Origin: an uncultured Candidatus Rokubacteria bacterium
GTDB taxonomy: Bacteria > Methylomirabilota > Methylomirabilia > Rokubacteriales > CSP1-6
Reading direction: 5' to 3'
Assembly (NCBI GenBank): GCA_963747235.1
Contig: CAVVEU010000020.1
Coordinates: forward strand, 48,632-112,631
Length of the DNA: 64,000 nucleotides
Part shown: piece after piece, positions 1 to 64,000 of the stretch
How positions within the stretch are numbered: the stretch's first letter is position 1
Layout of the letters: every line of letters starts with the position of its first letter
The notes under the pieces: generated by a model
Databases searched by the model: none
Told to the model about the DNA's origin: nothing
What the model saw: the letters and a program-made list of their open reading frames with translations, nothing else
Made by a program: the position numbers and the translations under genes

Positions 1-918
1 GAAGACGTCCCCCGACTTGAGCTGGATGCGCTTCCGGATCTCCTCCTGAGGCAGGAGGGTGTTGCCGGTCACGTCCACCCCGCCGACCTTGAACTGGGGA
101 CCTTCCACCACCACGATGCGGATGGTGGCCCGGGCCTTCTCCCGGTCCACGTCGATCTCCGACTTCTCGACCCGCGCCTGCACGTAGCCGTGATCGTTGT
201 AGAGCTGGATGATGCGGTCGGTGTCCTCGTCCAGGCGCTGCCGCTGGACGGTCCCCCGCAGGACGTAGAACTCCCGCTCCTGGGTCTCCATCGCGGCCCG
301 GACCTGCTTGGGGGTCAGCCCCTGCGTCCCCTCGATCGCGATCTGCTCGATGGTGATGCGGCGGCCTTCCGCGATCTTGAACGTGACGGTCACGTCGCCG
401 TCCGCGAGTTTTTCGACCTCCGGGGCGATGCCGACCTCGAAGTAGCCCTCCGTCTCGTAGAAGTCCTTGAGCTTGTCGGTGGCCCGGTTGACCTCGACCG
501 GGTTGTACACGGTGCCCAGCTTGAGGTCGATCTTCTCGAGCAGGGTGGACGCGTCCTGTTTCTTGTTCCCCGAGAAGAGCACGTCGCGGACGAAGGGCCG
601 CTCGGTCACCACGTAGGTCAGCTTGACGCCGCCCTCGAAGTCCTCCACCCGGACCTGGACGTCGTCGAAGAAGCCGAGGGAGAAGATGCCCCGGATGTCC
701 TCGGCGGTGCGGTTGGCCACGAACGGGGTGCCGATCTTGAGGGTGACCCGCCCCAGGATGACGGCTTCCTGGACTCGGCGGTTACCCTGGACCGCGATCT
801 CCTTGACGAGGATCGGGCGTTCGGGGGGAGCGGTAGGGACTTGCGCAAACACCGGGACTGAGCCCAGGAGCAGGGCAAAAAAAATGGAGAGAGCGCATCT
901 CCCCCGAGCGGTCTTCAA
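1..918 (-). CDS. bamA: Outer membrane protein assembly factor BamA, N-terminal (POTRA) part; gene continues beyond window start
   Basis: Minus-strand translation gives a signal peptide (LKTARGRCALSIFFALLLGSVPVFAQ) followed by POTRA repeats (...GPQFKVGGVDVTGNTLLPQEEIRKRIQLKSGDVF). Only possible start is TTG at 918, directly after the clpC stop; there is no SD, so the start is tentative. Confidence 0.6.
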   Translation of the reverse strand, partial: MKTARGRCALSIFFALLLGSVPVFAQVPTAPPERPILVKEIAVQGNRRVQEAVILGRVTLKIGTPFVANRTAEDIRGIFSLGFFDDVQVRVEDFEGGVKLTYVVTERPFVRDVLFSGNKKQDASTLLEKIDLKLGTVYNPVEVNRATDKLKDFYETEGYFEVGIAPEVEKLADGDVTVTFKIAEGRRITIEQIAIEGTQGLTPKQVRAAMETQEREFYVLRGTVQRQRLDEDTDRIIQLYNDHGYVQARVEKSEIDVDREKARATIRIVVVEGPQFKVGGVDVTGNTLLPQEEIRKRIQLKSGDVF

Positions 919-942
919 GGACGTGGGTTCGTGTGCCTGGGT

Positions 943-3390
943 TCAGTGTTCCGCCAGCGCCAGCCGGGGCTCCACCACCTGGATTTCCCGGAAGACGAGA
1001 TCCTGCCCCTGCGCATCCACCTCGATCCGCACCCCATCGCCGAACTGCCCGCGCACGATGGCTTCGGCCAGCGGATCCTCGACGTGCTTCTGAATCGTAC
1101 GGCGAAGCTGCCGGGCTCCGTAGGTCGCATCGTACCCCTTCTCGACCAGCAGGTCGAGGGCGGCCTCGGTGGGCTCGATCGAGATGCTCTTCTCGCCGAG
1201 CTGGGTGTTGATCCGGGCGATCATCATCCGCACGATCTTCGTGATGTCTTCCTTGCTCAGGGCGTGGAAGACGATGGTGTCGTCGATGCGGTTGATGAAC
1301 TCGGGCCGGAACGCCCGCTTCAGCTCCTCGAGCACCCGCTCCTTCATCTTCTCGTGGGTGCGGTCTTCTCCCTCGGGCAGGAAGCCGGGTGATAGCCGCT
1401 TGCCGATGAAGCTGGTGCCGAGGTTGGAGGTCATGATCAGGATCGTGTTCTTGAAGTCCACCACGTGGCCGACCGAGTCGGTCAGGCGGCCGTCGTCCAG
1501 GACCTGGAGCAGCATGTTGAAGACGTCCGGGTGGGCCTTCTCGATCTCGTCGAACAGGACCACCGAGTACGGCCGACGGCGGACCTTCTCGGTCAGGAAC
1601 CCGCCCTCTTCGTAGCCCACGTAGCCGGGAGGCGCCCCGAGGAGCCGGGACACCGAGAACTTCTCCATGTACTCGGACATGTCCACCCGGATCAGGGCGT
1701 TCTCGTCGCCGAAGAGGTACTCGGCGAGGGTCCGGGCCAGCTCGGTCTTGCCGACGCCGGTGGGGCCCAGGAAGATGAACGAGCCCACGGGCCGGCGGCT
1801 GTCCTTGAGGCCGGCCCGGGAGCGCCGGATGGCCCGCGAGACCGCGGCCACCGCGTCGTCCTGGCCCACGATGCGGCCGTGCAGGGCCTCTTCCATGCGG
1901 GCGAGCTTGGCCGACTCCTTCTCCTCGAGCTTCGAGAGCGGGATGCCGGTCCAGCGGGAGACGATGTACTCGATGTCCTCCTCGGACACCGTCTGCGGGC
2001 CCTTGCCCTTGCGCTTGTCCCACTCGCGCTTCATGTCCTCGTCGCGCCCGCGCAGCAGCTTCTCCTTCTCTCGAAGGGAGGCGGCCTTCTCGAACTCCTG
2101 CGCCTCGAGGTACATGTCCTTCTCGCGCACCACCCGCTCGACTTCCTTGCCCAGCTCCTTGATCTCGGGGGGCGGCGTCAGCGCCATGAGGCGCGTCCGC
2201 GAAGACGCCTCGTCGATCACGTCGATGGCCTTGTCGGGGAGCTGCCGGTCGGTGATGTAGCGGTCGGCCAGCTTCACCGCCGCGTCGATGGCCCGATCGG
2301 TGATCTTCACCCGGTGGTGCGCCTCGTACTTGTGGCGCAGGCCCTTGATGATCTCGACCGCCTCGGTCACGGAGGGGGCGCGGACGATGACGGGCTGGAA
2401 GCGCCGCTCGAGTGCGCCGTCCTTCTCGATGTACTTGCGGTACTCGTCCAGCGTGGTGGCGCCGATGGTCTGGATCTCGCCACGCGACAGGGCGGGCTTC
2501 AGCATGTTGGAGGCGTCGATGGCCCCCTCGGCCGCGCCGGCCCCGATCAGGGTGTGCAGCTCGTCCAGGAACAGAACCACGTTCTCGGACTGCCGGATCT
2601 CCTTCATGACCGCCTTGAGCCGCTCCTCGAACTGGCCGCGGTACTTGGTGCCGGCCACGAGCGCGCCCAGGTCGAGCTGCAGCAGTCGCTTCTGGGCCAG
2701 CACGTCCGGCACCTCATGCCCCACGATCCGCTGGGCGAGCCCTTCGACGATGGCGGTCTTGCCCACGCCGGGCTCGCCGATCAGGACCGGGTTGTTCTTG
2801 GTCCGACGGGCCAGGATCTGGATCACCCGCTCGATCTCGGTCTCGCGGCCGATGACCGGGTCGAGCTTGCCCTCCCGGGCGAGCTGCGTGAGATCGCGCG
2901 CGAACTCGTCGAGAACGGGGGTCTGGGAGCGCTTCTTCGGGCGCGGGTAGTACTGGTCGCCGAGCAGGGCCAGCGTCTCCTGGCGGACCTCGTCCAGCCG
3001 GGCGCCGAGGGACTCGAGGATCTTGGCCGCGATCGACTGGCCTTCCTTCATCAGCCCGAGGAGCAGATGCTCCGTGCCGATGTAGTTGTGGCCGAGCTGG
3101 CGGGCTTCCTCGATCGATAGCTCGAGGACCCGCTTGGCCTGTGGAGTGAACGGCACTTCACCGAAGGTGAGCGTCTTGGGGAAGCCGGCCAGCGCTCGCT
3201 CGACTTCCGCCTTCACCGTCTCGAGGCGCAGCCCCAGCCGCTGAAGCACGGCAGTCGCGATGCCTTCGCCGTCACGGATGAGTCCGAGCAGGATGTGCTC
3301 GGTCCCAACGAAATCGTGACGGAACCGCCCTGCCTCTTCCCTGGCCAGGATGATGACCCGACGCGCCCGCTCCGTGAATCGCTCGAACAC
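943..3390 (-). CDS. clpC: ATP-dependent Clp protease ATP-binding subunit ClpC (Clp_N repeats, two AAA+ modules, UVR linker)
   Basis: 815-aa ORF. N-terminus [20 protein letters not shown]... is typical of ClpC. Walker A GEPGVGKT and GPTGVGKT are present. Confidence 0.9.
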
Positions 3391-3515
3391 TGTGGGTGAC
3401 CTCGCGCCTTTCTGACTTCGGGTTATGGCTCGCCGGGGGCCCTTACTTCACCCCGATGCTCCCTAAACCTGCGATGAGTATATGCCTTCCGGCGCCTTCG
3501 GCCTAGCCCTTTCTT

Positions 3516-3532
3516 GTGACGCCTTCCGTCAC
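3516..3532. promoter_or_regulatory. Perfect inverted repeat GTGACG-N5-CGTCAC in the clpC upstream intergenic region; candidate operator
   Basis: Read directly in the sequence: gtgacgccttccgtcac. It lies ~140 bp upstream of the clpC start on the transcribed side. Confidence 0.3.
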
Positions 3533-3561
3533 GACCCTGTAACCCCTTGAAACTCGTGGAC

Positions 3562-4248
<687 letters not shown>

Positions 4249-4260
4249 GGCGCCCGCCGC

Positions 4261-5499
4261 TCACTCATAGCGAAGGACCTCGATCGGATCCATGCGCGCG
4301 GCCCGGCGGGCCGGCGACAGGGTCGCGAGGAAGGAGATCACGAGAGTAGAGCCGACGATCATGGCAAAATCGGAGCCGGTCAGCTTCATCGGCAGGTAGC
4401 TGATCTGGTACACGTCGCCGGCCAGCCGGATGATCTTGTAGGTGTTCTGCACCCAGATCAGGAGCAGCCCGAAGGCGCTGCCCGCCACCGTGCCCCCCAC
4501 CCCGATCAGCATGCCGGCCACCAGGAACACGGTGCCGATGCTCCCCGCCCCGGCCCCCATCGCCTTGAGGATGCCGATCTCCTTCCGCTTCTCCGCCACG
4601 AGCAGGACGAGGTGCCCGATGATGGCGAAGGCCGCCACCAGCACGATGATGGTGACGATCACGAACAGGGCCAGCTTCTCGAGCTGGAGCGCCGCGAACA
4701 GGTTGCGGTTCATGTCCATCCAGTCGCGGATCCAGTACGGCCCCTTGAGGCGGGCCGCGATCGTCCGCCCCACGTCCTTGGCGTCGAAGGGATTGGCCAG
4801 CTTCACCTCCACGCCCGTCACCCGGTCGCCCAGTCCCGCGAACTCCTGGGCCGCGGCCAGTGACGTGTAGGCGAGTGAGGCGTCGTACTCGTACATGCCG
4901 ACCTCGACCCAGCCGGCCACCAGGAAGCGCCGCATCTTGGGGACGAGCCCGACCGCGGTCATGGCCCCCTGCGGGGAGATCACCGTGACGTGGTCACCCG
5001 GGGCGACGCCGAGGCTCCGCGCCAGCTCCCGCCCCAGGAGGAGCGCGGGCTCCGAGCCCGTGAGCACCGGCTCCATGCTGCCGAAGCGGACCTGCGAGCC
5101 GATCGCGTCGCGCACCGCCGGGGTGGCGAGATCCACGCCGCGCAGGAGCCCGCCGGTCGCGCCGCCGTTCGCCGAGGTGAAGAGCGCCTGCTGGAGCACG
5201 AAGGGCGTGGCGGAGACGACGCCCGGGACCGGGGCCACCTGCTGGGCGAGGCCGCCACCGTCCGCCACCCCGCGCCCGCCCGCTTCCATGATCAGCACGT
5301 GCGGGTTGGCCGAGATGATCTTGTCCCGGATGCCGTCCTGGAAGCCGGTCATGACCGCGAGCACCACGATGAGCGCGCTCACGCCCAGGAAGACGCCCCC
5401 GATGCCGATCCAGACGAAGAGCGAGAGGTTGGTCCGGTGGCCGCGCGCCCGCAGGTAGCGGAGCCCGAGGAACACCTCGAAGGGCATGCGCCGTAGCAT
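4261..5499 (-). CDS. lolE: Lipoprotein-releasing system permease LolC/LolE (FtsX family)
   Basis: 412 aa. Four-TM FtsX-type permease with large periplasmic loop. Start overlaps the lysS stop (ATGA). Confidence 0.8.
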   Translation of the reverse strand: MLRRMPFEVFLGLRYLRARGHRTNLSLFVWIGIGGVFLGVSALIVVLAVMTGFQDGIRDKIISANPHVLIMEAGGRGVADGGGLAQQVAPVPGVVSATPFVLQQALFTSANGGATGGLLRGVDLATPAVRDAIGSQVRFGSMEPVLTGSEPALLLGRELARSLGVAPGDHVTVISPQGAMTAVGLVPKMRRFLVAGWVEVGMYEYDASLAYTSLAAAQEFAGLGDRVTGVEVKLANPFDAKDVGRTIAARLKGPYWIRDWMDMNRNLFAALQLEKLALFVIVTIIVLVAAFAIIGHLVLLVAEKRKEIGILKAMGAGAGSIGTVFLVAGMLIGVGGTVAGSAFGLLLIWVQNTYKIIRLAGDVYQISYLPMKLTGSDFAMIVGSTLVISFLATLSPARRAARMDPIEVLRYE

Positions 5500-7064
5500 C
5501 AGGCGCCGTCCTCCTCGGCCGAGTCACTGTCCTCCGCGCCGGTCCGCTCGGGCCGGAGGTGGGGGAACAGGATCACATCCCGGATCGACGCGGCGTTGGT
5601 GAACAGCATGGCGAGCCGGTCGATGCCGATCCCTTCCCCCGCGGTGGGGGGCAGGCCGTACTCCAGCGCGCGCACGAAGTCCTCGTCCATCCAGTGCGCT
5701 TCCTCGTCGCCGCGCTCGCGCTCCTTCGCCTGCTCCTCGAAGCGGCGGCGCTGGTCGATCGGGTCGTTGAGCTCGGAGTACGCGTTGGCGATCTCCCGCC
5801 GGCAGACGTAGAGCTCGAAGCGGTCCACCAGGCGCGGCTGCCCCTGCTTCTGCTTGGAGAGCGGCGACAGCTCGATGGGGAAATCCACCACGAAGGTGGG
5901 CTGCACCAGGGTGGGCTCGACGAGCGTGTCGAAGATCTCCTTCCACAGCGCGACCGGGCCGTGCTCGCCGCGGAGCACCGTCTGGGTCTTGCGATCGGTC
6001 CCGAACCCGCCCCGGCGCGTGGCCGCCTCCCCGAGCGGGCGCGCCTCGGTCTCGGGCGTGACCGGGCTGCCGATCGCCTCGCCCAGGGCCTGGAAGAAGG
6101 GCAGCCGGCGCCACGGCGGGGCCAGGCGAATCGTCTCGCCCTGGTACGTGAGCTCGTCCCGGCCCAGCAGGGTCTGCCCGAGCTGGCCGAAGAGCTCCTC
6201 GGTGAGCTGCATCAGGTCCTGGTAGTCGGCGTAGGCCTGGTAGAACTCCAGCATCGTGAACTCGGGATTGTGCTGGGTCGACATGCCTTCGTTCCGGAAG
6301 TTGCGGTTGATCTCGTACACGCGCTCGAGGCCGCCGACCACGAGGCGCTTGAGATACAGCTCGGGGGCGATGCGCAGGTAGAGCGGCATGTCGAGCGCGT
6401 TGTGGTGCGTGACGAACGGCTTGGCCGCGGCGCCCCCCGGGATCGGCTGCATCATGGGGGTCTCCACCTCGAGGAAGCCGCGCGCGTCGAAGAAGGCGCG
6501 CATCGCCGCGATGAGGCGGCTCTTCATCACGAAGGCTTCGCGGACCTGGGGGTTGACGATCAGGTCCACGTAGCGGCGCCGGTAGCGCGTCTCCACGTCC
6601 TTCAAGCCATGCCACTTCTCGGGCAGCGGGCGCAGGGCCTTGGCGAGGAACTCGAACTGCTTCACCGCGACCGTGAGCTCGCCGGTGCGGGTGCGGAAGA
6701 GCTCGCCGGTGACCCCGATGAAGTCGCCCACGTCGAGATCCACGAAGGCCGGGTAGGCGTCGCCCAGCACGTCGGCGCGGGCGTAGAGCTGGATCTGGCC
6801 CGACTGCTCGCGGAGCACCGCGAAGCAGGTCTTGCCGTGGTGGCGCATCGCCATCACCCGGCCGGCCAGCGCGACCGCGCCCGCGCTCTGCAGCGCGGCC
6901 TCGTCGGCGTCCTTGAAGCGCGCCTGCAACGTGCCCGCCCAGTGGGTGACCGGGAAGCGCGCGCCGAACGGGTTGACCCCGCGCGCCCGCCAGGTCTCGA
7001 GCTTCTCCCGGCGGACGCGCATCTGCTCGTTGAGGTCGGGCGGCAGTCCGGGCGGCGTGGTCAT
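5499..7064 (-). CDS. lysS: Lysine--tRNA ligase (class II)
   Basis: 521 aa. Class II motifs present (…[10 protein letters not shown]…, …[11 protein letters not shown]…, …[16 protein letters not shown]…). Confidence 0.9.
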
Positions 7065-7074
7065 GCGCGCGCGA

Positions 7075-8182
7075 TCACGCCGAGGGCGCGGGCCGGGCCA
7101 TCGTCAGATAGGCGCGGATGAAGGGGTCGAGCCCGCCGTCCATCACCGCTTCCACGTTGCCCACCTCGATCCCGGTCCGGTGATCCTTGATGATCTGGTA
7201 GGGCGCGAAGGTGTAGGTGCGGATCTGGCTGCCGAAGGCGATGTCCTTCTTCTCCCCGGTCAGGTCGGCCAGCTCCTGCTTCTGCTTCTGCTCGTAGATC
7301 TGGAAGAGGCGCGACTTGAGGATGCGCATGGCGGTGTCGCGGTTGCGGAGCTGCGAGCGCTCGTTCTGGCAGGCCACCACGAGGCCGCTCGGCAGATGGG
7401 TGATGCGCACCGCGGAGTCCGCCGTGTTGACCCCCTGCCCGCCCGGCCCCGAGGAGCGGTAGACGTCCACCCGGAGATCCTCGTCGCGGACGACCACCTC
7501 CACGTCCTCGACCTCCGGGATGACCGCGACGGAGGCGAAGGAGGTGTGCCGGCGCCGGGAAGCGTCGAAGGGCGAGATGCGGATCAGGCGGTGCACGCCG
7601 GCCTCGCCCTTGAGATGCCCGTAGGCGTAGTCCCCGCTCATCTCGATGGTGGCCGACTTGATGCCCGCTTCCTCGCCCGCGAGCAGGTCCACCACCTCGG
7701 CCTTGAAGCCGGCGCGCTCCGCCCAGCGCAGGTACATGCGCATGAGCATCTGGGCCCAGTCCTGCGACTCGGTGCCGCCCGCTCCCGGGTGGATGGACAT
7801 GATCGCGTTCTTCTTGTCCTGCGGCCGCGAGAGGATGATCTTCAGCTCGAAGGCTTCGACCTCTTCCCCGATCTGCTTGAGACTCTGCTGGATCTCCGCG
7901 GTCACGCTCTCGTCGCCGGCCTCGGTGGCCATCTCCCAGAGCAGGCGCGTCTCTTCCGCGCGGCCCGCGAGATCCTTGAAGGTGGTGACGGTGCGCGCCA
8001 GCTCGGCGCGCTCCTGCACGAGGGCCTGCGCCTTGCGGGTGTCCTCCCAGAAGCTGGGCGAGGACATCTCGGCGTCGATCAGGCCGAGGCGGGTTTCCTT
8101 GGTGGGGAGGTCAAAGATGCCCTCGGAGATCGTCGAGCCGCTTGTCCAGCTCGGCCACGTCACGCTTGAGCTCTCCTAGCAT
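7075..8182 (-). CDS. prfB: Peptide chain release factor 2, expressed via programmed +1 ribosomal frameshift
   Basis: ORF1 is [23 protein letters not shown]-stop (8182..8111). ORF2 from 8163 ([16 protein letters not shown]...) contains the GGQ motif and SPF-like domain. The join site is CTT TGA C preceded by an SD-like GAGGG. Confidence 0.85.
8111..8116 (-). other. prfB +1 frameshift site (CUU UGA C)
   Basis: Minus-strand reading is ggg cat CTT TGA Cct. The 23-codon ORF1 ends here and the RF2 body continues in the +1 frame. Confidence 0.8.
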
Positions 8183-9720
8183 GACGCGGGTGACCTCCGG
8201 CAGAAGGCGAGGGCGACACCGGCCGCCCCCAGACCGGCGCAGGCATACACGAGCCAGTCGCCGAATCGAGTGTAGAGCGTGGTGCGATCGCGCAGCGGGA
8301 TGCGGCGGTGGAGGACGCCGCGCTCGAGCAGCGGCAGCATCGGGCCGATCCGCCCGCTGGGCTCCACGAACGCCGAGACGCCGGTATTGGCGGCGCGCGC
8401 GATCGCCACGCGGTGCTCGACGGCGCGGAGCGGTAGCATCCCCAGGTGCTGCCAGGGGCCGCTCGTCTCCCCGAACCACGCGTCGTTGGTGATGTTGGCC
8501 ATGAACGCCGCTCCGCGGACCACGAATCCCCGGAACAGCTCGGGGAAGATGACCTCGTAGCAGATCACGGTTCCGAACGGTGCGCCCGGCAACGGGAAGA
8601 CGGTCTCGGTGTCACCGGTGCCGAATTCCGAGATGAACTCCGCCCAGCCCTTGACGAAGCTGAGCAGACTCGCGAGCGGGACGTACTCCCCGAACGGAAC
8701 CAGGTGAATCTTATCATACTTGGCCGTAATCCCTTGTCCGGTCAGCAGAAATGCGCTGTTCAGGAACTGCTCCCGGGGCCGATCCCGGCGGTCGATCGAG
8801 CCCACCAGGATCGGCGTGCCGACCTCTTCCGACAGCCGGCGGAGCCGCTCGAGCAGGACCGGGTCGCCGCGCAGGAAGATGGTTGTCGCGGTCTCCGGCC
8901 ACAGCACGACCGCGGGTCGCGCGCGCGCGGCCTCGCGCGTGAGCTGCTCGTAGATGTCCATGATCTGCGCGTGGCGGGCCGGATCCCACTTGATCGTCTG
9001 CTCGATGGCCGGCTGGATCACCGCGACCTCGACCGAGCCGGCGCCGCCCGCGCTCGCCCGCCCGATGGCGTGGAGGCCGAAGGCGAGCGTGGCCACGAGC
9101 AGGACCATCGCCGCCGCCGCGCCGGGCCAGGCGCGCCGGGGGCCGAGCGCGAGGAGGCCGGCGAGTGCCGCGTTCACCGCGACGATCAGGAAGGACACCG
9201 CGTAGACGCCGCCCAGCTCGGCGATCTGGATCACCGGGAGCTGCGCCGCCTGCGAGTAGCCGAGCAGGCCCCAGGGGAAGCCGCCCATGAGCCAGCCGCG
9301 CAGCCATTCGCCCACCACCCAGAGGGCGGGCGCCAGCGCCAGCGCCGGGCCCGCGCCGAGCCGGCCCCGGAGCCAGGCCACCGCGCCCGCGACTGCTCCC
9401 AGGTAGAGGCCGCAGTACGCGGCGAGCGCCACGATCGGCAGCCACGTCAGCGGCCAGGGGATCGCGCTGTAGTGGAGGAACGTGTGGTCGAGCCATCTCA
9501 GGAGCAGCACGTAGAACACGGTACCGGAGAGCCAGCCGTCGAGCAGGGCGGCGCGGCCCGACCGCGTCGATCCGGAGACCAGCGCGGGGACGAGCCAGAT
9601 CCACGCCAGCGCCGCCCAGCTCGTCTTCGGGAACGCGAGCGCGCCGAGGATGCCGGCGGCCACGAGGACGAGGATGCGCGCGGCGGTCGCGCCCCGGCTC
9701 GCGCCCGGCTCAGCTCCCAT
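8176..9720 (-). CDS. lnt: Apolipoprotein N-acyltransferase
   Basis: 514 aa. N-terminal polytopic TM region plus C-terminal CN-hydrolase domain (…VICYEVIFPE…). Its TAG stop overlaps the prfB start region. Confidence 0.85.
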   Translation of the reverse strand: MGAEPGASRGATAARILVLVAAGILGALAFPKTSWAALAWIWLVPALVSGSTRSGRAALLDGWLSGTVFYVLLLRWLDHTFLHYSAIPWPLTWLPIVALAAYCGLYLGAVAGAVAWLRGRLGAGPALALAPALWVVGEWLRGWLMGGFPWGLLGYSQAAQLPVIQIAELGGVYAVSFLIVAVNAALAGLLALGPRRAWPGAAAAMVLLVATLAFGLHAIGRASAGGAGSVEVAVIQPAIEQTIKWDPARHAQIMDIYEQLTREAARARPAVVLWPETATTIFLRGDPVLLERLRRLSEEVGTPILVGSIDRRDRPREQFLNSAFLLTGQGITAKYDKIHLVPFGEYVPLASLLSFVKGWAEFISEFGTGDTETVFPLPGAPFGTVICYEVIFPELFRGFVVRGAAFMANITNDAWFGETSGPWQHLGMLPLRAVEHRVAIARAANTGVSAFVEPSGRIGPMLPLLERGVLHRRIPLRDRTTLYTRFGDWLVYACAGLGAAGVALAFCRRSPASC

Positions 9721-10396
9721 TCGCGAGCCGATCGGCCAGGGCGCGCGGCAGGCCCGCGGCGAGGATCTTGGCGGCCGCCGCCCGGTGGTCGTAGGCGACG
9801 CGGCGGATCGTCACCGAGCGGGCCTCGCGGTCCCAGATCGCGTAGCAGGCGCGCGAGTCGCGGTCGCGCGGCTGGCCGACGCTGCCCACGTTGACGAGGT
9901 ACCGGCGGCCGTCGTCGAGCCGCACGTGGGCCTCCGGCCGGTCGAGTCGGTCGCGGTGATCCGGTCCCCCGCTGCCCACCGACCAGACGCCCGGCAGGTG
10001 CGAGTGGCCGATGAAGCAGAGCCGCGTGCCGAAGTCGCCGAACACCTGCAGGCCGTCCTCCTCGGATACGAGATAGTCCCACTCCTCCGGGCTGCGCGGG
10101 CTCGCGTGCACGAGGGTGGCGTCCTCCATCGTGCGCATCAGGGGCAGATCGGTCAGGAAGCCGCGATGGCCGTCGTCGAGCTGCTCGCCCGTCCACTCGG
10201 CGGACGTCCGCGCCCACGGGTTGAACCAGCGCAGGTCGAGCAGCCCGAGCGCGCCGTGCTCGTGGTTGCCCGCCACCATCGCGCTTGCCCGCTCGCCCAC
10301 CGTCTCCACGCACGCCACCGGGTCGGCGCCGTAGCCGACCAGGTCGCCCAGGCAGAGCACCTCGAGCGCGCCTTCGCCGGCGGCGTCGGCGAGCAC
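9710..10396 (-). CDS. Metallophosphoesterase (calcineurin-like, YfcE-type); start codon unresolved
   Basis: Motifs GDLVGYG, GNHE, GHSH are present. The conserved N-terminal IRYAVISDVHAN lies upstream of the called GTG (10396), in frame, with no ATG/GTG/TTG after the nusB stop. Confidence 0.7.
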   Translation of the reverse strand: MLADAAGEGALEVLCLGDLVGYGADPVACVETVGERASAMVAGNHEHGALGLLDLRWFNPWARTSAEWTGEQLDDGHRGFLTDLPLMRTMEDATLVHASPRSPEEWDYLVSEEDGLQVFGDFGTRLCFIGHSHLPGVWSVGSGGPDHRDRLDRPEAHVRLDDGRRYLVNVGSVGQPRDRDSRACYAIWDREARSVTIRRVAYDHRAAAAKILAAGLPRALADRLANGS

Positions 10397-10463
10397 GGCG
10401 GTGAGGGCTTCGAGATTGGCGTGGACGTCCGAGATGACCGCGTAGCGGATGGCGGCCGGCCCG

Positions 10464-10891
10464 TCAGGAGGTGGGGGCTTGTTCTTTGTGGATGCGGTCG
10501 AGGATCCCGTTGATGAAGCGGCTGGACTCGTGGGTGCTGAACTTCTTCGCGACCTCGAGCGCCTCGTTGATGGCGACCTTGGGGGGCACGGCGGCGCCCG
10601 CCCACCGCAGCTCGAAGATCGCCTGGCGGAGGATGTTGCGATCTACCACCGCCATGCGCTCGAGCTCCCAGTTCTCCGCGTAGCGCTCGATCAGCTCGTC
10701 GATCTCGGCCTCGTGCTTCTTGGTTCCGCGCACGAGCGTCTCCGCGAATTCCCGCGCCTCGGGATCCACCGGATGGCGCACCCAGAAGTCGTCGAAGTGC
10801 GGCTCGGGCTGCCCCTCGCCCTGGACGTCCATCTGGTAGAGGAGCTGCAGCGACAGCTCCCGCGCCTTGCGGCGGCGGCCCATCAGCGCCC
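10464..10891 (-). CDS. nusB: Transcription antitermination factor NusB
   Basis: 142 aa, MGRRRKARELSLQLLYQMDVQG... Sits directly downstream of ribH as usual. Confidence 0.85.
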
Positions 10892-11377
10892 GCCCTTCCG
10901 GCCCCGGATCGAGCGCAGCCAGCCCGCCATCTCGAGCGCGGCCAGCGCGGCCTCCTCGCCCCGGTTGCCCACGACACCGCCCGCCCGCTCCCACGCCTGC
11001 TCCTCGGTGAGCGCGGTGATCACGCCGAAGGTCACCGGCACCCCGGTGTCGAGCCCGACGCGGCTGATGCCGTGCGCGGCCACGCCGCACACGTAGTCGA
11101 AGTGCGGGGTCGCGCCCTTGATCACCGTGCCCACGCACACCACGCCCGCGAAGCGGCGGGTGCGCGCGAGGGCCTGGGCGGCCTGCGGCAGCTCGAAGGA
11201 GCCCGGCACCCAGTGCACCTCCGCCGCGTCGCCGCTGACCCCGTGCTTGGCCAGGGCGGCGAGGGCGCCGTCGAGCAGCTTCTTGGAGATGGACTCGTTG
11301 AAGCGGGCCACCACGACCGCGAACCGCTGGCCGCGGGCGGCGGGCGTGACGCGGCGCTTGGGAGCGATACCGGCCAT
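10883..11377 (-). CDS. ribH: 6,7-dimethyl-8-ribityllumazine synthase
   Basis: 164 aa, typical RibH (…FAVVVARFNE…GVVCVGTVIKGATPHFDYV…). Confidence 0.9.
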   Translation of the reverse strand: MAGIAPKRRVTPAARGQRFAVVVARFNESISKKLLDGALAALAKHGVSGDAAEVHWVPGSFELPQAAQALARTRRFAGVVCVGTVIKGATPHFDYVCGVAAHGISRVGLDTGVPVTFGVITALTEEQAWERAGGVVGNRGEEAALAALEMAGWLRSIRGRKGGR

Positions 11378-11380
11378 CGG

Positions 11381-12597
<1,217 letters not shown>

Positions 12598-12598
<1 letters not shown>

Positions 12599-13272
12599 TA
12601 TCGGGACCCCTCCTCCGTATCCGCTCGCCTCGGACCTCGTATCCGCTCGGCTCGCCTTCGGCTCACCTCGCCCTGCCGTGGCTGCGGCTCGGCCTCCAGC
12701 TGCAGAATTCGCTGCACGTACTTGCCGATCATATCCATCTCGAGGTTCACGCGCTGCCCCTTCCTCAAGGCCCCCAGGGTGGTCGCGGCCAGCGTGTGCG
12801 GGATGATCATGATCTCGAAATCCCGCTCGTTGAGCCGCGCCACCGTGAGGCTGACGCCGTCCACCGCCACCGATCCCTGCGGGATCAGCAGCGGGGCCAG
12901 CGCCTCGTCCCGCCATTCTATCGTGAGCCGGGCGGTCTCTGCCTGTCGGGTCAGGGCCACCACGTGGCCCACGCCGTCCACGTGCCCCTGGACCAGGTGG
13001 CCGCCCACCAGGCCGCCCAGGCGCATGGGCCGCTCGAGGTTGACGGTGTCCCCGGCCGCGAGATCGCCCAGCGCGGTGCGCGCGAGCGTCTCCGGGCCCA
13101 TGTCGAATCGCAGGCGTCCCGGACCGCGCTCGACCACCGTGAGGCAGGCCCCGTTGATCGCCACGCTGGCGCCCAGGTCGCTGTCCTCGAGCACGCGGTC
13201 GGCGCTCACCACGAGGCGCGCGCCGTCGCGCTCGAGGACGCGTCCCGTCTCTTCGATCAGGCCTGTGAACAT
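12598..13272 (-). CDS. ribE: Riboflavin synthase alpha subunit
   Basis: 224 aa, [12 protein letters not shown]... with two lumazine-binding repeats. Confidence 0.85.
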
Positions 13273-13280
13273 GTTGTGTG

Positions 13281-13328
13281 GTGTGGTCAGCCGTTCGTGT
13301 GGTCAGCCGTTCGTGTGGTCAGCCGTTC
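13281..13328. repeat. Three perfect tandem copies of the 16-bp unit GTGTGGTCAGCCGTTC, ending ~8 bp before the ribE start codon
   Basis: Read directly in the sequence: gtgtggtcagccgttc x3. Located in the ribD–ribE intergenic region. Confidence 0.9.
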
Positions 13329-13352
13329 AAGTCTTCAAGCTCTGTCTAATGC

Positions 13353-13373
13353 GGGGGCCCAGAAATGGCCCCC
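13353..13373. other. GC hairpin (GGGGGCC – 7-nt loop – GGCCCCC) in the ribD–ribE intergenic region, without U-tract
   Basis: Perfect 7-bp inverted repeat read directly in the sequence. It could act as a processing or attenuation element. No FMN-riboswitch core (GGGUGAAAUUCC…) is visible anywhere in the 195-bp spacer. Confidence 0.5.
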
Positions 13374-13467
13374 GCACTCCCCCAGGTCCGCGGACGACCG
13401 GTGTGGAGCCGCGGACAATCGGCGAGTTCGTGTTCGCGGTTCCGCAGGGTGCGGATGCTCGTGGGAG

Positions 13468-14565
13468 TCAGTCATGGATGATGTCGGCTTCGAGCAGCCA
13501 GTCGGTGCCGACCGGGCGGGTGGTCATGTTGGTCAGGTGGAGCGCGGTGGGGAGGGTGAGGCCGGGGCCGCCGATCGGCGTGGGCGCTTCGGCGCCTCCC
13601 AGGAGCGTGGGGGCCACGAAGGCGGCGACGCGATCCACCAGGCCGGCCTGGACGAAGGCGCCGGTCAGCTCGCCGCCCGCTTCGAGGAGCACCGCGGTCA
13701 CGTCGAGGGCGAAGAGGCGCGCGGCGAGATCGGCCACGTCCACCCGGCCCTCCCGTGACTTGCACGCCAGCACGGTCACGCCCGCCGACTCGAGCGCGGC
13801 GAGCCGCTGCGGCGGCGCCGCCTCTCCGACCGCCACCAGGACGCGCGACCGGCTGCCGGTCTGGAGCAGCTTCGCGTCGAGCGGCAGGCGCGCGCGGCTG
13901 TCCACCACCACGCGGTACGGCTCCCGCGGCCACGGGTCGAGCAGGCGCACGGTCAGCGCGGGATCGTCGGCGAGCACGGTGCCGATGCCGGTCACGATCG
14001 CGTCGCTCTGGCTGCGGAGGCGATGGCCTTCCAGGCGCGCCGCCTCGCCGGTGATCCACTGCGAGTGGCGGTCGAAGGCCGCGATCTTCCCGTCGAGTGT
14101 CATGGCCCACTTGACGGTGACGTGGGGGCGCTGCCGCTCGACGGCGGTGAAGAACGTCCGGTTGAGCGCGCGTGCGTCCCGCTCGAGGCAGGGTGTCGTG
14201 ACCTCGATGCCCGCGGCGACGAGGGCGGCGGCTCCCCCGCCCTGCACCCGCGGGTTGGAATCCCGCGTGGCCGACACGACCCGCCGGATCCCGGCGCGCA
14301 TGATCGCCTCCACGCAGGGTGGCGTCCGCCCCACGTGGTTGCACGGCTCGAGCGTCACGTAGAGGGTGGCGCCCCGCGCCCGTGGGCCCGCCTCGGCCAG
14401 TGCGGCCGCCTCCGCGTGAGCCGCGCCCGCCCGCTCGTGGAAGCGCTCGGCCAGGAGGGTCCCATCCCGTACCACGATCGCGCCCACCATGGGGTTGGGT
14501 GACGTGAGGCCGCGCCCCCGCGCCGCCAGGGTGAGGGCCCGCGTCATCCACTCGAGATCGGTCAT
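13468..14565 (-). CDS. ribD: Bifunctional riboflavin biosynthesis deaminase/reductase
   Basis: 365 aa. CMP/dCMP deaminase zinc motif (HAEAAAL…PCNHVGRTPPC) plus RibD_C reductase domain. Confidence 0.9.
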   Translation of the reverse strand: MTDLEWMTRALTLAARGRGLTSPNPMVGAIVVRDGTLLAERFHERAGAAHAEAAALAEAGPRARGATLYVTLEPCNHVGRTPPCVEAIMRAGIRRVVSATRDSNPRVQGGGAAALVAAGIEVTTPCLERDARALNRTFFTAVERQRPHVTVKWAMTLDGKIAAFDRHSQWITGEAARLEGHRLRSQSDAIVTGIGTVLADDPALTVRLLDPWPREPYRVVVDSRARLPLDAKLLQTGSRSRVLVAVGEAAPPQRLAALESAGVTVLACKSREGRVDVADLAARLFALDVTAVLLEAGGELTGAFVQAGLVDRVAAFVAPTLLGGAEAPTPIGGPGLTLPTALHLTNMTTRPVGTDWLLEADIIHD

Positions 14566-14604
14566 GGCGTCGTCCGGGTGCCGCCTGCCACCCGGGCAGG
14601 CATT

Positions 14605-15564
14605 TTACCCCGCTTGCTGCGGCTCCGACTGCTCGACCTGCTGTTCACCAAGGACGGCGTCCACGAAGGTCTTCGGGTCGAAGACCTGGAGATCCTCGAT
14701 CTGCTCGCCGACCCCGACCAGCTTGATCGGCACCCCGAGCTCCTGGTGGATGCGGATCGCGATGCCGCCCTTGGCGGTGCCGTCGAGCTTGGTGAGCACG
14801 AGGCCGGTGAGCCCGACCGCCTCGTGGAACATGCGCGCCTGCTGGAGCCCGTTCTGGCCGGTGGGCGCTTCCAGCACCATCAGCGACTCGTGGGGGGCGC
14901 CGGGCATCTGGCGGCCCAACACGCGCTTGAGCTTGCCGAGCTCGTCCATGAGGTTGGACTTGGTGTGCAGGCGCCCGGCGGTGTCCACCAGCAGCACGTC
15001 CACGTCGCGCGAGGTGGCCGCCTTCACCGCGTCGAACACCACCGCGGCCGGGTCGGCGCCCGCGACCTGGTGGATGACGTCCACGTCGATCCGGCGGCCC
15101 CACTCCTGGAGCTGCTCGATCGCGGCGGCGCGGAACGTGTCGGCGGCGGCCATCAGCACGCGCTTGCCGTCGGCCTTGAGCGAGGCGGCCATCTTCGCGG
15201 TGCTGGTGGTCTTGCCCGCCCCGTTGACGCCCAGCATGAGGATGACGGTGGGATGCGCGTCCAGGATCAGCGGGGCGGCCGCGCCCGCGAGGGCCTCCTC
15301 GAGGAAGCGATGCAGCGACGCGCGCACGTCCTGGGTGGTCACCACGCGGCCCCGCTTGATCTCGTCCCGGACGCGCTTGACGAAGGCGCCCGCCGCGGCC
15401 GCGCCCAGGTCCGCCGCGATCAGGGTCTCCTCGAGCTCTTCCAGCATCGCCTCGTCGACCGGACGGGCGATGGCGAGGATGGCGCCCAGCCCCTCGTCCA
15501 TCAGCTCGCGGGTGCGCCGCAGTCCCTGCCGGACGCGCTCCCCGAGGGAGCCGAACAGGCTCAC
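14605..15564 (-). CDS. ftsY: Signal recognition particle receptor FtsY (short form, NG domain only)
   Basis: GTG start giving VSLFGSLGERVRQGL… The GTG overlaps the stop of the upstream rodZ-like gene (GTGA). Motifs GVNGAGKTT, DTAGR, TKLDG present. The 614-aa ORF in the track is an artificial read-through of the upstream gene. Confidence 0.85.
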   Translation of the reverse strand: MSLFGSLGERVRQGLRRTRELMDEGLGAILAIARPVDEAMLEELEETLIAADLGAAAAGAFVKRVRDEIKRGRVVTTQDVRASLHRFLEEALAGAAAPLILDAHPTVILMLGVNGAGKTTSTAKMAASLKADGKRVLMAAADTFRAAAIEQLQEWGRRIDVDVIHQVAGADPAAVVFDAVKAATSRDVDVLLVDTAGRLHTKSNLMDELGKLKRVLGRQMPGAPHESLMVLEAPTGQNGLQQARMFHEAVGLTGLVLTKLDGTAKGGIAIRIHQELGVPIKLVGVGEQIEDLQVFDPKTFVDAVLGEQQVEQSEPQQAG

Positions 15565-16449
15565 GAGCCGGAGGCCGGCGCCTGGGGGAGCTCGAGCCGC
15601 TGGATCACCGTCCCTTTCGGGCCGAGCGGCGGCAGGACCTTGCCGTTCAGGGCGACCTCGACCCCACCGGCATTCCCGATGGTCACGAGGAAGCGGCGCT
15701 CGGCCGACCACTCCCGGCTGGCACCGGCGGGCAGGAGCTCTTCGGTGGCGCGGCCCTCGTCGGGCTGCACCCGGATCCAGGTCGCGTCCACCGCCCGGAT
15801 CATGAGGCGCTGGGGGCCCGAGGCGCTCCGGGCCACGGCGGGCGCCGGGGGCGGAGCCGGAGCGGGCATGGCCGCGGGCGTGCTCGCCGGCGGGGTCGTC
15901 GCCGGCGGCGGAGCGGGTGCCGCGGCCGGCCGTGGCGTCTCGACCGGCGCGGGCGTCGGGGCCGCTATCTTGGGATGTCGGAGCGGAGGGAGCCGGAGTG
16001 GGCTCCGGCAGCGAGGCCGAGACGTCCATTTTCGGTGCAGCGACTGAAGTTCCGCCCGTCCGCCTGACAGTCAGGTTGATCACGATCAGCGCGATGCCCA
16101 GGATCACCAGCAGGGCCAGGCCGACCAGGACGGAGCTGGGGGCCCACGTGGTCCGGGGGCGCGGCGGCGCGCTGGCCGCCTGGGCGGCCGCTCGCTCCCC
16201 CGCCAGGGCTTCGTAGTGGGCGAGCGCCTCGTCCGGGGCCTCCCGCAGGAAGCCGCAGTAGGCCCGGATGAAGCCGCGCACGAAGACCGGCGACGGCAGA
16301 TCGGCCAGGCGCTCTTCCTCGAGGGCTTCCAGGTGGCGGATCCCCACCCGGGTGGAGCGCGCCATGTCCTCCAGCGAGCTGCCCTTGGCCTCGCGGAGCG
16401 CGCGGAGGTGACCGCCGAGCGAGGTCGCCGAGTTTTCCGCGGGCGTCAT
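15561..16449 (-). pseudogene. rodZ: RodZ-like cytoskeleton protein (XRE HTH – TM – P/A/T-rich linker – DUF4115) with a +1 frame change at ~15960–15975
   Basis: Frame A encodes HTH (…SLEDMARSTRVGIRHLEALEEE…), the TM helix and the start of the linker. Frame B encodes the rest of the linker (APTPAPVETPRPAAAPAPPP…) and DUF4115 (…IRAVDATWIRVQ…GNAGGVEVALNGK…). Could be an indel error rather than a true pseudogene. Confidence 0.7.
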
Positions 16450-16469
16450 GCCCAGTAGTGTAGCGCGGG

Positions 16470-19400
16470 TTACGCTTCGGTCAGCTTTACTGAGACGAGG
16501 CGGGAGAGGCCCGGCTCCTCCATGGTCACGCCATAGAGCACGTCGGCGGCCTCCATCGTCTTGCGGTTGTGCGTGATCACCACGAACTGGGTCTGGGTGC
16601 AGAGCTCGCGCAGCACCCGGAGGAACCGGTGGATGTTCGCGTCGTCGAGCGGCGCGTCCACCTCGTCGAGCACGCAGAACGGGCTCGGGCGGTGGTAGAA
16701 GATCGCGAAGAGCAGGGCCAGGCCGGTGAGGGCCTTCTCGCCCCCGGACATCAGCGTGACGGCCTGCAGGCGCTTGCCCCGGGGCTGGGCCATGAGCTCC
16801 ACGCCGAGCTCCAGCGGGTCTTCCTCGCCCTCCTCGGGCGGCACCATGCGCAGCTCGGCGCGCCCGCCCTCGAAGAGCCGGGAGAAGATGTCGCTGAAGT
16901 GCCGGCTGATGTCGTCGAAGGCTTCCTGGAACCGCTCCTGGGCGGTGCGGGTCATCCCGCGCAGGGCCTTCTCGAGATCCTTGATGGACCCGACCACGTC
17001 GTCGTGCTGGGTGCGGAGGAAGTCCAGGCGCTCGGTCAGCTCGCGGAATTCCTCGTCCGCCACCAGGTTGACCGGGCCCATGGCCTCGAGCTTGCCGGTC
17101 AGCTCCTCGTGCCGCTGCCGGACCTCCTCGAGGTCGCGCGCCACGTCGTGGGCGGCCAGCAGCGCCTCCACGGTCTCGATGGCGTGGCGCCGCCGCGCTT
17201 CCTGCACCAGCTCCTCGCGACGCACGCGGCCTTCCGTCTCGGTCAGGTCGAGCTGATGGAGCCGGCTGACGAGGCCGTTCAGATGCTGCTGCACCTCGCG
17301 CAGGTCGGTCTCGATCGCCTGGCGCTCGTCGAGCTGACGCTGGTGCTCCTCCGCGATGACCGCGACCTCGGCCTCGAGCCGGTCGCGCTCGGCCACCGCG
17401 TCCCGGGCCTGCGCGTCCGTGCGCTCGCGCTCCGTGGCCAGGTCCCCGCGGCGCTCGGCGGTCTGCGCTCGGCGCGCCACCGACTGCTGTTGCTGGAGGC
17501 CGAAGTCCTGCTCGAGCCCGAGGATGCGCTCGATGTCGCGCCCCAGGGCCTCCACCCGCTCGGCCACCGTGGCCAGGTCGACGCGGCAGACCGTGAGCCG
17601 CTCGGTGAGCCCGGCCTCGTCACCCTGCCCGCTCTCGAGAAGGGCCTGGAGCGCGGTCAGGTCCCCGCCGAGGCGGGCCTCCTGCTCCGAGGCGGCCACC
17701 AGCGCACTCTCCAGCTCGACGAGCTGGCTCGCGGTTTCCTCGCCCTCGCCCGCGAGCTGTAGGCTCTCGGCGGTCAGCGTCTCCAGGTGGCGCGTGACCC
17801 GGTCCGCCTCGCGCAGCACGGACTCGAGGTCCTTCGCGCCCGAGACGCGCGCGGTCTCCTGCGCCTGGTAGTTGGACTGGAGTCCTTCCAGCCGGGCCCG
17901 CAGGCCGGTGACCTCGCCCTCGATCGCCTCCGCCCGCGCCCCGGCCGCGGCCACCTCACGCTCGAGGCCCGCGATCTCCTCACCGAGCTGGCGGATGGCC
18001 CGCTTGCGCCCGAGGAGGGAGTGATCGTTACTCTGCCGCTCGCTGTCGCGATGGCCGCCGGTGAGCCGCCCGATCGGCGACAGCACCTCGCCCGAGCGCG
18101 TGACGTAGGTGGCGAGCACCCCGTTCCGCCGCCAGAGTGTCTCGGCCTGGTCGAGATGGGAGACGATGCCCACGCGGCCGAGCAGGTAGTGCAGCAGGGC
18201 CGGGCGGGGGCCGCCCACCAGGCGCGCCGCCCAGCTCACCTCCCCCGAGTCATCGGGCAGCGCCGCCGCGGCCGGCAGCGTCTCGAGCGGCAGCAGGGTC
18301 GCCGCGCCCGCGCCCTCGCGCTCCAGGTATCCGAGCGCGGCGCGCGCGTGCTCGAAGCGCTCCACCACGACCCATTGCAGGCGATCGCCGAGCACGGCTT
18401 CCACCGCCGCCTCGAGGCCGTTCGGGACTTCCAGGAGGTCGGCCACGGTGCCGACCACGCCGCCCAGGTCGCCGGCGCCGGGGCGCGCGAACATCGCCCG
18501 CACGCCCGCGCCGTAGCCCTCGCGCTCCCGCTCCAGGCGCTCGAGCGCTTCGAGCGCCGACTGCCGCGCGGCCAGCTTCACGCGCAGGCCGGCGGCCGTC
18601 TCCTGCGCCTCGGCGCGCGCGGCCTCGCGATCCCGTCGCGCCGCCTCGATCTCCTGCAGCTCCGTGCTCAGCAGCGAGAGCTGGGCGCCGGCGCGCTGGC
18701 TCGCAGCCTCGAGCCGCAGCCGCGTGGTGGCGAGCGTGCCGGCCTCCGCGCGGGCGGCCGCCAGCTCCATGGCGAGGCGCTCGGCGCGGCGATCCACCTG
18801 GGCCCGCCGCTCGCGGAGCTCGCCACCCGAGCGCGTGAGCTCGGCCCGGGCGCCCGCGACCCGGATCTGCTCCAGCCGCAGGGCCTCGAAGCGCTCGCGG
18901 CGCTCGCTGAGCGCGCTCCGGCAGGCCTCGATCTGCGCCTCCACCTGCCGCACCTCGCCGTCCTGCTCGATGTGGCGCCGGCGGGCCTCCTCGAGGCCGC
19001 GGTCCTTGTCCTGGCGCTCGGTGGCCAGGGCGATCCGCCGCTCGGCCAGGCCGCGGATCTCCTCCTCGAGGCGCCGCTCCTCCGCGACCAGGTCCTGGAT
19101 CTGGAGGCCCATCTGCTCGCGCCGCTCCAGGAGGCGCTCGGCTTCGCCCTGGATCTTCTGCACGGACTGGCGCAGGTCGCCCAGCCGGTACTCGGTGTCC
19201 TGGATGGCGGCGGCCTGCAGGGCCTGGCGGCCGGTCAGGGTGGCGATCCGGGCGCGCTGCTGCTCCTCGGCCTCGCGCAGCGACTCCATCTCGCGCGTGA
19301 CCGCCTCGTGCTGCGCGGCGCGCGCCGCGTAGTCCGCCGCGAGGAGGGCCAGGTCGAGCCCCTGCCGCTCGGCCTGGAGCACCTTGTACTGCTGCGCCTT

Positions 19401-20027
19401 CCGCGCCTGGCGCTCGATCGAGGAGAGCTGGCGGCGCACCTCCTCCATGACGTCTCGGAGGCGCTGGAGGTTCAGACGGGTCGCGTCGAGCTTGCCCTGG
19501 GTCTCGGAGCGCTGCTGCTTGTAGCGCGCGATGCCCGCCGCTTCCTCGATGAACATGCGACGCTCCCACGGCTTGGCGGTCAGCACGTGGTTGAGCCGCT
19601 CCTGGTCCATGAGGGCGTAGGCCTTCGGGTTCACCCCGGTGCCCGCGAAGAGGTCCTGGATGTCGCGCAGCCGGCACACGTTGGTGTTGAGCAGGTACTC
19701 GCTCTCGCCGGTGCGGTAGAGGCGGCGGGCCACCGCCACCTCGCTCCACGGCACGTTGAGGCCCCCGTCGTTGTTGAAGACGAGGTTGACCTCGGCCATC
19801 CCGACCATCTTCCGGGACGACGAGCCGTGGAAGATGACGTCTTCCATCTTGGCCCCGCGGAGCGTCTTGGGGCTCTGCTCGCCGAGGGCCCAGCGGATCG
19901 CGTCGGCCACGTTGGACTTGCCGCAGCCGTTCGGGCCGACGATGCAGGTGACGCCGGGGAAGACCTTCACGTCGGTCTTCTCCGCGAACGACTTGAAGCC
20001 GTGGATCAGGATCGATTCGAGTCGCAT
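16470..20027 (-). CDS. smc: Chromosome partition protein Smc
   Basis: ~1185 aa with N-terminal Walker A (MRLESILIHGFKSF…GPNGCGKSN), long coiled coils, hinge and C-terminal signature/Walker B. Confidence 0.9.
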   Translation of the reverse strand: MRLESILIHGFKSFAEKTDVKVFPGVTCIVGPNGCGKSNVADAIRWALGEQSPKTLRGAKMEDVIFHGSSSRKMVGMAEVNLVFNNDGGLNVPWSEVAVARRLYRTGESEYLLNTNVCRLRDIQDLFAGTGVNPKAYALMDQERLNHVLTAKPWERRMFIEEAAGIARYKQQRSETQGKLDATRLNLQRLRDVMEEVRRQLSSIERQARKAQQYKVLQAERQGLDLALLAADYAARAAQHEAVTREMESLREAEEQQRARIATLTGRQALQAAAIQDTEYRLGDLRQSVQKIQGEAERLLERREQMGLQIQDLVAEERRLEEEIRGLAERRIALATERQDKDRGLEEARRRHIEQDGEVRQVEAQIEACRSALSERRERFEALRLEQIRVAGARAELTRSGGELRERRAQVDRRAERLAMELAAARAEAGTLATTRLRLEAASQRAGAQLSLLSTELQEIEAARRDREAARAEAQETAAGLRVKLAARQSALEALERLEREREGYGAGVRAMFARPGAGDLGGVVGTVADLLEVPNGLEAAVEAVLGDRLQWVVVERFEHARAALGYLEREGAGAATLLPLETLPAAAALPDDSGEVSWAARLVGGPRPALLHYLLGRVGIVSHLDQAETLWRRNGVLATYVTRSGEVLSPIGRLTGGHRDSERQSNDHSLLGRKRAIRQLGEEIAGLEREVAAAGARAEAIEGEVTGLRARLEGLQSNYQAQETARVSGAKDLESVLREADRVTRHLETLTAESLQLAGEGEETASQLVELESALVAASEQEARLGGDLTALQALLESGQGDEAGLTERLTVCRVDLATVAERVEALGRDIERILGLEQDFGLQQQQSVARRAQTAERRGDLATERERTDAQARDAVAERDRLEAEVAVIAEEHQRQLDERQAIETDLREVQQHLNGLVSRLHQLDLTETEGRVRREELVQEARRRHAIETVEALLAAHDVARDLEEVRQRHEELTGKLEAMGPVNLVADEEFRELTERLDFLRTQHDDVVGSIKDLEKALRGMTRTAQERFQEAFDDISRHFSDIFSRLFEGGRAELRMVPPEEGEEDPLELGVELMAQPRGKRLQAVTLMSGGEKALTGLALLFAIFYHRPSPFCVLDEVDAPLDDANIHRFLRVLRELCTQTQFVVITHNRKTMEAADVLYGVTMEEPGLSRLVSVKLTEA

Positions 20028-20087
20028 GTCGTCACGCCCGCGAGGGCGTGAATTCACTAATAACATGTGGTGGACGGATCAACCAAG

Positions 20088-20114
20088 AAAAAACCCCACC
20101 AGCGGGGGGCGGGG
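20088..20114 (-). terminator. Intrinsic terminator downstream of secA
   Basis: Minus-strand RNA reads CCCCGCC-CCCCGCU-GGUGGGG followed by UUUUUU: a 7-bp GC stem, 7-nt loop and U6 tract. Confidence 0.65.
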
Positions 20115-20156
20115 ACGCGCTGCGGCACTAGATGTGGGCCGCGGCTCTGGCGGGGC

Positions 20157-23017
<2,861 letters not shown>

Positions 23018-23026
23018 GTCCGGGCC

Positions 23027-24742
23027 TCATCTTACACCACCCGCCGAGCCCCGCAGGAGCTCCCGGGCGTGACGGCGCGACGTTTCGGTGACCCGCTCGC
23101 CGCCCAGCATGCGCGCGACCTCGTCCACGCGGGCGGCGTCCCGGAGTGGGGTCACGGACGTGCGCGTGGCGCCGCGGGCGACCCGCTTCTCGACCAGTAG
23201 ATGGTGCCCCGCGTAGGCCGCGATCGGGGCCAGGTGCGTCACGCAGAGCACCTGGCGGCCCGCCGCCGAGGCGCGGAGCTTCTGGCCGACGACGTCGGCC
23301 ACGCGGCCGCCGATGCCCGCGTCGACCTCGTCGAAGACCAGCACCGGCACGTCGTCCGCCGCGGCGAGGACCGTCTTGGCGGCCAGCATCACGCGCGAGA
23401 GCTCGCCGCCCGAGACGACCTTGGCGAGCGGCCGCAGGTCCTCGCCCGGGTTGGCCGAGAGCAGCAGCTCCGCGGTCTCGGCCCCGCGCGGCCCCACCCG
23501 CCAGCCCCCTTCGGCCGATGCGAGCTCGTCCGCCGCGGCTGCCTCGCGCCGCAGGGCCACGCGGAAGCGCCCGTGCTCCATGCCGAGCCCGCGGATCTCC
23601 TTCTGGATGAGGCGCTCGAGCTTCTCCGCGCCACGGGTGCGGGCCTCCGAGAGGGCGGCGGCCTCCGCGCCCGCGGCGGCCGCCGCCTCGGCCACCGCGC
23701 GGTCCATGTCCTCCGCGATCGCGTCGTGGCGCGTGATCCGATCCAGCGCCTCCGCCACCTCGTGCCGGTGGGCCAGGATGGCGGCCACCGAATCGCCGTA
23801 CTTCCGCTTGAGCTTGACGATCGCGTCGAGCCGCGCGTCGATCTGCTCGAGCCGCTCGGGATCGAAGACCGCGCGGTCCCGGAGGGCGCGCGCCCGGCCG
23901 ACCACGTCCTCGACATAGGCCTGGGCGCCCTCGATCGCCTCGATGGGCGCAGCCGCTTCCGGCTCGTGGCGCGAGACGTCGCGCAGCAGCGCAGCCGCGC
24001 GCGCCAGCCGGGCCGCGGCCGACTGCGGGTCTTCGTAGAGCAGGCCGAGCGCCTCCTGCAATCCCGCCGCGATCCGCTCGGCGTGCTGGAGCCGCCCGCG
24101 CTCGGCCCGGAGCTCGTCCTCCTCCCCGTCCTTGAGCTGCAGCCCGTCGATCTCGGAGAGCTGGAAGCGGTAGAGGTCTTCCTGGCGGGCGCCCTCGCGC
24201 ATTTCTTCGCGCAGGCGTAGCAGCGCCGCGCGCGCCTCTTCCCACCGCCGTACCAGCGCGCCCAGCCGCTCGCGGCGCTCGTCCGCCCCCGCGAAGCGAT
24301 CCAGCAGCAGGAGCTGCCGCGCGGGTTCCAGCAGACGCTGGTGCTCGTGCTGGCCGTGAAGCTCCACCAGGAGCTCGCCCAGGCGCTCGAGCAGGCCCAC
24401 GGTGGCGGGCGCGTCGTTCACGAAGGCGCGGTGTCGGCCGGTGCGCGCCAGCTCGCGCTTGATGACGAGCTCACCCTCGCCCGGGCGATGCCCGGCCTCG
24501 TCGAGTAGCGCGGCCACCGGGCCGCTGGGATCGATCTCGAAGACCGCGGAGACCATCGCGGTGTCGGCCCCGGTGCGGATCCAGTCGAGCTGGGCGCGGG
24601 CGCCGGTGAGGAGCAGGAGCGCGTCCACCACGATGGACTTGCCGGCGCCGGTCTCGCCGGTGAGTACGTTGAGGCCGGCGGCGAACGGCACCACCGCCTC
24701 TTCGACCACCGCGAGATTGCGAATCGACAGCTCGCGCAGCAT
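23027..24742 (-). CDS. recN: DNA repair protein RecN
   Basis: 571 aa. N-terminal Walker A (GETGAGKS), coiled-coil, C-terminal signature (LSGGELSR) and Walker B (VLVFDEVDAG). Confidence 0.9.
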   Translation of the reverse strand: MLRELSIRNLAVVEEAVVPFAAGLNVLTGETGAGKSIVVDALLLLTGARAQLDWIRTGADTAMVSAVFEIDPSGPVAALLDEAGHRPGEGELVIKRELARTGRHRAFVNDAPATVGLLERLGELLVELHGQHEHQRLLEPARQLLLLDRFAGADERRERLGALVRRWEEARAALLRLREEMREGARQEDLYRFQLSEIDGLQLKDGEEDELRAERGRLQHAERIAAGLQEALGLLYEDPQSAAARLARAAALLRDVSRHEPEAAAPIEAIEGAQAYVEDVVGRARALRDRAVFDPERLEQIDARLDAIVKLKRKYGDSVAAILAHRHEVAEALDRITRHDAIAEDMDRAVAEAAAAAGAEAAALSEARTRGAEKLERLIQKEIRGLGMEHGRFRVALRREAAAADELASAEGGWRVGPRGAETAELLLSANPGEDLRPLAKVVSGGELSRVMLAAKTVLAAADDVPVLVFDEVDAGIGGRVADVVGQKLRASAAGRQVLCVTHLAPIAAYAGHHLLVEKRVARGATRTSVTPLRDAARVDEVARMLGGERVTETSRRHARELLRGSAGGVR

Positions 24743-24789
24743 CGTTGCGGCCATGCTACGGCCAACGCCGCGGGGCGCTCAACTGTATC

Positions 24790-25647
24790 TTATCGCTCGC
24801 CCCACTTGAGCTTCGTGCGGAGCACCGAGAAGAAGTTCTTCTGGGGTACGCGGAGGAGCCGGGTCCGGGCGGTGGCCCGGCGCACCTCGACGATGTCGTG
24901 CGCCTTGAGCGCGAAGCCGACCTGGCCGTCCAGGGTCAGCATGACGTCCTGGTCGGTGAGCAGGGTGATCGAGATGCGCTGCGTGGCGGGCAGCACGATC
25001 GGCCGGTTGGTCAGGGTGTGCGAGCAGATCGGGGTGAGCACCACCGCGTCCATGGTCGGGAACACGATGGGGCCGCCCGCCGACAGGCAGTAGGCGGTGG
25101 AGCCGGTCGGGGTGGAGAGGATGAGCCCGTCCGCGCGGTAGCCGGTGGCGAAGACCCCGTCCACCGCCACCTCGAGCCGGATGATGCGGCTCATGGCCGA
25201 CTTGGTGATGACCACGTCGTTGAGGGCGGCGTACTCGCCGAGCCGCTCGCCCTGCCGGAACACGCGCGCCTCGAGCAGCATGCGCTCCTCGATGACCAGC
25301 TCGCCGCGCAGGTAGGACTCGAGCGCCGGGAACAGCTCGTCCACCGTGAGCGCGGTCAGGAAGCCGAGGCCGCCCAGGTTGACGCCCAGGATCGGCACGC
25401 CGAGGTCGCCCACCAGGCGGGCCATGCTGAGCAGGGTCCCGTCGCCGCCCAGGACGAGCAGGAGATCGGACTGGGCCGGCAGCTCCGGCCGTCCCGCCAT
25501 CGGTACCGTCGCCTCGGGGCAGAGCGCCGCCGTTTCCTTCTCGAGCACCGGCTGGATCCCGCGGTCCGCGCACCACTTGAGGAGCTGCGGCACCACCGTG
25601 CGGGCTTCCTCCCGGTCGGTCTTGGCGACGATACCCAGCCGCTTCAC
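24790..25647 (-). CDS. nadK: NAD(+) kinase
   Basis: 285 aa. GGDGT motif and NE/D…TPTGSTAYS-like motif (STPTGSTAYCLSAGGP). Confidence 0.9.
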   Translation of the reverse strand: MKRLGIVAKTDREEARTVVPQLLKWCADRGIQPVLEKETAALCPEATVPMAGRPELPAQSDLLLVLGGDGTLLSMARLVGDLGVPILGVNLGGLGFLTALTVDELFPALESYLRGELVIEERMLLEARVFRQGERLGEYAALNDVVITKSAMSRIIRLEVAVDGVFATGYRADGLILSTPTGSTAYCLSAGGPIVFPTMDAVVLTPICSHTLTNRPIVLPATQRISITLLTDQDVMLTLDGQVGFALKAHDIVEVRRATARTRLLRVPQKNFFSVLRTKLKWGER

Positions 25648-26558
25648 GGCACCGGCACCTCCTCCGCGGTGGTCTGGGTGATCAGCGTGTCCAGCTCGGA
25701 GAGGGTGCGGCCGGTCTTGGTCAGGAGGAGGAAGAACTCGCGGTTGCCCTTCGGGCCCTTGAGCGGTGACGCGGTGACGCCGCGCACGTGCCAGCCGTGC
25801 AGCACCGCGAAGCGCGCCACCCGGGCGACCACCGCCCGGTGATGCGAGCTGTCCCGGACCACGCCGCCCTTGCCCACCTGCCCCTTGCCGACCTCGAACT
25901 GCGGTTTCACCAGCACGACCGCCTCGCCCTTCGAGGTGAGCACGTTGAACACCGACGGGAGCACCTTCTCGAGCGAGATGAACGAGATATCCACGGTGGC
26001 CAGATCGGGCGACTCGGGAAAGGAGTCGATCGGCAGGTTGCGCGCGTTGGTCTTCTCCATCACCACCACCCGCCCGTCGGCGCGCAGCTTCGCGTCGAGC
26101 TGGCCCTGCCCGACGTCCACCGCGTAGACCTTCACCGCGCCCTGCTCCAGCAGGCAGTGGGTGAAGCCGCCGGTGGAGGCGCCCACGTCGATGGCCACGC
26201 GCCCGCGCGGCTCGATCGTGAAGGTGGCGAGCGCGTGCGCCAGCTTGTCGCCGCCGCGGCTCACGAAGCGCGGGCGCGCCGCCAGCTCGATGCGCGCGCC
26301 GGGCGCGACGAGCGCGCCGGCCTTGTCCACCCGCTGCCCGTCCACCATCACGTCGCCGGCCAGGATCACCCGCGCCGCCTTCTCGCGTGATTCGAGGAGC
26401 CCGCGCTCCACCAGCGCGATGTCGAGGCGGACTTTTGTCTTCGCGCGAGCTTCGGCGGCTCGTTCGGGCACGGCCGCCGTCTTTCCACGGACACTGGGCG
26501 CAGTCTTCCGTGGCGGGGCGGCCTTCGACAGGCCACGCTTCTTTGGGGACCTCTTCAC
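25644..26558 (-). CDS. tlyA: TlyA-family rRNA 2'-O-methyltransferase (S4 domain + FtsJ-like MTase) with Lys/Arg-rich N-terminal extension
   Basis: …VRLDIALVERGLLESREKAARVILAGDVMVDG… (S4) and …AIDVGASTGGFT… (SAM-binding). GTG start with SD AAAGGAG. Confidence 0.8.
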   Translation of the reverse strand: MKRSPKKRGLSKAAPPRKTAPSVRGKTAAVPERAAEARAKTKVRLDIALVERGLLESREKAARVILAGDVMVDGQRVDKAGALVAPGARIELAARPRFVSRGGDKLAHALATFTIEPRGRVAIDVGASTGGFTHCLLEQGAVKVYAVDVGQGQLDAKLRADGRVVVMEKTNARNLPIDSFPESPDLATVDISFISLEKVLPSVFNVLTSKGEAVVLVKPQFEVGKGQVGKGGVVRDSSHHRAVVARVARFAVLHGWHVRGVTASPLKGPKGNREFFLLLTKTGRTLSELDTLITQTTAEEVPVP

Positions 26559-26751
26559 GCCAGCTCCTTTCTTGAGCCGCCCGCGCCTCCGGCCAGGAGA
26601 TGGCAGGGCGGACGATCGCAGAGAAAGACGGTGGACCGCTGCTGGTGAGGGAACGGCTCGACCGCGTTCATGCGGGCTCCTAAGCCCAAGAGACCGTGCC
26701 AGAAATCACAGCGGTCACAATTATATAGCCGAACCCCCTCCGGGAACGAAT

Positions 26752-27447
26752 TCAGCGGACACTGGTGCCGGCCCGGGGTCGCAGCACGAAGAGCAGCCCC
26801 ATGCCGGCCAGGAAGCCTCCGATGTGGGCAAAGAAGGCCACCCCGCCGCTGGCCCCGAAGCTGCCGAGCCCGTTGAGCACCTGGACCACGATCCAGAAGC
26901 CCAGCACGATCACGGCGGGGATCTTCACCAGGCGGAAGAAGAAGCCCAGGATGATCAGCGTGGTGACGTGGGCGTGCGGGAAGAGCACCAGGTAGGCGCC
27001 CAGGACCCCGGAGACCGCGCCGCTCGCGCCCACCATGGGCACCGGGGAGCCGGGGCCGATGGCGGTCTGGGCCAGCGCGGCCGCCACGCCCGAGGCCAGG
27101 TAGAAGATCAGGTAGCGGCCGTGGCCCAGGACGTCCTCGACGTTGTTCCCGAAGATCCACAGGTAGAGCATGTTGCCCGCGATGTGGAAGAGCCCGCCGT
27201 GCATGAACATCGAGCTGAAGATGGTCAGGATCGGCGCCGGCAGGTCCAGGGCCCCCCGGCAGGCGCCGGTGAGCCGGCAGGGCACCAGCCCGAACTCCTC
27301 GATGAAGGCCTGCCCGGCCCGCGCGCCCTGCCCGTCGCCCACCTCCAGCGAGAACTGGTAGAGGAAGACCAGCGCGTTGGCCAGGATCAGGCCGATGGTG
27401 ACGATCGGGGTGCTGTGGGCGGGGTTGTCGTCCTTGAGGGGGAACAC
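26752..27447 (-). CDS. Rhomboid-family intramembrane serine protease
   Basis: 231 aa, six TM helices. Catalytic GASGAVSG and HIGGFLAG motifs. Confidence 0.85.
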   Translation of the reverse strand: MFPLKDDNPAHSTPIVTIGLILANALVFLYQFSLEVGDGQGARAGQAFIEEFGLVPCRLTGACRGALDLPAPILTIFSSMFMHGGLFHIAGNMLYLWIFGNNVEDVLGHGRYLIFYLASGVAAALAQTAIGPGSPVPMVGASGAVSGVLGAYLVLFPHAHVTTLIILGFFFRLVKIPAVIVLGFWIVVQVLNGLGSFGASGGVAFFAHIGGFLAGMGLLFVLRPRAGTSVR

Positions 27448-27453
27448 GGACCG

Positions 27454-28755
27454 CTATTGCGCCGCGGGACCCAGCGTCACCACGGTGGGCGCGCTCAGAT
27501 AGGCTCGCGCGACGCGCTGCACGTCCTCGGCCGTCACCACCTCCACCGCGCGCACGTACCGCTCGGCGAACCCCGGCCCGACTCCGAGCGCTTCGAAGAA
27601 GGCGTCATACCAGGACAGCCGCGCGTTGGTGCGCCGATCCAGCGCGAACTGGCCGAGCAGGTAGCCCTTGGCGCGCGTGAGCTCGGCCGGGCTCAGGGGC
27701 TCGCGGCGGATGCGCTCGAGCTCCCCCAGCATCGCGGTCTCCGCCCGGGCCTGGTTGGCCGGCGCGGTGCCGAGCTGCGTGAAGAGCACGCCGGGCCCCT
27801 CGCGCGACGGATAGGCGCCGCCCGTCGAGTAGGCGAGGCCCTGCTTGTCGCGCACCTCGGTGAAGAGCCGTCCGGCCATGCCGCCGCCCAGCGCGGTGGC
27901 CAGCACCTTCACCGCCGCGTAGTCGGCGTGTGACGTCGGCGGGGCGAGGAAGCCGGCCAGGACCTGGGCTTGCGCAGACGCCCGCACGATCACGGTGCGG
28001 TCCGCGCGCGCGGCGGCCGCGGGCAGTGTGGGCTCGGTCTCCGCGGGGCCGGTGGGGGCGCCGGCGAAGAGGCGGCTCACCTCCGCCATCACGAGGCGCG
28101 TGTCCACGTCGCCGCTCACGGCCAGGATCATGCGCGGGGCCCGGTAGAAACGCTGGTGATGCGCGACCAGGCGGGCGCGATCGATGCGCTCCAGCGCGGC
28201 GGGCCGGCCCAGGATCGGGCGGCCGTACGGATGATCCCCGTACACGCGGCTCATCAGCGTATCCATGGCCAGCGAGAACGGCTGGTCCTGCCGGCTGCGG
28301 AGCGCGGTCAGGGTGGCGCGCCGCTCGCCGTCGATCTCGGCCACGGGCAGCGTGGGCCGCAGCGCGACGTCGGCGATCAGCTCGAGCATCGTTCGCCAGT
28401 TTCGCGCGAGCGCGGTGGCGCGGATCTCCGAGTAGTCCAGGTCGGCCGACGAGCCGATGCCCCCGCCCAGGTTCTCCGCGGTCTCGGCGACCTCGAGCGC
28501 CGAGCGCTTCTCGGTCCCCTTGAGCAGCACCTGCTGGAGCAGATGGCTGATGCCCGCGTCGTCCTCGGTCTCCCAGCGCGAGCCCATCCGCACGAAGAGC
28601 GAGGCCGCCGTCACCGCGGTCGCGGTGTTCTCCCGCACCAGCACGGTGAGGCCGCCGGGGAGCTGCTGGCGAACCGGCTGCGCCGTCGCCTGCCCCGCCG
28701 CGGCCCACCCGAGGGCCACGACCAGCGCGAGAGCCGCCGCGCGCCGCGGGCTCAC
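27454..28755 (-). CDS. M16-family peptidase, non-catalytic partner subunit (no HxxEH)
   Basis: GTG start (VSPRRAAALALVVALGWAAAGQATAQ signal peptide) overlapping the upstream M16 gene's stop (GTGA). Peptidase_M16 and M16_C domains present, zinc motif absent. Confidence 0.75.
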   Translation of the reverse strand: MSPRRAAALALVVALGWAAAGQATAQPVRQQLPGGLTVLVRENTATAVTAASLFVRMGSRWETEDDAGISHLLQQVLLKGTEKRSALEVAETAENLGGGIGSSADLDYSEIRATALARNWRTMLELIADVALRPTLPVAEIDGERRATLTALRSRQDQPFSLAMDTLMSRVYGDHPYGRPILGRPAALERIDRARLVAHHQRFYRAPRMILAVSGDVDTRLVMAEVSRLFAGAPTGPAETEPTLPAAAARADRTVIVRASAQAQVLAGFLAPPTSHADYAAVKVLATALGGGMAGRLFTEVRDKQGLAYSTGGAYPSREGPGVLFTQLGTAPANQARAETAMLGELERIRREPLSPAELTRAKGYLLGQFALDRRTNARLSWYDAFFEALGVGPGFAERYVRAVEVVTAEDVQRVARAYLSAPTVVTLGPAAQ

Positions 28756-30101
28756 TGCGCGCGACCCCGCGGGACGAAGGCCAGCCGCGCGTAGGCGTCG
28801 GTGAGGTAGCGGCGCGCCGCCTCCTGCACCTGCGCGCCCGTCACCGCGCGCACGCGGTCCAGGTAGGCGCGCTCGGCCTCCAGGCTCCAGGTGGTCTCGG
28901 CGCGGCCGTACGCCAGCGCCAGGCCTTCCACCGTCTCGCGCGAGAACTCGCGCTGGGCCTCGGAGGCGGTGATCGAGCGGGCCAGCTCCTCCGGCGTCAC
29001 GCCGTCCGCCTGGATGCGGCGGATCTCGGCCAGGATGCCGCGCTCCACCGCCTCCTGGTCCGCGCTCTCGAGCTGCGCGGTCACGCCCACCGCGCCCGCG
29101 CCCTGGAGCGCGCCGTACCAGCCGCTGATCCCGGACACCAGCCGCGCCTTCTCGCGCAGGGCCTGGTTGAGCCGCGAGCTGCGCGAGCCGCCCAGGATGT
29201 GGCTCAGCACGTCCACCGCCGGCATGTCGGGATGACCGAGCGGCGGCGCCAGCCACGCGAGGCCGAGCTGCGTCTGGCGCTCCGGACGCTCCACCGATCG
29301 GGTGCGCACGCCGTCCAGCGGCGCCGGCGCGGGCACCGCCGGCCGGGTGTAGCCGGCCCGGGGAATCGCGCCGAACGCGGCGATCGCGGCGGCGCGGACC
29401 TCCGCCGGGTTGACGGGACCGACCACGACCAGGGCCATGTTCTCCGGGACGTAGTGGCGCTTGTAGTACCCGCGCAGGGTCTCCTGGGTGGCGCCCCGCA
29501 GGTCTCCCGCGTCACCCAGCACGGAGCGCCCGTAGGGGTGGCCCTGGTAGAGCACGCTGTAGAGCTGGCGGCCCAGGGACGACCGCGGATTGTCCTCGTT
29601 CAGCCGCACTTCCTCGAAGACCACGTCGCGCTCGCGCGTGAGCTCGGTCGGATCGAACACGGAGTTGAGCACCATGTCCGCGATCAGGGAGATTCCGGGC
29701 ACCGTGCGCGTCGCGGGCAGCAGCAGGTAGTAGAAGGTGTAGTCGTTCGATGTGCCCGCGTTGGTGCGCCCGCCCACCGCCTCGACGTCGCTCTCGACGA
29801 ATCCGCGCGGCCGCGTCGCGGTTCCCTTGAAGAGCATGTGCTCCGCGAAGTGCGAGAAGCCGCGCTCGCCGATCGCCTCGTCGCGCCCGCCCACGCCGGT
29901 CCAGAGATGAATCGCGACCGTGGCCGCGGCGCGGTGCTCCTGGATGATGAGCCGCATGCCGTTGGGGAGCACCTCGCGGATGGGCGCGGGCAATCCACGC
30001 GCCCCCGGCGCGGGCGGTGCCGTCACGCATCCACCGAGCGTATATAGGAGGAAGGCGATCGCGCAGACGCGTACGGCGCATCTGCCGATGGAGGGGGTCA
30101 T
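28752..30101 (-). CDS. M16-family zinc peptidase (HxxEH), probable lipoprotein
   Basis: MTPSIGRCAVRVCAIAFLLYTLGGC lipobox-like signal. Zinc motif GFSHFAEHMLFKGT. Confidence 0.8.
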   Translation of the reverse strand: MTPSIGRCAVRVCAIAFLLYTLGGCVTAPPAPGARGLPAPIREVLPNGMRLIIQEHRAAATVAIHLWTGVGGRDEAIGERGFSHFAEHMLFKGTATRPRGFVESDVEAVGGRTNAGTSNDYTFYYLLLPATRTVPGISLIADMVLNSVFDPTELTRERDVVFEEVRLNEDNPRSSLGRQLYSVLYQGHPYGRSVLGDAGDLRGATQETLRGYYKRHYVPENMALVVVGPVNPAEVRAAAIAAFGAIPRAGYTRPAVPAPAPLDGVRTRSVERPERQTQLGLAWLAPPLGHPDMPAVDVLSHILGGSRSSRLNQALREKARLVSGISGWYGALQGAGAVGVTAQLESADQEAVERGILAEIRRIQADGVTPEELARSITASEAQREFSRETVEGLALAYGRAETTWSLEAERAYLDRVRAVTGAQVQEAARRYLTDAYARLAFVPRGRAQ

Positions 30102-30251
30102 TGCGGCTACACGGTACCAGAGCCCAAGACAGTTTGCCGGGTCATCTGTCGGGGCCATGCCGGGCAGAACGCCCTCGTGGCCCCGGTGGCCGATCGGAGG
30201 CCGAAGCCTTAAGGTATTGAAACTATGGACTAGTTGGACTCTGAAACCCTC

Positions 30252-30267
30252 TGGCATTGCCGGTGCA
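30252..30267 (+). promoter_or_regulatory. Candidate sigma-54 (-24/-12) promoter upstream of the repeat-protein gene
   Basis: cTGGCAT-tgccg-GTGCa matches TGGCAC-N5-TTGC (GG and GC elements with correct spacing). It is ~105 nt upstream of the ATG. No enhancer-binding protein gene is in the window. Confidence 0.35.
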
Positions 30268-30373
30268 TCCTATGGCTGCGAGTTGGGGCCCCAGGGGGCC
30301 GGGAGAAGAAACCCAAGTGGGACGCGCAGTGAGCAAGAAGTCAGAAACGCAGTCAGAAAGGATGGAAACGACG

Positions 30374-31557
30374 ATGAGAAAGTTCCTTGCAGCGACGATG
30401 AGTGTAGTGACGGTCTTCTCCCTCTCGGCCACGGTCGGGATGGCGCAGACCACGTCCTGCCCCGAGGTGGCGTCGGCGAAGGCGATGCTGACGCAGACCG
30501 CGAAGAGCCAGGACGTCCAGGCGCCCCGCTCGCTGGCGGGTGCCCGGTCGCAGGACGTGCAGGCCCCGCGTAGCCAGGACGTCCAGGCGCCCCGCTCGCT
30601 GGCGGGTGCCCGGTCGCAGGACGTGCAGGCGCCGCGTAGCCAGGACGTGCAGGCCCCGCGCGGTCAGGATGTGCAGGCTCCTCGCGGTCAGAACATCCAG
30701 GCTCCTCGCGCCCAGGACGTGCAGGCGCCGCGTGGCCAGGATGTGCAGGCTCCTCGCGGTCAGGACATCCAGGCTCCGCGTAGCCAGGATGTGCAGGCTC
30801 CCCGCGTCAGGACTAGCGGGTGCCCGCGTCGCAGGACGTGCAGGCTCCTCGCGCCCAGGACGTGCAGGCGCCGCGTGGCGGTCGGCAGGACGTGCAGGCT
30901 CCTCGCGGCCAGGACATCCAGGCGCCGCGTGGTCAGGATGTGCAGGCTCCTCGTGGTCAGAACATCCAGGCTCCTCGCGCGCAGGACGTCCAGGCGCCGC
31001 GTGGCCAGGACATTCAGGCCCCGCGTGGTCAGGACGTGCAGGCTCCTCGTAGCCAGGACGTGCAGGCTCCTCGCGGTCAGAACATCCAGGCTCCTCGCGC
31101 CCAGGACGTGCAGGCGCCGCGTGGTCAGGATGTGCAGGCTCCTCGCGGTCAGGACATCCAGGCGCCGCGTGGCCAGGATGTGCAGGCTCCTCGCGGTCAG
31201 AACATCCAGGCTCCTCGCGCCCAGGACGTCCAGGCTCCTCGCGGCCAGGACGTGCAGGCGCCGCGTGGCCAGGACGTGCAGGCTCCTCGCGGTCAGAACA
31301 TCCAGGCTCCTCGCGCCCAGGACGTGCAGGCGCCGCGTGGTCAGGATGTGCAGGCTCCTCGTGGTCAGAACATCCAGGCTCCTCGCGGCCCAGGACGTGT
31401 CCAGGCCCCGCGTGCCCAGGATGTGCAGGCTCCCCGCTCTGCCGAGTTCAAGAAGGCTTCTGGTCTCGTGACCGAGGCCGAGGCGGCGTGCAAGGCCGGC
31501 AACTCGACGCTGGCGGCTGACAAGGCCAAGGCGGCGATGGAGATGCTGAAGAAGTAG
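30374..31557 (+). CDS. Secreted tandem-repeat protein: signal peptide, ~39 octapeptide repeats (consensus QDVQAPRG, variants QDIQAPRG/QNIQAPRA/QDVQAPRS), short C-terminal helical tail; reading frame switches inside the array at ~30805–30830
   Basis: SD AGGA, then ATG at 30374 (MRKFLAATMSVVTVFSLSATVGMAQ signal peptide). The repeats are in frame b up to 30810. After an irregular unit (gtcaggacTAGcggg…, in-frame TAG at 30814) they continue in frame c from the GTG at 30820 to the stop at 31557. The continuation of frame b is Arg/Cys/Leu-rich nonsense. Confidence 0.7.
30509..31450 (+). repeat. Tandem array of ~39 x 24-bp units (CAGGACGTGCAGGCBCCBCGYGGY) encoding the octapeptide repeats
   Basis: Direct reading of the sequence. 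Units are near-identical with wobble-position variation. Two early units carry an SLAGAR insertion. Confidence 0.9.
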
Positions 31558-31578
31558 CAGTTCGACGACGCAACCAAC

Positions 31579-31614
31579 GGCCCCGGGGCGAATCCCCCGG
31601 GGCCGTTTCTTTTT
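31579..31614 (+). terminator. Intrinsic terminator (bidirectional) between the repeat-protein gene and phnE
   Basis: GGCCCCGGGG-cgaatc-CCCCGGGGCC followed by GTTTCTTTTT. Confidence 0.85.
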
Positions 31615-31627
31615 GTGGCGATCGCGG

Positions 31628-32376
31628 TCAGACGAGGCGGGCCCGGAGCCGGGACGACGCGAAGTCCACGATCATCACCAGCCCGATCAGCACGAGCAGC
31701 ACGGTGGCCGCCGCGGGATAGTTCAGGAGCCGCAGGTAGGTCTGGATGTAGAAGCCGATGCCCCCTGCCCCCACGAAGCCCAGGACCGCCGCCGCCCGGA
31801 TGTTCGTCTCGAAGCGATACAGCGTGAAGGACAGGAACTGCGGCACGAGCTGCGGGAGCACGCCCCAGCGCAGCACCTGCAGCGTCGTGGCGCCCGTCGC
31901 CCGCACCGCCTCCACCGGCCCCGGCTCGATGGCCTCGATGGCCTCGGAGTACAGCTTGGCCAGCACGGTCGCCGTGTAGACCAGGACCGCCAGCACGCCC
32001 GGGAACGGGCCGAGCCCGACCGCGGCCACGAAGAAGAGCGCGTAGACCAGCGTGTCCACCGCGCGGAACGCATTGAGCAGGCTGCGCGCCCAGTAGAAGA
32101 GCCAGGGCGGCGCCGCGTTGCGCGCGGCCGCGAAGCCCAGCGGCAGCGCGAGCACCGCCGCCACCGCGGTGCCCACCACCGCGATCTGGATGGTCTCCAC
32201 GGCCCCGCGCAGCGCGTTGCCCAGCACCGAGAGATCGGGCGGGACCATGCGACGCAGGAAGTCCCACATGAAGGGAAGGCCCTCGATCAGGCGGCCCAGC
32301 GAGACTTCGGTCTCCACCGCCGACCAGGCGATGGCCCCCAGGATGACCACCCACGCCGCCCATCGGCTCCCGCGGC

Positions 32377-32380
<4 letters not shown>
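31628..32380 (-). CDS. phnE: Phosphonate ABC transporter permease PhnE
   Basis: 250 aa, six TM, PhnE-type ABC permease sequence. Overlaps the phnC stop. Confidence 0.75.
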
Positions 32381-33119
<739 letters not shown>

Positions 33120-33123
<4 letters not shown>

Positions 33124-33485
33124 CGGCGGCCGGCGGTGAAGTGGAAGTGGACGTGGTAGACCACCTGCCCGCCCTCGGGCCCCGTGTTGCAGGACACGCG
33201 ATAGCCGCGCTCGGCGTAGCCGGTGCGCTCGCCCAGCAGTCGCGCCACCTGCATGCACCGGCCGATCACCTCGGTGTCACCGGGCTCGAGCCGCGCGAGG
33301 GACTCGATGTGGCGCTTCGGGACGATCAGCAGGTGGATCGGCGCCTTCGGGTACAGATCCCGGAACGCCAGGACCTGATCGTCCTCGTACTCGATCTCGG
33401 CGGGACTCTCCTTCGCGGCGATGCGGCAGAAGACGCAGGTCTGGGTCACGGGGCCTCCCGGCTCGTGTATAATCCTTGACGCCAC
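33120..33485 (-). CDS. HIT-family (histidine triad) nucleotide hydrolase/transferase
   Basis: 121 aa with HIT motif YHVHFHF. Confidence 0.85.
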
Positions 33486-33521
33486 GCCATCCTGTCAGCG
33501 AATCCGTTGGAGGACAACGAC

Positions 33522-33761
33522 ATGGGTACCTGTCCCAAGTGCAAGCTGCGCATCCGAAAGAACGGCAACCACATCAAGCTGGGCTCGGTCTGGCGCCACA
33601 AGATGTGCCCGCCAAGCCCGGCCGCGCCGCCAAGAGCGCCTAGCTTCCCTCCCCGCTCCATCAGCACAGTCTCACCGCCGCTGGTCAGGGTAGCCGAAAC
33701 CGGGCGAGGGTGGGAAGAGCCGTCCAGCGCATCGCGACACGTCCCGACGAGGAGGCCCGGC
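33522..33761 (+). CDS. Zinc-ribbon mini-ORF (MGTCPKCKLRIRKNGNHIKLGSVWRHKMCPP…) with strong SD, in frame with htrA and lacking its own stop codon
   Basis: tGGAGGAcaacgacATG. Cys/His pattern C-P-K-C-x17-H-x2-C, followed by a P/S-rich stretch that runs into the htrA signal peptide. Either a separate small gene whose stop was lost to a sequence error, or an N-terminal cytoplasmic extension of HtrA. Confidence 0.35.
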
Positions 33762-34757
33762 ATGACGGTCCGGCTCATCGCGCTTCTCCTGCTCGCCACC
33801 CTCGTCTCGGTCGGGCTGCCGGCGCCCGCCGGGGCCCAGGCGGTGGGCGACGTCTTCCGGAAGGTGAGCCCTTCCGTCGTCGTGATCCGATCCAGGGGGC
33901 GGGACGTCTCCGCGTCCGGCCAGGTCCGCTTCGGAGAGATCGGCTCCGGCGTGCTGATCTCGGCGGACGGCAAGGTGATGACGGCGGCCCACGTCGTCCA
34001 CGCGATGGACGAGATCAACGTGGAGTTCATCGGAGGCGAGACGGTGCCGGCGCGGGTCGTCGCCTCCGAGCCCGCCGCCGACCTCTCGCTGCTCCAGCTC
34101 GATCGCGTGCCCGCCGACGTCCGCGTCTCTCGCCTCGCCGATTCGCGCACCGTCCGCGTGGGCGACCAGGTGCTGGTCGTGGGCGCGCCGTACGGGCTCG
34201 CCTACTCGCTGAGCGTCGGCTACGTCAGCGCCCGCTGGCCGCCGAACAGCGTGTACCCGGCCTTCCCGCTGGCCGAGTTCTTCCAGACCGACGCCACGAT
34301 CAACACCGGCAACTCCGGCGGCCCTCTGTTCAACCTGGCGGGTGACGTCATCGGGATCGTGAGCCACAACATCTCGAAGGGCGGCGGCAGCGAGGGGCTC
34401 GGCTTCGTGGTGACGATCAACACCGCCAAGGATCTCCTGCTCGCCCGGCGCTCCATCTGGAGCGGACTCGAGGGCCACACCCTGTCGGGGGACCTGGCCG
34501 CGATCTTCAACCTGCCCCAGCCCGAGGGCTTCCTGGTCAAGACGGTGGCCAAGGGCTCGCCCGCCGCGGAGGCGGGGATTCGCGGCGGCAACCGGACCGC
34601 GGTCATCGACGGCCAGACGCTGGTGGTCGGCGGCGACGTCCTGCTCGCGGTGGAGGGCATCCCGGCCGGAAACCTCGCCGACTACAACCGGATGCGCGAG
34701 CACTGCAGACGCTGCCGGGGCGCCTCAGTGACGGTGCTGCGGGCCGGCGCGTGCTGA
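33762..34757 (+). CDS. htrA: HtrA/DegP-family periplasmic serine protease with one PDZ domain
   Basis: Own SD (GAGGAGG) plus ATG at 33762. Signal peptide MTVRLIALLLLATLVSVGLPAPAGAQA. Catalytic H (TAAHVVH), D (AADLSLL), S (GNSGGPL). C-terminal PDZ. Confidence 0.85.
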   Translation: MTVRLIALLLLATLVSVGLPAPAGAQAVGDVFRKVSPSVVVIRSRGRDVSASGQVRFGEIGSGVLISADGKVMTAAHVVHAMDEINVEFIGGETVPARVVASEPAADLSLLQLDRVPADVRVSRLADSRTVRVGDQVLVVGAPYGLAYSLSVGYVSARWPPNSVYPAFPLAEFFQTDATINTGNSGGPLFNLAGDVIGIVSHNISKGGGSEGLGFVVTINTAKDLLLARRSIWSGLEGHTLSGDLAAIFNLPQPEGFLVKTVAKGSPAAEAGIRGGNRTAVIDGQTLVVGGDVLLAVEGIPAGNLADYNRMREHCRRCRGASVTVLRAGAC

Positions 34758-35097
34758 ACCTGGTCGGCAAGGCGCCCTGACCGCGGCCGGGTTCGCGAAG
34801 TCGCGTACCCGCCGGAAGCACCGGCCGCCTGACGCTCTGGCGCTCGAATCGGGCTGAGGTCGGCTGGGGAGGCCGGCGGATCAGCGGCGTGTGCGCCGAG
34901 ACCAGCGCAGTCACTACGCCGGCGCCAGCATCCGCGCCGGCCGGGTCGCGGGAGGGCGGTCCCCAACGCAGACGATCACCGCTCGTCCGCGAACGCGCGT
35001 GGCGTCGACCGGGCCCGACCCGGAGATCGAAGGGCCGGGGAGCATGGCGCTCCACTCGGCCTCGCGCCCGGACGCCACTCCGCAGCGGACCTCTAAA

Positions 35098-35173
35098 TGG
35101 TGGAGGGTAAGGGAGTCGAACCCTCGACCTCGGCGTTGCGAACGCCGCGCTCTCCCAACTGAGCTAACCCCCC
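35098..35173 (-). tRNA. tRNA-Ala (anticodon CGC)
   Basis: RC reads GGGGGGTTAGCTCAGTTGGGAGAGCGCGGCGTTCGCAACGCCGAGGTCGAGGGTTCGACTCCCTTACCCTCCACCA. G3:U70 Ala identity pair present, anticodon loop TTCGCAA, T-loop TTCGACT, encoded CCA. Confidence 0.9.
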
Positions 35174-35239
35174 GTCAGACCGGCCCATTGTACTCGGCCG
35201 GCCCCCATCCGACAAGCCCGGCGACGGCCTCGTCGCGCC

Positions 35240-36049
35240 TCAGCTCTTGGGTGGCTGCGGATCGGCGCCGAACGCCCGCAGCAGCGGGGTGAAGAGGTCC
35301 AGCGGCAGCGGGAAGAAGGTCGTGGTGTTCCGCTCGGAGGCCACCTCCCGCATCGTCTGGAGATAGCGGAGCTGCACCGCGATCGGGAAGCGCATCAGCA
35401 CCTCGGCGGCCTCGCCCAGCTTGGCGGCGGCCTGGAACTCGCCCTCCGCGTTGATCACCTTGGCGCGCCGCTCGCGCTCGGCCTCGGCCTGCTTGGACAT
35501 GGCGCGCTGCATGTCCTGCGGCAGGTCCACGTTCTTCACCTCGACGGCGGCCACCTTCACGCCCCACGGGCTCGTGTGCTGGTCGATGATCCGGGTCAGC
35601 TCCTCGTTGATCTTCTCCCGGCGCGCCAGGAGATCGTCCATCTGCTGCTGGCCCAGCACGCTCCGCAGCGTGGTCTGCGCCATCTGGGAGGTCGCGTAGA
35701 GATAGTCCTCCACGCTGATGACCGCCTTGGCCGCGTCGAGCACGCGGAAGAAGATCACCGCGTTCACCTTCATCGACACGTTGTCGCGCGTGATCACGTC
35801 CTGGGGCGGCACGTCCATGGTGATCGTGCGGAGGCTCACCTTGACCATCTTGTCGATGAACGGGATCAGGAGCACGAGGCCCGGGCCGGTGCCGTCGCCC
35901 CCGGGGTTGAAGATCGCGTTGGTCCGCCGGCCGAAGCGGAAGATGACGCCCCGCTCGTACTCCCGCAGGATGCGGAACGAGGAGAAGAAGATGTAGAGCA
36001 GGATGATCGCGACCGGGATGATGCCGAAGAGGAGCTGGATGCCTTCCAT
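35240..36049 (-). CDS. SPFH/band-7 (stomatin-like, slipin) membrane protein
   Basis: [41 protein letters not shown]… Typical stomatin core, partner of NfeD. Confidence 0.85.
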
Positions 36050-36068
36050 GTGCGGCCTCCTGAGAGTG

Positions 36069-37400
36069 CTAGGGGCGCTGCGCCGACCTGGTGACCTTGA
36101 GCGTGAGGCCATCGATGGCCGCGACCTTGACGGACTCGCCCGCCGCCACGGTGCCGTCCTGGCTCAGCGCCCGCCACAGCTCGCCGTCGATCATCACCTG
36201 CCCCTCGGGCGCCAGCGCCGACCGCGCCACCCCGAGCCGCCCCACCATGGCGGATTCGCCGGTCACCGAGGGCCGGTAGAGCGCGCGGATGCCCATGGAC
36301 ACCGCGAAGAAGACCAGCGCCGCGGTCGTGCCCACCGTGGGAATCACCACGTACCAGGACAGCCGGATCCCGGTCGTCTCGGGCGAGTCGTAGAGCATGA
36401 GGGAGCCGAGCAGCATGGCGACCACGCCGCCGATCGCGAGGACGCCGTGGCTCACCACCTTGACCTCGGCGATGAGCAGCACCACGCCGAAGAGAAGCAG
36501 CAGGAGGCCGGCCCAGTTCACCGGCAGGCTCTGGAAGGCGTAGAAGGCCAGGATCAGGCAGATGCCGCCGATGACGCCGGGCAGGATCGCGCCCGGGTTG
36601 GACAGCTCGAAGAAGATGCCCGAGCATGCCCGCCATCATCAGCAGGTAGGCGATGTTGGGGTCCGAGATCAGGGCGAGGAACCGGTCGCGGAAGCGCACC
36701 TCGATGACCTTGACCGGCGCGTCCTTGGTGGCGAGCGTGACCTGGCCGCGCGTGGTCTTGACGGCGCGGCCGTCGATCTGGGTCAGGAGATCCGGCACGC
36801 TCTCGGCCACCAGGTCCACGATCTTGAGCTTGACCGCCTCGCGCTCGGTGGCCGAGACCGACGAGCGCACCGCCTTCTCGGCCCACTCCGCGTTGCGCCC
36901 CCGCTCGGTGGCGATGGTGCGCGCGAAGGCGGCCGCGTCGTTCTCGACCTTCTTGATCATCTCCTTGTCCCCGCCCCCGCCCACCGCCACCGGGTGCGCG
37001 GCCCCGATGTTCGTGGCGGGCGCCATCACGGCCACGTGCGCGGCCATCGTGATGAAGACTCCGGCGGAGGCGGCGCGCGCGCCACCCGGCGCGACGTAGA
37101 CGATGACCGGGATCGGCGAGCCCAGGATGCTCTGCACCATCGAGCGCATGGAGCGCTCGAGCCCGCCCGGCGTGTTGAGCTGCACGATCGAGGGCCTGGG
37201 AGCCTTCGGCCTGCGCCCGGTCGATCGCGCTCGCCGAGCAGGCGGACCGTGACCGGGGTGATCGCGGAATCCAGCTCGATCAGCGACACGGATTGAGCCG
37301 CGGAGGCCGGGCCGGCGAGGGAGAGCAGCGCGGCGGAGGCCAGCAGGATGGCGACGGCGACGAGGAGAGGCCGGTTGATGGCCGATCTCACGCGCGTCAT
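36069..37400 (-). CDS. nfeD: NfeD-family membrane-bound ClpP-class serine protease (long form); three frame changes in this sequence
   Basis: Segments found in different frames: signal peptide + …[20 protein letters not shown] (frame R, from 37400); …AIDRAQAEG… (frame S); …[67 protein letters not shown]…[10 protein letters not shown] (frame P); [15 protein letters not shown]…TM…OB-fold C-terminus (frame Q, to 36069). Breaks at ~37225, ~37185 and ~36605. Confidence 0.75.
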
Positions 37401-37422
37401 CTTAGCACGCGCGGGACGCGCC

Positions 37423-38376
37423 CTAGCGGGCGAGGGCGACCACCGAGAGCAGCTCGAAGAGCAGGTTGGCGGCCAGCACGCCGGTGATGGCGCCGGGCCC
37501 GTCGTAGGGCGGCGAGACCTCGACGATGTCGCCCCCGGCCAGCTCGATCCCGCGCAGCCCGCGCACGAGCCCGAGCGCCTCGTAGGAGGTGAGCCCGCCC
37601 GCCTCCGGCGTCCCCGTCCCCGGGGCGTAGGCCGGATCGCACGCGTCCACGTCGAAGGAGACGTAGACGGGCCCGCCGCTCTCGAGGCGCCGCAGCCGCT
37701 CGACCGCGGCGGCGACGCCGCGCTCCTTGATCTCCTCGATGCGGATGACCTCGAAGGCGTGCTCGCGGTGGAAGTCGAAGTCCTCCGGGCCGTAGAGGGG
37801 CCCGCGGATGCCCACCTGGATGGAGCGCGCGCCGTCGATCAGCCCCTCCTCGATCGCCCGGCGGAAGGTGCTGCCGTGGTAGTAGGGCAGGCCGAAGTAG
37901 CGGTCCCAGGTGTCCGGGTGCGCGTCGAAGTGCACGAGCCCCAGGCGCCCGTGGCGCTTCGCGAGCGCGCGCAGCACCGCCAGGGTCACGGTGTGATCGC
38001 CGCCCACGCAGAGCGGGACCGCGCGGGCCTCCACCACCGGCGCCAGGGTCTGCTCGATGGCCGCGAAGGTCGCCTCGATCGACACCGGCACCGCGTCCAC
38101 GTCGCCGCAGTCGGCGACCCGCAGCCGCTCGAAGGGGTGCACGCGCAGGGCCGAGTTCCACGGCCGGATCAGCGAGGACTGCTCGCGCACGTGACGCGGG
38201 CCCATGCGCGCGCCCGAGCGGTAGGAGCAGCCGCCGTCGAAGGGAATGCCGCAGAGGGCCACGTCGAGCCCCGCGGGCGACTCCACGTGCGGCAGCCGCA
38301 TGAACGTGGCCGGCTGCGCGAAGCGAGGCGACGCGAAGCCGTCGCGCTGCTTCGGATGCTCGCGGGACGGGTCCAT
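37423..38376 (-). CDS. speB: Arginase-family ureohydrolase, agmatinase-like
   Basis: 317 aa with Mn-binding motifs (…GGDHTVT…, …DAHPD…, …SFDVDACDP…). Confidence 0.75.
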   Translation of the reverse strand: MDPSREHPKQRDGFASPRFAQPATFMRLPHVESPAGLDVALCGIPFDGGCSYRSGARMGPRHVREQSSLIRPWNSALRVHPFERLRVADCGDVDAVPVSIEATFAAIEQTLAPVVEARAVPLCVGGDHTVTLAVLRALAKRHGRLGLVHFDAHPDTWDRYFGLPYYHGSTFRRAIEEGLIDGARSIQVGIRGPLYGPEDFDFHREHAFEVIRIEEIKERGVAAAVERLRRLESGGPVYVSFDVDACDPAYAPGTGTPEAGGLTSYEALGLVRGLRGIELAGGDIVEVSPPYDGPGAITGVLAANLLFELLSVVALAR

Positions 38377-38397
38377 GGCAGCGGCGGTGCCGGCCGG

Positions 38398-39615
38398 CTA
38401 GAGCGTGCCGCGCAGGGTTGCCACCGCCGCGGCCAGGCGCTCGACCTCGCCCGCCGTGGAGTGCACCGAGAAGCTCGCGCGCAGCGTGCCCGCGATGCCG
38501 AGGCGGCGCATCAGCGGCTGGGCGCAGTGAAAGCCCGCGCGCACCGCGATCCCCTGCTGGTCGAGCAGCGCGGCGCCGTCGTGGGGGTGCAGCCCCTCCA
38601 CGTTGAAGGCCACCACCGCGCCCTTCATCTCGGGATTGCGCGGGCCGTAGAGGGTGACGCCCTCGATGCGCCCCAGCGCGTCCAGGCACTGCGCGACGAG
38701 CGCCTGCTCGTGGGCCAGCACCTCGCTCATGCCGAGCTTGCCGAGGTATTCGCACGCCGCGTGCAGCCCCACCGCCTCCGCGATCGGGGGCGTGCCCGGC
38801 TCGAAGCGCCACGGCAGGTCGTTCCACTGCGCGCGGTCGATCCAGACCTCCTTGATCATCTCGCCGCCGCCCCAGGCGGGCTCGAGCTTGTCCAGCACCT
38901 CGCGGCGCCCGTAGAGCACGCCGATGCCGGTGGGCCCGAGCATCTTGTGGCCGGAGAAGGCGTAGAAGTCGGCGCCGATCGCGTTCAGGTCGAGCGGGAG
39001 ATGCGGCACCGCCTGGGCCCCGTCGAGCAGCACGAGCGCGCCGGCCCGGTGCGCGCGCTCCACGATCTGGGCCACCGGGTTGATCGTCCCGAGCACGTTG
39101 GAGACGTGGGCGACCGCCACCACGCGTGTGCGCGGGGAGAGCAGGCGGTCGAAGGCCTCGAGGTCGAGATACCCCTCCCCGACCACCGGGATCGCGCGCA
39201 GCACCGCGCCGCGGTCGCGACAGGCCATCTGCCACGGGATCAGGTTCGAGTGGTGCTCGAGCTCGCTGACGATGATCTCGTCGCCCGCCTTGAGCGTCCG
39301 TCCCACCGCCTGCGCCACCAGGTTGATCCCCTCGGTGGTGCCGCGCGTGAAGATGATCTCCTCGCGGCTGCGGGCGCCCACGAAGGCGCGCACCGCGTCC
39401 CGGGCCGCCTCGTACCGCTCGGTGGCTTCCTCGCCCAGGGTGTGGATGGAGCGGTGCACGTTGGCGTGGCTCGTCTGGTAGTAGTTCGAGATGGCCTCGA
39501 TCACCGCGAGCGGCTTCTGGCTGGAGGCGGCCGAGTCGAGATAGACGAGCGGATGCCCGTTCACGATGCGGGAGAGGATCGGAAAGTCGCGGCGGGTCTT
39601 CTCGCCCAGGTTCAT
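38398..39615 (-). CDS. sufS: Cysteine desulfurase, SufS type (class-V aminotransferase, group II)
   Basis: MNLGEKTRRDFPIL… PLP lysine SGHK, catalytic Cys in GFHCAQPLM, HHSNL motif. Confidence 0.85.
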   Translation of the reverse strand: MNLGEKTRRDFPILSRIVNGHPLVYLDSAASSQKPLAVIEAISNYYQTSHANVHRSIHTLGEEATERYEAARDAVRAFVGARSREEIIFTRGTTEGINLVAQAVGRTLKAGDEIIVSELEHHSNLIPWQMACRDRGAVLRAIPVVGEGYLDLEAFDRLLSPRTRVVAVAHVSNVLGTINPVAQIVERAHRAGALVLLDGAQAVPHLPLDLNAIGADFYAFSGHKMLGPTGIGVLYGRREVLDKLEPAWGGGEMIKEVWIDRAQWNDLPWRFEPGTPPIAEAVGLHAACEYLGKLGMSEVLAHEQALVAQCLDALGRIEGVTLYGPRNPEMKGAVVAFNVEGLHPHDGAALLDQQGIAVRAGFHCAQPLMRRLGIAGTLRASFSVHSTAGEVERLAAAVATLRGTL

Positions 39616-39986
39616 CGCGTCACCTCCTGACCGCTGAGGGCCTCCTGCAGGACGCTCAGCGGGAGCGTCACGCACTTCATCCGTGACGGCCGGATATCGG
39701 AATCGAGCCGCTCCAGCAGGCTCGACGGGGTCTGGGTCTGCGCGAAGCCCACCGGCTGGCCGAGCGCGGCCTCGAGCAGCAGGTCGGCGGAGGCCGCGCA
39801 GATCGCGCAGCAGTCGCCGGTCCAGCGGGCCTCGGCCAGGCGCCCGTCGGCGAGCCGGCCCTGGATGCGCACGCGGTCGCCGCAGAGCGGGTTCACGTCC
39901 TCGTGGGCCACGTCCGGGCGCTCGATCGCGCCGCGGAAGAGCGGCCGGCGGAAGCGCTCCCGGATCACGTCGCTGTAGAGCGCCAT
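39612..39986 (-). CDS. sufU: SufU/IscU-like sulfur acceptor / Fe-S scaffold
   Basis: 125 aa with NPLCGD…GDCCAICAASADLL motifs. Directly downstream of sufS with overlapping stop/start. Confidence 0.75.
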   Translation of the reverse strand: MALYSDVIRERFRRPLFRGAIERPDVAHEDVNPLCGDRVRIQGRLADGRLAEARWTGDCCAICAASADLLLEAALGQPVGFAQTQTPSSLLERLDSDIRPSRMKCVTLPLSVLQEALSGQEVTR

Positions 39987-39988
39987 GG

Positions 39989-41035
39989 TTACTCGGCCAG
40001 CTCGCCGCGGGCGCCGGTCTTGCGGTACGGCGGGAAGCGGTACGCGCTGTCGCGCGAGAGCAGGCCGCCGTGGCCGAGGGCGGCGATCTCGGCCGCGCCG
40101 GTCGGGAGCCCGGCCAGGATGCGCGGCAGCACCAGGTCGAACGTGGTCGCCTGCGAGAACATGCCGCAGGCGGGCATGCCGAGCACCGGGTGCCCGCGCA
40201 CCTCCGCGATCCACAGCAGGCTGCCCGGATGGGCCGGCGCGCCGTGCCGGATCATGCGGCCGCCCAGGCGCTCGAGCCCCGCGAAGACCGGATCGAGCGG
40301 ATCGAGCGAGCCCGCGCCGGCCGCGATCAGGATGTCGGCGCCGGCGGCCAGCAGGGCCTCCATCTCGCCCGCGACCGCGGCGGCGTCCCCGGCCGCGTAG
40401 CGCACCGGCAGCAGCCGCGAGCCGAACCAGTCCACCTTCTCGGTCAGGGAAGACTCGAAGCGCTGGCGCTGGGGCGGAGCCAGGGTCTCGCGGCTCAGCG
40501 CGGCCAGCACGTGAGGCTGGAAGGGCTTCACCGAGACGAGCCCGCCCGCGCTCGCCGCGCGGCTCTCCGCGTCCTTCACCAGCCGCTCCGGGATGGCCAG
40601 CGGGGTGATCTTGGCCCGGGCCACCGGCTCGCCCGACTCCACCGGCTGCAGATCGTAGAGCGTGAAGACCGACATGCCCTCGAGCCCGTTGACCGCCGCG
40701 ACCGCGGGCGCGTTGACGCCGACGAGGCCGCGCCGCTGCGCCGCGAGCGTCCACTGCCCGCCGGTATAGCCCTTGACCTCCACGTTGGCGCCGCAGGCCG
40801 CGGCGGCCAGGCGCGAGCCGGCCGGCTCCTCGTGCACGTCGCCCGGTTCCAGCTCGAGCAGGTGCACCTCCTGCCAGGGCAGCGCGAGCAGGCGCGCCGC
40901 CGCGGCCGCGTCGAGCGTCTGGCCCTTCGAGATGGCCACCTTCCCGGCCTGGTCGCGCACGTCGTGGCACGCGATGCGCCCCTCGAGCGCGTCGGGGGTG
41001 ACGTCGCTATTCCGGTTTACGGCAACGGCCTTCAA
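39989..41035 (-). CDS. Molybdopterin-binding (MoCF_biosynth/MogA-like domain) protein of Mo-hydroxylase accessory clusters
   Basis: TTG start (LKAVAVNRNSDV…). C-terminal domain …ADILIAAGAGSLDPLDPV…PAHPGSLLWIAEVRGHPVLGMPACGM… resembles MogA/CinA-type Moco-binding folds. Its stop is 2 nt before the sufU ATG. Confidence 0.55.
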   Translation of the reverse strand: MKAVAVNRNSDVTPDALEGRIACHDVRDQAGKVAISKGQTLDAAAAARLLALPWQEVHLLELEPGDVHEEPAGSRLAAAACGANVEVKGYTGGQWTLAAQRRGLVGVNAPAVAAVNGLEGMSVFTLYDLQPVESGEPVARAKITPLAIPERLVKDAESRAASAGGLVSVKPFQPHVLAALSRETLAPPQRQRFESSLTEKVDWFGSRLLPVRYAAGDAAAVAGEMEALLAAGADILIAAGAGSLDPLDPVFAGLERLGGRMIRHGAPAHPGSLLWIAEVRGHPVLGMPACGMFSQATTFDLVLPRILAGLPTGAAEIAALGHGGLLSRDSAYRFPPYRKTGARGELAE

Positions 41036-41049
41036 GGCTTGTTCTGATT

Positions 41050-41087
41050 GGGGGGGAGCGGCGCCGCTCCTCCCCCAAGCCCCCCCA
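41050..41087 (-). other. Strong G7/C7 hairpin between xdhC and the next gene
   Basis: ggggggagcggc/gccgctcctccccc inverted repeat with flanking C-run. No U-tract, so probably a stabilising or processing stem-loop rather than a terminator. Confidence 0.4.
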
Positions 41088-41133
41088 CCACACTCATCAT
41101 TCGTCTGTCCTCGGGCTCCATGCTCGGCCGCGC

Positions 41134-42223
41134 CTACTTGAGGCCGCGGCGTACTTTCTCGGAGATGGGCATGCCGGTGGCGTTGCGATGGGTGGCCAGG
41201 GCCTCGGCCAGGATGCTCAGCGCGATCTCGGGCGCGGACTGGGCGCCCAGGTCGAGCCCGATCGGCACGCGCACGCGCAGCAGCGCGTCCTCGGCCACGC
41301 CGTCCTCGCGCAGCAGGTTCAGGATCGCCGCGCCCACGCCGGCTGCTGCCGAGGAGCCCGATGTAGCCCGCCGGCGTGCTCAGGGCGTGCTTGAGCACCG
41401 GGAGGTCGTACTTGTAGTCGTGGGCGACCAGCACCAGCGCGGTGGTCGGGATCAGCGGGACCTGCTGCACCAGCTCCGACGGCACGCCGATCCGGAGATC
41501 GTCCACGTCCGGGAAGCGCTCCTTGGTGGCGAAGCGCGGCCGGCCGTCGATCACGATCGTGCGGAAGCCGAGCGTTCTGGCCAGCGTGACGAGCGGCATC
41601 GCCACGTGGCTGGCGCCGACCACGATCAGCGTGGAGGGCGGCGCGAAGACTTCCGCGAAGGCGCGCACGTTCTCGAGGAACAGCGTCCGCGACTTCCCCG
41701 CGGCCATGGCCTCGCGGGCCTCCGCGGCGAAGCGCTGGTCGAGGAAGGTATCGCCGAGCGTGCCCTCCTGCTTGCCGTCGTCGAGCAGCAGGAGCTTGGC
41801 GCCGTTGTGGGGCGCATCGAGGCGGGTCACGATCACCGCCCGCCCGCCCTGCTCGGCGTGGACGCGCGCCCGCTCGTAGTAGACGAGCGTCGTGTCGTCC
41901 TTGTCGCCGAGCGTCACCGGCTCCAGGAAGACCTCGATGGTGCCGCCGCAGGTGAGCCCGATCTCCCACGCTTCCTCGTCGCCCAGGTTCAGCTCGAGGA
42001 GCCGCGGGGCGTTCTTGCCGAGCACGTCGGCCGATTCCTCGATGACCTGCGCGTCCACGCAGCCGCCGATGGTGACCGAGCCGAGCACGCGCCCGCCCTC
42101 GCCCACCAGCATCTTCGCCCCTTCCTTCCGGGGCGTGGTGCCGCGCGTGTTGACGAGGGTGGCCACCGTCACCTTGGACTCGTTCTGCTTGAGCTGGTTC
42201 AGCTGCTCGGAGAGCTCGGTCAT
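41134..42223 (-). CDS. xdhC: XdhC/CoxF-family Mo-hydroxylase maturation factor (XdhC_CoxI + Rossmann domains); one frame change at ~41340
   Basis: N-part MTELSEQLNQL…GYIGLLGSS (frame 1). C-part AAILNLLREDGVAEDALLRVRVPIGLDLGAQSAPEIALSILAEAL… (frame 2). Break next to a GATC (ggcgatcctg). Confidence 0.75.
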
Positions 42224-42228
42224 GTCGA

Positions 42229-43383
42229 CTACCTCAGGTTGAGATGGCTGGCCAGGTCGCGCAGGCTCGCCAGGTTATGCGCCGCCGCGAAGTGGTCCAC
42301 GAGCGGCAGCGCCGCGGCCATCCCTCGCGTGAGGGGCTCGTAGGACGGATTGCCCAGCAGCGGGTTGAGCCAGATGAGCCGGCCCGCCTTGCGCTTGATC
42401 GCCAGCATCTCGTTGGCCAGGATCTCGGGCTCGCCGGTATCCCAGCCGTCCGACAGCACGAGGACGATGGTGTGCCGATCCACCAGGTTCCCCCACCGCG
42501 CATTGAACTCCTGCAAGGATTCCCCGATCCGGGTCCCACCGGAGAAGTCCCGCACCTCGGTCAGCTTCGCCAGGGCCTGGCGGTAGGACGCACCCTTGAG
42601 ATGCTCGGTCACCCGCGTCAGTCGCGTCGAGAAGGTGAAGGTCTCGACCCGGCCGAAGACGTTCTGGAGCGCGTAGAGGAACTGGAGCAGGAAGCGGCTG
42701 TAGAGGTCCATCGAGCCCGAGACGTCGCAGAGCAGGACGAGCCGGACCTTGCGCCTCCGGCGCTCTCGCCTCCGGAGCTCGATGATCTCGCCCTTCATGA
42801 GGTTGGCCCGCATGCTGCGCCGCATGTCGATGACCCCGCCCCGTCGGGTCGGCCGCTTGCGCCGGCTGATGCGCCGGGCCAGCCGCTTGGCGATCAGGAT
42901 CGTGAGCCGGGCCACCTCGTCGAGATCCTCAACCGGAAAGGCCGAAAAGTCCTGATCCATGAGGATTTCTCGGTCACTGACCCCGGGGACCTCGAGCGGC
43001 TCTCCGTCGTCGTCGCCCTCTTCCTCCCAGCCTTCGAGCGCCACCGAGACCTTCTTCTGCGCCGCCTCCGCCCCGGTATTGCCGGCGTGCTCCTCCGGGA
43101 TGGCCGCCTCGGTCGGGCTCATGAGGCCGTCGAGCCCCTGCCCCTCGTCGGCCTGGAAGCGCCAGAAGACGTCGAAGCAGCGGTCGAAGGCGGGGAACTC
43201 CTCCCGCCGGGCGACCAGGGTCGTGCGCAGCGCCAGGTAGACGTCCTGGCGGTCCATCAGGTCCACGACCTCGAGCGCCCGCACCCCGTCCATCAGCTCG
43301 CCGACGGTGAGCGGCAGCCCCGCCGCCCGCAGCATCTGGCCGAAGCGGAGGACGGCGGTGGTGAGGTCGCGGGGTCCCGCCAT
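42229..43383 (-). CDS. coxE: CoxE-family von Willebrand factor A domain protein
   Basis: 384 aa, VWA_CoxE type (…VLLCDVSGSMD… MIDAS motif). Confidence 0.8.
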   Translation of the reverse strand: MAGPRDLTTAVLRFGQMLRAAGLPLTVGELMDGVRALEVVDLMDRQDVYLALRTTLVARREEFPAFDRCFDVFWRFQADEGQGLDGLMSPTEAAIPEEHAGNTGAEAAQKKVSVALEGWEEEGDDDGEPLEVPGVSDREILMDQDFSAFPVEDLDEVARLTILIAKRLARRISRRKRPTRRGGVIDMRRSMRANLMKGEIIELRRRERRRRKVRLVLLCDVSGSMDLYSRFLLQFLYALQNVFGRVETFTFSTRLTRVTEHLKGASYRQALAKLTEVRDFSGGTRIGESLQEFNARWGNLVDRHTIVLVLSDGWDTGEPEILANEMLAIKRKAGRLIWLNPLLGNPSYEPLTRGMAAALPLVDHFAAAHNLASLRDLASHLNLR

Positions 43384-43384
43384 G

Positions 43385-44276
43385 CTAGCCCTCGGCGGCC
43401 ACGAAGCGCTTGAGGCCGCTCGACGTCAGCTCCCGCTTGAAGCGCTTGATGTCGTCGGCGTCCTTGAGCACGCAGCCGAGCGTCTCCAGCACCAGGTCCT
43501 CGTCGAGATGATTGGCGTGCAGCGAGGCCAGGGCCTGCGCCCAGTCGAGGCTCTCGGCCACCCCCGGCACCTTGGAGAGGCGCATGGTGCGGAGGCCTTC
43601 CATGAAGCGCGAGATCTCGCGGGCGAGCGCCTCGTTCACCCCGGGGACCTTGCGGGTGACGATGCGCACTTCCTTCTCGAACCCCGGGAAGTCGATCCAG
43701 AGATAGAGACAGCGCCGGCGCAGCGCATCGGAGAGCTCGCGCACCCGGTTCGACGTGAGGATGACGTACGGCGGGATGCTTGGCCTTGATCGTGCCGAGC
43801 TCGGGGATCGTCACCTGGAACTCGGAGAGCACCTCGAGGAGGAACGCCTCGAATTCCTCATCCGCGCGGTCGACCTCGTCCACCAGCAGCACCGGCGGCC
43901 TGCCGTCCTGGCTGATCGCCTGGAGCAGCGGGCGGCGGATCAGGAAGGGCTCGGAGAAGATCGTCGCTTCCTTCTCGCCGAGGCTGTGGGTGGTCGCCTC
44001 CTCGAGCTTGATGTGCAGGAGCTGCTTGGGGTAGTTCCACTCGTAGAGCGCCTGCGCGGCGTCGAGCCCCTCGTAGCACTGCAGGCGAATGAGGTTGGTG
44101 TCGAGCATCCGCGCCATCACCTTGGCGACCTCGGTCTTGCCCACACCCGCGTGTCCCTCGATGAGGAGCGGCTTCTTGAGCGTCATGGCCAGGTGCACGG
44201 ACGTCGCGATGGCCGGATCCGTGACGTAGTCGGCCTTCTCCATCATCTGCTGGATCTTCTCGATTTCGGCTCTCAT
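43385..44276 (-). CDS. coxD: CoxD/MoxR-family AAA+ ATPase; one frame change at ~43767
   Basis: N-part with Walker A GHAGVGKTE and Walker B LLVDEVDRA. C-part (IPPYVILTSN)RVRELSDALRRRCLYLWIDFP… in the +1 frame. Extra C in a CCC run. Confidence 0.75.
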
Positions 44277-44288
44277 GGCCCTCTCAGT

Positions 44289-44903
44289 CTACACCGCGTG
44301 ATTGCCTGCCCGGAGGTTCGCCCGGATCTTCTCATAGTCGTCGGGCGTGTCCACGTCCGGCGGCATGGGCAGGTCGAGCTCGACCCACTCCACGCGGGTC
44401 GGCTCCTTCTGGATGATGGGCCGCGCGCCCTGGTCTCCCGTCAGGCGCAGCAGCTCGGGAAAGATCTCGCGCTTGAACACCACCGGGTTGCCCTGCCCGT
44501 CGCGGTAGCGCGGCGCCACGATCAGCTTGGGGCTCGTGCGCCGCGCCGCCAGGAGCGCCGGAATGATGGAGGGCGCCAGCAAGGGCTGGTCGCCGAGCGC
44601 GATCAGGACCGCGTCCACCGACGGGGGCAGCGCGGCGATGCCCGTGCGGACCGAGCCGGCCTGGCCCTCCTCGGGCGCCGGGTTCTCCGCGATCTGCACC
44701 TCGATGCCGGACAGGGCCGCCTCGATCGGCTCGACGTCGGGCCCGGTCACCACCCACACCGAGTCCACCCCGCCCGCCAGGACGCTCTCGACGACGTACC
44801 GGATGATCGCCCGGCCGCCCACCTTCATGAGCACCTTGGACTGACCCATGCGGCGCGAGAGGCCGGCGGCGAGCACGATCCCCGCGATCATCCCGCGCTC
44901 CAA
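44289..44903 (-). CDS. mocA: Molybdenum cofactor cytidylyltransferase (MocA, NTP_transf_3)
   Basis: 204 aa, MIAGIVLAAGLSRRMG… nucleotidyltransferase fold. Typical of CODH/xanthine-DH clusters, making the MCD cofactor. Confidence 0.8.
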   Translation of the reverse strand: MERGMIAGIVLAAGLSRRMGQSKVLMKVGGRAIIRYVVESVLAGGVDSVWVVTGPDVEPIEAALSGIEVQIAENPAPEEGQAGSVRTGIAALPPSVDAVLIALGDQPLLAPSIIPALLAARRTSPKLIVAPRYRDGQGNPVVFKREIFPELLRLTGDQGARPIIQKEPTRVEWVELDLPMPPDVDTPDDYEKIRANLRAGNHAV

Positions 44904-44965
44904 AAACGACGCCCCGCGGAGGCCATCCCGCGGGGCTCGTCGACCGGACGTCTCACCCGAGCGGC

Positions 44966-45829
44966 TTACTTCACGGCCGCGGCGGCCGCCTCCATCGCCC
45001 GCTTGGCGAAGACCCGCACCAGGTGGCTCTTGTACTCCACCGTGCCCTGCAGATCGGCCTGGACGTCCACGCCCTCGGCCGCCTTCTCGGCCGCCGCCTG
45101 GATGGACGCCGCGTCGGCCGCCTTGCCGGTGATCGCGGCTTCCACGCCCTTGGCGCGCACCGCCTTGGTGCCCGCGCCGGTGACCGCGACGCTGGCCTTG
45201 CCGACCTTGCCGCCGTCCACGCTCAGCACCGCCGCGACGCCGACCACCGCGAACCGCGAGGCCGGATGCGGGAACTTCATGTAGGCGGCGCCGGTCTTGC
45301 CCGCCATCGCGGGGACGCGCACCTCGGTCAGGATCTCGTCTTCCGCGAGCGCGGTGGTGAGCAGGCCCTTGAAGAAATCATCGGCCTTGATGGTGCGCTT
45401 GCCCTTGGGGCCCTCGGCCACCATCTCCGCGCCGAGCGCGATGATCGCGGCCGGGTAGTCGGCGGCCGGGTCCGCGTGGGCCAGGCTGCCGCCGATCGTG
45501 CCCATGTTGCGCACCATCGGGTCCCCGATCTGGGCGGCCACCGCGGCGAGCATCGGGCACTTCGCCTTCACGACCGCCGAGGACTCGACCTGGTAGTGGG
45601 TGGTCATCGCGCCGATGACGAGCGTGGTGCCGTCTTCCTTGATGCCGGACAGGCCGGACACTTTCCGGAGATCGACGAGGTGCTTCGGCTGGGCCAGGCG
45701 CAGCTTCATGGCCGGGAGCAGGCTGTGCCCGCCCGCCAGCAGCTTGGCGTCGTCCTTGTGGCGCCCGAGCAGGTCCAGCGCCTCTCGCACGGTGCCGGGC
45801 GTGTGGTACTCGAACTGGGCTGGGTACAT
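44966..45829 (-). CDS. coxM: Molybdenum hydroxylase medium (FAD-binding) subunit CoxM
   Basis: 287 aa, FAD_binding_5 + CO_deh_flav_C (MYPAQFEYHTPGTVREALDLL…). SD GGGGAG upstream. Confidence 0.85.
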   Translation of the reverse strand: MYPAQFEYHTPGTVREALDLLGRHKDDAKLLAGGHSLLPAMKLRLAQPKHLVDLRKVSGLSGIKEDGTTLVIGAMTTHYQVESSAVVKAKCPMLAAVAAQIGDPMVRNMGTIGGSLAHADPAADYPAAIIALGAEMVAEGPKGKRTIKADDFFKGLLTTALAEDEILTEVRVPAMAGKTGAAYMKFPHPASRFAVVGVAAVLSVDGGKVGKASVAVTGAGTKAVRAKGVEAAITGKAADAASIQAAAEKAAEGVDVQADLQGTVEYKSHLVRVFAKRAMEAAAAAVK

Positions 45830-45843
45830 GTCGGCGTCTCCCC

Positions 45844-48205
45844 TTACTTCCTGGATTTGGCGGCCTGAGCGGTTTTCCAGACCCGCTCCGGCGTGAGTGG
45901 CATGGCGTCGATGTGGTCCACGCCGAGCCCCGACAGGGCGTCCACCACCGCGTTGACCACCGCCGGCGTCGAGGCGATCGTGCCCGTCTCGCCCGCTCCC
46001 TTGACGCCGAGCGGGTTCACGAGCGTGGGCGTCTCGGTGCGGTCGGTCTCGTAGAACGGCAGCATGTCCGCCTTGGGGAGCGTGTAGTCCATCATGCTCC
46101 CGCTGACGAGCTGCCCGGAGGCCTTGTCGTACACCGCCTCCTCCCAGAGCGCCTGCGCCACGCCCTGGGCGATGCCCCCGTGGACCATGCCGTCCACGAT
46201 CATCGGGTTGATCACGTTGCCGACGTCGTCCACCGCGACGTAACGAAGGATCTTCACGTGGCCGGTGTCCGGATCCACCTCGACCATGCAGGCGTGGGCG
46301 CCGAACGGGAAGCAGAAGTTGGACGGGTCGTAGAAGCTCGTCTCCTCGAGACCCGGCTCCACGCCCTCCGGATAGTTGTGCGGCACGTACGCGGTGAGCG
46401 CGACCTGGCCGAACGGGATCGCCTTCTCGGGCGAGCCCTTGACCACGAACTGGCCGTTGACGTACTCCATGTCCTTCGGATTCGCCTCGAGGAGGTGGGC
46501 GGCGATCTTCTTGCCCTTCTCCTTGATCTTGTCGAGCGACATCACGATGGCGGTGCCGCCCACCGAGGCCGAGCGGCTGCCGTAGGTGCCCATGCCGAAC
46601 GGCACGCGGCCGGTGTCGCCGTGCACGATCTCGATGTCGTCCATCGGGATGCCGAGGGAGTCGGCCACGATCTGGGCCATGGTGGTCTCGTGCCCCTGCC
46701 CGTGCGAGTGGGAGCCGGTGAACACGCTGACCTTGCCGGTGGGATGCACCTGGACCTTGCCGGACTCCCAGAGACCCGCCTGGGCGCCGAGCGAGCCCAC
46801 GACCTTGGAGGGCGCGATGCTGCAGGCCTCGATGTAGGTCGAGAAGCCGATGCCCATCAGCCGGCCCTGCGCGCGCGCCGCCGCCTGGTCGGCCCGGAAC
46901 TTCTTGTAGTCGATCATGCCGAGCAGCTTGTCGAGGGCGCCCAGGTAGTTGCCGCTGTCGTAGGACAGCGCGACCTTGGTCTGGTAGCCGTCGGAGAACT
47001 TCGGGATGAAGTTCTTCTTCCGGATGTCCACCGGGTCCATCTTGAGCGCGGCCGCCGCGGCGTCCACCATCCGCTCGAGCAGGTAGCAGGCCTCGGGCCG
47101 TCCGGCCCCGCGGTAGGCGTCCACCGGCGTGGTGTTGGTGAAGACGCCGGTGACCTCCGCGTGGATCGCGGGCCACTCGTACACTCCGTTGAGCAGCGTG
47201 GCGTACAGATACGTCGGCACCGCCGGCGCGAACGTCGAGAGATAGGCGCCCAGGTTGGCGGTGGTCTTCACGCGCAGGCCCAGGAACTTGCCGTCCTTGG
47301 CGAGCGCGATCTCGGCGTCGGTCACGTGGTCGCGCCCGTGGGCGTCGGTCTGGAAGGCCTCGCGGCGCGAGGAGGTCCAGCGGATCGGCCGCTTGATCTG
47401 CTTGGTCGCCCAGGTGCAGACCGTCTCCTCGTTGTAGAGGAAGATCTTGGAGCCGAAGGCCGCCGCCCACGTCGGGCGCGATCACCCGCACCTTGTGCTC
47501 GGGGATGCCCAGCACGAACGCGGTCATGAGCAGCCGGTGCACGTGCGGGTTCTGCGAGGTGACCCAGAGCGTCCAGTCGCCGGTGGAATCGTCGTAGCGC
47601 GCCACGCAGGCCCGCGGCTCCATGGCATTGGCCACCAGGCGCTGGTTGATGATCCGCTTCTTCACGACGACCGGCGCCGCCTTGAAGGCGGCCTCGGTGG
47701 CCGCCGCGTCGCCGATCTGCCACTTGAAGGCCTCGTTGCTCGGGGCCACCTCGTGGATCTGCGGCGAGCCCTTGGCGGCCGCCTTCTCGGTGTCCGTCAC
47801 CGAGGGCAGGACTTCCCAGTCCACCACCACCATCTCGGCCGCGTCGCTCGCCGCCGACTGGCTCTCCGCGATCACGATGGCCACCGGGTCCCCCACGTAG
47901 CGGGCGGCGTCGGAGGCGAGCGGCATGTGGGCCGGGATCTTCAGCTCGGGCAGGAGCCAGCCGCAGGGCAGCGAGTTCACCCCGGTCATGTCCTTGCCGG
48001 TGAAGATCGCCACGACGCCCGGCGCCTTCGACGCCTTGGCGATGTCGATCTTGCGGATCTTCGCGTTGGCGTGCGGGCTGCGCACGAAGAACGCGTGGGT
48101 CATGCCGGCCAGCTTCAGGTCGTCGGTGTAGTTGCCCTTGCCGGTGATGAACCGGGGATCCTCACGTCGTTTGATGCTCGCGCCGAGCAGCCGGGCGGTG
48201 GCCAT
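45844..48205 (-). CDS. coxL: Molybdenum hydroxylase large subunit, form-II CODH-like CoxL (AYRGAGR active-site motif); one frame change at ~47460
   Basis: N-part [29 protein letters not shown]…VIAPDVGGG (frame 1). Remainder [28 protein letters not shown]…[21 protein letters not shown]…AKSRK in the -1 frame. One G is missing from the GGCGGCGGC run. The 1079-aa ORF in the track fuses coxL-N with coxM. Confidence 0.8.
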
Positions 48206-48214
48206 GGTCGCGCC

Positions 48215-48688
48215 TCACTTCCCCGCCATCTTCTCGGCGGCGTACTGGATGGCCTTGACGATGTTGTGGTAGCCGGTGCAGCGGCACAGGTTGCCTTCCA
48301 GATCGTGGCGGATCTGCGCCTCGGTCGGCCGCGGGTTGCGCTGCAGCATCTGGTGGGCGGACATGATCATGCCCGGCGTGCAGAAGCCGCACTGCAGGCC
48401 ATGCTTCTCCCAGAAGGCGTCCTGGATCGGGTGGAGCTTGCCGTCCTTGGCGAGCCCCTCGATCGTGAGGACCTGGGCGCCGTCGCACTGCACCGCGAGC
48501 AGCGTGCACGACTTCACGGCCACGCCGTTGACGTGCACCGTACAGGCGCCGCACTGGCTCGTGTCGCACCCGACGTGCGTGCCGGTCAGGCCCGCCTGCT
48601 CCCGGATGTAGTGCACGAGCAGCAGCCGCGGCTCGACTTCGTGGGACTGGGGAGCACCGTTGATCGTCATCGACACGGTCTTTTTCAC
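48215..48688 (-). CDS. coxS: Molybdenum hydroxylase small (2Fe-2S) subunit CoxS
   Basis: SD AGGAGG then GTG at 48688. [30 protein letters not shown]… with both Cys clusters (CDTSQCGAC…C and CGFCTPG…CRC). Confidence 0.85.
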
Positions 48689-48762
48689 CGCGCAACCTCC
48701 TGAGTGATAAGGGTCCGAGGCCGGGAAAGCGCCCCCAACCGTATGCCGGGCCGGGGACGGTG

Positions 48763-49950
48763 TCAAGGGGTGGTGAGGAGTCGCCGGCCCTCGACGCGCG
48801 CCTGCTCGAGCACCTCCCGCACCGGGAGGCCTCGGTCCCGCGCGATGCGGCGCACTTCCTCGAATTCCGGGGTGACCGTGACCACCCGGCCCTCGAGCCG
48901 GGAGACCTTGAAGGTCACCGGCCCGTAGGCGGTGTCCAGACGCACCATCTCGCGCTCGAGGCGGCTGCGCTGGTACGCGGTCCAGCGCACGCCGATGGTG
49001 GAGGACTCCTCGAAGAGGAGCCGCGAGAGGTCGGCGACCCGCCCCGGCTCGCAGAGGGCGGTCAGGACCACGCCCGGGCGGCTGCGCTTCATGATGACCG
49101 GGGTGAGCCAGACGTCCAGCGCGCCGGCCTCGAGGAGCCGCTCCAGCAGGGGCTCGTAGAGCTGGGGCGACATGTCGTCCACGGTGGTCTCGACCTGCAT
49201 GATGGTCTCGGTGGGCGTGGCCCCTGCGGCTGCCTCGGCCTCGCCCAGGAAGAGCCGCAGCACGTTGGGCGTCTGGAGATCCATGGTGCCGGCGCCGTAA
49301 CCGACCGCGGTCACTCGCATGGCCGGCATCGTCCCGGCTCCCACCGCGAGCGTCGTGAGGATCGCGGCCCCGGTCGGGGTGACCAGCTCGCGGCGGATGC
49401 CGGTGTCGAGCGTCGGGAAGCCCTTGAGCAGCTCGGCGGTGGCGGGGCCGGGTACCGGCATGCGGCCGTGCGGGCCCTCCACGAAGCCGCCGCCCACCGG
49501 CAGGGCGCTCACGTGCACGGCGTCCACGCCGAGCAGGTGGAGGCCGATGCACGCGCCGGTGACGTCCACGATGGCGTCCACCGCGCCCACGTCGTGGAAC
49601 TGCACGCGCTCCGGCGTGGTGCCGTGCACCCGCGCCTCCGCCTCGGCCAGGCGCTGGAAGATGCGCGAGGCCATGTCCCGCACCGCCGGCGCCAGGCGGC
49701 TGCGCTCCAGGATGTCGAGGATCTCGCGGAGCCCGCGATGGCCCGCCTCGTGGTGGCCGAGCGCCACCTCCACCTTGGTGGCCCGGAAGCCCGCCTTGAT
49801 GACCTCGCGGCGCTCGAGCCGGTAGCCCTGCACGCCGAGCCCGTCCAGCTCGCGCGCGAGCGCCTCGAACGGCGCGCCCGCGTCCACCAGCGCGCCCAGG
49901 ATCATGTCCCCGGACGCCCCGCTCGGGCAGTCGAAGTAAGCCAGGCGCAT
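48763..49950 (-). CDS. larC: Nickel-pincer cofactor biosynthesis protein LarC (nickel insertase, DUF111)
   Basis: 395 aa, [25 protein letters not shown]… typical LarC N-terminus. Confidence 0.8.
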
Positions 49951-49956
49951 GCGGGG

Positions 49957-50715
49957 TTAGCGGAGCTTGGAGGCGAGCTTGTTGATCTGGTTCGCCTGCG
50001 CGGCGGCCCCGTAGCCGTTGTCGATGTTGACGACGGAGACACCGGGGGCGCAGGAGTTCAGCATGGCGAGCAGCGCGGCCACGCCGCCGAAGGAGGCGCC
50101 GTAGCCCACGCTGGTGGGCACCGCGATCACCGGGCGATCCACCAGCCCGCCGAGCACGCTCGGGAGCGCGCCTTCCATGCCGGCCACCGCGATGATGGCG
50201 TTGGCCTCGTTGAGGCGGTCCAGATGCGGCACCAGCCGGTGGAGACCCGCCACGCCGCAGTCGAACACCCGCTCGACATGGTTGCCCATCGCCTCCGCGG
50301 TGACCGCGGCCTCCTCGGCCACCGGCTGATCGGAGGTGCCCGCGCTGACGACCACGATGAGCCCGACGCCCTCGCGCGCCACCGGCTTGATCACGACGAG
50401 GCGCGCGGCCTCGTGCACCTGGCACGGCAGCCCGCTCGCGAGCAGCGCGACCACCACCGCGGGCTCGGCGCGCGTGGCGAGCACGTTGTCGTGCGCCTCG
50501 GCGAGCCGCCGGACGATCGCCACCACCTGCTCCGGCGTCTTGCCCTGGCAGAAGACGGCCTCGGGTACGCCGTGCCGCAGCGAGCGGTGGAGATCCACGC
50601 GGGCGAAGCGCAGGTCCTCGACCGGCAGCGCGCGGAGGCGGGCCAGCGCCTGATCGGGCGCCATCGCGCCGGCCGCGACGGCCTCCAGCAGCGCTCTTAC
50701 TTTTTCCCGATCCAC
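49957..50715 (-). CDS. larB: Nickel-pincer cofactor biosynthesis protein LarB (PurE-like carboxylase/hydrolase)
   Basis: GTG start ([44 protein letters not shown]…), overlapping the larE 3' end by 19 nt. PurE-like fold (…[16 protein letters not shown]…). Confidence 0.8.
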
Positions 50716-51530
50716 TTCAGTGCCTCGTTGGCGCTGCCGCTGCGGAAGCCCTGCAGGTCGAGCGTGACGTAGAGATAGCCCAGCTCGCGGAAGCGCCGGA
50801 CGATCGCGCCGTGCCGGTCCTCCTCCCAGAGGCGCGGCATCTCCTCCGGCACCAGCTCGAGGCGGGCCAGGCGGTCGTGATGGCGCACCCGGAACTGGCG
50901 GAAGCCCAGGCTCCGCACGAAGGACTCCGCGTCGTCGATGCGGCGGAGCTTCTCGGCGGTGATGGGGTCGCCGTACTGGAAGCGGGACGAGAGGCACGCG
51001 AAGGAGGGCTTGTCCCAGGTCGGCAGCCCGAGCTCCTTCGAGAGCGCCCGGATCTCCTCCTTCCAGAGCGCGGCTTCGATGAGCGGGGCGCGCACGCCGC
51101 GCGCTTCCGCGGCCTTCATGCCGGGCCGGTGATCGCCCAGGTCGTCCATGTTGGCGCCGTAGATGACCTGCGCGGTGCCCGCGGCCTGCGCGATCGGCTC
51201 GAGCCGCGTGAAGAGCTCCTCCTTGCAGTGGAAGCACCGGTCGGGCGCGTTCCGCGCGTACTCCGGCCGGTCGAGCTCGCGGGTGCGGATGACCTCCTGG
51301 CGCATGCCGAGCAGGGCGGCCAGCCGCCGCGTCTCCTCGAGCTCGGCGGCCGGGTAGGTCTCGGAGTCGGCGGTCACCAGGGTCGCGCCGTCGCCGAGGG
51401 CGTCCTTGGCGGCCCGCGCGAGGAAGGTCGAGTCCACGCCGCCGGAGAAGGCCACGATCACGCGGGTCATCCCGCGCAGGAGGTCCACCAGCCGATCGTA
51501 CTTGGCGTCGAGCGTGGTCTGATCCGCCAT
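50697..51530 (-). CDS. larE: Nickel-pincer cofactor biosynthesis protein LarE (ATP-dependent sulfur transferase, PP-loop)
   Basis: 277 aa. PP-loop SGGVDS and the sacrificial-cysteine region [13 protein letters not shown]. Confidence 0.8.
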
Positions 51531-51539
51531 CGCGTGCCC

Positions 51540-52536
51540 CTACCCGAGAATCGATCCCGCGAGCTGCGCCAGCGGCACCATCGGCCGCGCGCCCACGTGC
51601 GCGATGACCTCCGCGGCGGCCAGCGAGCCGAGACGCCCGCACGTCGGCAGGTCGAGGCCCTGGCTGAGCCCGTAGAGCACACCGGCCGCGTAGAGATCGC
51701 CCGCGCCCGTCGTGTCCACCACCGCGGTGACCGGGTGCACGGCCACCGGGTGCGCCCGGCCCCTGCCCAGGATCACCGAGCCCTTCTCGCTCCGGGTGAG
51801 CGCGGCGATCTCGCAGTGCCCGCGCACGCGCGGCCAGCGCTCCGTCGAAGTCGCCGACCTCGTACAGCGCGCAGATCTCCGCCTCGTTGGCGAAGAGGAT
51901 GTCCACGTGATGCTCGACCAGGTCGAGGAAGGCCTTGCGGTGCCGCCCCACGCAGAAGGGATCCGACAGCGTGAGCGAGACCTTGCGGCCGGCGGCGTGC
52001 GCGATGGCCGCCGCGGCCCGGAACGCCTCCTGGGCCTCGGGCGGATCGAAGAGGTAGCCCTCGAGGTAGAGGATCTTGCCACGCGTGATCAGTCCCTCGT
52101 CGATGTCGGCGGGGCCGAGCCGCACCGACGCGCCGAGGAACGTGCTCATGGTGCGCTGGGCGTCGGGCGTGACCAGGATGAGGCAGCGCCCGGTGGGCGG
52201 GCCGTCGGTGGCGCGCGGCGTGTCGTAGCCCACGCCGGTGGCGCGCAGGTCGTGCCCGAACACCTCGCCGAGCTGGTCGTCGCGGACCTTGCCGACGTAG
52301 TGCGCGCGCCCGCCGAAGGACGCCACGCCGACCACCGTGTTGGCGGCCGAGCCCCCCGACATCTCGATCCCGGGCCCCATCGCGTCGTAGAGCTCGCGGG
52401 CGCGCGGCTCGTCCACCAGGTGCATGGTCCCCTTGGCCAGGCCCTGGCGCGCGAGGAACCCGTCCTCCGCGTGGGTCAGCACGTCCACCAGCGCGTTGCC
52501 GATGCCGACGACGTCGAGCTCGCCTCGATCAGCCAC
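51540..52536 (-). CDS. PfkB-family carbohydrate/nucleoside kinase (adenosine-kinase-like); one frame change at ~51830
   Basis: N-part MADRGELDVVGIGNALVDVL…ALYEVGDFDGALAAR (frame 1). C-part …GHCEIAALTRSEKGSVILGRG…DTTGAGDLYAAGVLYGL… (+1 frame). Confidence 0.7.
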
Positions 52537-53440
52537 GGCGTCCCTTGCCCTTCGGCGGGAAGTAGCGATCGAGCAGCAGGCCGAGCCGCTTGCGGGTGCG
52601 CGGCGGGAACGCCTTCGGAGAGGTGATCACCGCGCTGGCGAGCGCGTCGCCGCAGCCCGCGCCGCAGGTCTTGCCCACCCGCGGGATGACGCGCTTGAGC
52701 ACGACCTTCGCGGTGGCCACGTTCTTCTGCAGGTTGGCCACGACCGCCTCCACCGTCACCGCCGCGTGGCTCTCGTGCCACACGTCGTAGTCGGTGGCGA
52801 GCGCCAGCGTGGCGTAGCAGAGCTCGGCCTCGCGGGCCAGCTTGGCCTCCGGCATGTTGGTCATCCCGATCACCGACACGCCCCACCGGCGGTAGATCTG
52901 CGACTCGCCCTTGGTGGAGAACTGCGGCCCCTCGATGCAGATGTAGGTGCCGCCGCGGTGCACCCGCGCGCCCGCCTCCCGGCTCCCGGTCTCGAGCAGG
53001 TCGCCCAGCGCCGGGCAGACCGGCTCGGCCATGCCGACGTGGCCGACGATGCCGTCGCCGAAGAAGGTCGAGACGCGGCGCTTGGTGTGATCGTAGAACT
53101 GGTCGGGGATCACGAGATCCAGCGGGTGGATCTCCTCCTTCATGCTGCCGACCGCGCTCACCGAGATGATCCACCGGACGCCCAGGGCCTTGAGCCCGTA
53201 GATATTGGCGCGGTAGTTGATCTCGCTGGGCGTGACCCGGTGGCCGCGGCCGTGGCGCGGCAGGAAGATCACGCGGCGGTCGCCGAGCCGGCCCGTGCAG
53301 TAGGCGTCCGACGGATCGCCGAACGGCGTGCGCACGCGCACCCAGCGGAGGTCCTCGATCCCCTCCATCTCGTAGAGCCCGCTGCCTCCGATGATGCCCA
53401 GCGCGGGCTCGCCGCCCGCCTCGGCCCTGGCCGCGCTCAT
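52529..53440 (-). CDS. mtnP: S-methyl-5'-thioadenosine phosphorylase
   Basis: 303 aa, MSAARAEAGGEPALGIIGGSGLYEM… PNP_UDP_1 fold, very close to MtnP/MTAP consensus. Confidence 0.85.
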   Translation of the reverse strand: MSAARAEAGGEPALGIIGGSGLYEMEGIEDLRWVRVRTPFGDPSDAYCTGRLGDRRVIFLPRHGRGHRVTPSEINYRANIYGLKALGVRWIISVSAVGSMKEEIHPLDLVIPDQFYDHTKRRVSTFFGDGIVGHVGMAEPVCPALGDLLETGSREAGARVHRGGTYICIEGPQFSTKGESQIYRRWGVSVIGMTNMPEAKLAREAELCYATLALATDYDVWHESHAAVTVEAVVANLQKNVATAKVVLKRVIPRVGKTCGAGCGDALASAVITSPKAFPPRTRKRLGLLLDRYFPPKGKGRRG

Positions 53441-54763
53441 GCGCCGATCTCCTCGAGAACCCCGTGGGTGCGGTCCGCGCGGGCCTCCGTGATCGTGAGC
53501 GGCACGACCCGGCGGCCGAGCGTGTCGGGGCCTTCGAAGAGCACCTCGACGTAGTTGTCGGTGAGGCCCGCGAGGAGCCCGGTGCGCCGATCGCGCGCGG
53601 CGAGCACCGTCGCCTCGCGCCGGCGGCCGACCAGCCCGCGGCGGAAGGCCAGGCTCTTCCGGGCGCCCAGCCGGCGCAGCCGCCCGCTCCGCTCGTGGAT
53701 CACCGCCGGCGCCACGTGATCGGGCCGGCGCGCCGCCTCGGTCCCGGTCCGGTCCGAGTAGGCGAAGACGTGGAGCGACGAGAACGGCAGCGCCTCGACG
53801 AAGCGCATCGTCGCCTCGAAGTCCTCCGCGGTCTCGCCCGGATGTCCCACGATGACGTCGGCGCCGAGGCCCAGGTCTGGAATCGCGGCGGCGAGCCGGT
53901 CCACCAGGGCCCGGTACATGGCGGTGTGGTAGGGCCGCCGCATCAGGCGCAGCACGCGATCGCTCCCGCTCTGGAGCGGCAGGTGCAGGTGCGGCGCCAT
54001 CACCGGCAGTGTCGTCACCGCGTCGAACAGCTCGGGCGTGAAGTAGGACGGCAGCACCGAGGAGAGCCGCAGCCGGCGGAGTCCGTCCACCTCCGCGAGC
54101 TCCCGGAGCAGCGCGGCCAGCGTGGTGCGCGGGTAGCAATCCCAGCCGTAGTGGCCGATGTCCACCCCGGTGAGCGTGACGTCGAGGTAGCCGGCGGCCA
54201 CGAGGGTCCGCACCTGGTCGAGCGCGACCTTGGGCTCCTGGCTCCGGCTCCGCCCGCGCGCGGCCGGCACGATGCAGAAGGCGCAGCGGTGCTGGCAGCC
54301 GTCCTGGATCTTCACGAAGCCGCGCGAGCGGCCGGCCACCCGGCGCGACGGGCGCGATCGGGATCTCGCGCGCTCCGCCGATGTCGGCCACCGCCACCTC
54401 GGGCCGCGCCCGCCTGGTGAGCGAGCCGAGCAGCTCGGGCAGGCGGTACTTCTCCTGGTTGCCCACGACCAGGTCCACCCCGGCGATCGCGGCGACCGCC
54501 CGCGGGTCGGTCTGAGCGAAGCAGCCGGTCACGACCAGATAGGCGTCCGGGTTCTCGCGGGCGACGCGGCGGATGAGCTGGCGATCGGAGAAGTCCGCGC
54601 GCCCGGTCACGGTGCAGGTGTTGATCACGTACACCTGCGCGGCGGCCTCGGGCTCGACGACCCGGAAGCCGCGCCCTTCCAGCAGCGCGCCGATCTCCCG
54701 GGACTCGACCTGGTTGAGGCGGCAGCCGAGGGTGGCCAGCGCCACCGTCACCGGCGCGGTCAT
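53437..54763 (-). CDS. mtaB: MiaB-like tRNA methylthiotransferase (MtaB type: MTTase N-domain, radical SAM, TRAM); one frame change at ~54345
   Basis: N-domain MTAPVTVALATLGCRLNQVESRE…VINTCTVTGRAD… (frame A). Radical-SAM part (G)RSRGFVKIQDGCQHRCAFCIVP… to the C-terminus in the +1 frame. ATG overlaps the rlmN stop (ATGA). Confidence 0.75.
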
Positions 54764-55797
54764 GCCGGGACCGTCGCCTCGCGGAGCTGGCCGCAGGCGG
54801 CGCCGATGTCCTCGCCCTTGCTCCACCGGACCGTCGCCCGGATGCCGTGCTCGAGCAGCACGGTCTGGAAGTCGAGGATCCGCGCCATCGGAGGCCGCGC
54901 GAAGCTCGAGCCCTCCCAGTCGTTGAACGGGATCAGGTTGATCTTGCCGCGGATGCCCTTGAGCAGCTTGACCAGGCGGCGCGCGTCCTCGACCGAGTCG
55001 TTGACGTCCTCGAGCAGCACGTACTCGAAGGTCATGCGCTGGCGGAACGGCAGCGGGAAGCGGCGGCACGCGGCGAGCAATTCCTCGATCGCGAAGCCCT
55101 TGTTGACCGGCATGATCCGGTCGCGGATCTCGTTGCTGGTGGCGTGGAGCGAGACCGCCAGGTTGACCCGGAGGTTCTCCTTGGCCAGCCGCTCGATGCC
55201 GGTCACGAGCCCCACCGTGGAGACCGTGATGCGCCGGGGCGAGAAGGCGAAGGCCTGCGGGTCGGTCAGCAGGCGCAGCGACTTCACGGTGGCGGTGTAG
55301 TTGGCGAGGGGCTCGCCCATGCCCATGTAGACGATGTGGGTGATCCGGAGGCCCGCGGCCAGCCCCTCGCGGGCCGCCATCACCTGGCCCACGATCTCCC
55401 CGGCGCTCAGGTTGCGCTCGAGGCCCATCGTGCCGGTGTAGCAGAAGGCGCACGCGAAGCCGCAGCCGACCTGGGTGGAGACGCAGAGCGTGAGCCGATC
55501 CGCGTCCGGCATCAGCACCGCCTGGACGCGCGCGCCGTCGCCGTAGCGGAGCACGAGCTTCTGGCTGCCGTCCTGCGACGGGGTGCGCCGCTCGACCTCG
55601 GGCACGCCCACGCTCCCCCACGCGGCCAGGGCGGCGCGGAAGTCCTTGGGCAGGTCGGTCATCGCGTCCAGATCGGTCACGCCCTTGACGAAGATCCACT
55701 GGGCGAGCTGGCGCCCCCGATAGCGCGGGGCGCCCAGGGTCTGGGCCAGCTCCTCCATCTCCGTGGGTGACAGATCGAGTAGATTCGTCGAGGACAT
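54760..55797 (-). CDS. rlmN: 23S rRNA (adenine2503-C2)-methyltransferase RlmN (radical SAM)
   Basis: 345 aa from MSSTNLLDLSPTEMEEL… CxxxCxxC = CGFACAFC, plus the conserved C-terminal Cys. Confidence 0.85.
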   Translation of the reverse strand: MSSTNLLDLSPTEMEELAQTLGAPRYRGRQLAQWIFVKGVTDLDAMTDLPKDFRAALAAWGSVGVPEVERRTPSQDGSQKLVLRYGDGARVQAVLMPDADRLTLCVSTQVGCGFACAFCYTGTMGLERNLSAGEIVGQVMAAREGLAAGLRITHIVYMGMGEPLANYTATVKSLRLLTDPQAFAFSPRRITVSTVGLVTGIERLAKENLRVNLAVSLHATSNEIRDRIMPVNKGFAIEELLAACRRFPLPFRQRMTFEYVLLEDVNDSVEDARRLVKLLKGIRGKINLIPFNDWEGSSFARPPMARILDFQTVLLEHGIRATVRWSKGEDIGAACGQLREATVPA

Positions 55798-55923
55798 ACG
55801 CAACGCTGGATGATAGCACACGCGTGCGCGCCCTACCCGGCGCCGCGCCGTCAACCGATCGGCGCGACAACGTCGCGCCGGATCGTTGTGCATGGGACAG
55901 AAGTGGAACTCACACGCACAATC

Positions 55924-55939
55924 GGGTAAATGATTACCC
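55924..55939. promoter_or_regulatory. Inverted repeat GGGTAA-ATGA-TTACCC in the 290-bp lower-GC spacer upstream of rlmN
   Basis: Read directly in the sequence: gggtaaatgattaccc. Candidate dimeric regulator site in the presumed rlmN-operon promoter region. Confidence 0.3.
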
Positions 55940-56085
55940 GGAAGCGAGCCTTGTCCAATCCCCAAGAACGGTGAATGCTTCGTGGATAACCCGGTGGGCT
56001 CGTCCGGCTCTCGCACACGATTTCGCGCACTAGGAGCGAGTCGCCTTCTTTCGAGGCACTCGGGACTGAACGGCGATTCGGTTGC

Positions 56086-57585
56086 CTACCTGAGCGTTGC
56101 CTCGTGGAACAGCATCCACTGATCGCCGCGGGGCGTCCACGTCACGCGGTCGCGCGAGGCGTAGATGTCCACCTGCTGCATGAGGAAGACCCACGTGGCA
56201 TCCTCGACCATCGCGCGCGCCAGGTCCGCGTAGATCTTCTTGCGCCGGGCGGGGTCCATGGTGGAGCGGCCCGCGTCGAAGAGCGCGTCCACCTTCTCGT
56301 TCTTGTAGTAGAGGCCGCGGCCCTTCGATGACACCAGGTTGTAGAGCTCGTCGCCGTCCTGCATCGGCCCGCCGAGCCCGAGCAGGTAGGCGTCCTGGAA
56401 CTGCTTGCCGAGATAGCGCTTGAAGTAGGCGCCCCACTCCGCCACCTGCACGCGCGGCTTGAAGCCCGCCTTCTGCCACTGGCCGCCCAGCGCCTCCGCG
56501 ATCTCCTTGTCGCCCTGGTAGCGGCCCGCGGGCGCCTCCAGCGTGATCTCGACGCCGTCCGGGTAGCCGGCTTCCGCGAGCAGGCGGCGGGCTCGCGCCG
56601 GATCCGGCCCGTAGCCGCGGACGGAGGCGTCGAAGCCGAACATCTGCGGCGTGAAGGGCCCCGCCATGCGGCGCCCGTTGCCGTCGAGCACGCTCTTCAC
56701 CAGCGCGTCCACGTCGGTCGCGTGGTTGAGCGCCTGGCGCACGCGCACGTCCGAGAGCGGCTTGTTGAAGGCGTTGAGCCCGAGATAGATGATCCACGTG
56801 CTGGGCACGCGCTGCACGCGGAGGCCGCCGACCCGCTCGAGCTCGCCCGCCAGGTTCGGCGGCACCGTGTCGATCACGTCCACCTCGTTGTTGCGGAGCG
56901 CGGCCGAGCGGGTGAAGGGCTCGGGGATGGGCTTGTAGACGATGCGCCGGATCTTCGGAGCGCCCCGCCAGTGCCGGTCGAAGGCCTCGACGATCAGGTG
57001 ATCGTCCTTGACCAGCTCCACGAAGCGGAAAGGGCCGGTGCCCACCGGCCGCAGGGCCAGGCCCTGGTTGCCCTTCTCCGCGGTGTACTTCGGCGGCACG
57101 ATCGGGAAGTCGATCAGCCGGTTCAGCAGCGGCGCGTAGGGCTGGCGGAGGACGAGGTTGACGGTGGAGTCGTCCACCACCTCCACCCGCGCGACCTCGC
57201 CCACGTTGGCCCGGTTGGGCGATTTCTGATTGGGGTCCAGCACCCGCTCGAAGGTGAAGCGCACCGCGTCGGCATTGAACGGCTCGCCGTTGTGGAAGAC
57301 GACCCCGCGGCGCAGCTTGAGCTGGAGCGTCAGGTCGTCGAGCGCCTTCCACGACTCGGCGAGCTGGGGCGCGATGCGGTTGTCGGCGTCGCGGCCCACC
57401 AGGGAATCGAAGATGTTCACGCCCACCTTGGCCCGGATGGACGAGAGGTTCATCGTGGGGTCGAGATTCTCGGGCGTCCACGGCAGCGCGACCCGGAGCT
57501 CGCCCGGGGACTGGGCGCCCGCCGGGCCGGCCGCGTACAGGAGCAGGAGCATCGCGGCCAGCCGCAGCGGCGCGTGCCTTTTCAT
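56086..57585 (-). CDS. ABC transporter substrate-binding protein, family 5 (peptide/nickel/opine type), orphan
   Basis: 499 aa with signal peptide (MKRHAPLRLAAMLLLLYAAGPAGAQS) and SBP_bac_5 fold. No permease or ATPase genes adjacent. Confidence 0.8.
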   Translation of the reverse strand: MKRHAPLRLAAMLLLLYAAGPAGAQSPGELRVALPWTPENLDPTMNLSSIRAKVGVNIFDSLVGRDADNRIAPQLAESWKALDDLTLQLKLRRGVVFHNGEPFNADAVRFTFERVLDPNQKSPNRANVGEVARVEVVDDSTVNLVLRQPYAPLLNRLIDFPIVPPKYTAEKGNQGLALRPVGTGPFRFVELVKDDHLIVEAFDRHWRGAPKIRRIVYKPIPEPFTRSAALRNNEVDVIDTVPPNLAGELERVGGLRVQRVPSTWIIYLGLNAFNKPLSDVRVRQALNHATDVDALVKSVLDGNGRRMAGPFTPQMFGFDASVRGYGPDPARARRLLAEAGYPDGVEITLEAPAGRYQGDKEIAEALGGQWQKAGFKPRVQVAEWGAYFKRYLGKQFQDAYLLGLGGPMQDGDELYNLVSSKGRGLYYKNEKVDALFDAGRSTMDPARRKKIYADLARAMVEDATWVFLMQQVDIYASRDRVTWTPRGDQWMLFHEATLR

Positions 57586-57650
57586 GCCGCGGAGTCTACC
57601 ACGCGGGTCGCGGGCCGGGCCCCGCCCCGCCGCCGGCTTTTGTTGCGTCG

Positions 57651-57679
57651 GGAACTTCCGCGCCGCGGTATGGTCTTAC
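57651..57679 (+). promoter_or_regulatory. ECF-type promoter candidate (GGAACTT-N16-TCTTA) upstream of the ECF sigma gene
   Basis: cgGGAACTTccgcgccgcggtatggTCTTAcc. The -10 ends only 2–3 nt before the annotated GTG, so either the transcript is leaderless or the sigma start/promoter assignment is imperfect. Confidence 0.35.
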
Positions 57680-57680
57680 C

Positions 57681-58241
57681 GTGCGAGAGGCGGAGGCAGG
57701 CGACGCGCCGCGCTTCCTGGACCGGCTTCGCGCCGGCGATGCCCCCGCCTTCGAGGAGCTGGTGATGACGTACCAGCATCGCGTGTTCGGGGTGGCCCTT
57801 CGCATGCTGGGCAACCGGGCCGAGGCGGAAGAAGTGGCGCAGGAGGCCTTCGTCCGCGCCCATCGCGCGCTGGGCGACTTTCGCGGCGACGCCAAGCTCT
57901 CGACCTGGCTCTACGCCATCACCTCGCGACTCTGCCTGAACCGGCTCGCCTCCGGCGAGCGGCGCCTGACGAGCCACGGCGAGGAGGCGCTGCTGCGGCT
58001 GTCCGACGCGGGCCCACGCCCGGACGCGGCGCTCGAGCGGAGCGAGCTCGAGACCGCGCTCGGGCGGGCCATCGCCGAGCTGCCGGAGGACCGGCGTATC
58101 GTGGTGGTGCTGCGCGACATCGAAGGCCTCTCCTACGAGGAGATCGCGCAGGTGCTGGAGCTGGAGCTCGGAACGGTGCGCTCCCGCCTGCACCGGGCGC
58201 GGGCGGACCTGAAGGAGAAGCTGGAGCGATTCCTGCCATGA
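57681..58241 (+). CDS. ECF (group IV) RNA polymerase sigma factor
   Basis: 186 aa. N-terminal …LRAGDAPAFEELVMTYQHRVFGVALRMLGNRAEAEEVAQEAFVRAH… (sigma-2) and C-terminal …LRDIEGLSYEEIAQVLELELGTVRSRLHRAR (sigma-4). Confidence 0.85.
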   Translation: MREAEAGDAPRFLDRLRAGDAPAFEELVMTYQHRVFGVALRMLGNRAEAEEVAQEAFVRAHRALGDFRGDAKLSTWLYAITSRLCLNRLASGERRLTSHGEEALLRLSDAGPRPDAALERSELETALGRAIAELPEDRRIVVVLRDIEGLSYEEIAQVLELELGTVRSRLHRARADLKEKLERFLP

Positions 58242-59374
58242 CCTGTGACGAGACGCGCGACACGCTGTCGGCCTATCTCGACGAGGCGCTGGCCCCGGAC
58301 GAGCGGAGCCTGGTCGCCGCGCACCTCCTGGGCTGTCCGGAGTGCCGGCGCGAGCTCGAGGCCCTCCGGGGCACGGTCGCGCTGCTCCAGCGCGTGGAGC
58401 CGGCGCGCGCGCCGGTGGGCTTCGTGGACCGCGTGGTGGCCGCGGCGCGGCCTCGACCGTGGTACCGGCGCGCGGCGGACGCGGTGCTCCTGCCGCTGTC
58501 GGTGAAGCTGCCGCTCGAGGCCGCCGCGGTGGTGATGGTGGGGCTGCTCGCGGTCTATCTCTTCGAGCGCTCGCCGGAGCTGCAGCGGGCCGCGCGCGAG
58601 GTGGCCCCGCAGCAGGAAGCGGCGGCGCCCGCGAAGGAGAAGGCGGTGGAGCCGCTCGCGGACAAGGCCGCGCCGTCTCCGGTCCCCGCCGCGCCCGTGC
58701 CCGCGGAGCGCCCTTCCCGAGCGGCCGGCGAGCGCGACCAACGCGCCGATGCGCCGTTATCGCGGGAGGCCGTCCCGCCGCCGGCGGCTTCTCCACCCGT
58801 CGTCGGGGCGCCACCGCCACCGGCTGCCCCCGCGCCGGCGACCGCTCCCCCGCCACCGGCCGCCTCGACGCCGTCGGGCGCCCCGGTGCCTCTGCCGACC
58901 GCGGCGCCGCCACCCGAGATCAAGGCCCAGGCCAGGAAGGAGGCCGCGCCCAGCGAGAACGTGGCCGGCGCGGTCCGCTCCGAGGCCGAGAGCCGCCAGC
59001 GGGTGCTCCCGCCGAGTGCCACCGGGGACTCGGCCCGCGCGGCTCCGTCGGTATCGAAGCTGGCCGCCAAGCGCGTGCTGCCCTCGGCGGACGTCGTGGC
59101 CCGCGTAGGTGTGAAGGATCGCGATGCGGCGGAGCGTGAGCTCACGGTCCTCATCGCGCGCCTGGGCGGCAGCGTCACGCAGCGGCGGCGGGAGGACGAG
59201 GCCACCGTGGTGGAGGCCGTGATTCCGCAGCCGCGCTACGCGGAGTTCTCCGACAGCGTGGCGCGCATCGGCGCCTGGCAGGTCGAGGCCGAGCGCGCCG
59301 GATCTCCCGGCCCAGATCCACGTGATCCTGCGCCTGCAGTAGCCCCGGAACTTCTCCGGGTTCCCCCGGTCTAA
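58238..59374 (+). CDS. Zinc-finger (zf-HC2, HxxxCxxC) transmembrane anti-sigma factor with long Pro/Ala-rich periplasmic region and C-terminal domain
   Basis: ATG overlaps the sigma stop (ATGA). MTCDETRDTLSAYLDEALAPDERSLVAAHLLGCPECRRELEAL…; one TM (LPLEAAAVVMVGLLAVYLF); ~150-residue P/A-rich linker; C-terminal ~90-residue domain. Confidence 0.8.
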   Translation: MTCDETRDTLSAYLDEALAPDERSLVAAHLLGCPECRRELEALRGTVALLQRVEPARAPVGFVDRVVAAARPRPWYRRAADAVLLPLSVKLPLEAAAVVMVGLLAVYLFERSPELQRAAREVAPQQEAAAPAKEKAVEPLADKAAPSPVPAAPVPAERPSRAAGERDQRADAPLSREAVPPPAASPPVVGAPPPPAAPAPATAPPPPAASTPSGAPVPLPTAAPPPEIKAQARKEAAPSENVAGAVRSEAESRQRVLPPSATGDSARAAPSVSKLAAKRVLPSADVVARVGVKDRDAAERELTVLIARLGGSVTQRRREDEATVVEAVIPQPRYAEFSDSVARIGAWQVEAERAGSPGPDPRDPAPAVAPELLRVPPV

Positions 59375-59413
59375 CCGGACAGCAACAGCCACCCGGTTCC
59401 TGGAGGATCACCG

Positions 59414-60832
59414 ATGAGAACGCTTCCGCAACGCCTGATCGCCTTCACCCTCGCCGGCCTGCTCGGCGCGGCCCCGATCGCCGGCGCGGCGCCGGTCAAG
59501 ATCACCGCCGCCGAGCAGCGCGACGTCATGATCACGGTCTACAACGGCAATCTGGGCCTCGTGAAGGATGTGCGCGAGGTCCGGCTCGACGCCGGGCTGA
59601 TCGAGACCCACTTCATGGACGTGGCGGCCCAGATCGACCCCACCTCCGTGCTGCTCCGCTCCCTCACCGACCCGACCGGGCTCAAGATCCTGGAGCAGAA
59701 CTACGAGTACGACCTGCTCTCGAGCGAGAAGCTCATGGAGAAGTACGTGGGCCGGAAGGTGCGGCTCTACCAGAGCAACGGCACCTTCCAGGAGGCCACC
59801 CTGCTCTCCACGCGCGGCCCGGTCTACGACATCAACGGCCAGATCCACATGGGGCACTTCGGCAGCGTGGTGCTGCCCGCGCTGCCCGAGAACCTGGTGT
59901 CGAAGCCGACGCTCGCCTGGCTGCTGCGCAACACGCGCCCGGCGCCCCAGCGGGTGGAGGCGTCCTATCTCACCGCCGGCATCAGCTGGAAGTCCGACTA
60001 CGTGATGCTGATCAACGCGGCCGACTCCCGCGCGGACCTCACCGGCTGGGTCACGATCAACAACCAGAGCGGGGCGACGTACCAGAACGCGGCCTTGAAG
60101 CTGGTGGCCGGCGACATCAACCGGGCCGCGAGCCGCGACGACTCGCGGCGGGCCATGGAGATGGCCGCGAAGGCGTCGTCTCCCGCGGTGGCCGACCGCG
60201 AGTTCAAGTCGGAGGGCTTCTTCGAGTACCACCTCTACACCCTCGACGGCCGCACCACCATCAAGGAGAGCCAGACCAAGCAGCTCACGCTCATGTCGGC
60301 GGCGGACTTCCCGGTGGACAAGCAGTTCATCTACTACGGCGCCGCGAACTACCACCGCACCCAGTACGGGGTGCCGATCTCGAACCAGAAGGTGGGCGTC
60401 TACCTCGACATCCGCAACACGAAGGAGAACCGTCTCGGCGTGCCCCTGCCCAAGGGCAAGGTGCGCGTGTACAAGGCGGACGCGTCGGGGAGCCAGCAGC
60501 TCATCGGCGAGGACTGGATCGACCACACGCCGAAGGACGAGCGGGTCCGGATCAAGATGGGCGAGGCCTTCGACCTGGTGGGCGAGCGCGTGCAGAAGGA
60601 CTGGAAGAAGATCGGCGGCAATCTCTACGAGATCGAGTGGGAGATCACCCTCCGCAACCACAAGAAGGAGGCGGTCACCGTCGAGGTGATCGAGCCCATG
60701 CCGGGGGACTGGGAGATCCTGAGAAGCACCCATCCTCACGAGAAGCTCCAGGCCTTCACCGCCCGATGGAAGATCCCGGTGCCCAAGGAAGGCGCCACCA
60801 CGCTCGGCTACCGCACCCGCGTCCGCTTCTAG
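59414..60832 (+). CDS. Secreted DUF4140/DUF4139 (MuiA-like 'mucoidy inhibitor' family) protein
   Basis: SD GGAGGA. Signal peptide MRTLPQRLIAFTLAGLLGAAPIAGAAP. Architecture typical of the DUF4139 family, often adjacent to ECF sigma/anti-sigma pairs. Confidence 0.65.
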   Translation: MRTLPQRLIAFTLAGLLGAAPIAGAAPVKITAAEQRDVMITVYNGNLGLVKDVREVRLDAGLIETHFMDVAAQIDPTSVLLRSLTDPTGLKILEQNYEYDLLSSEKLMEKYVGRKVRLYQSNGTFQEATLLSTRGPVYDINGQIHMGHFGSVVLPALPENLVSKPTLAWLLRNTRPAPQRVEASYLTAGISWKSDYVMLINAADSRADLTGWVTINNQSGATYQNAALKLVAGDINRAASRDDSRRAMEMAAKASSPAVADREFKSEGFFEYHLYTLDGRTTIKESQTKQLTLMSAADFPVDKQFIYYGAANYHRTQYGVPISNQKVGVYLDIRNTKENRLGVPLPKGKVRVYKADASGSQQLIGEDWIDHTPKDERVRIKMGEAFDLVGERVQKDWKKIGGNLYEIEWEITLRNHKKEAVTVEVIEPMPGDWEILRSTHPHEKLQAFTARWKIPVPKEGATTLGYRTRVRF

Positions 60833-60857
60833 CCGGACGGCTTCCGGTTGACAGGCG

Positions 60858-60896
60858 CTGCGGCTTAGGTGACCCTAAGCCGCAGAGGCCTTTTCC
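60858..60896 (+). terminator. Intrinsic terminator after the DUF4139 gene
   Basis: CTGCGGCTTAGG-tgac-CCTAAGCCGCAG (12-bp perfect stem), followed by aggCCTTTTCCC. Confidence 0.7.
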
Positions 60897-60898
60897 CG

Positions 60899-61885
60899 AT
60901 GCCGACACGCGCGACGCTGATCACGCTGCTCCTGCTCCTCTCCGGGGCCACCGTGGCCCACGCCCAGGGCGACCAGCAGGCCCGCGGGCGGCAGGCGGTC
61001 CAGGGCATGGCGGGCTGCTACCTGGTGGACTACAGCTACGTCGAGGTCCAGGACCTCAAGCCCGGCTACGTCCGGGATCCCCGCGTCTACGACGTCAACC
61101 GCGACAAGTCGGCGAAGGAGTGGATCGTCGCCGAGACGCTGTCGGCGAACCGGCTGCGCCTGCAGCGCATCCTGTTCCTCAGCGATCTCGCCGGAAATGT
61201 CCGGGAAGACACGATGATCCGGCACCAGTCGGAGGACTGGGAGTACGACGCGGCCTCGCTCTACGATTTCGTCGCGCCACTGCACTGGCAGGCGCGCGAT
61301 CTGCGGGCCACGCCCGGGCTCTGGACCCGGCGCGTGACCAACCTGGACGACGGGCTGCGCTACCAGTGCGCGGCGCGCTGGACCGAGGATCGCGCCTACC
61401 CCGAGTGGTCTTGCGCGAACTACGCGCCGATCCCGGGTCGCGAGACGCGCGACATGGGCCGGTCCGACTACCAGACGCTCCAGCGCGGGACCCGCATCCT
61501 GGTGTACGGGGCGGCCCAGGGCGGGAGCTGGCTCGAGCGGCAGGACAACGTGAAGACCATTCACACCGACAGCGGCCGCGTCCCGCTGGTGCGCGAGCTC
61601 GGCAAGAACTGGTACGTGCGGCTGCCCGACGCGGAGTGCGCCGGCGCGCGGACGTTCGCGGAGCGGCGCCGGGACTACTGGGCCCTGCTGCGGGAGACCT
61701 GGGACGGCCTCCTCGACGGCTCCGGCCCCTTCACCGAGCGCGCGCCGGCCGGGCGGCCGCCGCGCTTCGTGAAGATGTTCGAGGTCGAGGAGGACGCGAT
61801 CGCCCAGAACCTCGCCGATCCCACGGTGCGCGAGGCCGTCCGCCAGCGCATCCTCGCGGTGATCGAGGAGTACCGCGCCCGCTGA
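60899..61885 (+). CDS. Secreted hypothetical protein (no recognisable domain)
   Basis: MPTRATLITLLLLLSGATVAHAQ signal peptide, Trp/Arg/Asp-rich. Coding-like frame retained over 329 codons. The ATG at 60869 is an alternative start. Confidence 0.6.
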   Translation: MPTRATLITLLLLLSGATVAHAQGDQQARGRQAVQGMAGCYLVDYSYVEVQDLKPGYVRDPRVYDVNRDKSAKEWIVAETLSANRLRLQRILFLSDLAGNVREDTMIRHQSEDWEYDAASLYDFVAPLHWQARDLRATPGLWTRRVTNLDDGLRYQCAARWTEDRAYPEWSCANYAPIPGRETRDMGRSDYQTLQRGTRILVYGAAQGGSWLERQDNVKTIHTDSGRVPLVRELGKNWYVRLPDAECAGARTFAERRRDYWALLRETWDGLLDGSGPFTERAPAGRPPRFVKMFEVEEDAIAQNLADPTVREAVRQRILAVIEEYRAR

Positions 61886-61912
61886 AGGGCGCGGCCCTTT
61901 TCAGCGCCCTTC
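61884..61912. terminator. Shared hairpin between convergent genes (hypothetical protein / glycerate kinase)
   Basis: GAAGGGCGC-ggcccttttca-GCGCCCTTC, a 9-bp perfect stem. The stop codons of both convergent genes lie inside it. Confidence 0.5.
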
Positions 61913-63201
61913 GACCAGCAGCAGGTAGAGGTCGAGCAGGTTGGTGTTGGTCGGGCCGGTGACCACCAGGTCGCCCAGGGCCGCGAACAGCGGGTTCGAG
62001 TCGTTCCGGTCCAGCCGGGCCCGCGGATCGTCGCCGCGCGCCCGCGCGCGCTTCACGGTGGCGCCGTCCGCGATCGCCCCGGCCGCGTCGGTGGGCCCGT
62101 CGGTGCCGTCCGTGCCCGCGGCCAGCGACCACGACGCCGTCCACGCCGTCGAGCTCGAGCGCGGCGGCCAGCGCCAACTCCTGGCAGCGCCCGCCGCTGC
62201 CCGGCCCGCGCACGGTCACGGTGGTCTCGCCGCCCGCGATCACGCAGGCGGGCGGCGCCACGGGCCCCCGGCCGGCCTGGATCGTCGCGGGCCAGGCCGA
62301 CGAAGCGTCCGCGCCACCTCCCGCGCCTCGCCCTCGAGCGCGCGCGTCAGCACGTGCGGGGCGTAGCCGAGCGCGCGCGCCTGCGCGGCCGCGGCCTCGA
62401 CGACCAGGAGATTGTTGCCGATCACGGTGTTGGTCACGCCGCGGAAGACCGGGTCGTCGGGCTTCGGCGTCTCCGGGATCTCCCCGCGGGCTCCCGCGCT
62501 CGAGCCGCTCGACGATCGGCGGCGGGCGTCCGCGCGCGGAGCTCGAAGCGGTCGAGGATGGCGAGCGCCTCCGCGAAGGTGGACGCGTCGGGCGCGGTCG
62601 GGCCGGAGGCGATGACGTCGAGCGGATCGCCGATCACGTCGGAGAGCAGCAGCGCGTGCACGCGGGCGGGCGCCGCGGCCCGCGCGAGCTGGCCGCCCTT
62701 CAGCAGCGAGCAGTGCTTCCGCACCGCGTTGAGCTGGTTGATGTTGGCGCCGGCGGCGAGCAGGAGCCGCGTCATCGCCTGCTTGTCGGCCAGGGTGATG
62801 GGCGGCACCGGCGCGGGGTCAGCGCCGAGCCGCCGCCCGAGACGAGGACCAGCAGCAGATCGTCGGCCCCGGCGGACTCGGCGAGCGCGCGGATCTCGCG
62901 CGCGGCCGCGGCCTCGCCGCGCTCGTCGGGGACCGGGTGCCCGGCCTCGACCAGGCGGACGCGGGCGTGTCGGGCGAGATAGCCGTCCTTGACCACCACG
63001 AGGCCGTCGGCGATCCGGTCGCCGAGCGCGTCCTCGACGGCGGCGGCCATGGCGCCCGAGGCCTTCCCCGCCCCCACCACGAGCACGCGGCCGCGCGGCG
63101 GCCAGGCGCACGTCGGCGAGGGCGCGGCGGACCAGCGGATGAACGTCGGCGGCGCGCAGCGCGGCGTCGAAGATCGAGCGCGCGGCCTCGCGGAGGCTCA
63201 C
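61900..63201 (-). pseudogene. glxK: Glycerate kinase (GlxK/MOFRL family) reading frame broken about five times
   Basis: Conserved blocks found in alternating frames: MSLREAARSIFDAALRAADVHPLVRRAL (a, from the GTG at 63201); …LVVGAGKASGAMAAAVEDALGDRIADGLVVVKDGY…LVLVSGGGSALT (b); …ITLADKQAMTRLLLAAGANINQLNAVRKHCSLLKGGQLARAA…DVIGDPLDVIASGPT… (a); …VIGNNLLVVEAAAAQARALGY… (c); …CVIAGGETTVTVRGPGSGGRCQELALAAALELDGVDGVVV (d); AGTDGTDGPTDAAGAIADGATVKRARARGDDPRARLDRNDSNPLFAALGDLVVTGPTNTNLLDLYLLLVEGR-stop (e). Confidence 0.6.
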
Positions 63202-64000
63202 CGCGAGAGCTTCTGCAGCCGGCGGCCCGCCTCGATCAGCATGTCGTCCGTCTTGGGGAAGCAGAAGCGGATCTTGGTCCGGCCCAGCTCCGCGTGCGCG
63301 TAGAAGGACGAGCCCGGCACCGTCGCCACGCCGATCTCCCGGATCAGGTACATGCGCGAACTCGTGGTCGTCGCGGCAGTCGAACTCGCTTCAGGAAGTG
63401 CTCGACGTCGGTCAGGATGTAGTAGGCGCCCCGGGGCTTGTAGGCCACGAAGCCCGCCTCCTCCACCTTGCCCGAAGCAGCAGATCGCGCCGGGCCTGGT
63501 AGCTCTCGCGCAGGTAGACGTAGTACGAGTCGGGCAGGTTGAGCGCGGTCACCGCCGCTTCCTGGAGCGGGTGCGGCGCGCCCACCGTGATGAAGTCGTG
63601 CGCCCGCCGGATGCCGAGCGACAGCTCGGGGCTGGCCACCGCGTAGCCGACCCGCCAGCCGGTGACCGAGTAGGACTTCGAGATGCCCGAGATGGTGATG
63701 GTGCGGTCGGCCATGCCGGGCAGCGTCGCGATCGGGAGTGTGCGCCGAGCCCGTCGTAGATGATGTGCTCGTAGATCTCGTCGGTGATCGCGAGCAGGTC
63801 GTGCTCGATGCAGAGATCGGCGATGACCTGGAGCTCCGCGCGGGAGAACACCTTGCCGGAGGGGTTGTTCGGGCTGTTGAAGACGATGGCGCGGGTGCGC
63901 GGGACGACCGCCCGGCGCGAGCCGGTCGGGATCGAACGAGAAGTCCGGCGGCTCGAGCGGCACGTAGACCGGCTCCGCGCCTGCGATGATGCAGCCCGGC
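63198..64000 (-). CDS. Class-I/II pyridoxal-phosphate aminotransferase, 3' part (continues beyond window); several frame changes
   Basis: Blocks …FSRAELQVIADLCIEHDLLAITDEIYEHIIYDG…, …MADRTITISGISKSYSVTGWRVGYAVASPEL…, …EEAGFVAYKPRGAYYILTDVEHF…, …MYLIREIGVATVPGSSFYAHAELGRTKIRFCFPKTDDMLIEAGRRLQKLSR-stop lie in different frames. The TGA stop overlaps the glxK GTG (GTGA). Confidence 0.6.

What the first reader, a model, noticed from the sequence alone, without database searches (positions are those of the whole stretch)
30374..31557. Secreted protein made almost entirely of ~39 tandem octapeptide (QDVQAPRG) repeats, with a sigma-54-like promoter and a scrambled unit in mid-array
About 940 bp of the gene is a near-perfect 24-bp tandem array. 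It encodes Q-D-V/I-Q-A-P-R-G/S/A repeats between a Sec signal peptide and a 45-residue helical tail (…AEAACKAGNSTLAADKAKAAMEMLKK) that echoes a short motif before the array (AKAMLTQTAK). I do not recognise this repeat as any described family; it resembles an intrinsically disordered periplasmic or surface spacer or binding protein. The array changes reading frame at ~30805–30830, where one unit is rearranged (gtcaggacTAGcgggtgcccgcgtcg replaces the usual tcgctggcgggtgcccggtcg). This could be an assembly collapse in repeats or a genuine slipped-strand/phase-variable (contingency) locus. A -24/-12 sigma-54-type element sits ~105 nt upstream. Only the nucleotide-level variation between units argues the array is real rather than a low-complexity artifact.
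Basis: seen in the sequence. Interest (0 to 1): 0.75.

Follow-up and report, generated by a model that had tools for sequence, protein, structure and literature searches.

The report
Sigma-54-controlled secreted repeat-loop protein, Rokubacteria
This is a real gene for a secreted protein, a small three-helix domain carrying a long floppy loop of about 39 near-identical 8-residue repeats; it belongs to a large unnamed family confined to the soil phylum Rokubacteria, each member has its own conserved sigma-54 on-switch, and the mid-array frame change is most likely a sequencing error, not a genetic switch.

Summary
A 24-bp tandem array (30506-31437) lies in a gene starting at ATG 30374 and stopping at 31557. 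The gene has a signal peptide, a helical tail, a strong terminator and a -24/-12 element at 30252-30267.

The gene belongs to a large, unnamed family with no Pfam or NCBIfam model, found almost only in Rokubacteria/Methylomirabilota. Its plan is: signal peptide, helix CPxEVxxAKxML, a loop of 1 to about 39 xQ(D/E)(V/I)Q(A/S)PR units punctuated by SLAGAR, then a helical hairpin EAEAACKxG. Two Cys are invariant.

The sigma-54 claim is strongly supported. 66 of 68 family genes carry the element, with two phased upstream boxes (GGCA-N3-TGCC type) and an AT-rich island. All 86 distinct enhancer copies recovered from metagenomes precede a family gene.

The "scrambled unit" is the array's third SLAGAR-type unit (SGLAGAR), flanked by two extra G bases (30806, 30828). 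Seven orthologous loci are intact. Split arrays are enriched in Nanopore assemblies. The window also carries a unique +1 insertion in a conserved NfeD gene. The frame change is therefore probably an assembly error. Phase variation is not supported, because units are 24 bp and natural alleles differ by whole units.

Function is inferred only: an inducible, disordered periplasmic protein, probably linked to envelope stress.

The parts
30128..30138 (+). Upstream activator box 1, GACAGTTTGCC (family consensus GGCAGAATGCC, an inverted repeat GGCA-N3-TGCC)
   Evidence: Conserved in 49 of 63 family promoters, 32-33 bp upstream of box 2. The box pair is unique in the window.
30162..30173 (+). Upstream activator box 2, GGGCAGAACGCC
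   Evidence: Lies 89 bp upstream of the -24 T. Across the family the distance falls into two classes, 75-78 or 86-89 bp, about one helical turn apart.
30210..30221 (+). AT-rich, IHF-like site TAAGGTATTGAA between enhancer and core promoter
   Evidence: An AT-rich island (0.53-0.60 AT against about 0.30 background) sits at -45..-11 relative to the -24 T, averaged over the 63 promoters. A strict YAA-N4-TTGAW match occurs at a fixed 40-42 nt offset in 15 promoters.
30252..30267 (+). Sigma-54-type -24/-12 core promoter TGGCATTGCCGGTGCA (GG-N10-GC)
   Evidence: Only exact match in the window. An equivalent element is present upstream of 66 of 68 family genes, against 3.6% of random 320-nt windows.
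30279..30373 (+). Predicted 5' untranslated region, purine-rich, with Shine-Dalgarno GAAAGGA at about 30356-30362
   Evidence: Inferred from the promoter position. Family UTRs are 60-150 nt and carry a strong AAGGA-type Shine-Dalgarno. The fold is no more stable than shuffled sequence (z = -0.95).
30374..30445 (+). Signal peptide MRKFLAATMSVVTVFSLSATVGMA (predicted cleavage after GMA)
   Evidence: Read from the sequence. The pattern of a basic start, a hydrophobic core and AxA before Q/A is conserved in the family. There is no lipobox.
30446..30505 (+). Helix 1 of the mature protein, QTTSCPEVASAKAMLTQTAK, with the invariant Cys (30458-30460)
   Evidence: The Cys is invariant in 48 and in 69 aligned sequences. 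AlphaFold2 predicts a helix here in two relatives.
30506..31437 (+). Tandem array of 24-bp units: 34 canonical xQ(D/N)(V/I)QAPR octapeptides, 2 aberrant units and 3 S(G)LAGAR inserts
   Evidence: Tandem Repeats Finder and the unit map. The equivalent region is predicted disordered in a relative (pLDDT below 50).
30806..30806 (+). Extra G (first +1 shift, frame A to frame B)
   Evidence: Absent from the corresponding SLAGAR units of orthologues L022, L036 and L030, and from the in-frame SGHAGAR unit of L029.
30807..30827 (+). SGLAGAR unit (tca gga cta gcg ggt gcc cgc), readable only in frame B; the apparent TAG lies inside c-TA-G (Leu)
   Evidence: Homologous to L029's in-frame tca gga cat gcg ggc gcc cgt (SGHAGAR) and to the third SLAGAR unit of L022, L036 and L030.
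30828..30828 (+). Extra G (second +1 shift, frame B to frame C)
   Evidence: Removing both G bases gives one 393-residue ORF collinear with the orthologues.
30880..30885 (+). 6-nt in-frame insertion GGTCGG giving the unit GGRQDVQAPR
   Evidence: Absent from the orthologue L022, which has ...PRGQDVQ....
31387..31403 (+). Local +1 then +2 frame excursion giving GPGRVQAPR in place of AQDVQAPR
   Evidence: The orthologues read ...QNIQAPRAQDVQAPR... here.
31438..31557 (+). C-terminal helical hairpin SAEFKKASGLVTEAEAACKAGNSTLAADKAKAAMEMLKK with the second invariant Cys (31489-31491), plus the stop codon
   Evidence: Most conserved part of the family, always ending about 25 residues after the AExxC motif. 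AlphaFold2 gives pLDDT 77-91 in this region.
31576..31617 (+). Intrinsic terminator (13-bp stem, 11 G-C pairs, T-run)
   Evidence: Equivalent terminators follow the gene in distant relatives L001 and L008, so the gene is transcribed on its own.

Best explanation
Shown:
- The locus is one gene of a large, unnamed family found almost only in Rokubacteria/Methylomirabilota.
- The gene is a self-contained transcription unit. It has two phased upstream activator boxes, an AT-rich bend or IHF-like site, a sigma-54 -24/-12 core, a strong Shine-Dalgarno, the coding sequence and a strong terminator.

Predicted:
- The product is exported by a Sec signal peptide.
- Helix 1 (CPEVASAKAML...) and the C-terminal hairpin (...EAEAACKAG...) form a small three-helix bundle.

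Inferred:
- The two invariant Cys sit at the N-cap of helix 1 and the C-cap of helix 2. These are neighbours in an antiparallel bundle, so they probably form a periplasmic disulfide.
- The repeats form a closed, intrinsically disordered, charge-balanced loop (one D and one R per 8 residues, with Pro and Gly) that displays up to about 39 copies of an invariant Q-A/S-P-R motif.

Also shown: loop length changes by whole units between near-identical alleles, an in-frame length polymorphism.

The frame change (about 0.8 likely an artefact): two single extra G bases (30806, 30828) and two further local indel excursions are most likely long-read consensus errors. The real gene would encode one protein of about 393 residues.

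Function (inference, about 0.3): a tightly off/on periplasmic protein produced in bulk when a dedicated enhancer-binding protein is activated. It would act as a disordered shield, holdase or multivalent binder during envelope stress, functionally like sigma-54-dependent ZraP or the periplasmic disordered protein Asr. This fits a neighbourhood rich in envelope proteases and quality-control genes: an M16 pair, a rhomboid, an HtrA-like protease and NfeD/stomatin.
For: Family and architecture:
- About 100 homologues share the same plan.
- A profile search gave 933 clusters of 50% identity at E <= 1e-3.
- 104 confirmed loci in species-representative genomes; of the 80 kept, nearly all are from Rokubacteria/Methylomirabilota.
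- Minimal members of 95-120 residues have only 1-3 units.

Structure:
- Both Cys are invariant.
- AlphaFold2 gives helices 31-48, 183-198 and 202-216 with disordered repeats in P0023, and three helices at pLDDT 77-86 in the 95-residue member P0207.

Selection:
- 22 nucleotide unit variants encode 5 peptides, and QAPR varies only synonymously.
- Alleles within 90%-identity clusters mostly differ by multiples of 8 residues.

Regulation:
- 66 of 68 genes carry the -24/-12 element, against a 3.6% background.
- Box-to-box spacing is 32-33 bp; box-to-core spacing is 75-78 or 86-89 bp.
- An AT-rich island lies between enhancer and core.
- The enhancer-plus-core composite occurs 48 times in 913 kb, always upstream of a family gene.
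- In a metagenome scan seeded only with the two boxes, all 86 distinct sites precede a family gene.
- Terminators follow the gene.

Frameshift as artefact:
- Seven orthologous loci with 84-91% identical flanking DNA have intact ORFs of 208-366 residues.
- The SGLAGAR unit exists in frame as SGHAGAR in L029.
- Split arrays occur in 7 of 16 Nanopore Microflora Danica genomes against 3 of 54 other assemblies, Fisher p = 7.6e-4 (Nanopore origin from PMC12313526).
- The window alone has a +1 C insertion at about 36619 in a conserved NfeD gene, against 24 of 24 relatives.

Neighbourhood:
- The M16 pair lies divergently upstream in 60 of 85 loci compared, and an HtrA-like protease lies downstream in 25 of 85.
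- The same repeat is fused to a peptidoglycan-binding domain in another Rokubacteria protein.
Against: - There is no experimental or expression evidence of any kind.
- The function is by analogy only. The family has no LTXXQ motif and no Pfam or NCBIfam hit to CpxP, Spy or ZraP.
- Strong conservation of the exact Q-A/S-P-R motif is unusual for a pure entropic shield. It points to a specific partner or processing site that I could not identify.
- No rpoN or enhancer-binding protein gene lies in the window or in about 0.9 Mb of related flanks.
- Synteny with proteases may be simple vertical inheritance within one phylum. Terminators separate the gene from the HtrA-like protease.
- The flanking 5.6 kb of coding DNA shows no frameshifting indels against L026. 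Array-specific real mutations therefore cannot be excluded without reads.
Confidence: 0.5

Rival explanations
1. The frameshift is real: this allele is a recently inactivated pseudogene, or it produces a truncated 365-residue product with an Arg-rich out-of-frame tail. On this reading, tandem arrays in this family decay often.
For: - Frame A stays open to 31471.
- Four or five indel anomalies cluster in the array, while 5.6 kb of flanking coding DNA is clean against L026.
- Three short-read assemblies also have split arrays.
- Genomes hold 1-3 paralogues, so losing one copy may be tolerated.
Against: - Downstream of the shift, about 25 units, the conserved tail and the terminator are all perfectly preserved in frame C, with only synonymous variation in QAPR.
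- All seven orthologues are intact.
- Split arrays are enriched 8-fold in Nanopore assemblies.
- The window has a second unique 1-nt insertion in a conserved NfeD gene.
Confidence: 0.17
2. The gene is a polyprotein precursor. After export, periplasmic proteases (the adjacent M16 pair or the HtrA-like enzyme) cut the loop after each Arg and release dozens of identical octapeptides (for example GQDVQAPR) plus SLAGAR hexapeptides. These would serve as signals or effectors, and copy number would set the dose.
For: - Every unit ends in an invariant Arg, and no unit in the window's array contains an internal Lys or Arg.
- The peptide sequence is conserved far more than a spacer would need.
- Copy number ranges from 1 to about 39 and is polymorphic.
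- Proteases are conserved neighbours.
- There is tight on/off control.
Against: - The most conserved part of the family is the helical bundle with its two Cys, which a simple precursor would not need.
- Members with a single unit exist.
- The neighbouring serine protease has the HtrA-type IQTDA...G-x-SGG motif. From general knowledge, that type prefers aliphatic residues at the cleavage site, not Arg.
- Terminators uncouple the gene from that protease.
- The same repeat is fused to a peptidoglycan-binding domain, where release makes less sense.
Confidence: 0.1
3. It is a structural envelope tether or ruler. The bundle docks on one envelope component, and the variable-length loop binds peptidoglycan or a polysaccharide multivalently, setting spacing or adhesion and not acting in stress protection.
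For: - A closely similar repeat (9-residue units, NQDVQAPRG) is attached to a PG_binding_1 domain in another Rokubacteria protein.
- Multivalent conserved motifs suit binding to a polymer.
- The Pro-containing extended repeats recall the TonB and TolA spacers (general knowledge).
Against: - A strictly activator-dependent sigma-54 promoter suits a conditional product, not a housekeeping structural one.
- Both ends of the loop emerge from the same end of the bundle, so it cannot span a distance as a linear spacer would (inference).
- Loop length varies 40-fold within the family.
Confidence: 0.15
4. It is a phase-variable contingency locus. Slipped-strand mispairing in the array switches the gene on and off, and the observed frame change is one such off state.
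For: - The array is highly repetitive, and frame-shifted gene calls recur in databases (P0060, P0072, P0088, P0093).
Against: - The unit is 24 bp, so gain or loss of units keeps the frame.
- Alleles in 90%-identity clusters differ by multiples of 8 residues.
- The shift here comes from two separate 1-nt insertions outside any homopolymer or short-unit tract.
- Split arrays track sequencing technology.
Confidence: 0.03
5. The octapeptides form a regular triple-stranded beta-helix fibre like the C-terminal needle of phage T4 gp5, not a disordered loop.
For: - Pfam Gp5_trimer_C scores 38.6 bits against a cut-off of 30.9 on the reconstructed protein, and matches 6 of 69 relatives.
- Both have an 8-residue period.
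Against: - Each unit has only one aliphatic residue and one Ala, plus a Pro.
- Units of 6, 9 and 10 residues and SLAGAR inserts break the register in relatives.
- 63 of 69 members do not match.
- There is no gp5, VgrG or lysozyme domain.
- AlphaFold2 gives pLDDT below 50, although a monomer prediction cannot see a trimeric helix.
Confidence: 0.03

Closest known systems
ZraP (with CpxP and Spy), the periplasmic stress chaperone of E. coli and Salmonella, transcribed from a sigma-54 promoter activated by ZraR (PMC4987338)
   Same: - Small, exported, mainly helical protein.
- Single-gene unit with a sigma-54 promoter that depends on a dedicated enhancer-binding protein.
- Sits among envelope quality-control genes.
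   Different: - No LTXXQ motifs and no Pfam or NCBIfam match.
- Has a disordered loop of up to about 330 residues made of repeats, and two invariant Cys.
- No adjacent sensor or regulator genes.
- No His-rich or other metal-binding motif.
Asr and bacterial hydrophilin or LEA-like proteins (stress-induced, repetitive, intrinsically disordered; Asr is periplasmic). This comparison rests on general knowledge.
   Same: - Secreted, repetitive, hydrophilic, predicted disordered and conditionally expressed.
   Different: - Different composition: a neutral Q/A/P/R/D polyampholyte, whereas Asr is Lys/His-rich.
- An exact conserved Q-A/S-P-R motif.
- A folded helical clasp closes the loop.
- Sigma-54 control.
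Tandem-repeat surface proteins with in-frame copy-number variation, and true contingency loci with repeat units whose length is not a multiple of 3 nt (general knowledge)
   Same: - Copy number differs between near-identical strains.
- The arrays break short-read assemblies: 13 of 84 loci end inside the array.
   Different: - The unit length is a multiple of 3, so variation changes loop length and not expression.
- The protein is predicted periplasmic and has no anchor.
T4 gp5 C-terminal octapeptide beta-helix (Pfam PF22178)
   Same: - An 8-residue period, and a formal Pfam hit above the cut-off for the window protein.
   Different: - The hydrophobic pattern is absent, the register is irregular in relatives, there is no gp5 or VgrG context, and 63 of 69 relatives do not match.
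Multi-copy peptide precursors, such as yeast alpha-factor, or multi-core RiPP precursors such as thiovarsolin VarA (P0008 gave a weak NCBIfam hit of 19.3 bits against a cut-off of 35)
   Same: - Tandem identical short peptides, each ending in a basic residue, with variable copy number and proteases nearby.
   Different: - Sec-exported, with a conserved folded domain.
- No RiPP maturase genes.
- The hit is below the cut-off and driven by the repeats.

Membership tests
Unnamed Rokubacteria family (signal peptide, CPxEV helix, QAPR-repeat loop, EAEAACKxG hairpin) | Sec signal peptide followed within 2-5 residues by Cys-Pro-x-Glu-Val and an amphipathic helix | tested here: met
   Window residues 1-45 match the family pattern.
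Unnamed Rokubacteria family (signal peptide, CPxEV helix, QAPR-repeat loop, EAEAACKxG hairpin) | Loop of xQ(D/E)(V/I)Q(A/S)PR units opened and punctuated by (S/T)LAGAR | tested here: met
   34 canonical units and 3 S(G)LAGAR units, collinear with orthologues L022, L036 and L029.
Unnamed Rokubacteria family (signal peptide, CPxEV helix, QAPR-repeat loop, EAEAACKxG hairpin) | C-terminal KAxxLVxEAEAACKxG...KAxxAxxxLK hairpin ending about 25 residues after the AExxC motif, in the same reading frame as the N-terminus | tested here: inconclusive
   The tail is present and conserved. In the window as assembled it lies in a different frame (+2). It is in frame only after removing the G bases at 30806 and 30828.
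Unnamed Rokubacteria family (signal peptide, CPxEV helix, QAPR-repeat loop, EAEAACKxG hairpin) | Two invariant cysteines | tested here: met
   Cys29 (30458-30460) and the tail Cys (31489-31491) are invariant columns in alignments A1 and A2.
Sigma-54 (RpoN)-dependent promoter with enhancer | -24 GG and -12 GC exactly 10 nt apart, within TGGCAC-N5-TTGCW | tested here: met
   TGGCATTGCCGGTGCA at 30252-30267, scoring 9 of 11 consensus positions.
Sigma-54 (RpoN)-dependent promoter with enhancer | Element conserved at related genes beyond chance | tested here: met
   66 of 68 genes score >= 9 of 11 at 75-170 nt from the start codon, against 3.6% of 5000 random windows.
Sigma-54 (RpoN)-dependent promoter with enhancer | Upstream activator sites, helically phased, about 80-150 bp upstream | tested here: met
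   Two boxes 32-33 bp apart. Box 2 lies 75-78 or 86-89 bp from the core. The enhancer is exclusive to family genes: 48 of 48 and 86 of 86.
Sigma-54 (RpoN)-dependent promoter with enhancer | DNA-bending (IHF) site between enhancer and core | tested here: inconclusive
   The AT-rich island is clear in the average over the 63 promoters. Only 15-16 of 63 match a strict IHF-like pattern. IHF binding was not tested.
Sigma-54 (RpoN)-dependent promoter with enhancer | rpoN and a cognate enhancer-binding protein encoded in the genome; transcription start about 12 nt after the GC | not testable with these tools
   No RpoN-box or GAFTGA motif in the window or in about 0.9 Mb of related flanks. Whole genomes and transcript data were not available.
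CpxP/Spy/ZraP periplasmic chaperones | LTXXQ motifs and a Pfam match | tested here: not met
   No such hit for the window protein or for 69 relatives. MLTQTAK is not LTXXQ.
CpxP/Spy/ZraP periplasmic chaperones | Chaperone activity and feedback on a sensor kinase | not testable with these tools
   Needs biochemistry.
Phase-variable contingency locus (slipped-strand mispairing) | Repeat unit length not divisible by 3 (or located in the promoter), so that copy number switches expression | tested here: not met
   The unit is 24 bp. Alleles differ by multiples of 8 residues. The shift is caused by two isolated 1-nt insertions.
T4 gp5 C-terminal beta-helix (PF22178) | Pfam score above the gathering cut-off | tested here: inconclusive
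   38.6 against 30.9 bits for the reconstructed window protein, but only 6 of 69 relatives match at E <= 0.1.
T4 gp5 C-terminal beta-helix (PF22178) | Regular octapeptide register with alternating inward-facing hydrophobic residues, attached to a gp5 or VgrG body | tested here: not met
   One V/I and one A per unit plus a Pro. Relatives have 6-, 9- and 10-residue units and SLAGAR inserts. No other domain was found.
Bacterial lipoprotein | Lipobox L-(A/S)-(G/A)-C at the end of the signal peptide | tested here: not met
   The Cys is preceded by TTS in the window and by P, K, Q, N or D in relatives. An AxA cleavage site lies 2-5 residues upstream.

The most novel reading that the evidence does not exclude
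The gene encodes a sigma-54-gated secreted polyprotein. Its disulfide-clasped loop would be cut by the conserved neighbouring periplasmic proteases into dozens of identical octapeptides. This would be a bacterial tandem-copy peptide signal or effector system whose dose is set by a hypervariable copy number, specific to an uncultured soil phylum.
Probability: 0.1. Interest if true: 0.8.

Novelty: new variant of a known kind. Interest (0 to 1): 0.5.

Why it matters
- Rokubacteria are abundant soil bacteria with no cultured members, and almost no gene-level biology is known for them.
- This is a phylum-wide protein family with 933 clusters of 50% identity and 1-3 copies per genome. It has no name, no Pfam or NCBIfam model, and no literature in the library searched.
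- Its regulatory region is one of the cleanest computational examples of a complete sigma-54 enhancer: two phased activator boxes, a bend site and the -24/-12 core. In everything sampled here, that enhancer is dedicated to this one gene family.
- This makes several questions directly testable. Which enhancer-binding protein recognises GGCA-N3-TGCC? What signal turns it on? What does a disulfide-closed disordered loop of 8 to about 330 residues do in the periplasm?
- The tryptic peptide xQDVQAPR, repeated tens of times per molecule, would be an easy marker in soil metaproteomes.
- Methodological point: these arrays are a hotspot for Nanopore consensus indels and for short-read contig breaks. 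Frame-shifted calls in them should not be read as pseudogenes or phase variation.

Tried and rejected
- Pfam and NCBIfam scans of the window protein and of relatives gave only repeat-driven hits: Gp5_trimer_C, Peptidase_M23 with no aligned stretch, Cornifin, collagen-like adhesins and thiovarsolin below its cut-off.
- An exact look-up of the window's 245-residue ORF in public assemblies found nothing on record.
- The large proteins hit by the family profile (P0112, P0123, P0146 and others) appear to be unrelated repeat proteins and were not informative.
- An operon with the downstream HtrA-like protease was rejected because strong terminators intervene.
- Programmed frameshifting was rejected. 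Reading SGLAGAR needs two separate +1 events 21 nt apart, there is no slippery site, and the orthologues are simply in frame.
- 5' UTR structure: the fold is no better than shuffled sequence (z = -0.95). Rfam found only a tRNA in the window.
- A search for rpoN or an enhancer-binding protein gene (GAFTGA, RpoN box) in the window and in all loci found none.
- A literature search for the peptide motifs and for Rokubacteria with sigma-54 found nothing relevant.
- ORF clustering of neighbours was noisy, because high-GC DNA yields many spurious antisense ORFs. Only the M16 and HtrA-like clusters were used.
Full report
**1. The observation**

The region reads as the first-stage reader described. Tandem Repeats Finder reports a 24-bp array at 30617-31437 (33.9 copies; the 48-bp period scores 845), an overlapping 24-bp array at 30551-30879 and a 66-bp repeat at 30506-30661. 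Counted from the first unit, the array spans 30506-31437.

The gene starts at ATG 30374. Reading frame A gives MRKFLAATMSVVTVFSLSATVGMA|QTTSCPEVASAKAMLTQTAK, followed by SQDVQAPR, SLAGAR and more octapeptides. From about 30806 this frame turns into an Arg-rich nonsense product that stays open to 31471. The remaining repeats and the tail ...SAEFKKASGLVTEAEAACKAGNSTLAADKAKAAMEMLKK* lie in another frame, as ORF 30820-31557.

A terminator with a 13-bp stem follows at 31576-31607. TGGCATTGCCGGTGCA at 30252-30267 is the only exact match to TGGCAY-N6-TGCW in the window.

The array is not a low-complexity artefact. Its 34 canonical units comprise 22 different nucleotide sequences but only 5 peptides. 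The Gln-Ala-Pro-Arg codons vary only at synonymous sites.

**2. A large, unnamed family**

A search with the frame-corrected 393-residue protein returned about 100 proteins, all "hypothetical", with one architecture:
- a signal peptide;
- a Cys-Pro-x-Glu-Val helix;
- QAPR-(S/T)LAGAR followed by xQ(D/E)(V/I)Q(A/S)PR units;
- a tail KAxxLVxEAEAACKxGDMxxAxxKAxxAxxxLK that ends about 25 residues after the AExxC motif.

Both cysteines are invariant. A profile search of 1.84 billion representative proteins found 933 hits at E <= 1e-3 and 306 at E <= 1e-10. Most listed hits are 80-260 residues long. The smallest complete members (P0207 at 95 residues, P0196 at 102) carry a single unit. The repeats are therefore an expandable insert in the loop of a small protein, and the window's copy is at the long end.

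Pfam and NCBIfam have no model for the family; the only hits are driven by the repeats. No paper in the searched library contains the motifs.

In one genome per species of GTDB, 104 loci were confirmed. Of the 80 kept, nearly all are in Candidatus Rokubacteria/Methylomirabilota MAGs, with up to three copies per genome. The few loci in bins labelled as other phyla, including an archaeon, look like binning contamination.

**3. Structure**

The invariant Cys residues sit at the N-cap of helix 1 and the C-cap of helix 2. These are neighbours in an antiparallel bundle, so a periplasmic disulfide that closes the repeat region into a loop is a reasonable inference. It is not shown.

The unit is a neutral, well-mixed polyampholyte: one Asp and one Arg per 8 residues, two Gln, and usually one Pro and one Gly.

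**4. The sigma-54 promoter is real by comparative evidence**

- Of 68 family genes with enough upstream DNA, 66 have a GG-N10-GC element matching at least 9 of 11 consensus positions, 75-170 nt from the start codon. Only 3.6% of random 320-nt windows from the same loci do.
- Aligning the promoters on the -24 element reveals two boxes. Box 1 is GGCAGAATGCC, an inverted repeat GGCA-N3-TGCC. Box 2 is GGGCA(C/G)A(A/T)CGCC. They lie 32-33 bp apart.
- Box 2 sits either 75-78 or 86-89 bp upstream of the core. The two classes differ by about one helical turn.
- An AT-rich island (0.53-0.60 AT against about 0.30) lies between enhancer and core. It includes a YAA-N4-TTGAW IHF-like match at a fixed offset in 15 promoters.
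- The composite of boxes plus core occurs 48 times in 913 kb of Rokubacteria DNA, always in front of a family gene.
- In an independent metagenome scan seeded only with the two boxes, all 86 distinct sites with enough downstream sequence precede a family gene.

In the window the parts are at 30128-30138, 30162-30173, 30210-30221 and 30252-30267.

Strong terminators follow the gene in three distant lineages, so it is transcribed on its own. No rpoN or enhancer-binding protein gene lies in the DNA sampled. The regulator and its signal remain unknown.

**5. The frame change**

Seven loci share the window's flanks at 84-91% nucleotide identity: L022, L026, L029, L030, L034, L036 and L037. All have a single intact ORF of 208-366 residues.

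In L022, L030 and L036 the position of the window's "scrambled" unit is a third SLAGAR unit, ccccgc tcg cta gcg ggt gcc cgY tcg cag. L029 carries an in-frame variant, tca gga cat gcg ggc gcc cgt (SGHAGAR). The window has ccccgc-G-tca gga cta gcg ggt gcc cgc-G-tcg cag. This is the same kind of unit (SGLAGAR) bracketed by two extra G bases at 30806 and 30828. The apparent TAG lies inside c-TA-G (Leu). Removing the two G bases gives one 393-residue ORF collinear with the orthologues.

Two more anomalies are unique to the window. One is a 6-nt insertion at 30880-30885. The other is a +1 then +2 excursion at about 31387-31403.

Three observations favour assembly error.
- Among loci with a complete gene, arrays are split in 7 of 16 Microflora Danica MAGs, which are Nanopore assemblies (PMC12313526), against 3 of 54 other assemblies. 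Fisher's exact test gives p = 7.6e-4.
- Everything downstream of the shift is perfectly conserved in the other frame.
- The window alone carries an extra C at about 36619, in a highly conserved stretch of an NfeD-family gene. All 24 related loci lack it, and it splits that gene between two frames.

I put the artefact at about 0.8 and a real, very recent pseudogene at about 0.17.

Slipped-strand phase variation is not supported. The unit is 24 bp, and members of 90%-identity clusters mostly differ in length by multiples of 8 residues. That is in-frame length polymorphism. Two programmed +1 shifts 21 nt apart are also implausible.

**6. Context and function**

The gene is divergent from two M16 metallopeptidase genes (the first has an LGGC lipobox) and a rhomboid gene in 60 of the 85 loci compared (84 related loci plus the window). 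An HtrA-like serine protease with the motif IQTDA...GTSGGP, followed by a membrane segment and what looks by eye like a rhodanese-like region (not tested against a domain model), lies downstream in 25 of 85. In the window the downstream genes are instead a PhnE/PhnC-like ABC transporter, followed further on by Band7 and NfeD genes.

A closely similar repeat (9-residue units, NQDVQAPRG) is fused to a peptidoglycan-binding domain in another Rokubacteria protein.

Together with a strictly activator-dependent promoter and a strong Shine-Dalgarno, the most economical reading is an inducible periplasmic disordered protein that acts during envelope stress as a shield, holdase or multivalent binder. 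It would work like sigma-54-dependent ZraP (PMC4987338) without being a member of that family, since there is no LTXXQ motif and no profile match. I give this functional reading about 0.3.

The exact conservation of Q-A/S-P-R and the invariant Arg at each unit end keep a polyprotein or processing model alive at about 0.1. A tether role is at about 0.15. A gp5-like beta-helix is unlikely despite a formal Pfam hit.

**7. Verdict**

- The sigma-54 interpretation is strongly supported.
- The phase-variation and "scrambled unit" interpretations are not supported.
- The frame change is probably a consensus error.

What remains of interest is an uncharacterised, phylum-wide family with a hypervariable disordered loop and a dedicated enhancer. 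It is a new variant of known kinds (sigma-54-controlled periplasmic proteins; tandem-repeat disordered proteins). Interest is moderate and the questions it raises can be tested.

Noticed in passing
window 36610-36625 (minus-strand NfeD-family gene, about 36072-37391): The window has GATGCCCGAGCAT where all 24 related loci have one base fewer. This splits a conserved NfeD-like gene between two frames (87% and 94% identity to the intact L030 protein). It is probably an assembly indel, and it is evidence that the window contains such errors.
   Followed up: yes
window 32947-32965 (PhnC-like ABC ATPase, minus strand): Relative to all five orthologous loci whose alignment covers this stretch, the window has +2 and +1 insertions 13-17 nt apart. 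The net is in frame, giving a short local frame excursion like the one at about 31387-31403 in the array.
   Followed up: partly
window 24790-30257, minus strand: A conserved gene string runs RecN, NAD kinase, TlyA/FtsJ methyltransferase, rhomboid (RecN and rhomboid identified in related loci only, not checked in the window), then two M16 peptidases (the first with an LGGC lipobox). It ends about 25 nt from enhancer box 1 of the repeat gene. The activator bound there could also influence the divergent M16 operon.
   Followed up: partly
L089 3408-4103 (P0095 and its cluster; NCBI PYM44962.1, Candidatus Rokuibacteriota): A second Rokubacteria protein type joins a 9-residue version of the repeat (NQDVQAPRG) to a PG_binding_1 domain. 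Its alleles differ by 9 residues. A GG-N10-GC element (GGGCACGGCTGATGCA) lies 79 nt upstream.
   Followed up: partly
L049, L055, L056, L059, L062, L064, L069, L072, L083, L085-L088: Thirteen loci, none of them Microflora Danica (Nanopore) MAGs, end inside the repeat array. Intact arrays in Nanopore MAGs are longer than in other assemblies (241-471 against 146-353 residues). Short-read data probably break on, or under-represent, long arrays.
   Followed up: partly
L027, L030, L034, L037, L047, L060, L061, L072, L073, L077, L080, L081: Family loci sit in MAGs labelled Verrucomicrobiia, Limnocylindria, Deferrimicrobiaceae, Acidoferrum, Dormiibacterota, Binatia, Actinomycetes and even the archaeon Nitrosocosmicus. 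Several share 84-91% identical flanking DNA with Rokubacteria loci, so these look like binning contamination.
   Followed up: no
window 35098-35173, minus strand: tRNA-Ala (anticodon CGC) is the only RNA-family hit in the window.
   Followed up: no
window about 38225-38380 against L030 11701-12660: A protein ORF of L030 aligns to the window in two frames, switching near 38377. The window's 760-residue ORF (37348-39630) is continuous there, so the indel may be in L030. It could also reflect a difference in start sites.
   Followed up: no
window 30340-30373 and the orthologous 5' UTRs: The 5' UTR of the orthologue group contains repeated CAGTCAGAAA(C)G motifs just upstream of the Shine-Dalgarno. 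The UTR as a whole folds no better than shuffled sequence.
   Followed up: partly

Follow-up and report, generated by a model that had tools for sequence, protein, structure and literature searches.

A LarA-less larE-larB-larC locus in Rokubacteria and an NphT-type aldo-keto reductase as candidate client of its nickel-pincer cofactor

Nickel-pincer nucleotide (NPN) cofactors are used by enzymes other than the LarA racemases/epimerases. NphT aldo-keto reductases (AKRs) also use a nickel-pincer cofactor (Nat Chem 2026, PMC13524815), and ornithine cyclodeaminase is, as Desguin 2025 is cited in PMC13524815, the client of an adenine-dinucleotide nickel-pincer variant. Genomes with larB, larC and larE and without any larA make up ~15% of those surveyed (PMC11796402). 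In a 2026 survey, 2,108 of 11,067 LarC neighbourhoods had LarB and LarE and no LarA within 20 ORFs, and it was by mining such LarA-less larBCE neighbourhoods that NphT was discovered (PMC13524815). A locus without a linked LarA is common, not unusual. Here we analysed one such locus in a 64-kb stretch of DNA (hereafter, the window) from an uncultured Candidatus Rokubacteria bacterium. The initial annotation of this locus had taken LarA for the only known NPN-dependent family, which is contradicted by the NphT reductases and by ornithine cyclodeaminase, the latter as cited in PMC13524815. Its alternative, LarA encoded elsewhere or a client that is not LarA, holds, except that a non-LarA partner need not be undescribed because these two families, with the same reliance on that citation for the cyclodeaminase, already have been.

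The lar genes are all encoded on the minus strand: larC (48763–49950; 395 aa, with LarC1 and LarC2 in a single uninterrupted ORF), larB (49957–50715; 252 aa, GTG start) and larE (50697–51530; 277 aa). These coordinates, together with NCBIfam scores above the cut-offs, confirmed a complete and tightly packed NPN set at the places first annotated, including the claimed 19-nt overlap of larB, which starts at 50715, with larE, which stops at 50697; larB and larC are spaced by 6 nt. In a profile scan the larC product scored 470 bits against Pfam PF01969, and its NCBIfam matches were to LarC1 (TIGR00299; 212 bits, cut-off 90) and LarC2 (NF052512; 144 bits, cut-off 50). It matched Moorella LarC (LarC_Mt; PDB 12bi) over the full length with 348 bits. 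In the alignment, H109, H119 and H161 are the equivalents of H108, H118 and H160, which are essential in LarC_Mt, and A, Q and T replace H53, H116 and H226, which are moderately important there (PMC13510736). Judged from its sequence, the larC product is predicted to be a CTP-dependent nickel-inserting cyclometallase.

The larB product matched LarB of NCBIfam (NF033503) with 286 bits (cut-off 175) and the PurE model with only 35 bits (cut-off 150), which sets it apart from PurE; it also matched Pfam PF00731 (52 bits) and the LarB structure PDB 7MJ0 (244 bits across residues 8–249). The GTG start is supported by a homologue in another locus (L026) that begins with ATG. This protein is the predicted NaAD C5-carboxylase/hydrolase that makes P2CMN. 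The larE product scored 329 bits against TIGR00268 (cut-off 150) and ~180 bits against PDB 5UDQ/6B2O, and its motifs include an SGGVDS P-loop, CFHC, and a Cys in FACLSSRF that lies one residue past the position of Cys176 in L. plantarum. We assigned it to the [4Fe-4S] type because CFHC and the shifted Cys constitute the CXXC-C motif defined for the LarE of T. maritima (PMC9283937), and the same features ruled out the sacrificial single-Cys subtype (Cys176, no CXXC). It is thus predicted to be an ATP-dependent sulfur insertase (P2CMN to P2TMN) of the CXXC-C [4Fe-4S] type.

The genes on both sides of the lar genes are also on the minus strand, and domain and NCBIfam matches agree with the original placement of the lar genes between a Mo-hydroxylase locus and a PfkB kinase/MTA phosphorylase pair. 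The tightly packed array opens with rlmN (54760–55797; RlmN_N and Radical_SAM), upstream of which lies the sole sigma-70-like promoter match of a promoter/terminator scan (55957–55930). It continues with mtaB (53437–54763), encoding a MiaB/MtaB-type radical-SAM methylthiotransferase (UPF0004 and Radical_SAM, in two frames), and mtnP (52529–53440), encoding an S-methyl-5'-thioadenosine phosphorylase (TIGR01694, 309 bits, cut-off 275; PF01048) and overlapping mtaB by 4 nt and pfkB by 8 nt. The adenosine-kinase-like pfkB (51540–52536), which is read as two PfkB fragments in different frames, ends the series 9 nt upstream of larE; once frame-repaired, its product matched adenosine kinase 3UBO with 353 bits (residues 6–326). 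Apart from the larB/larE overlap, the spacings and overlaps from rlmN through larC are all ≤9 nt. On the other side, 74 nt downstream of larC, is a form-II type coxS-coxL-coxM Mo-hydroxylase cluster (44966–48688) with an AYRGAGR motif, and the scan found no terminator in the larC-coxS intergenic region. The Pfam scan detected Fer2_2, MoCoBD_1/2, Ald_Xan_dh_C, FAD_binding_5 and CO_deh_flav_C in coxSLM, and the top NCBIfam match of coxS was glyceraldehyde dehydrogenase gamma, at 251 bits and thus below the cut-off of 290.

The Pfam scan covered almost all coding segments of the window, omitting five large housekeeping proteins identified by eye (ClpC-like, SMC, SecA, RecN and LysS), all of which were covered by six-frame searches for LarA. 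Within this scope the scan found no LarA domain (PF09861, PF21113), no aldo-keto reductase (PF00248) and no ornithine cyclodeaminase/mu-crystallin (PF02423), and jackhmmer likewise found no aldo-keto reductase in the window. The six-frame translation had no match to LarA with phmmer/jackhmmer (L. plantarum LarA) or with an HMM of 108 representatives; LarC, the positive control for LarA-type searches, gave 83 matches. With all of these searches empty, the earlier observation that no LarA is encoded within the 64 kb is upheld.

Homologues of NphT are encoded by relatives of the window genome. At one locus of a Rokubacteria MAG (L018), an AKR gene lies 1.9 kb upstream of larE-larB-larC, and its product matches NphT (PDB 9YEB) with E = 1e-74 and keeps His144, Lys200, W218/Y219 and the tetrad D47/Y52/K75/H106. 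A database search for AKR homologues returned at least 8,000, the best 120 of which were 79–92% identical and 287–289 aa long; His144 and Lys200 were kept in all of these (120/120), and all but one of those named by NCBI among the best 120 were from Methylomirabilota or Rokuibacteriota. In the 105 further AKR contexts examined (726 kb), no lar genes adjoined the AKR, which leaves L018 as the one instance of AKR-lar linkage. One of the database homologues, a motif-keeping AKR in MAG GCA_003220265.1 (P0207, on QHRW01000016.1), is unlinked to the lar locus of the same MAG, which is syntenic with that of the window and lies on QHRW01000032.1 (L023). When the accessions of AKR-bearing MAGs were compared with the list of LarC-bearing MAGs, this one (QHRW01) matched and eight others did not. 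Co-occurrence of AKR and lar genes refers to two loci (L018 and L023), with LarC 70–71% identical to that of the window, compared with 80–93% for LarC of the closest relatives.

The three lar genes are identified and intact, the window encodes no known client family in the searches described, the gene order is shared with relatives, and the phylum has motif-complete NphT homologues. We consider it probable that the locus is an unlinked larE-larB-larC biosynthetic operon and that its client is an NphT-like AKR encoded elsewhere in the genome. By extrapolation from the relatives, the window's own genome probably encodes an NphT-type AKR, and this AKR is probably the client. LarB would carboxylate and hydrolyse NaAD to P2CMN, LarE, as a catalytic, non-sacrificial [4Fe-4S]-type enzyme, would convert both carboxylates to thiocarboxylates, and LarC with CTP would insert nickel to give the nickel-pincer mononucleotide. 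The operon would belong to an extended run of genes read in one direction and coupled in translation, whose other members (rlmN, mtaB, mtnP and adenosine kinase) are housekeeping genes that otherwise have nothing in common, and be followed by the Mo-hydroxylase cluster, the whole arrangement presumably being inherited phylum synteny and not a functional unit. The enzyme using the cofactor would be encoded elsewhere, and in the most likely client, the NphT-type AKR, the cofactor would be covalently tethered via the Lys and the nickel coordinated via the His.

The client could also be a regular racemase/epimerase of the LarA superfamily with its gene beyond the window, leaving the locus a plain unlinked biosynthetic operon, a reading to which we give clearly less credence than to the AKR. 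Such an enzyme would be as conventional a client as the AKR, and the two are compatible, as both clients could coexist. Homologues of LarA are found widely and vary greatly (6,705 representative clusters at E ≤ 1e-3), many larBCE loci lack a linked LarA (PMC13524815), and Rokubacteria genomes are large. Neither phmmer/jackhmmer nor the 108-sequence HMM (with --max) found LarA within 10 kb of larC at any of 80 LarC loci, whatever the phylum, and because of this the missing linkage in the window says little. Against a LarA client, the 108-sequence HMM found none in the 1.45 Mb made up of the window and the first 99 loci, and there was none in the 105 AKR loci (726 kb). Searching the protein database with L. 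plantarum LarA matched only lactobacilli and their kin, and a representative search yielded 150 diverse LarAs, of which those nearest the window genome in composition had no organism names. A high-GC profile built from 18 LarAs of such composition had, among the best 120 of at least 6,500 matches, named matches from Planctomycetes and Latescibacterota only and none from Rokubacteria, which is no test of absence.

The gene neighbours could instead be functionally tied to the cofactor, with PfkB and MTA phosphorylase acting on a nucleoside by-product or precursor, or with CoxSLM, or some still undescribed partner that the window encodes, using NPN or cooperating with it; we regard this as improbable. 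The tight packing from rlmN to larC and the terminator-free 74 nt between larC and coxS would fit such a tie, although rlmN and mtaB are equally packed and conserved and have no conceivable link to NPN. The order rlmN-mtaB-mtnP-pfkB-larE-larB-larC-coxSLM-mocA was kept in ~45 Rokubacteria loci, over which LarC identity falls from 93% to 57%, whereas the rlmN-to-cox order was found in none of ~35 LarC loci from other phyla, and none of these had pfkB, mtnP or cox near larC. Co-occurrence of PfkB and mtnP with larBCE, which the initial annotation had proposed to check, is thus confined to Rokubacteria among these loci, where both always occur together with rlmN and mtaB. Because the order is held in Rokubacteria and absent in other phyla, we interpret the flanks as lineage synteny and not as a sign of function: their description as nucleoside- and methylthioadenosine-related is right as to identity and fails as a functional clue, and on this pattern a link of PfkB and MtnP to NPN was rejected. 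Moreover, what LarB releases is AMP and neither adenosine nor MTA (PMC13524815), every neighbour belongs to a standard family that has cofactors of its own, and one subclade has a different PfkB in the pfkB slot, with TPR proteins and a TPP enzyme between larB and larC. To see this TPP enzyme as a client is unsupported speculation. A real coupling of a nickel-pincer hydride-shuttling reductase with a Mo aldehyde/heterocycle hydroxylase, as the adjacency of larC and form-II CoxSLM might suggest, is similarly doubtful. The adjacency is kept throughout the phylum sample, and a different CoxL paralogue directly upstream of larC in one locus (L046), together with a CoxL-family gene immediately upstream of an NphT-like AKR on several metagenome contigs (5/88 contexts), may point toward coupling; CoxL paralogues are, however, frequent in Rokubacteria genomes, so adjacency by chance is plausible. 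If the coupling were true, it could serve, for example, sugar/aldehyde oxidation or the turnover of nicotinate-derived pyridines, in a pathway not yet described. Least likely of all, and very improbable in our view, is that the lar genes are decaying relics without a client in a region rich in frameshifted genes. At least four neighbouring genes have +1 frameshifts, among them pfkB (one extra base at ~51831, missing from six relatives), mtaB (at ~54342, missing from relatives) and coxL (at ~47458); a fourth frameshift is at 43775. Programmed frameshifting and pseudogene formation were rejected for these, and because every one is a single inserted base, unique to this assembly and in a conserved gene, they point to assembly error. 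The three lar ORFs, in contrast, are full length, far above the family cut-offs and with catalytic motifs kept; compared with six relatives they have no frameshifting indels, their length varies in-frame only, and identity across the phylum is 57–96%.

The window locus is one more LarA-less larBCE locus beside the thousands catalogued, and the finding is therefore of little consequence by itself. Its modest use is to point to the Rokubacteria, abundant soil bacteria that are uncultured. On the sequence evidence, they appear to combine conservation of the NPN pathway with an NphT-type reductase clade that is very conserved (~80% identity over thousands of metagenome sequences) and has every residue of the cofactor-binding motif. 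Should this be confirmed, a major soil phylum would widely possess nickel-pincer aldo-keto reductases, and the Rokubacteria AKR clade would be a good target for finding which substrate NphT enzymes act on physiologically.

Among known systems, the lar operon of L. plantarum has the same LarB (7MJ0, 244 bits), LarE (5UDQ, ~180 bits) and LarC2 domain (matching 6BWO), and the same predicted chemistry from NaAD to the nickel-pincer nucleotide, but includes LarA, which is not linked to the window locus. Its LarC is encoded in two parts, larC1 and larC2, that depend on a ribosomal frameshift, unlike the single 395-aa ORF of the window. Its LarE has a single sacrificial Cys176, compared with CXXC-C in the window LarE, which in sequence resembles the catalytic [4Fe-4S] LarE of T. 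maritima, sharing the SGGxDS P-loop, the CXXC and a third Cys one off Cys176 (PMC9283937), although organism and gene context differ. The LarC of Moorella thermoacetica (cryo-EM, PDB 12bi) is a full-length homologue whose essential His108, His118 and His160 have kept equivalents in the window, while its H53, H116 and H226 are Ala, Gln and Thr there; the sequence of the inter-domain linker also differs, and linker length varies among relatives. The larB, larE and larC genes of cyanobacteria (e.g., Synechocystis), which were shown to yield functional cofactor, make up the full NPN pathway and, as in the window, have no LarA in their vicinity (PMC11796402); in most cyanobacteria LarA is absent genome-wide, whereas the absence reported here covers 64 kb only. 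The NphT system of Alicyclobacillus cellulosilyticus (PDB 9YEB) is likewise a LarA-less larBCE locus, but there the NPMN-dependent AKR adjoins larBCE, whereas the window has no AKR and the Rokubacteria AKR is normally unlinked, with L018 the adjacent case. Close homologues of this NphT (E = 1e-74) are encoded by relatives of the window genome and keep every residue for cofactor binding and catalysis.

The three lar genes and the 19-nt larE/larB overlap described in the initial annotation were confirmed as intact minus-strand ORFs, all scoring above the family cut-offs: larC at 48763-49950 (Pfam Ni_insertion, 470 bits; NCBIfam LarC1, 212 with a cut-off of 90, and LarC2, 144 with a cut-off of 50), larB at 49957-50715 (NCBIfam LarB, 286; cut-off 175) and larE at 50697-51530 (TIGR00268, 329; cut-off 150). 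Their products aligned over the full length with Moorella LarC (12bi, 348 bits), L. plantarum LarB (7MJ0, 244 bits) and the LarE structures 5UDQ and 6B2O (~180 bits), and LarC retained all three histidines that are essential in the Moorella protein.

The window is ~70% G+C with almost every gene on the minus strand, and the lar genes close a very densely packed array, in which rlmN/mtaB and mtaB/mtnP each overlap by 4 nt and mtnP/pfkB by 8 nt, with gaps of only 9 nt between pfkB and larE and 6 nt between larB and larC. Past larC, 74 nt in which no terminator-like site was found precede coxS-coxL-coxM-mocA and the cox accessory genes. Many genes of the window switch frame in a GC3 frame plot. 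Alignment to six relatives revealed no frameshifting indels in the lar genes, and window-specific single-base insertions, absent from all six, at 43775 (moxR/coxD), 47458 (coxL), 51831 (pfkB) and 54342 (mtaB). Removal of base 51831 restored a full-length adenosine-kinase homologue (353 bits to 3UBO). The frame changes thus look like indel errors of long-read assembly, not pseudogenes. The genes for xdhC (~41137-41379), nfeD (~36600-37424) and a glycerate kinase (61904-63128) are also split over frames.

A LarC scan of species-representative genomes yielded 80 loci, whose contigs were read over ±10 kb. The closest LarC sequences (93% identity) were from Candidatus Rokubacteria/Methylomirabilota MAGs. 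Searches with the window proteins (tblastn) recovered the order rlmN-mtaB-mtnP-pfkB-larE-larB-larC-coxS-coxL-coxM-mocA in ~45 Rokubacteria loci, down to 57% LarC identity. In a distant Rokubacteria subclade, a different PfkB occupies the pfkB slot, genes for a TPP-dependent enzyme and for one or two TPR membrane proteins separate larB from larC, and a small membrane protein and CoxG are inserted ahead of coxS; the TPP-dependent enzyme has all three TPP domains (6243-7919 in locus L026 and 8188-9975 in L037, with equivalents in L028-L034 and L060). The co-occurrence of pfkB and mtnP with larBCE did not extend beyond the group, as neither these genes nor mtaB, rlmN or cox were detected near larC in ~35 non-Rokubacteria loci. 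Since this Rokubacteria-restricted conservation includes plainly unrelated genes, we conclude that the lar flanks are inherited synteny, not functional evidence.

A functional tie of the lar genes to the neighboring kinase, phosphorylase or Mo-hydroxylase is accordingly very improbable. In its favor, CoxL-family genes recur beside larC, both in the conserved cluster and as a different paralogue directly ahead of larC in locus L046 (7692-9995), and one lies immediately upstream of an NphT-like aldo-keto reductase (AKR), on the same strand, in 5 of 88 AKR contexts (L104, L105, L139, L159 and L185); however, CoxL paralogues are abundant in these genomes and the adjacency may be chance. In NCBIfam, coxS (48215-48688) came closest to the gamma subunit of archaeal glyceraldehyde dehydrogenase, scoring 251 bits where the cut-off is 290, and the glycerate kinase gene, of DUF4147/MOFRL type, is 13 kb from it. 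Along with the action of the NphT family on sugars, these hint, by association only, at aldehyde or sugar-acid metabolism. Cluster-type LarE requires a supply of sulfur and Fe-S clusters. At 11 kb from larE, the minus strand (38401-40025) codes for a cysteine desulfurase, SufS, and for a scaffold protein resembling NifU/SufU, and nothing links the pair specifically to larE.

The absence of LarA from the 64-kb window was borne out. Coding segments were picked by frame plot and translated, and Pfam scans of almost all of them detected no LarA (PF09861/PF21113), aldo-keto reductase (PF00248) or ornithine cyclodeaminase (PF02423). L. plantarum LarA (100% identical to PDB 5HUQ) had no phmmer or jackhmmer match in six-frame translations of the window and the 80 loci, in which a LarC positive control had 83, and an unfiltered search with an HMM built from 108 diverse representatives of LarA likewise found none. 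A LarA homologue as an alternative or additional client is possible, though rather unlikely. Among the best 120 of >6,500 matches to a high-GC LarA profile, those named were exclusively from Planctomycetes and Latescibacterota.

LarA can no longer be called the sole known NPN-dependent family, because an ornithine cyclodeaminase using an adenine-dinucleotide variant (Desguin 2025, cited in PMC13524815) and NphT have been found. The latter is an AKR-fold client from Alicyclobacillus cellulosilyticus, in which Lys200 tethers the cofactor and His144 coordinates nickel, discovered by mining LarA-less larBCE neighborhoods (PMC13524815). Jackhmmer searches of the window and relatives' loci matched AKRs in only two places. 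In locus L074, from Prolixibacteraceae, the AKR gene adjoins larB; in L018, from a Rokubacteria MAG, it lies at 5568-6554, 1.9 kb upstream of larE-larB-larC (8414-11197), and its flanking genes code for a luciferase-like oxidoreductase and a DinB/MDMPI protein. NphT (9YEB) matched this L018 AKR at E=1e-74, with His144, Lys200, Ile199, Trp218/Tyr219, Thr142 and the full Asp47/Tyr52/Lys75/His106 tetrad conserved. It had at least 8,000 homologues in a protein database search; the best 120 of these (79-92% identity, 287-289 aa) all keep His144 and Lys200, and those named by NCBI were, with one exception, from Methylomirabilota/Rokuibacteriota. One of these homologues (P0207) is encoded on QHRW01000016.1 of MAG GCA_003220265.1, which also carries the syntenic rlmN-mtaB-mtnP-pfkB-larE-larB-larC locus on QHRW01000032.1 (L023); therefore, at least one relative combines this lar locus with an unlinked NphT-type reductase. 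No lar genes or LarA were detected next to the AKR in 105 further contexts (726 kb), and dispersal of pathway and client genes is the rule in the Rokubacteria phylum. An NphT-like reductase encoded elsewhere is thus the best candidate and probably the client.

Several other features of the window were recorded. A 24-nt unit in ~34 copies (30506-31437) reads on the minus strand as an 8-residue unit with the consensus ATRSLHVL, for which GC3 is 100%, suggesting that a repetitive protein is encoded between phnE and the M16 peptidase genes. Within the cox accessory cluster, SufU and XdhC flank a 352-aa minus-strand ORF (39992-41047) whose GC3 is coding-like; at the thresholds applied, it matched nothing in Pfam or NCBIfam. 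Upstream of rlmN, an orphan family-5 solute-binding protein (56086-57645, minus strand), whose position is kept in several relatives, has no adjacent permease or ATPase and shows weak, sub-threshold likeness to NikA-type nickel binders, GsiB and DppA. The sole RNA gene found was tRNA-Ala (CGC; 35098-35173, minus strand), with no riboswitch or other RNA matched in Rfam at gathering thresholds.

The larB, larE and larC genes occur without larA in ~15% of >1,000 surveyed genomes (PMC11796402), and 2,108 of 11,067 LarC homologues have LarB and LarE nearby with no LarA within 20 ORFs (PMC13524815), so the observation at this locus is correct but ordinary. NaAD is most likely converted to the nickel-pincer mononucleotide by LarB, LarC and a LarE of the [4Fe-4S] type, and an enzyme encoded elsewhere would then use this cofactor. 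The LarE has SGGVDS and CFHC motifs and a third Cys one residue past the position of L. plantarum Cys176, the same CXXC-C motif as in T. maritima LarE, which is non-sacrificial and depends on a [4Fe-4S] cluster (PMC9283937).
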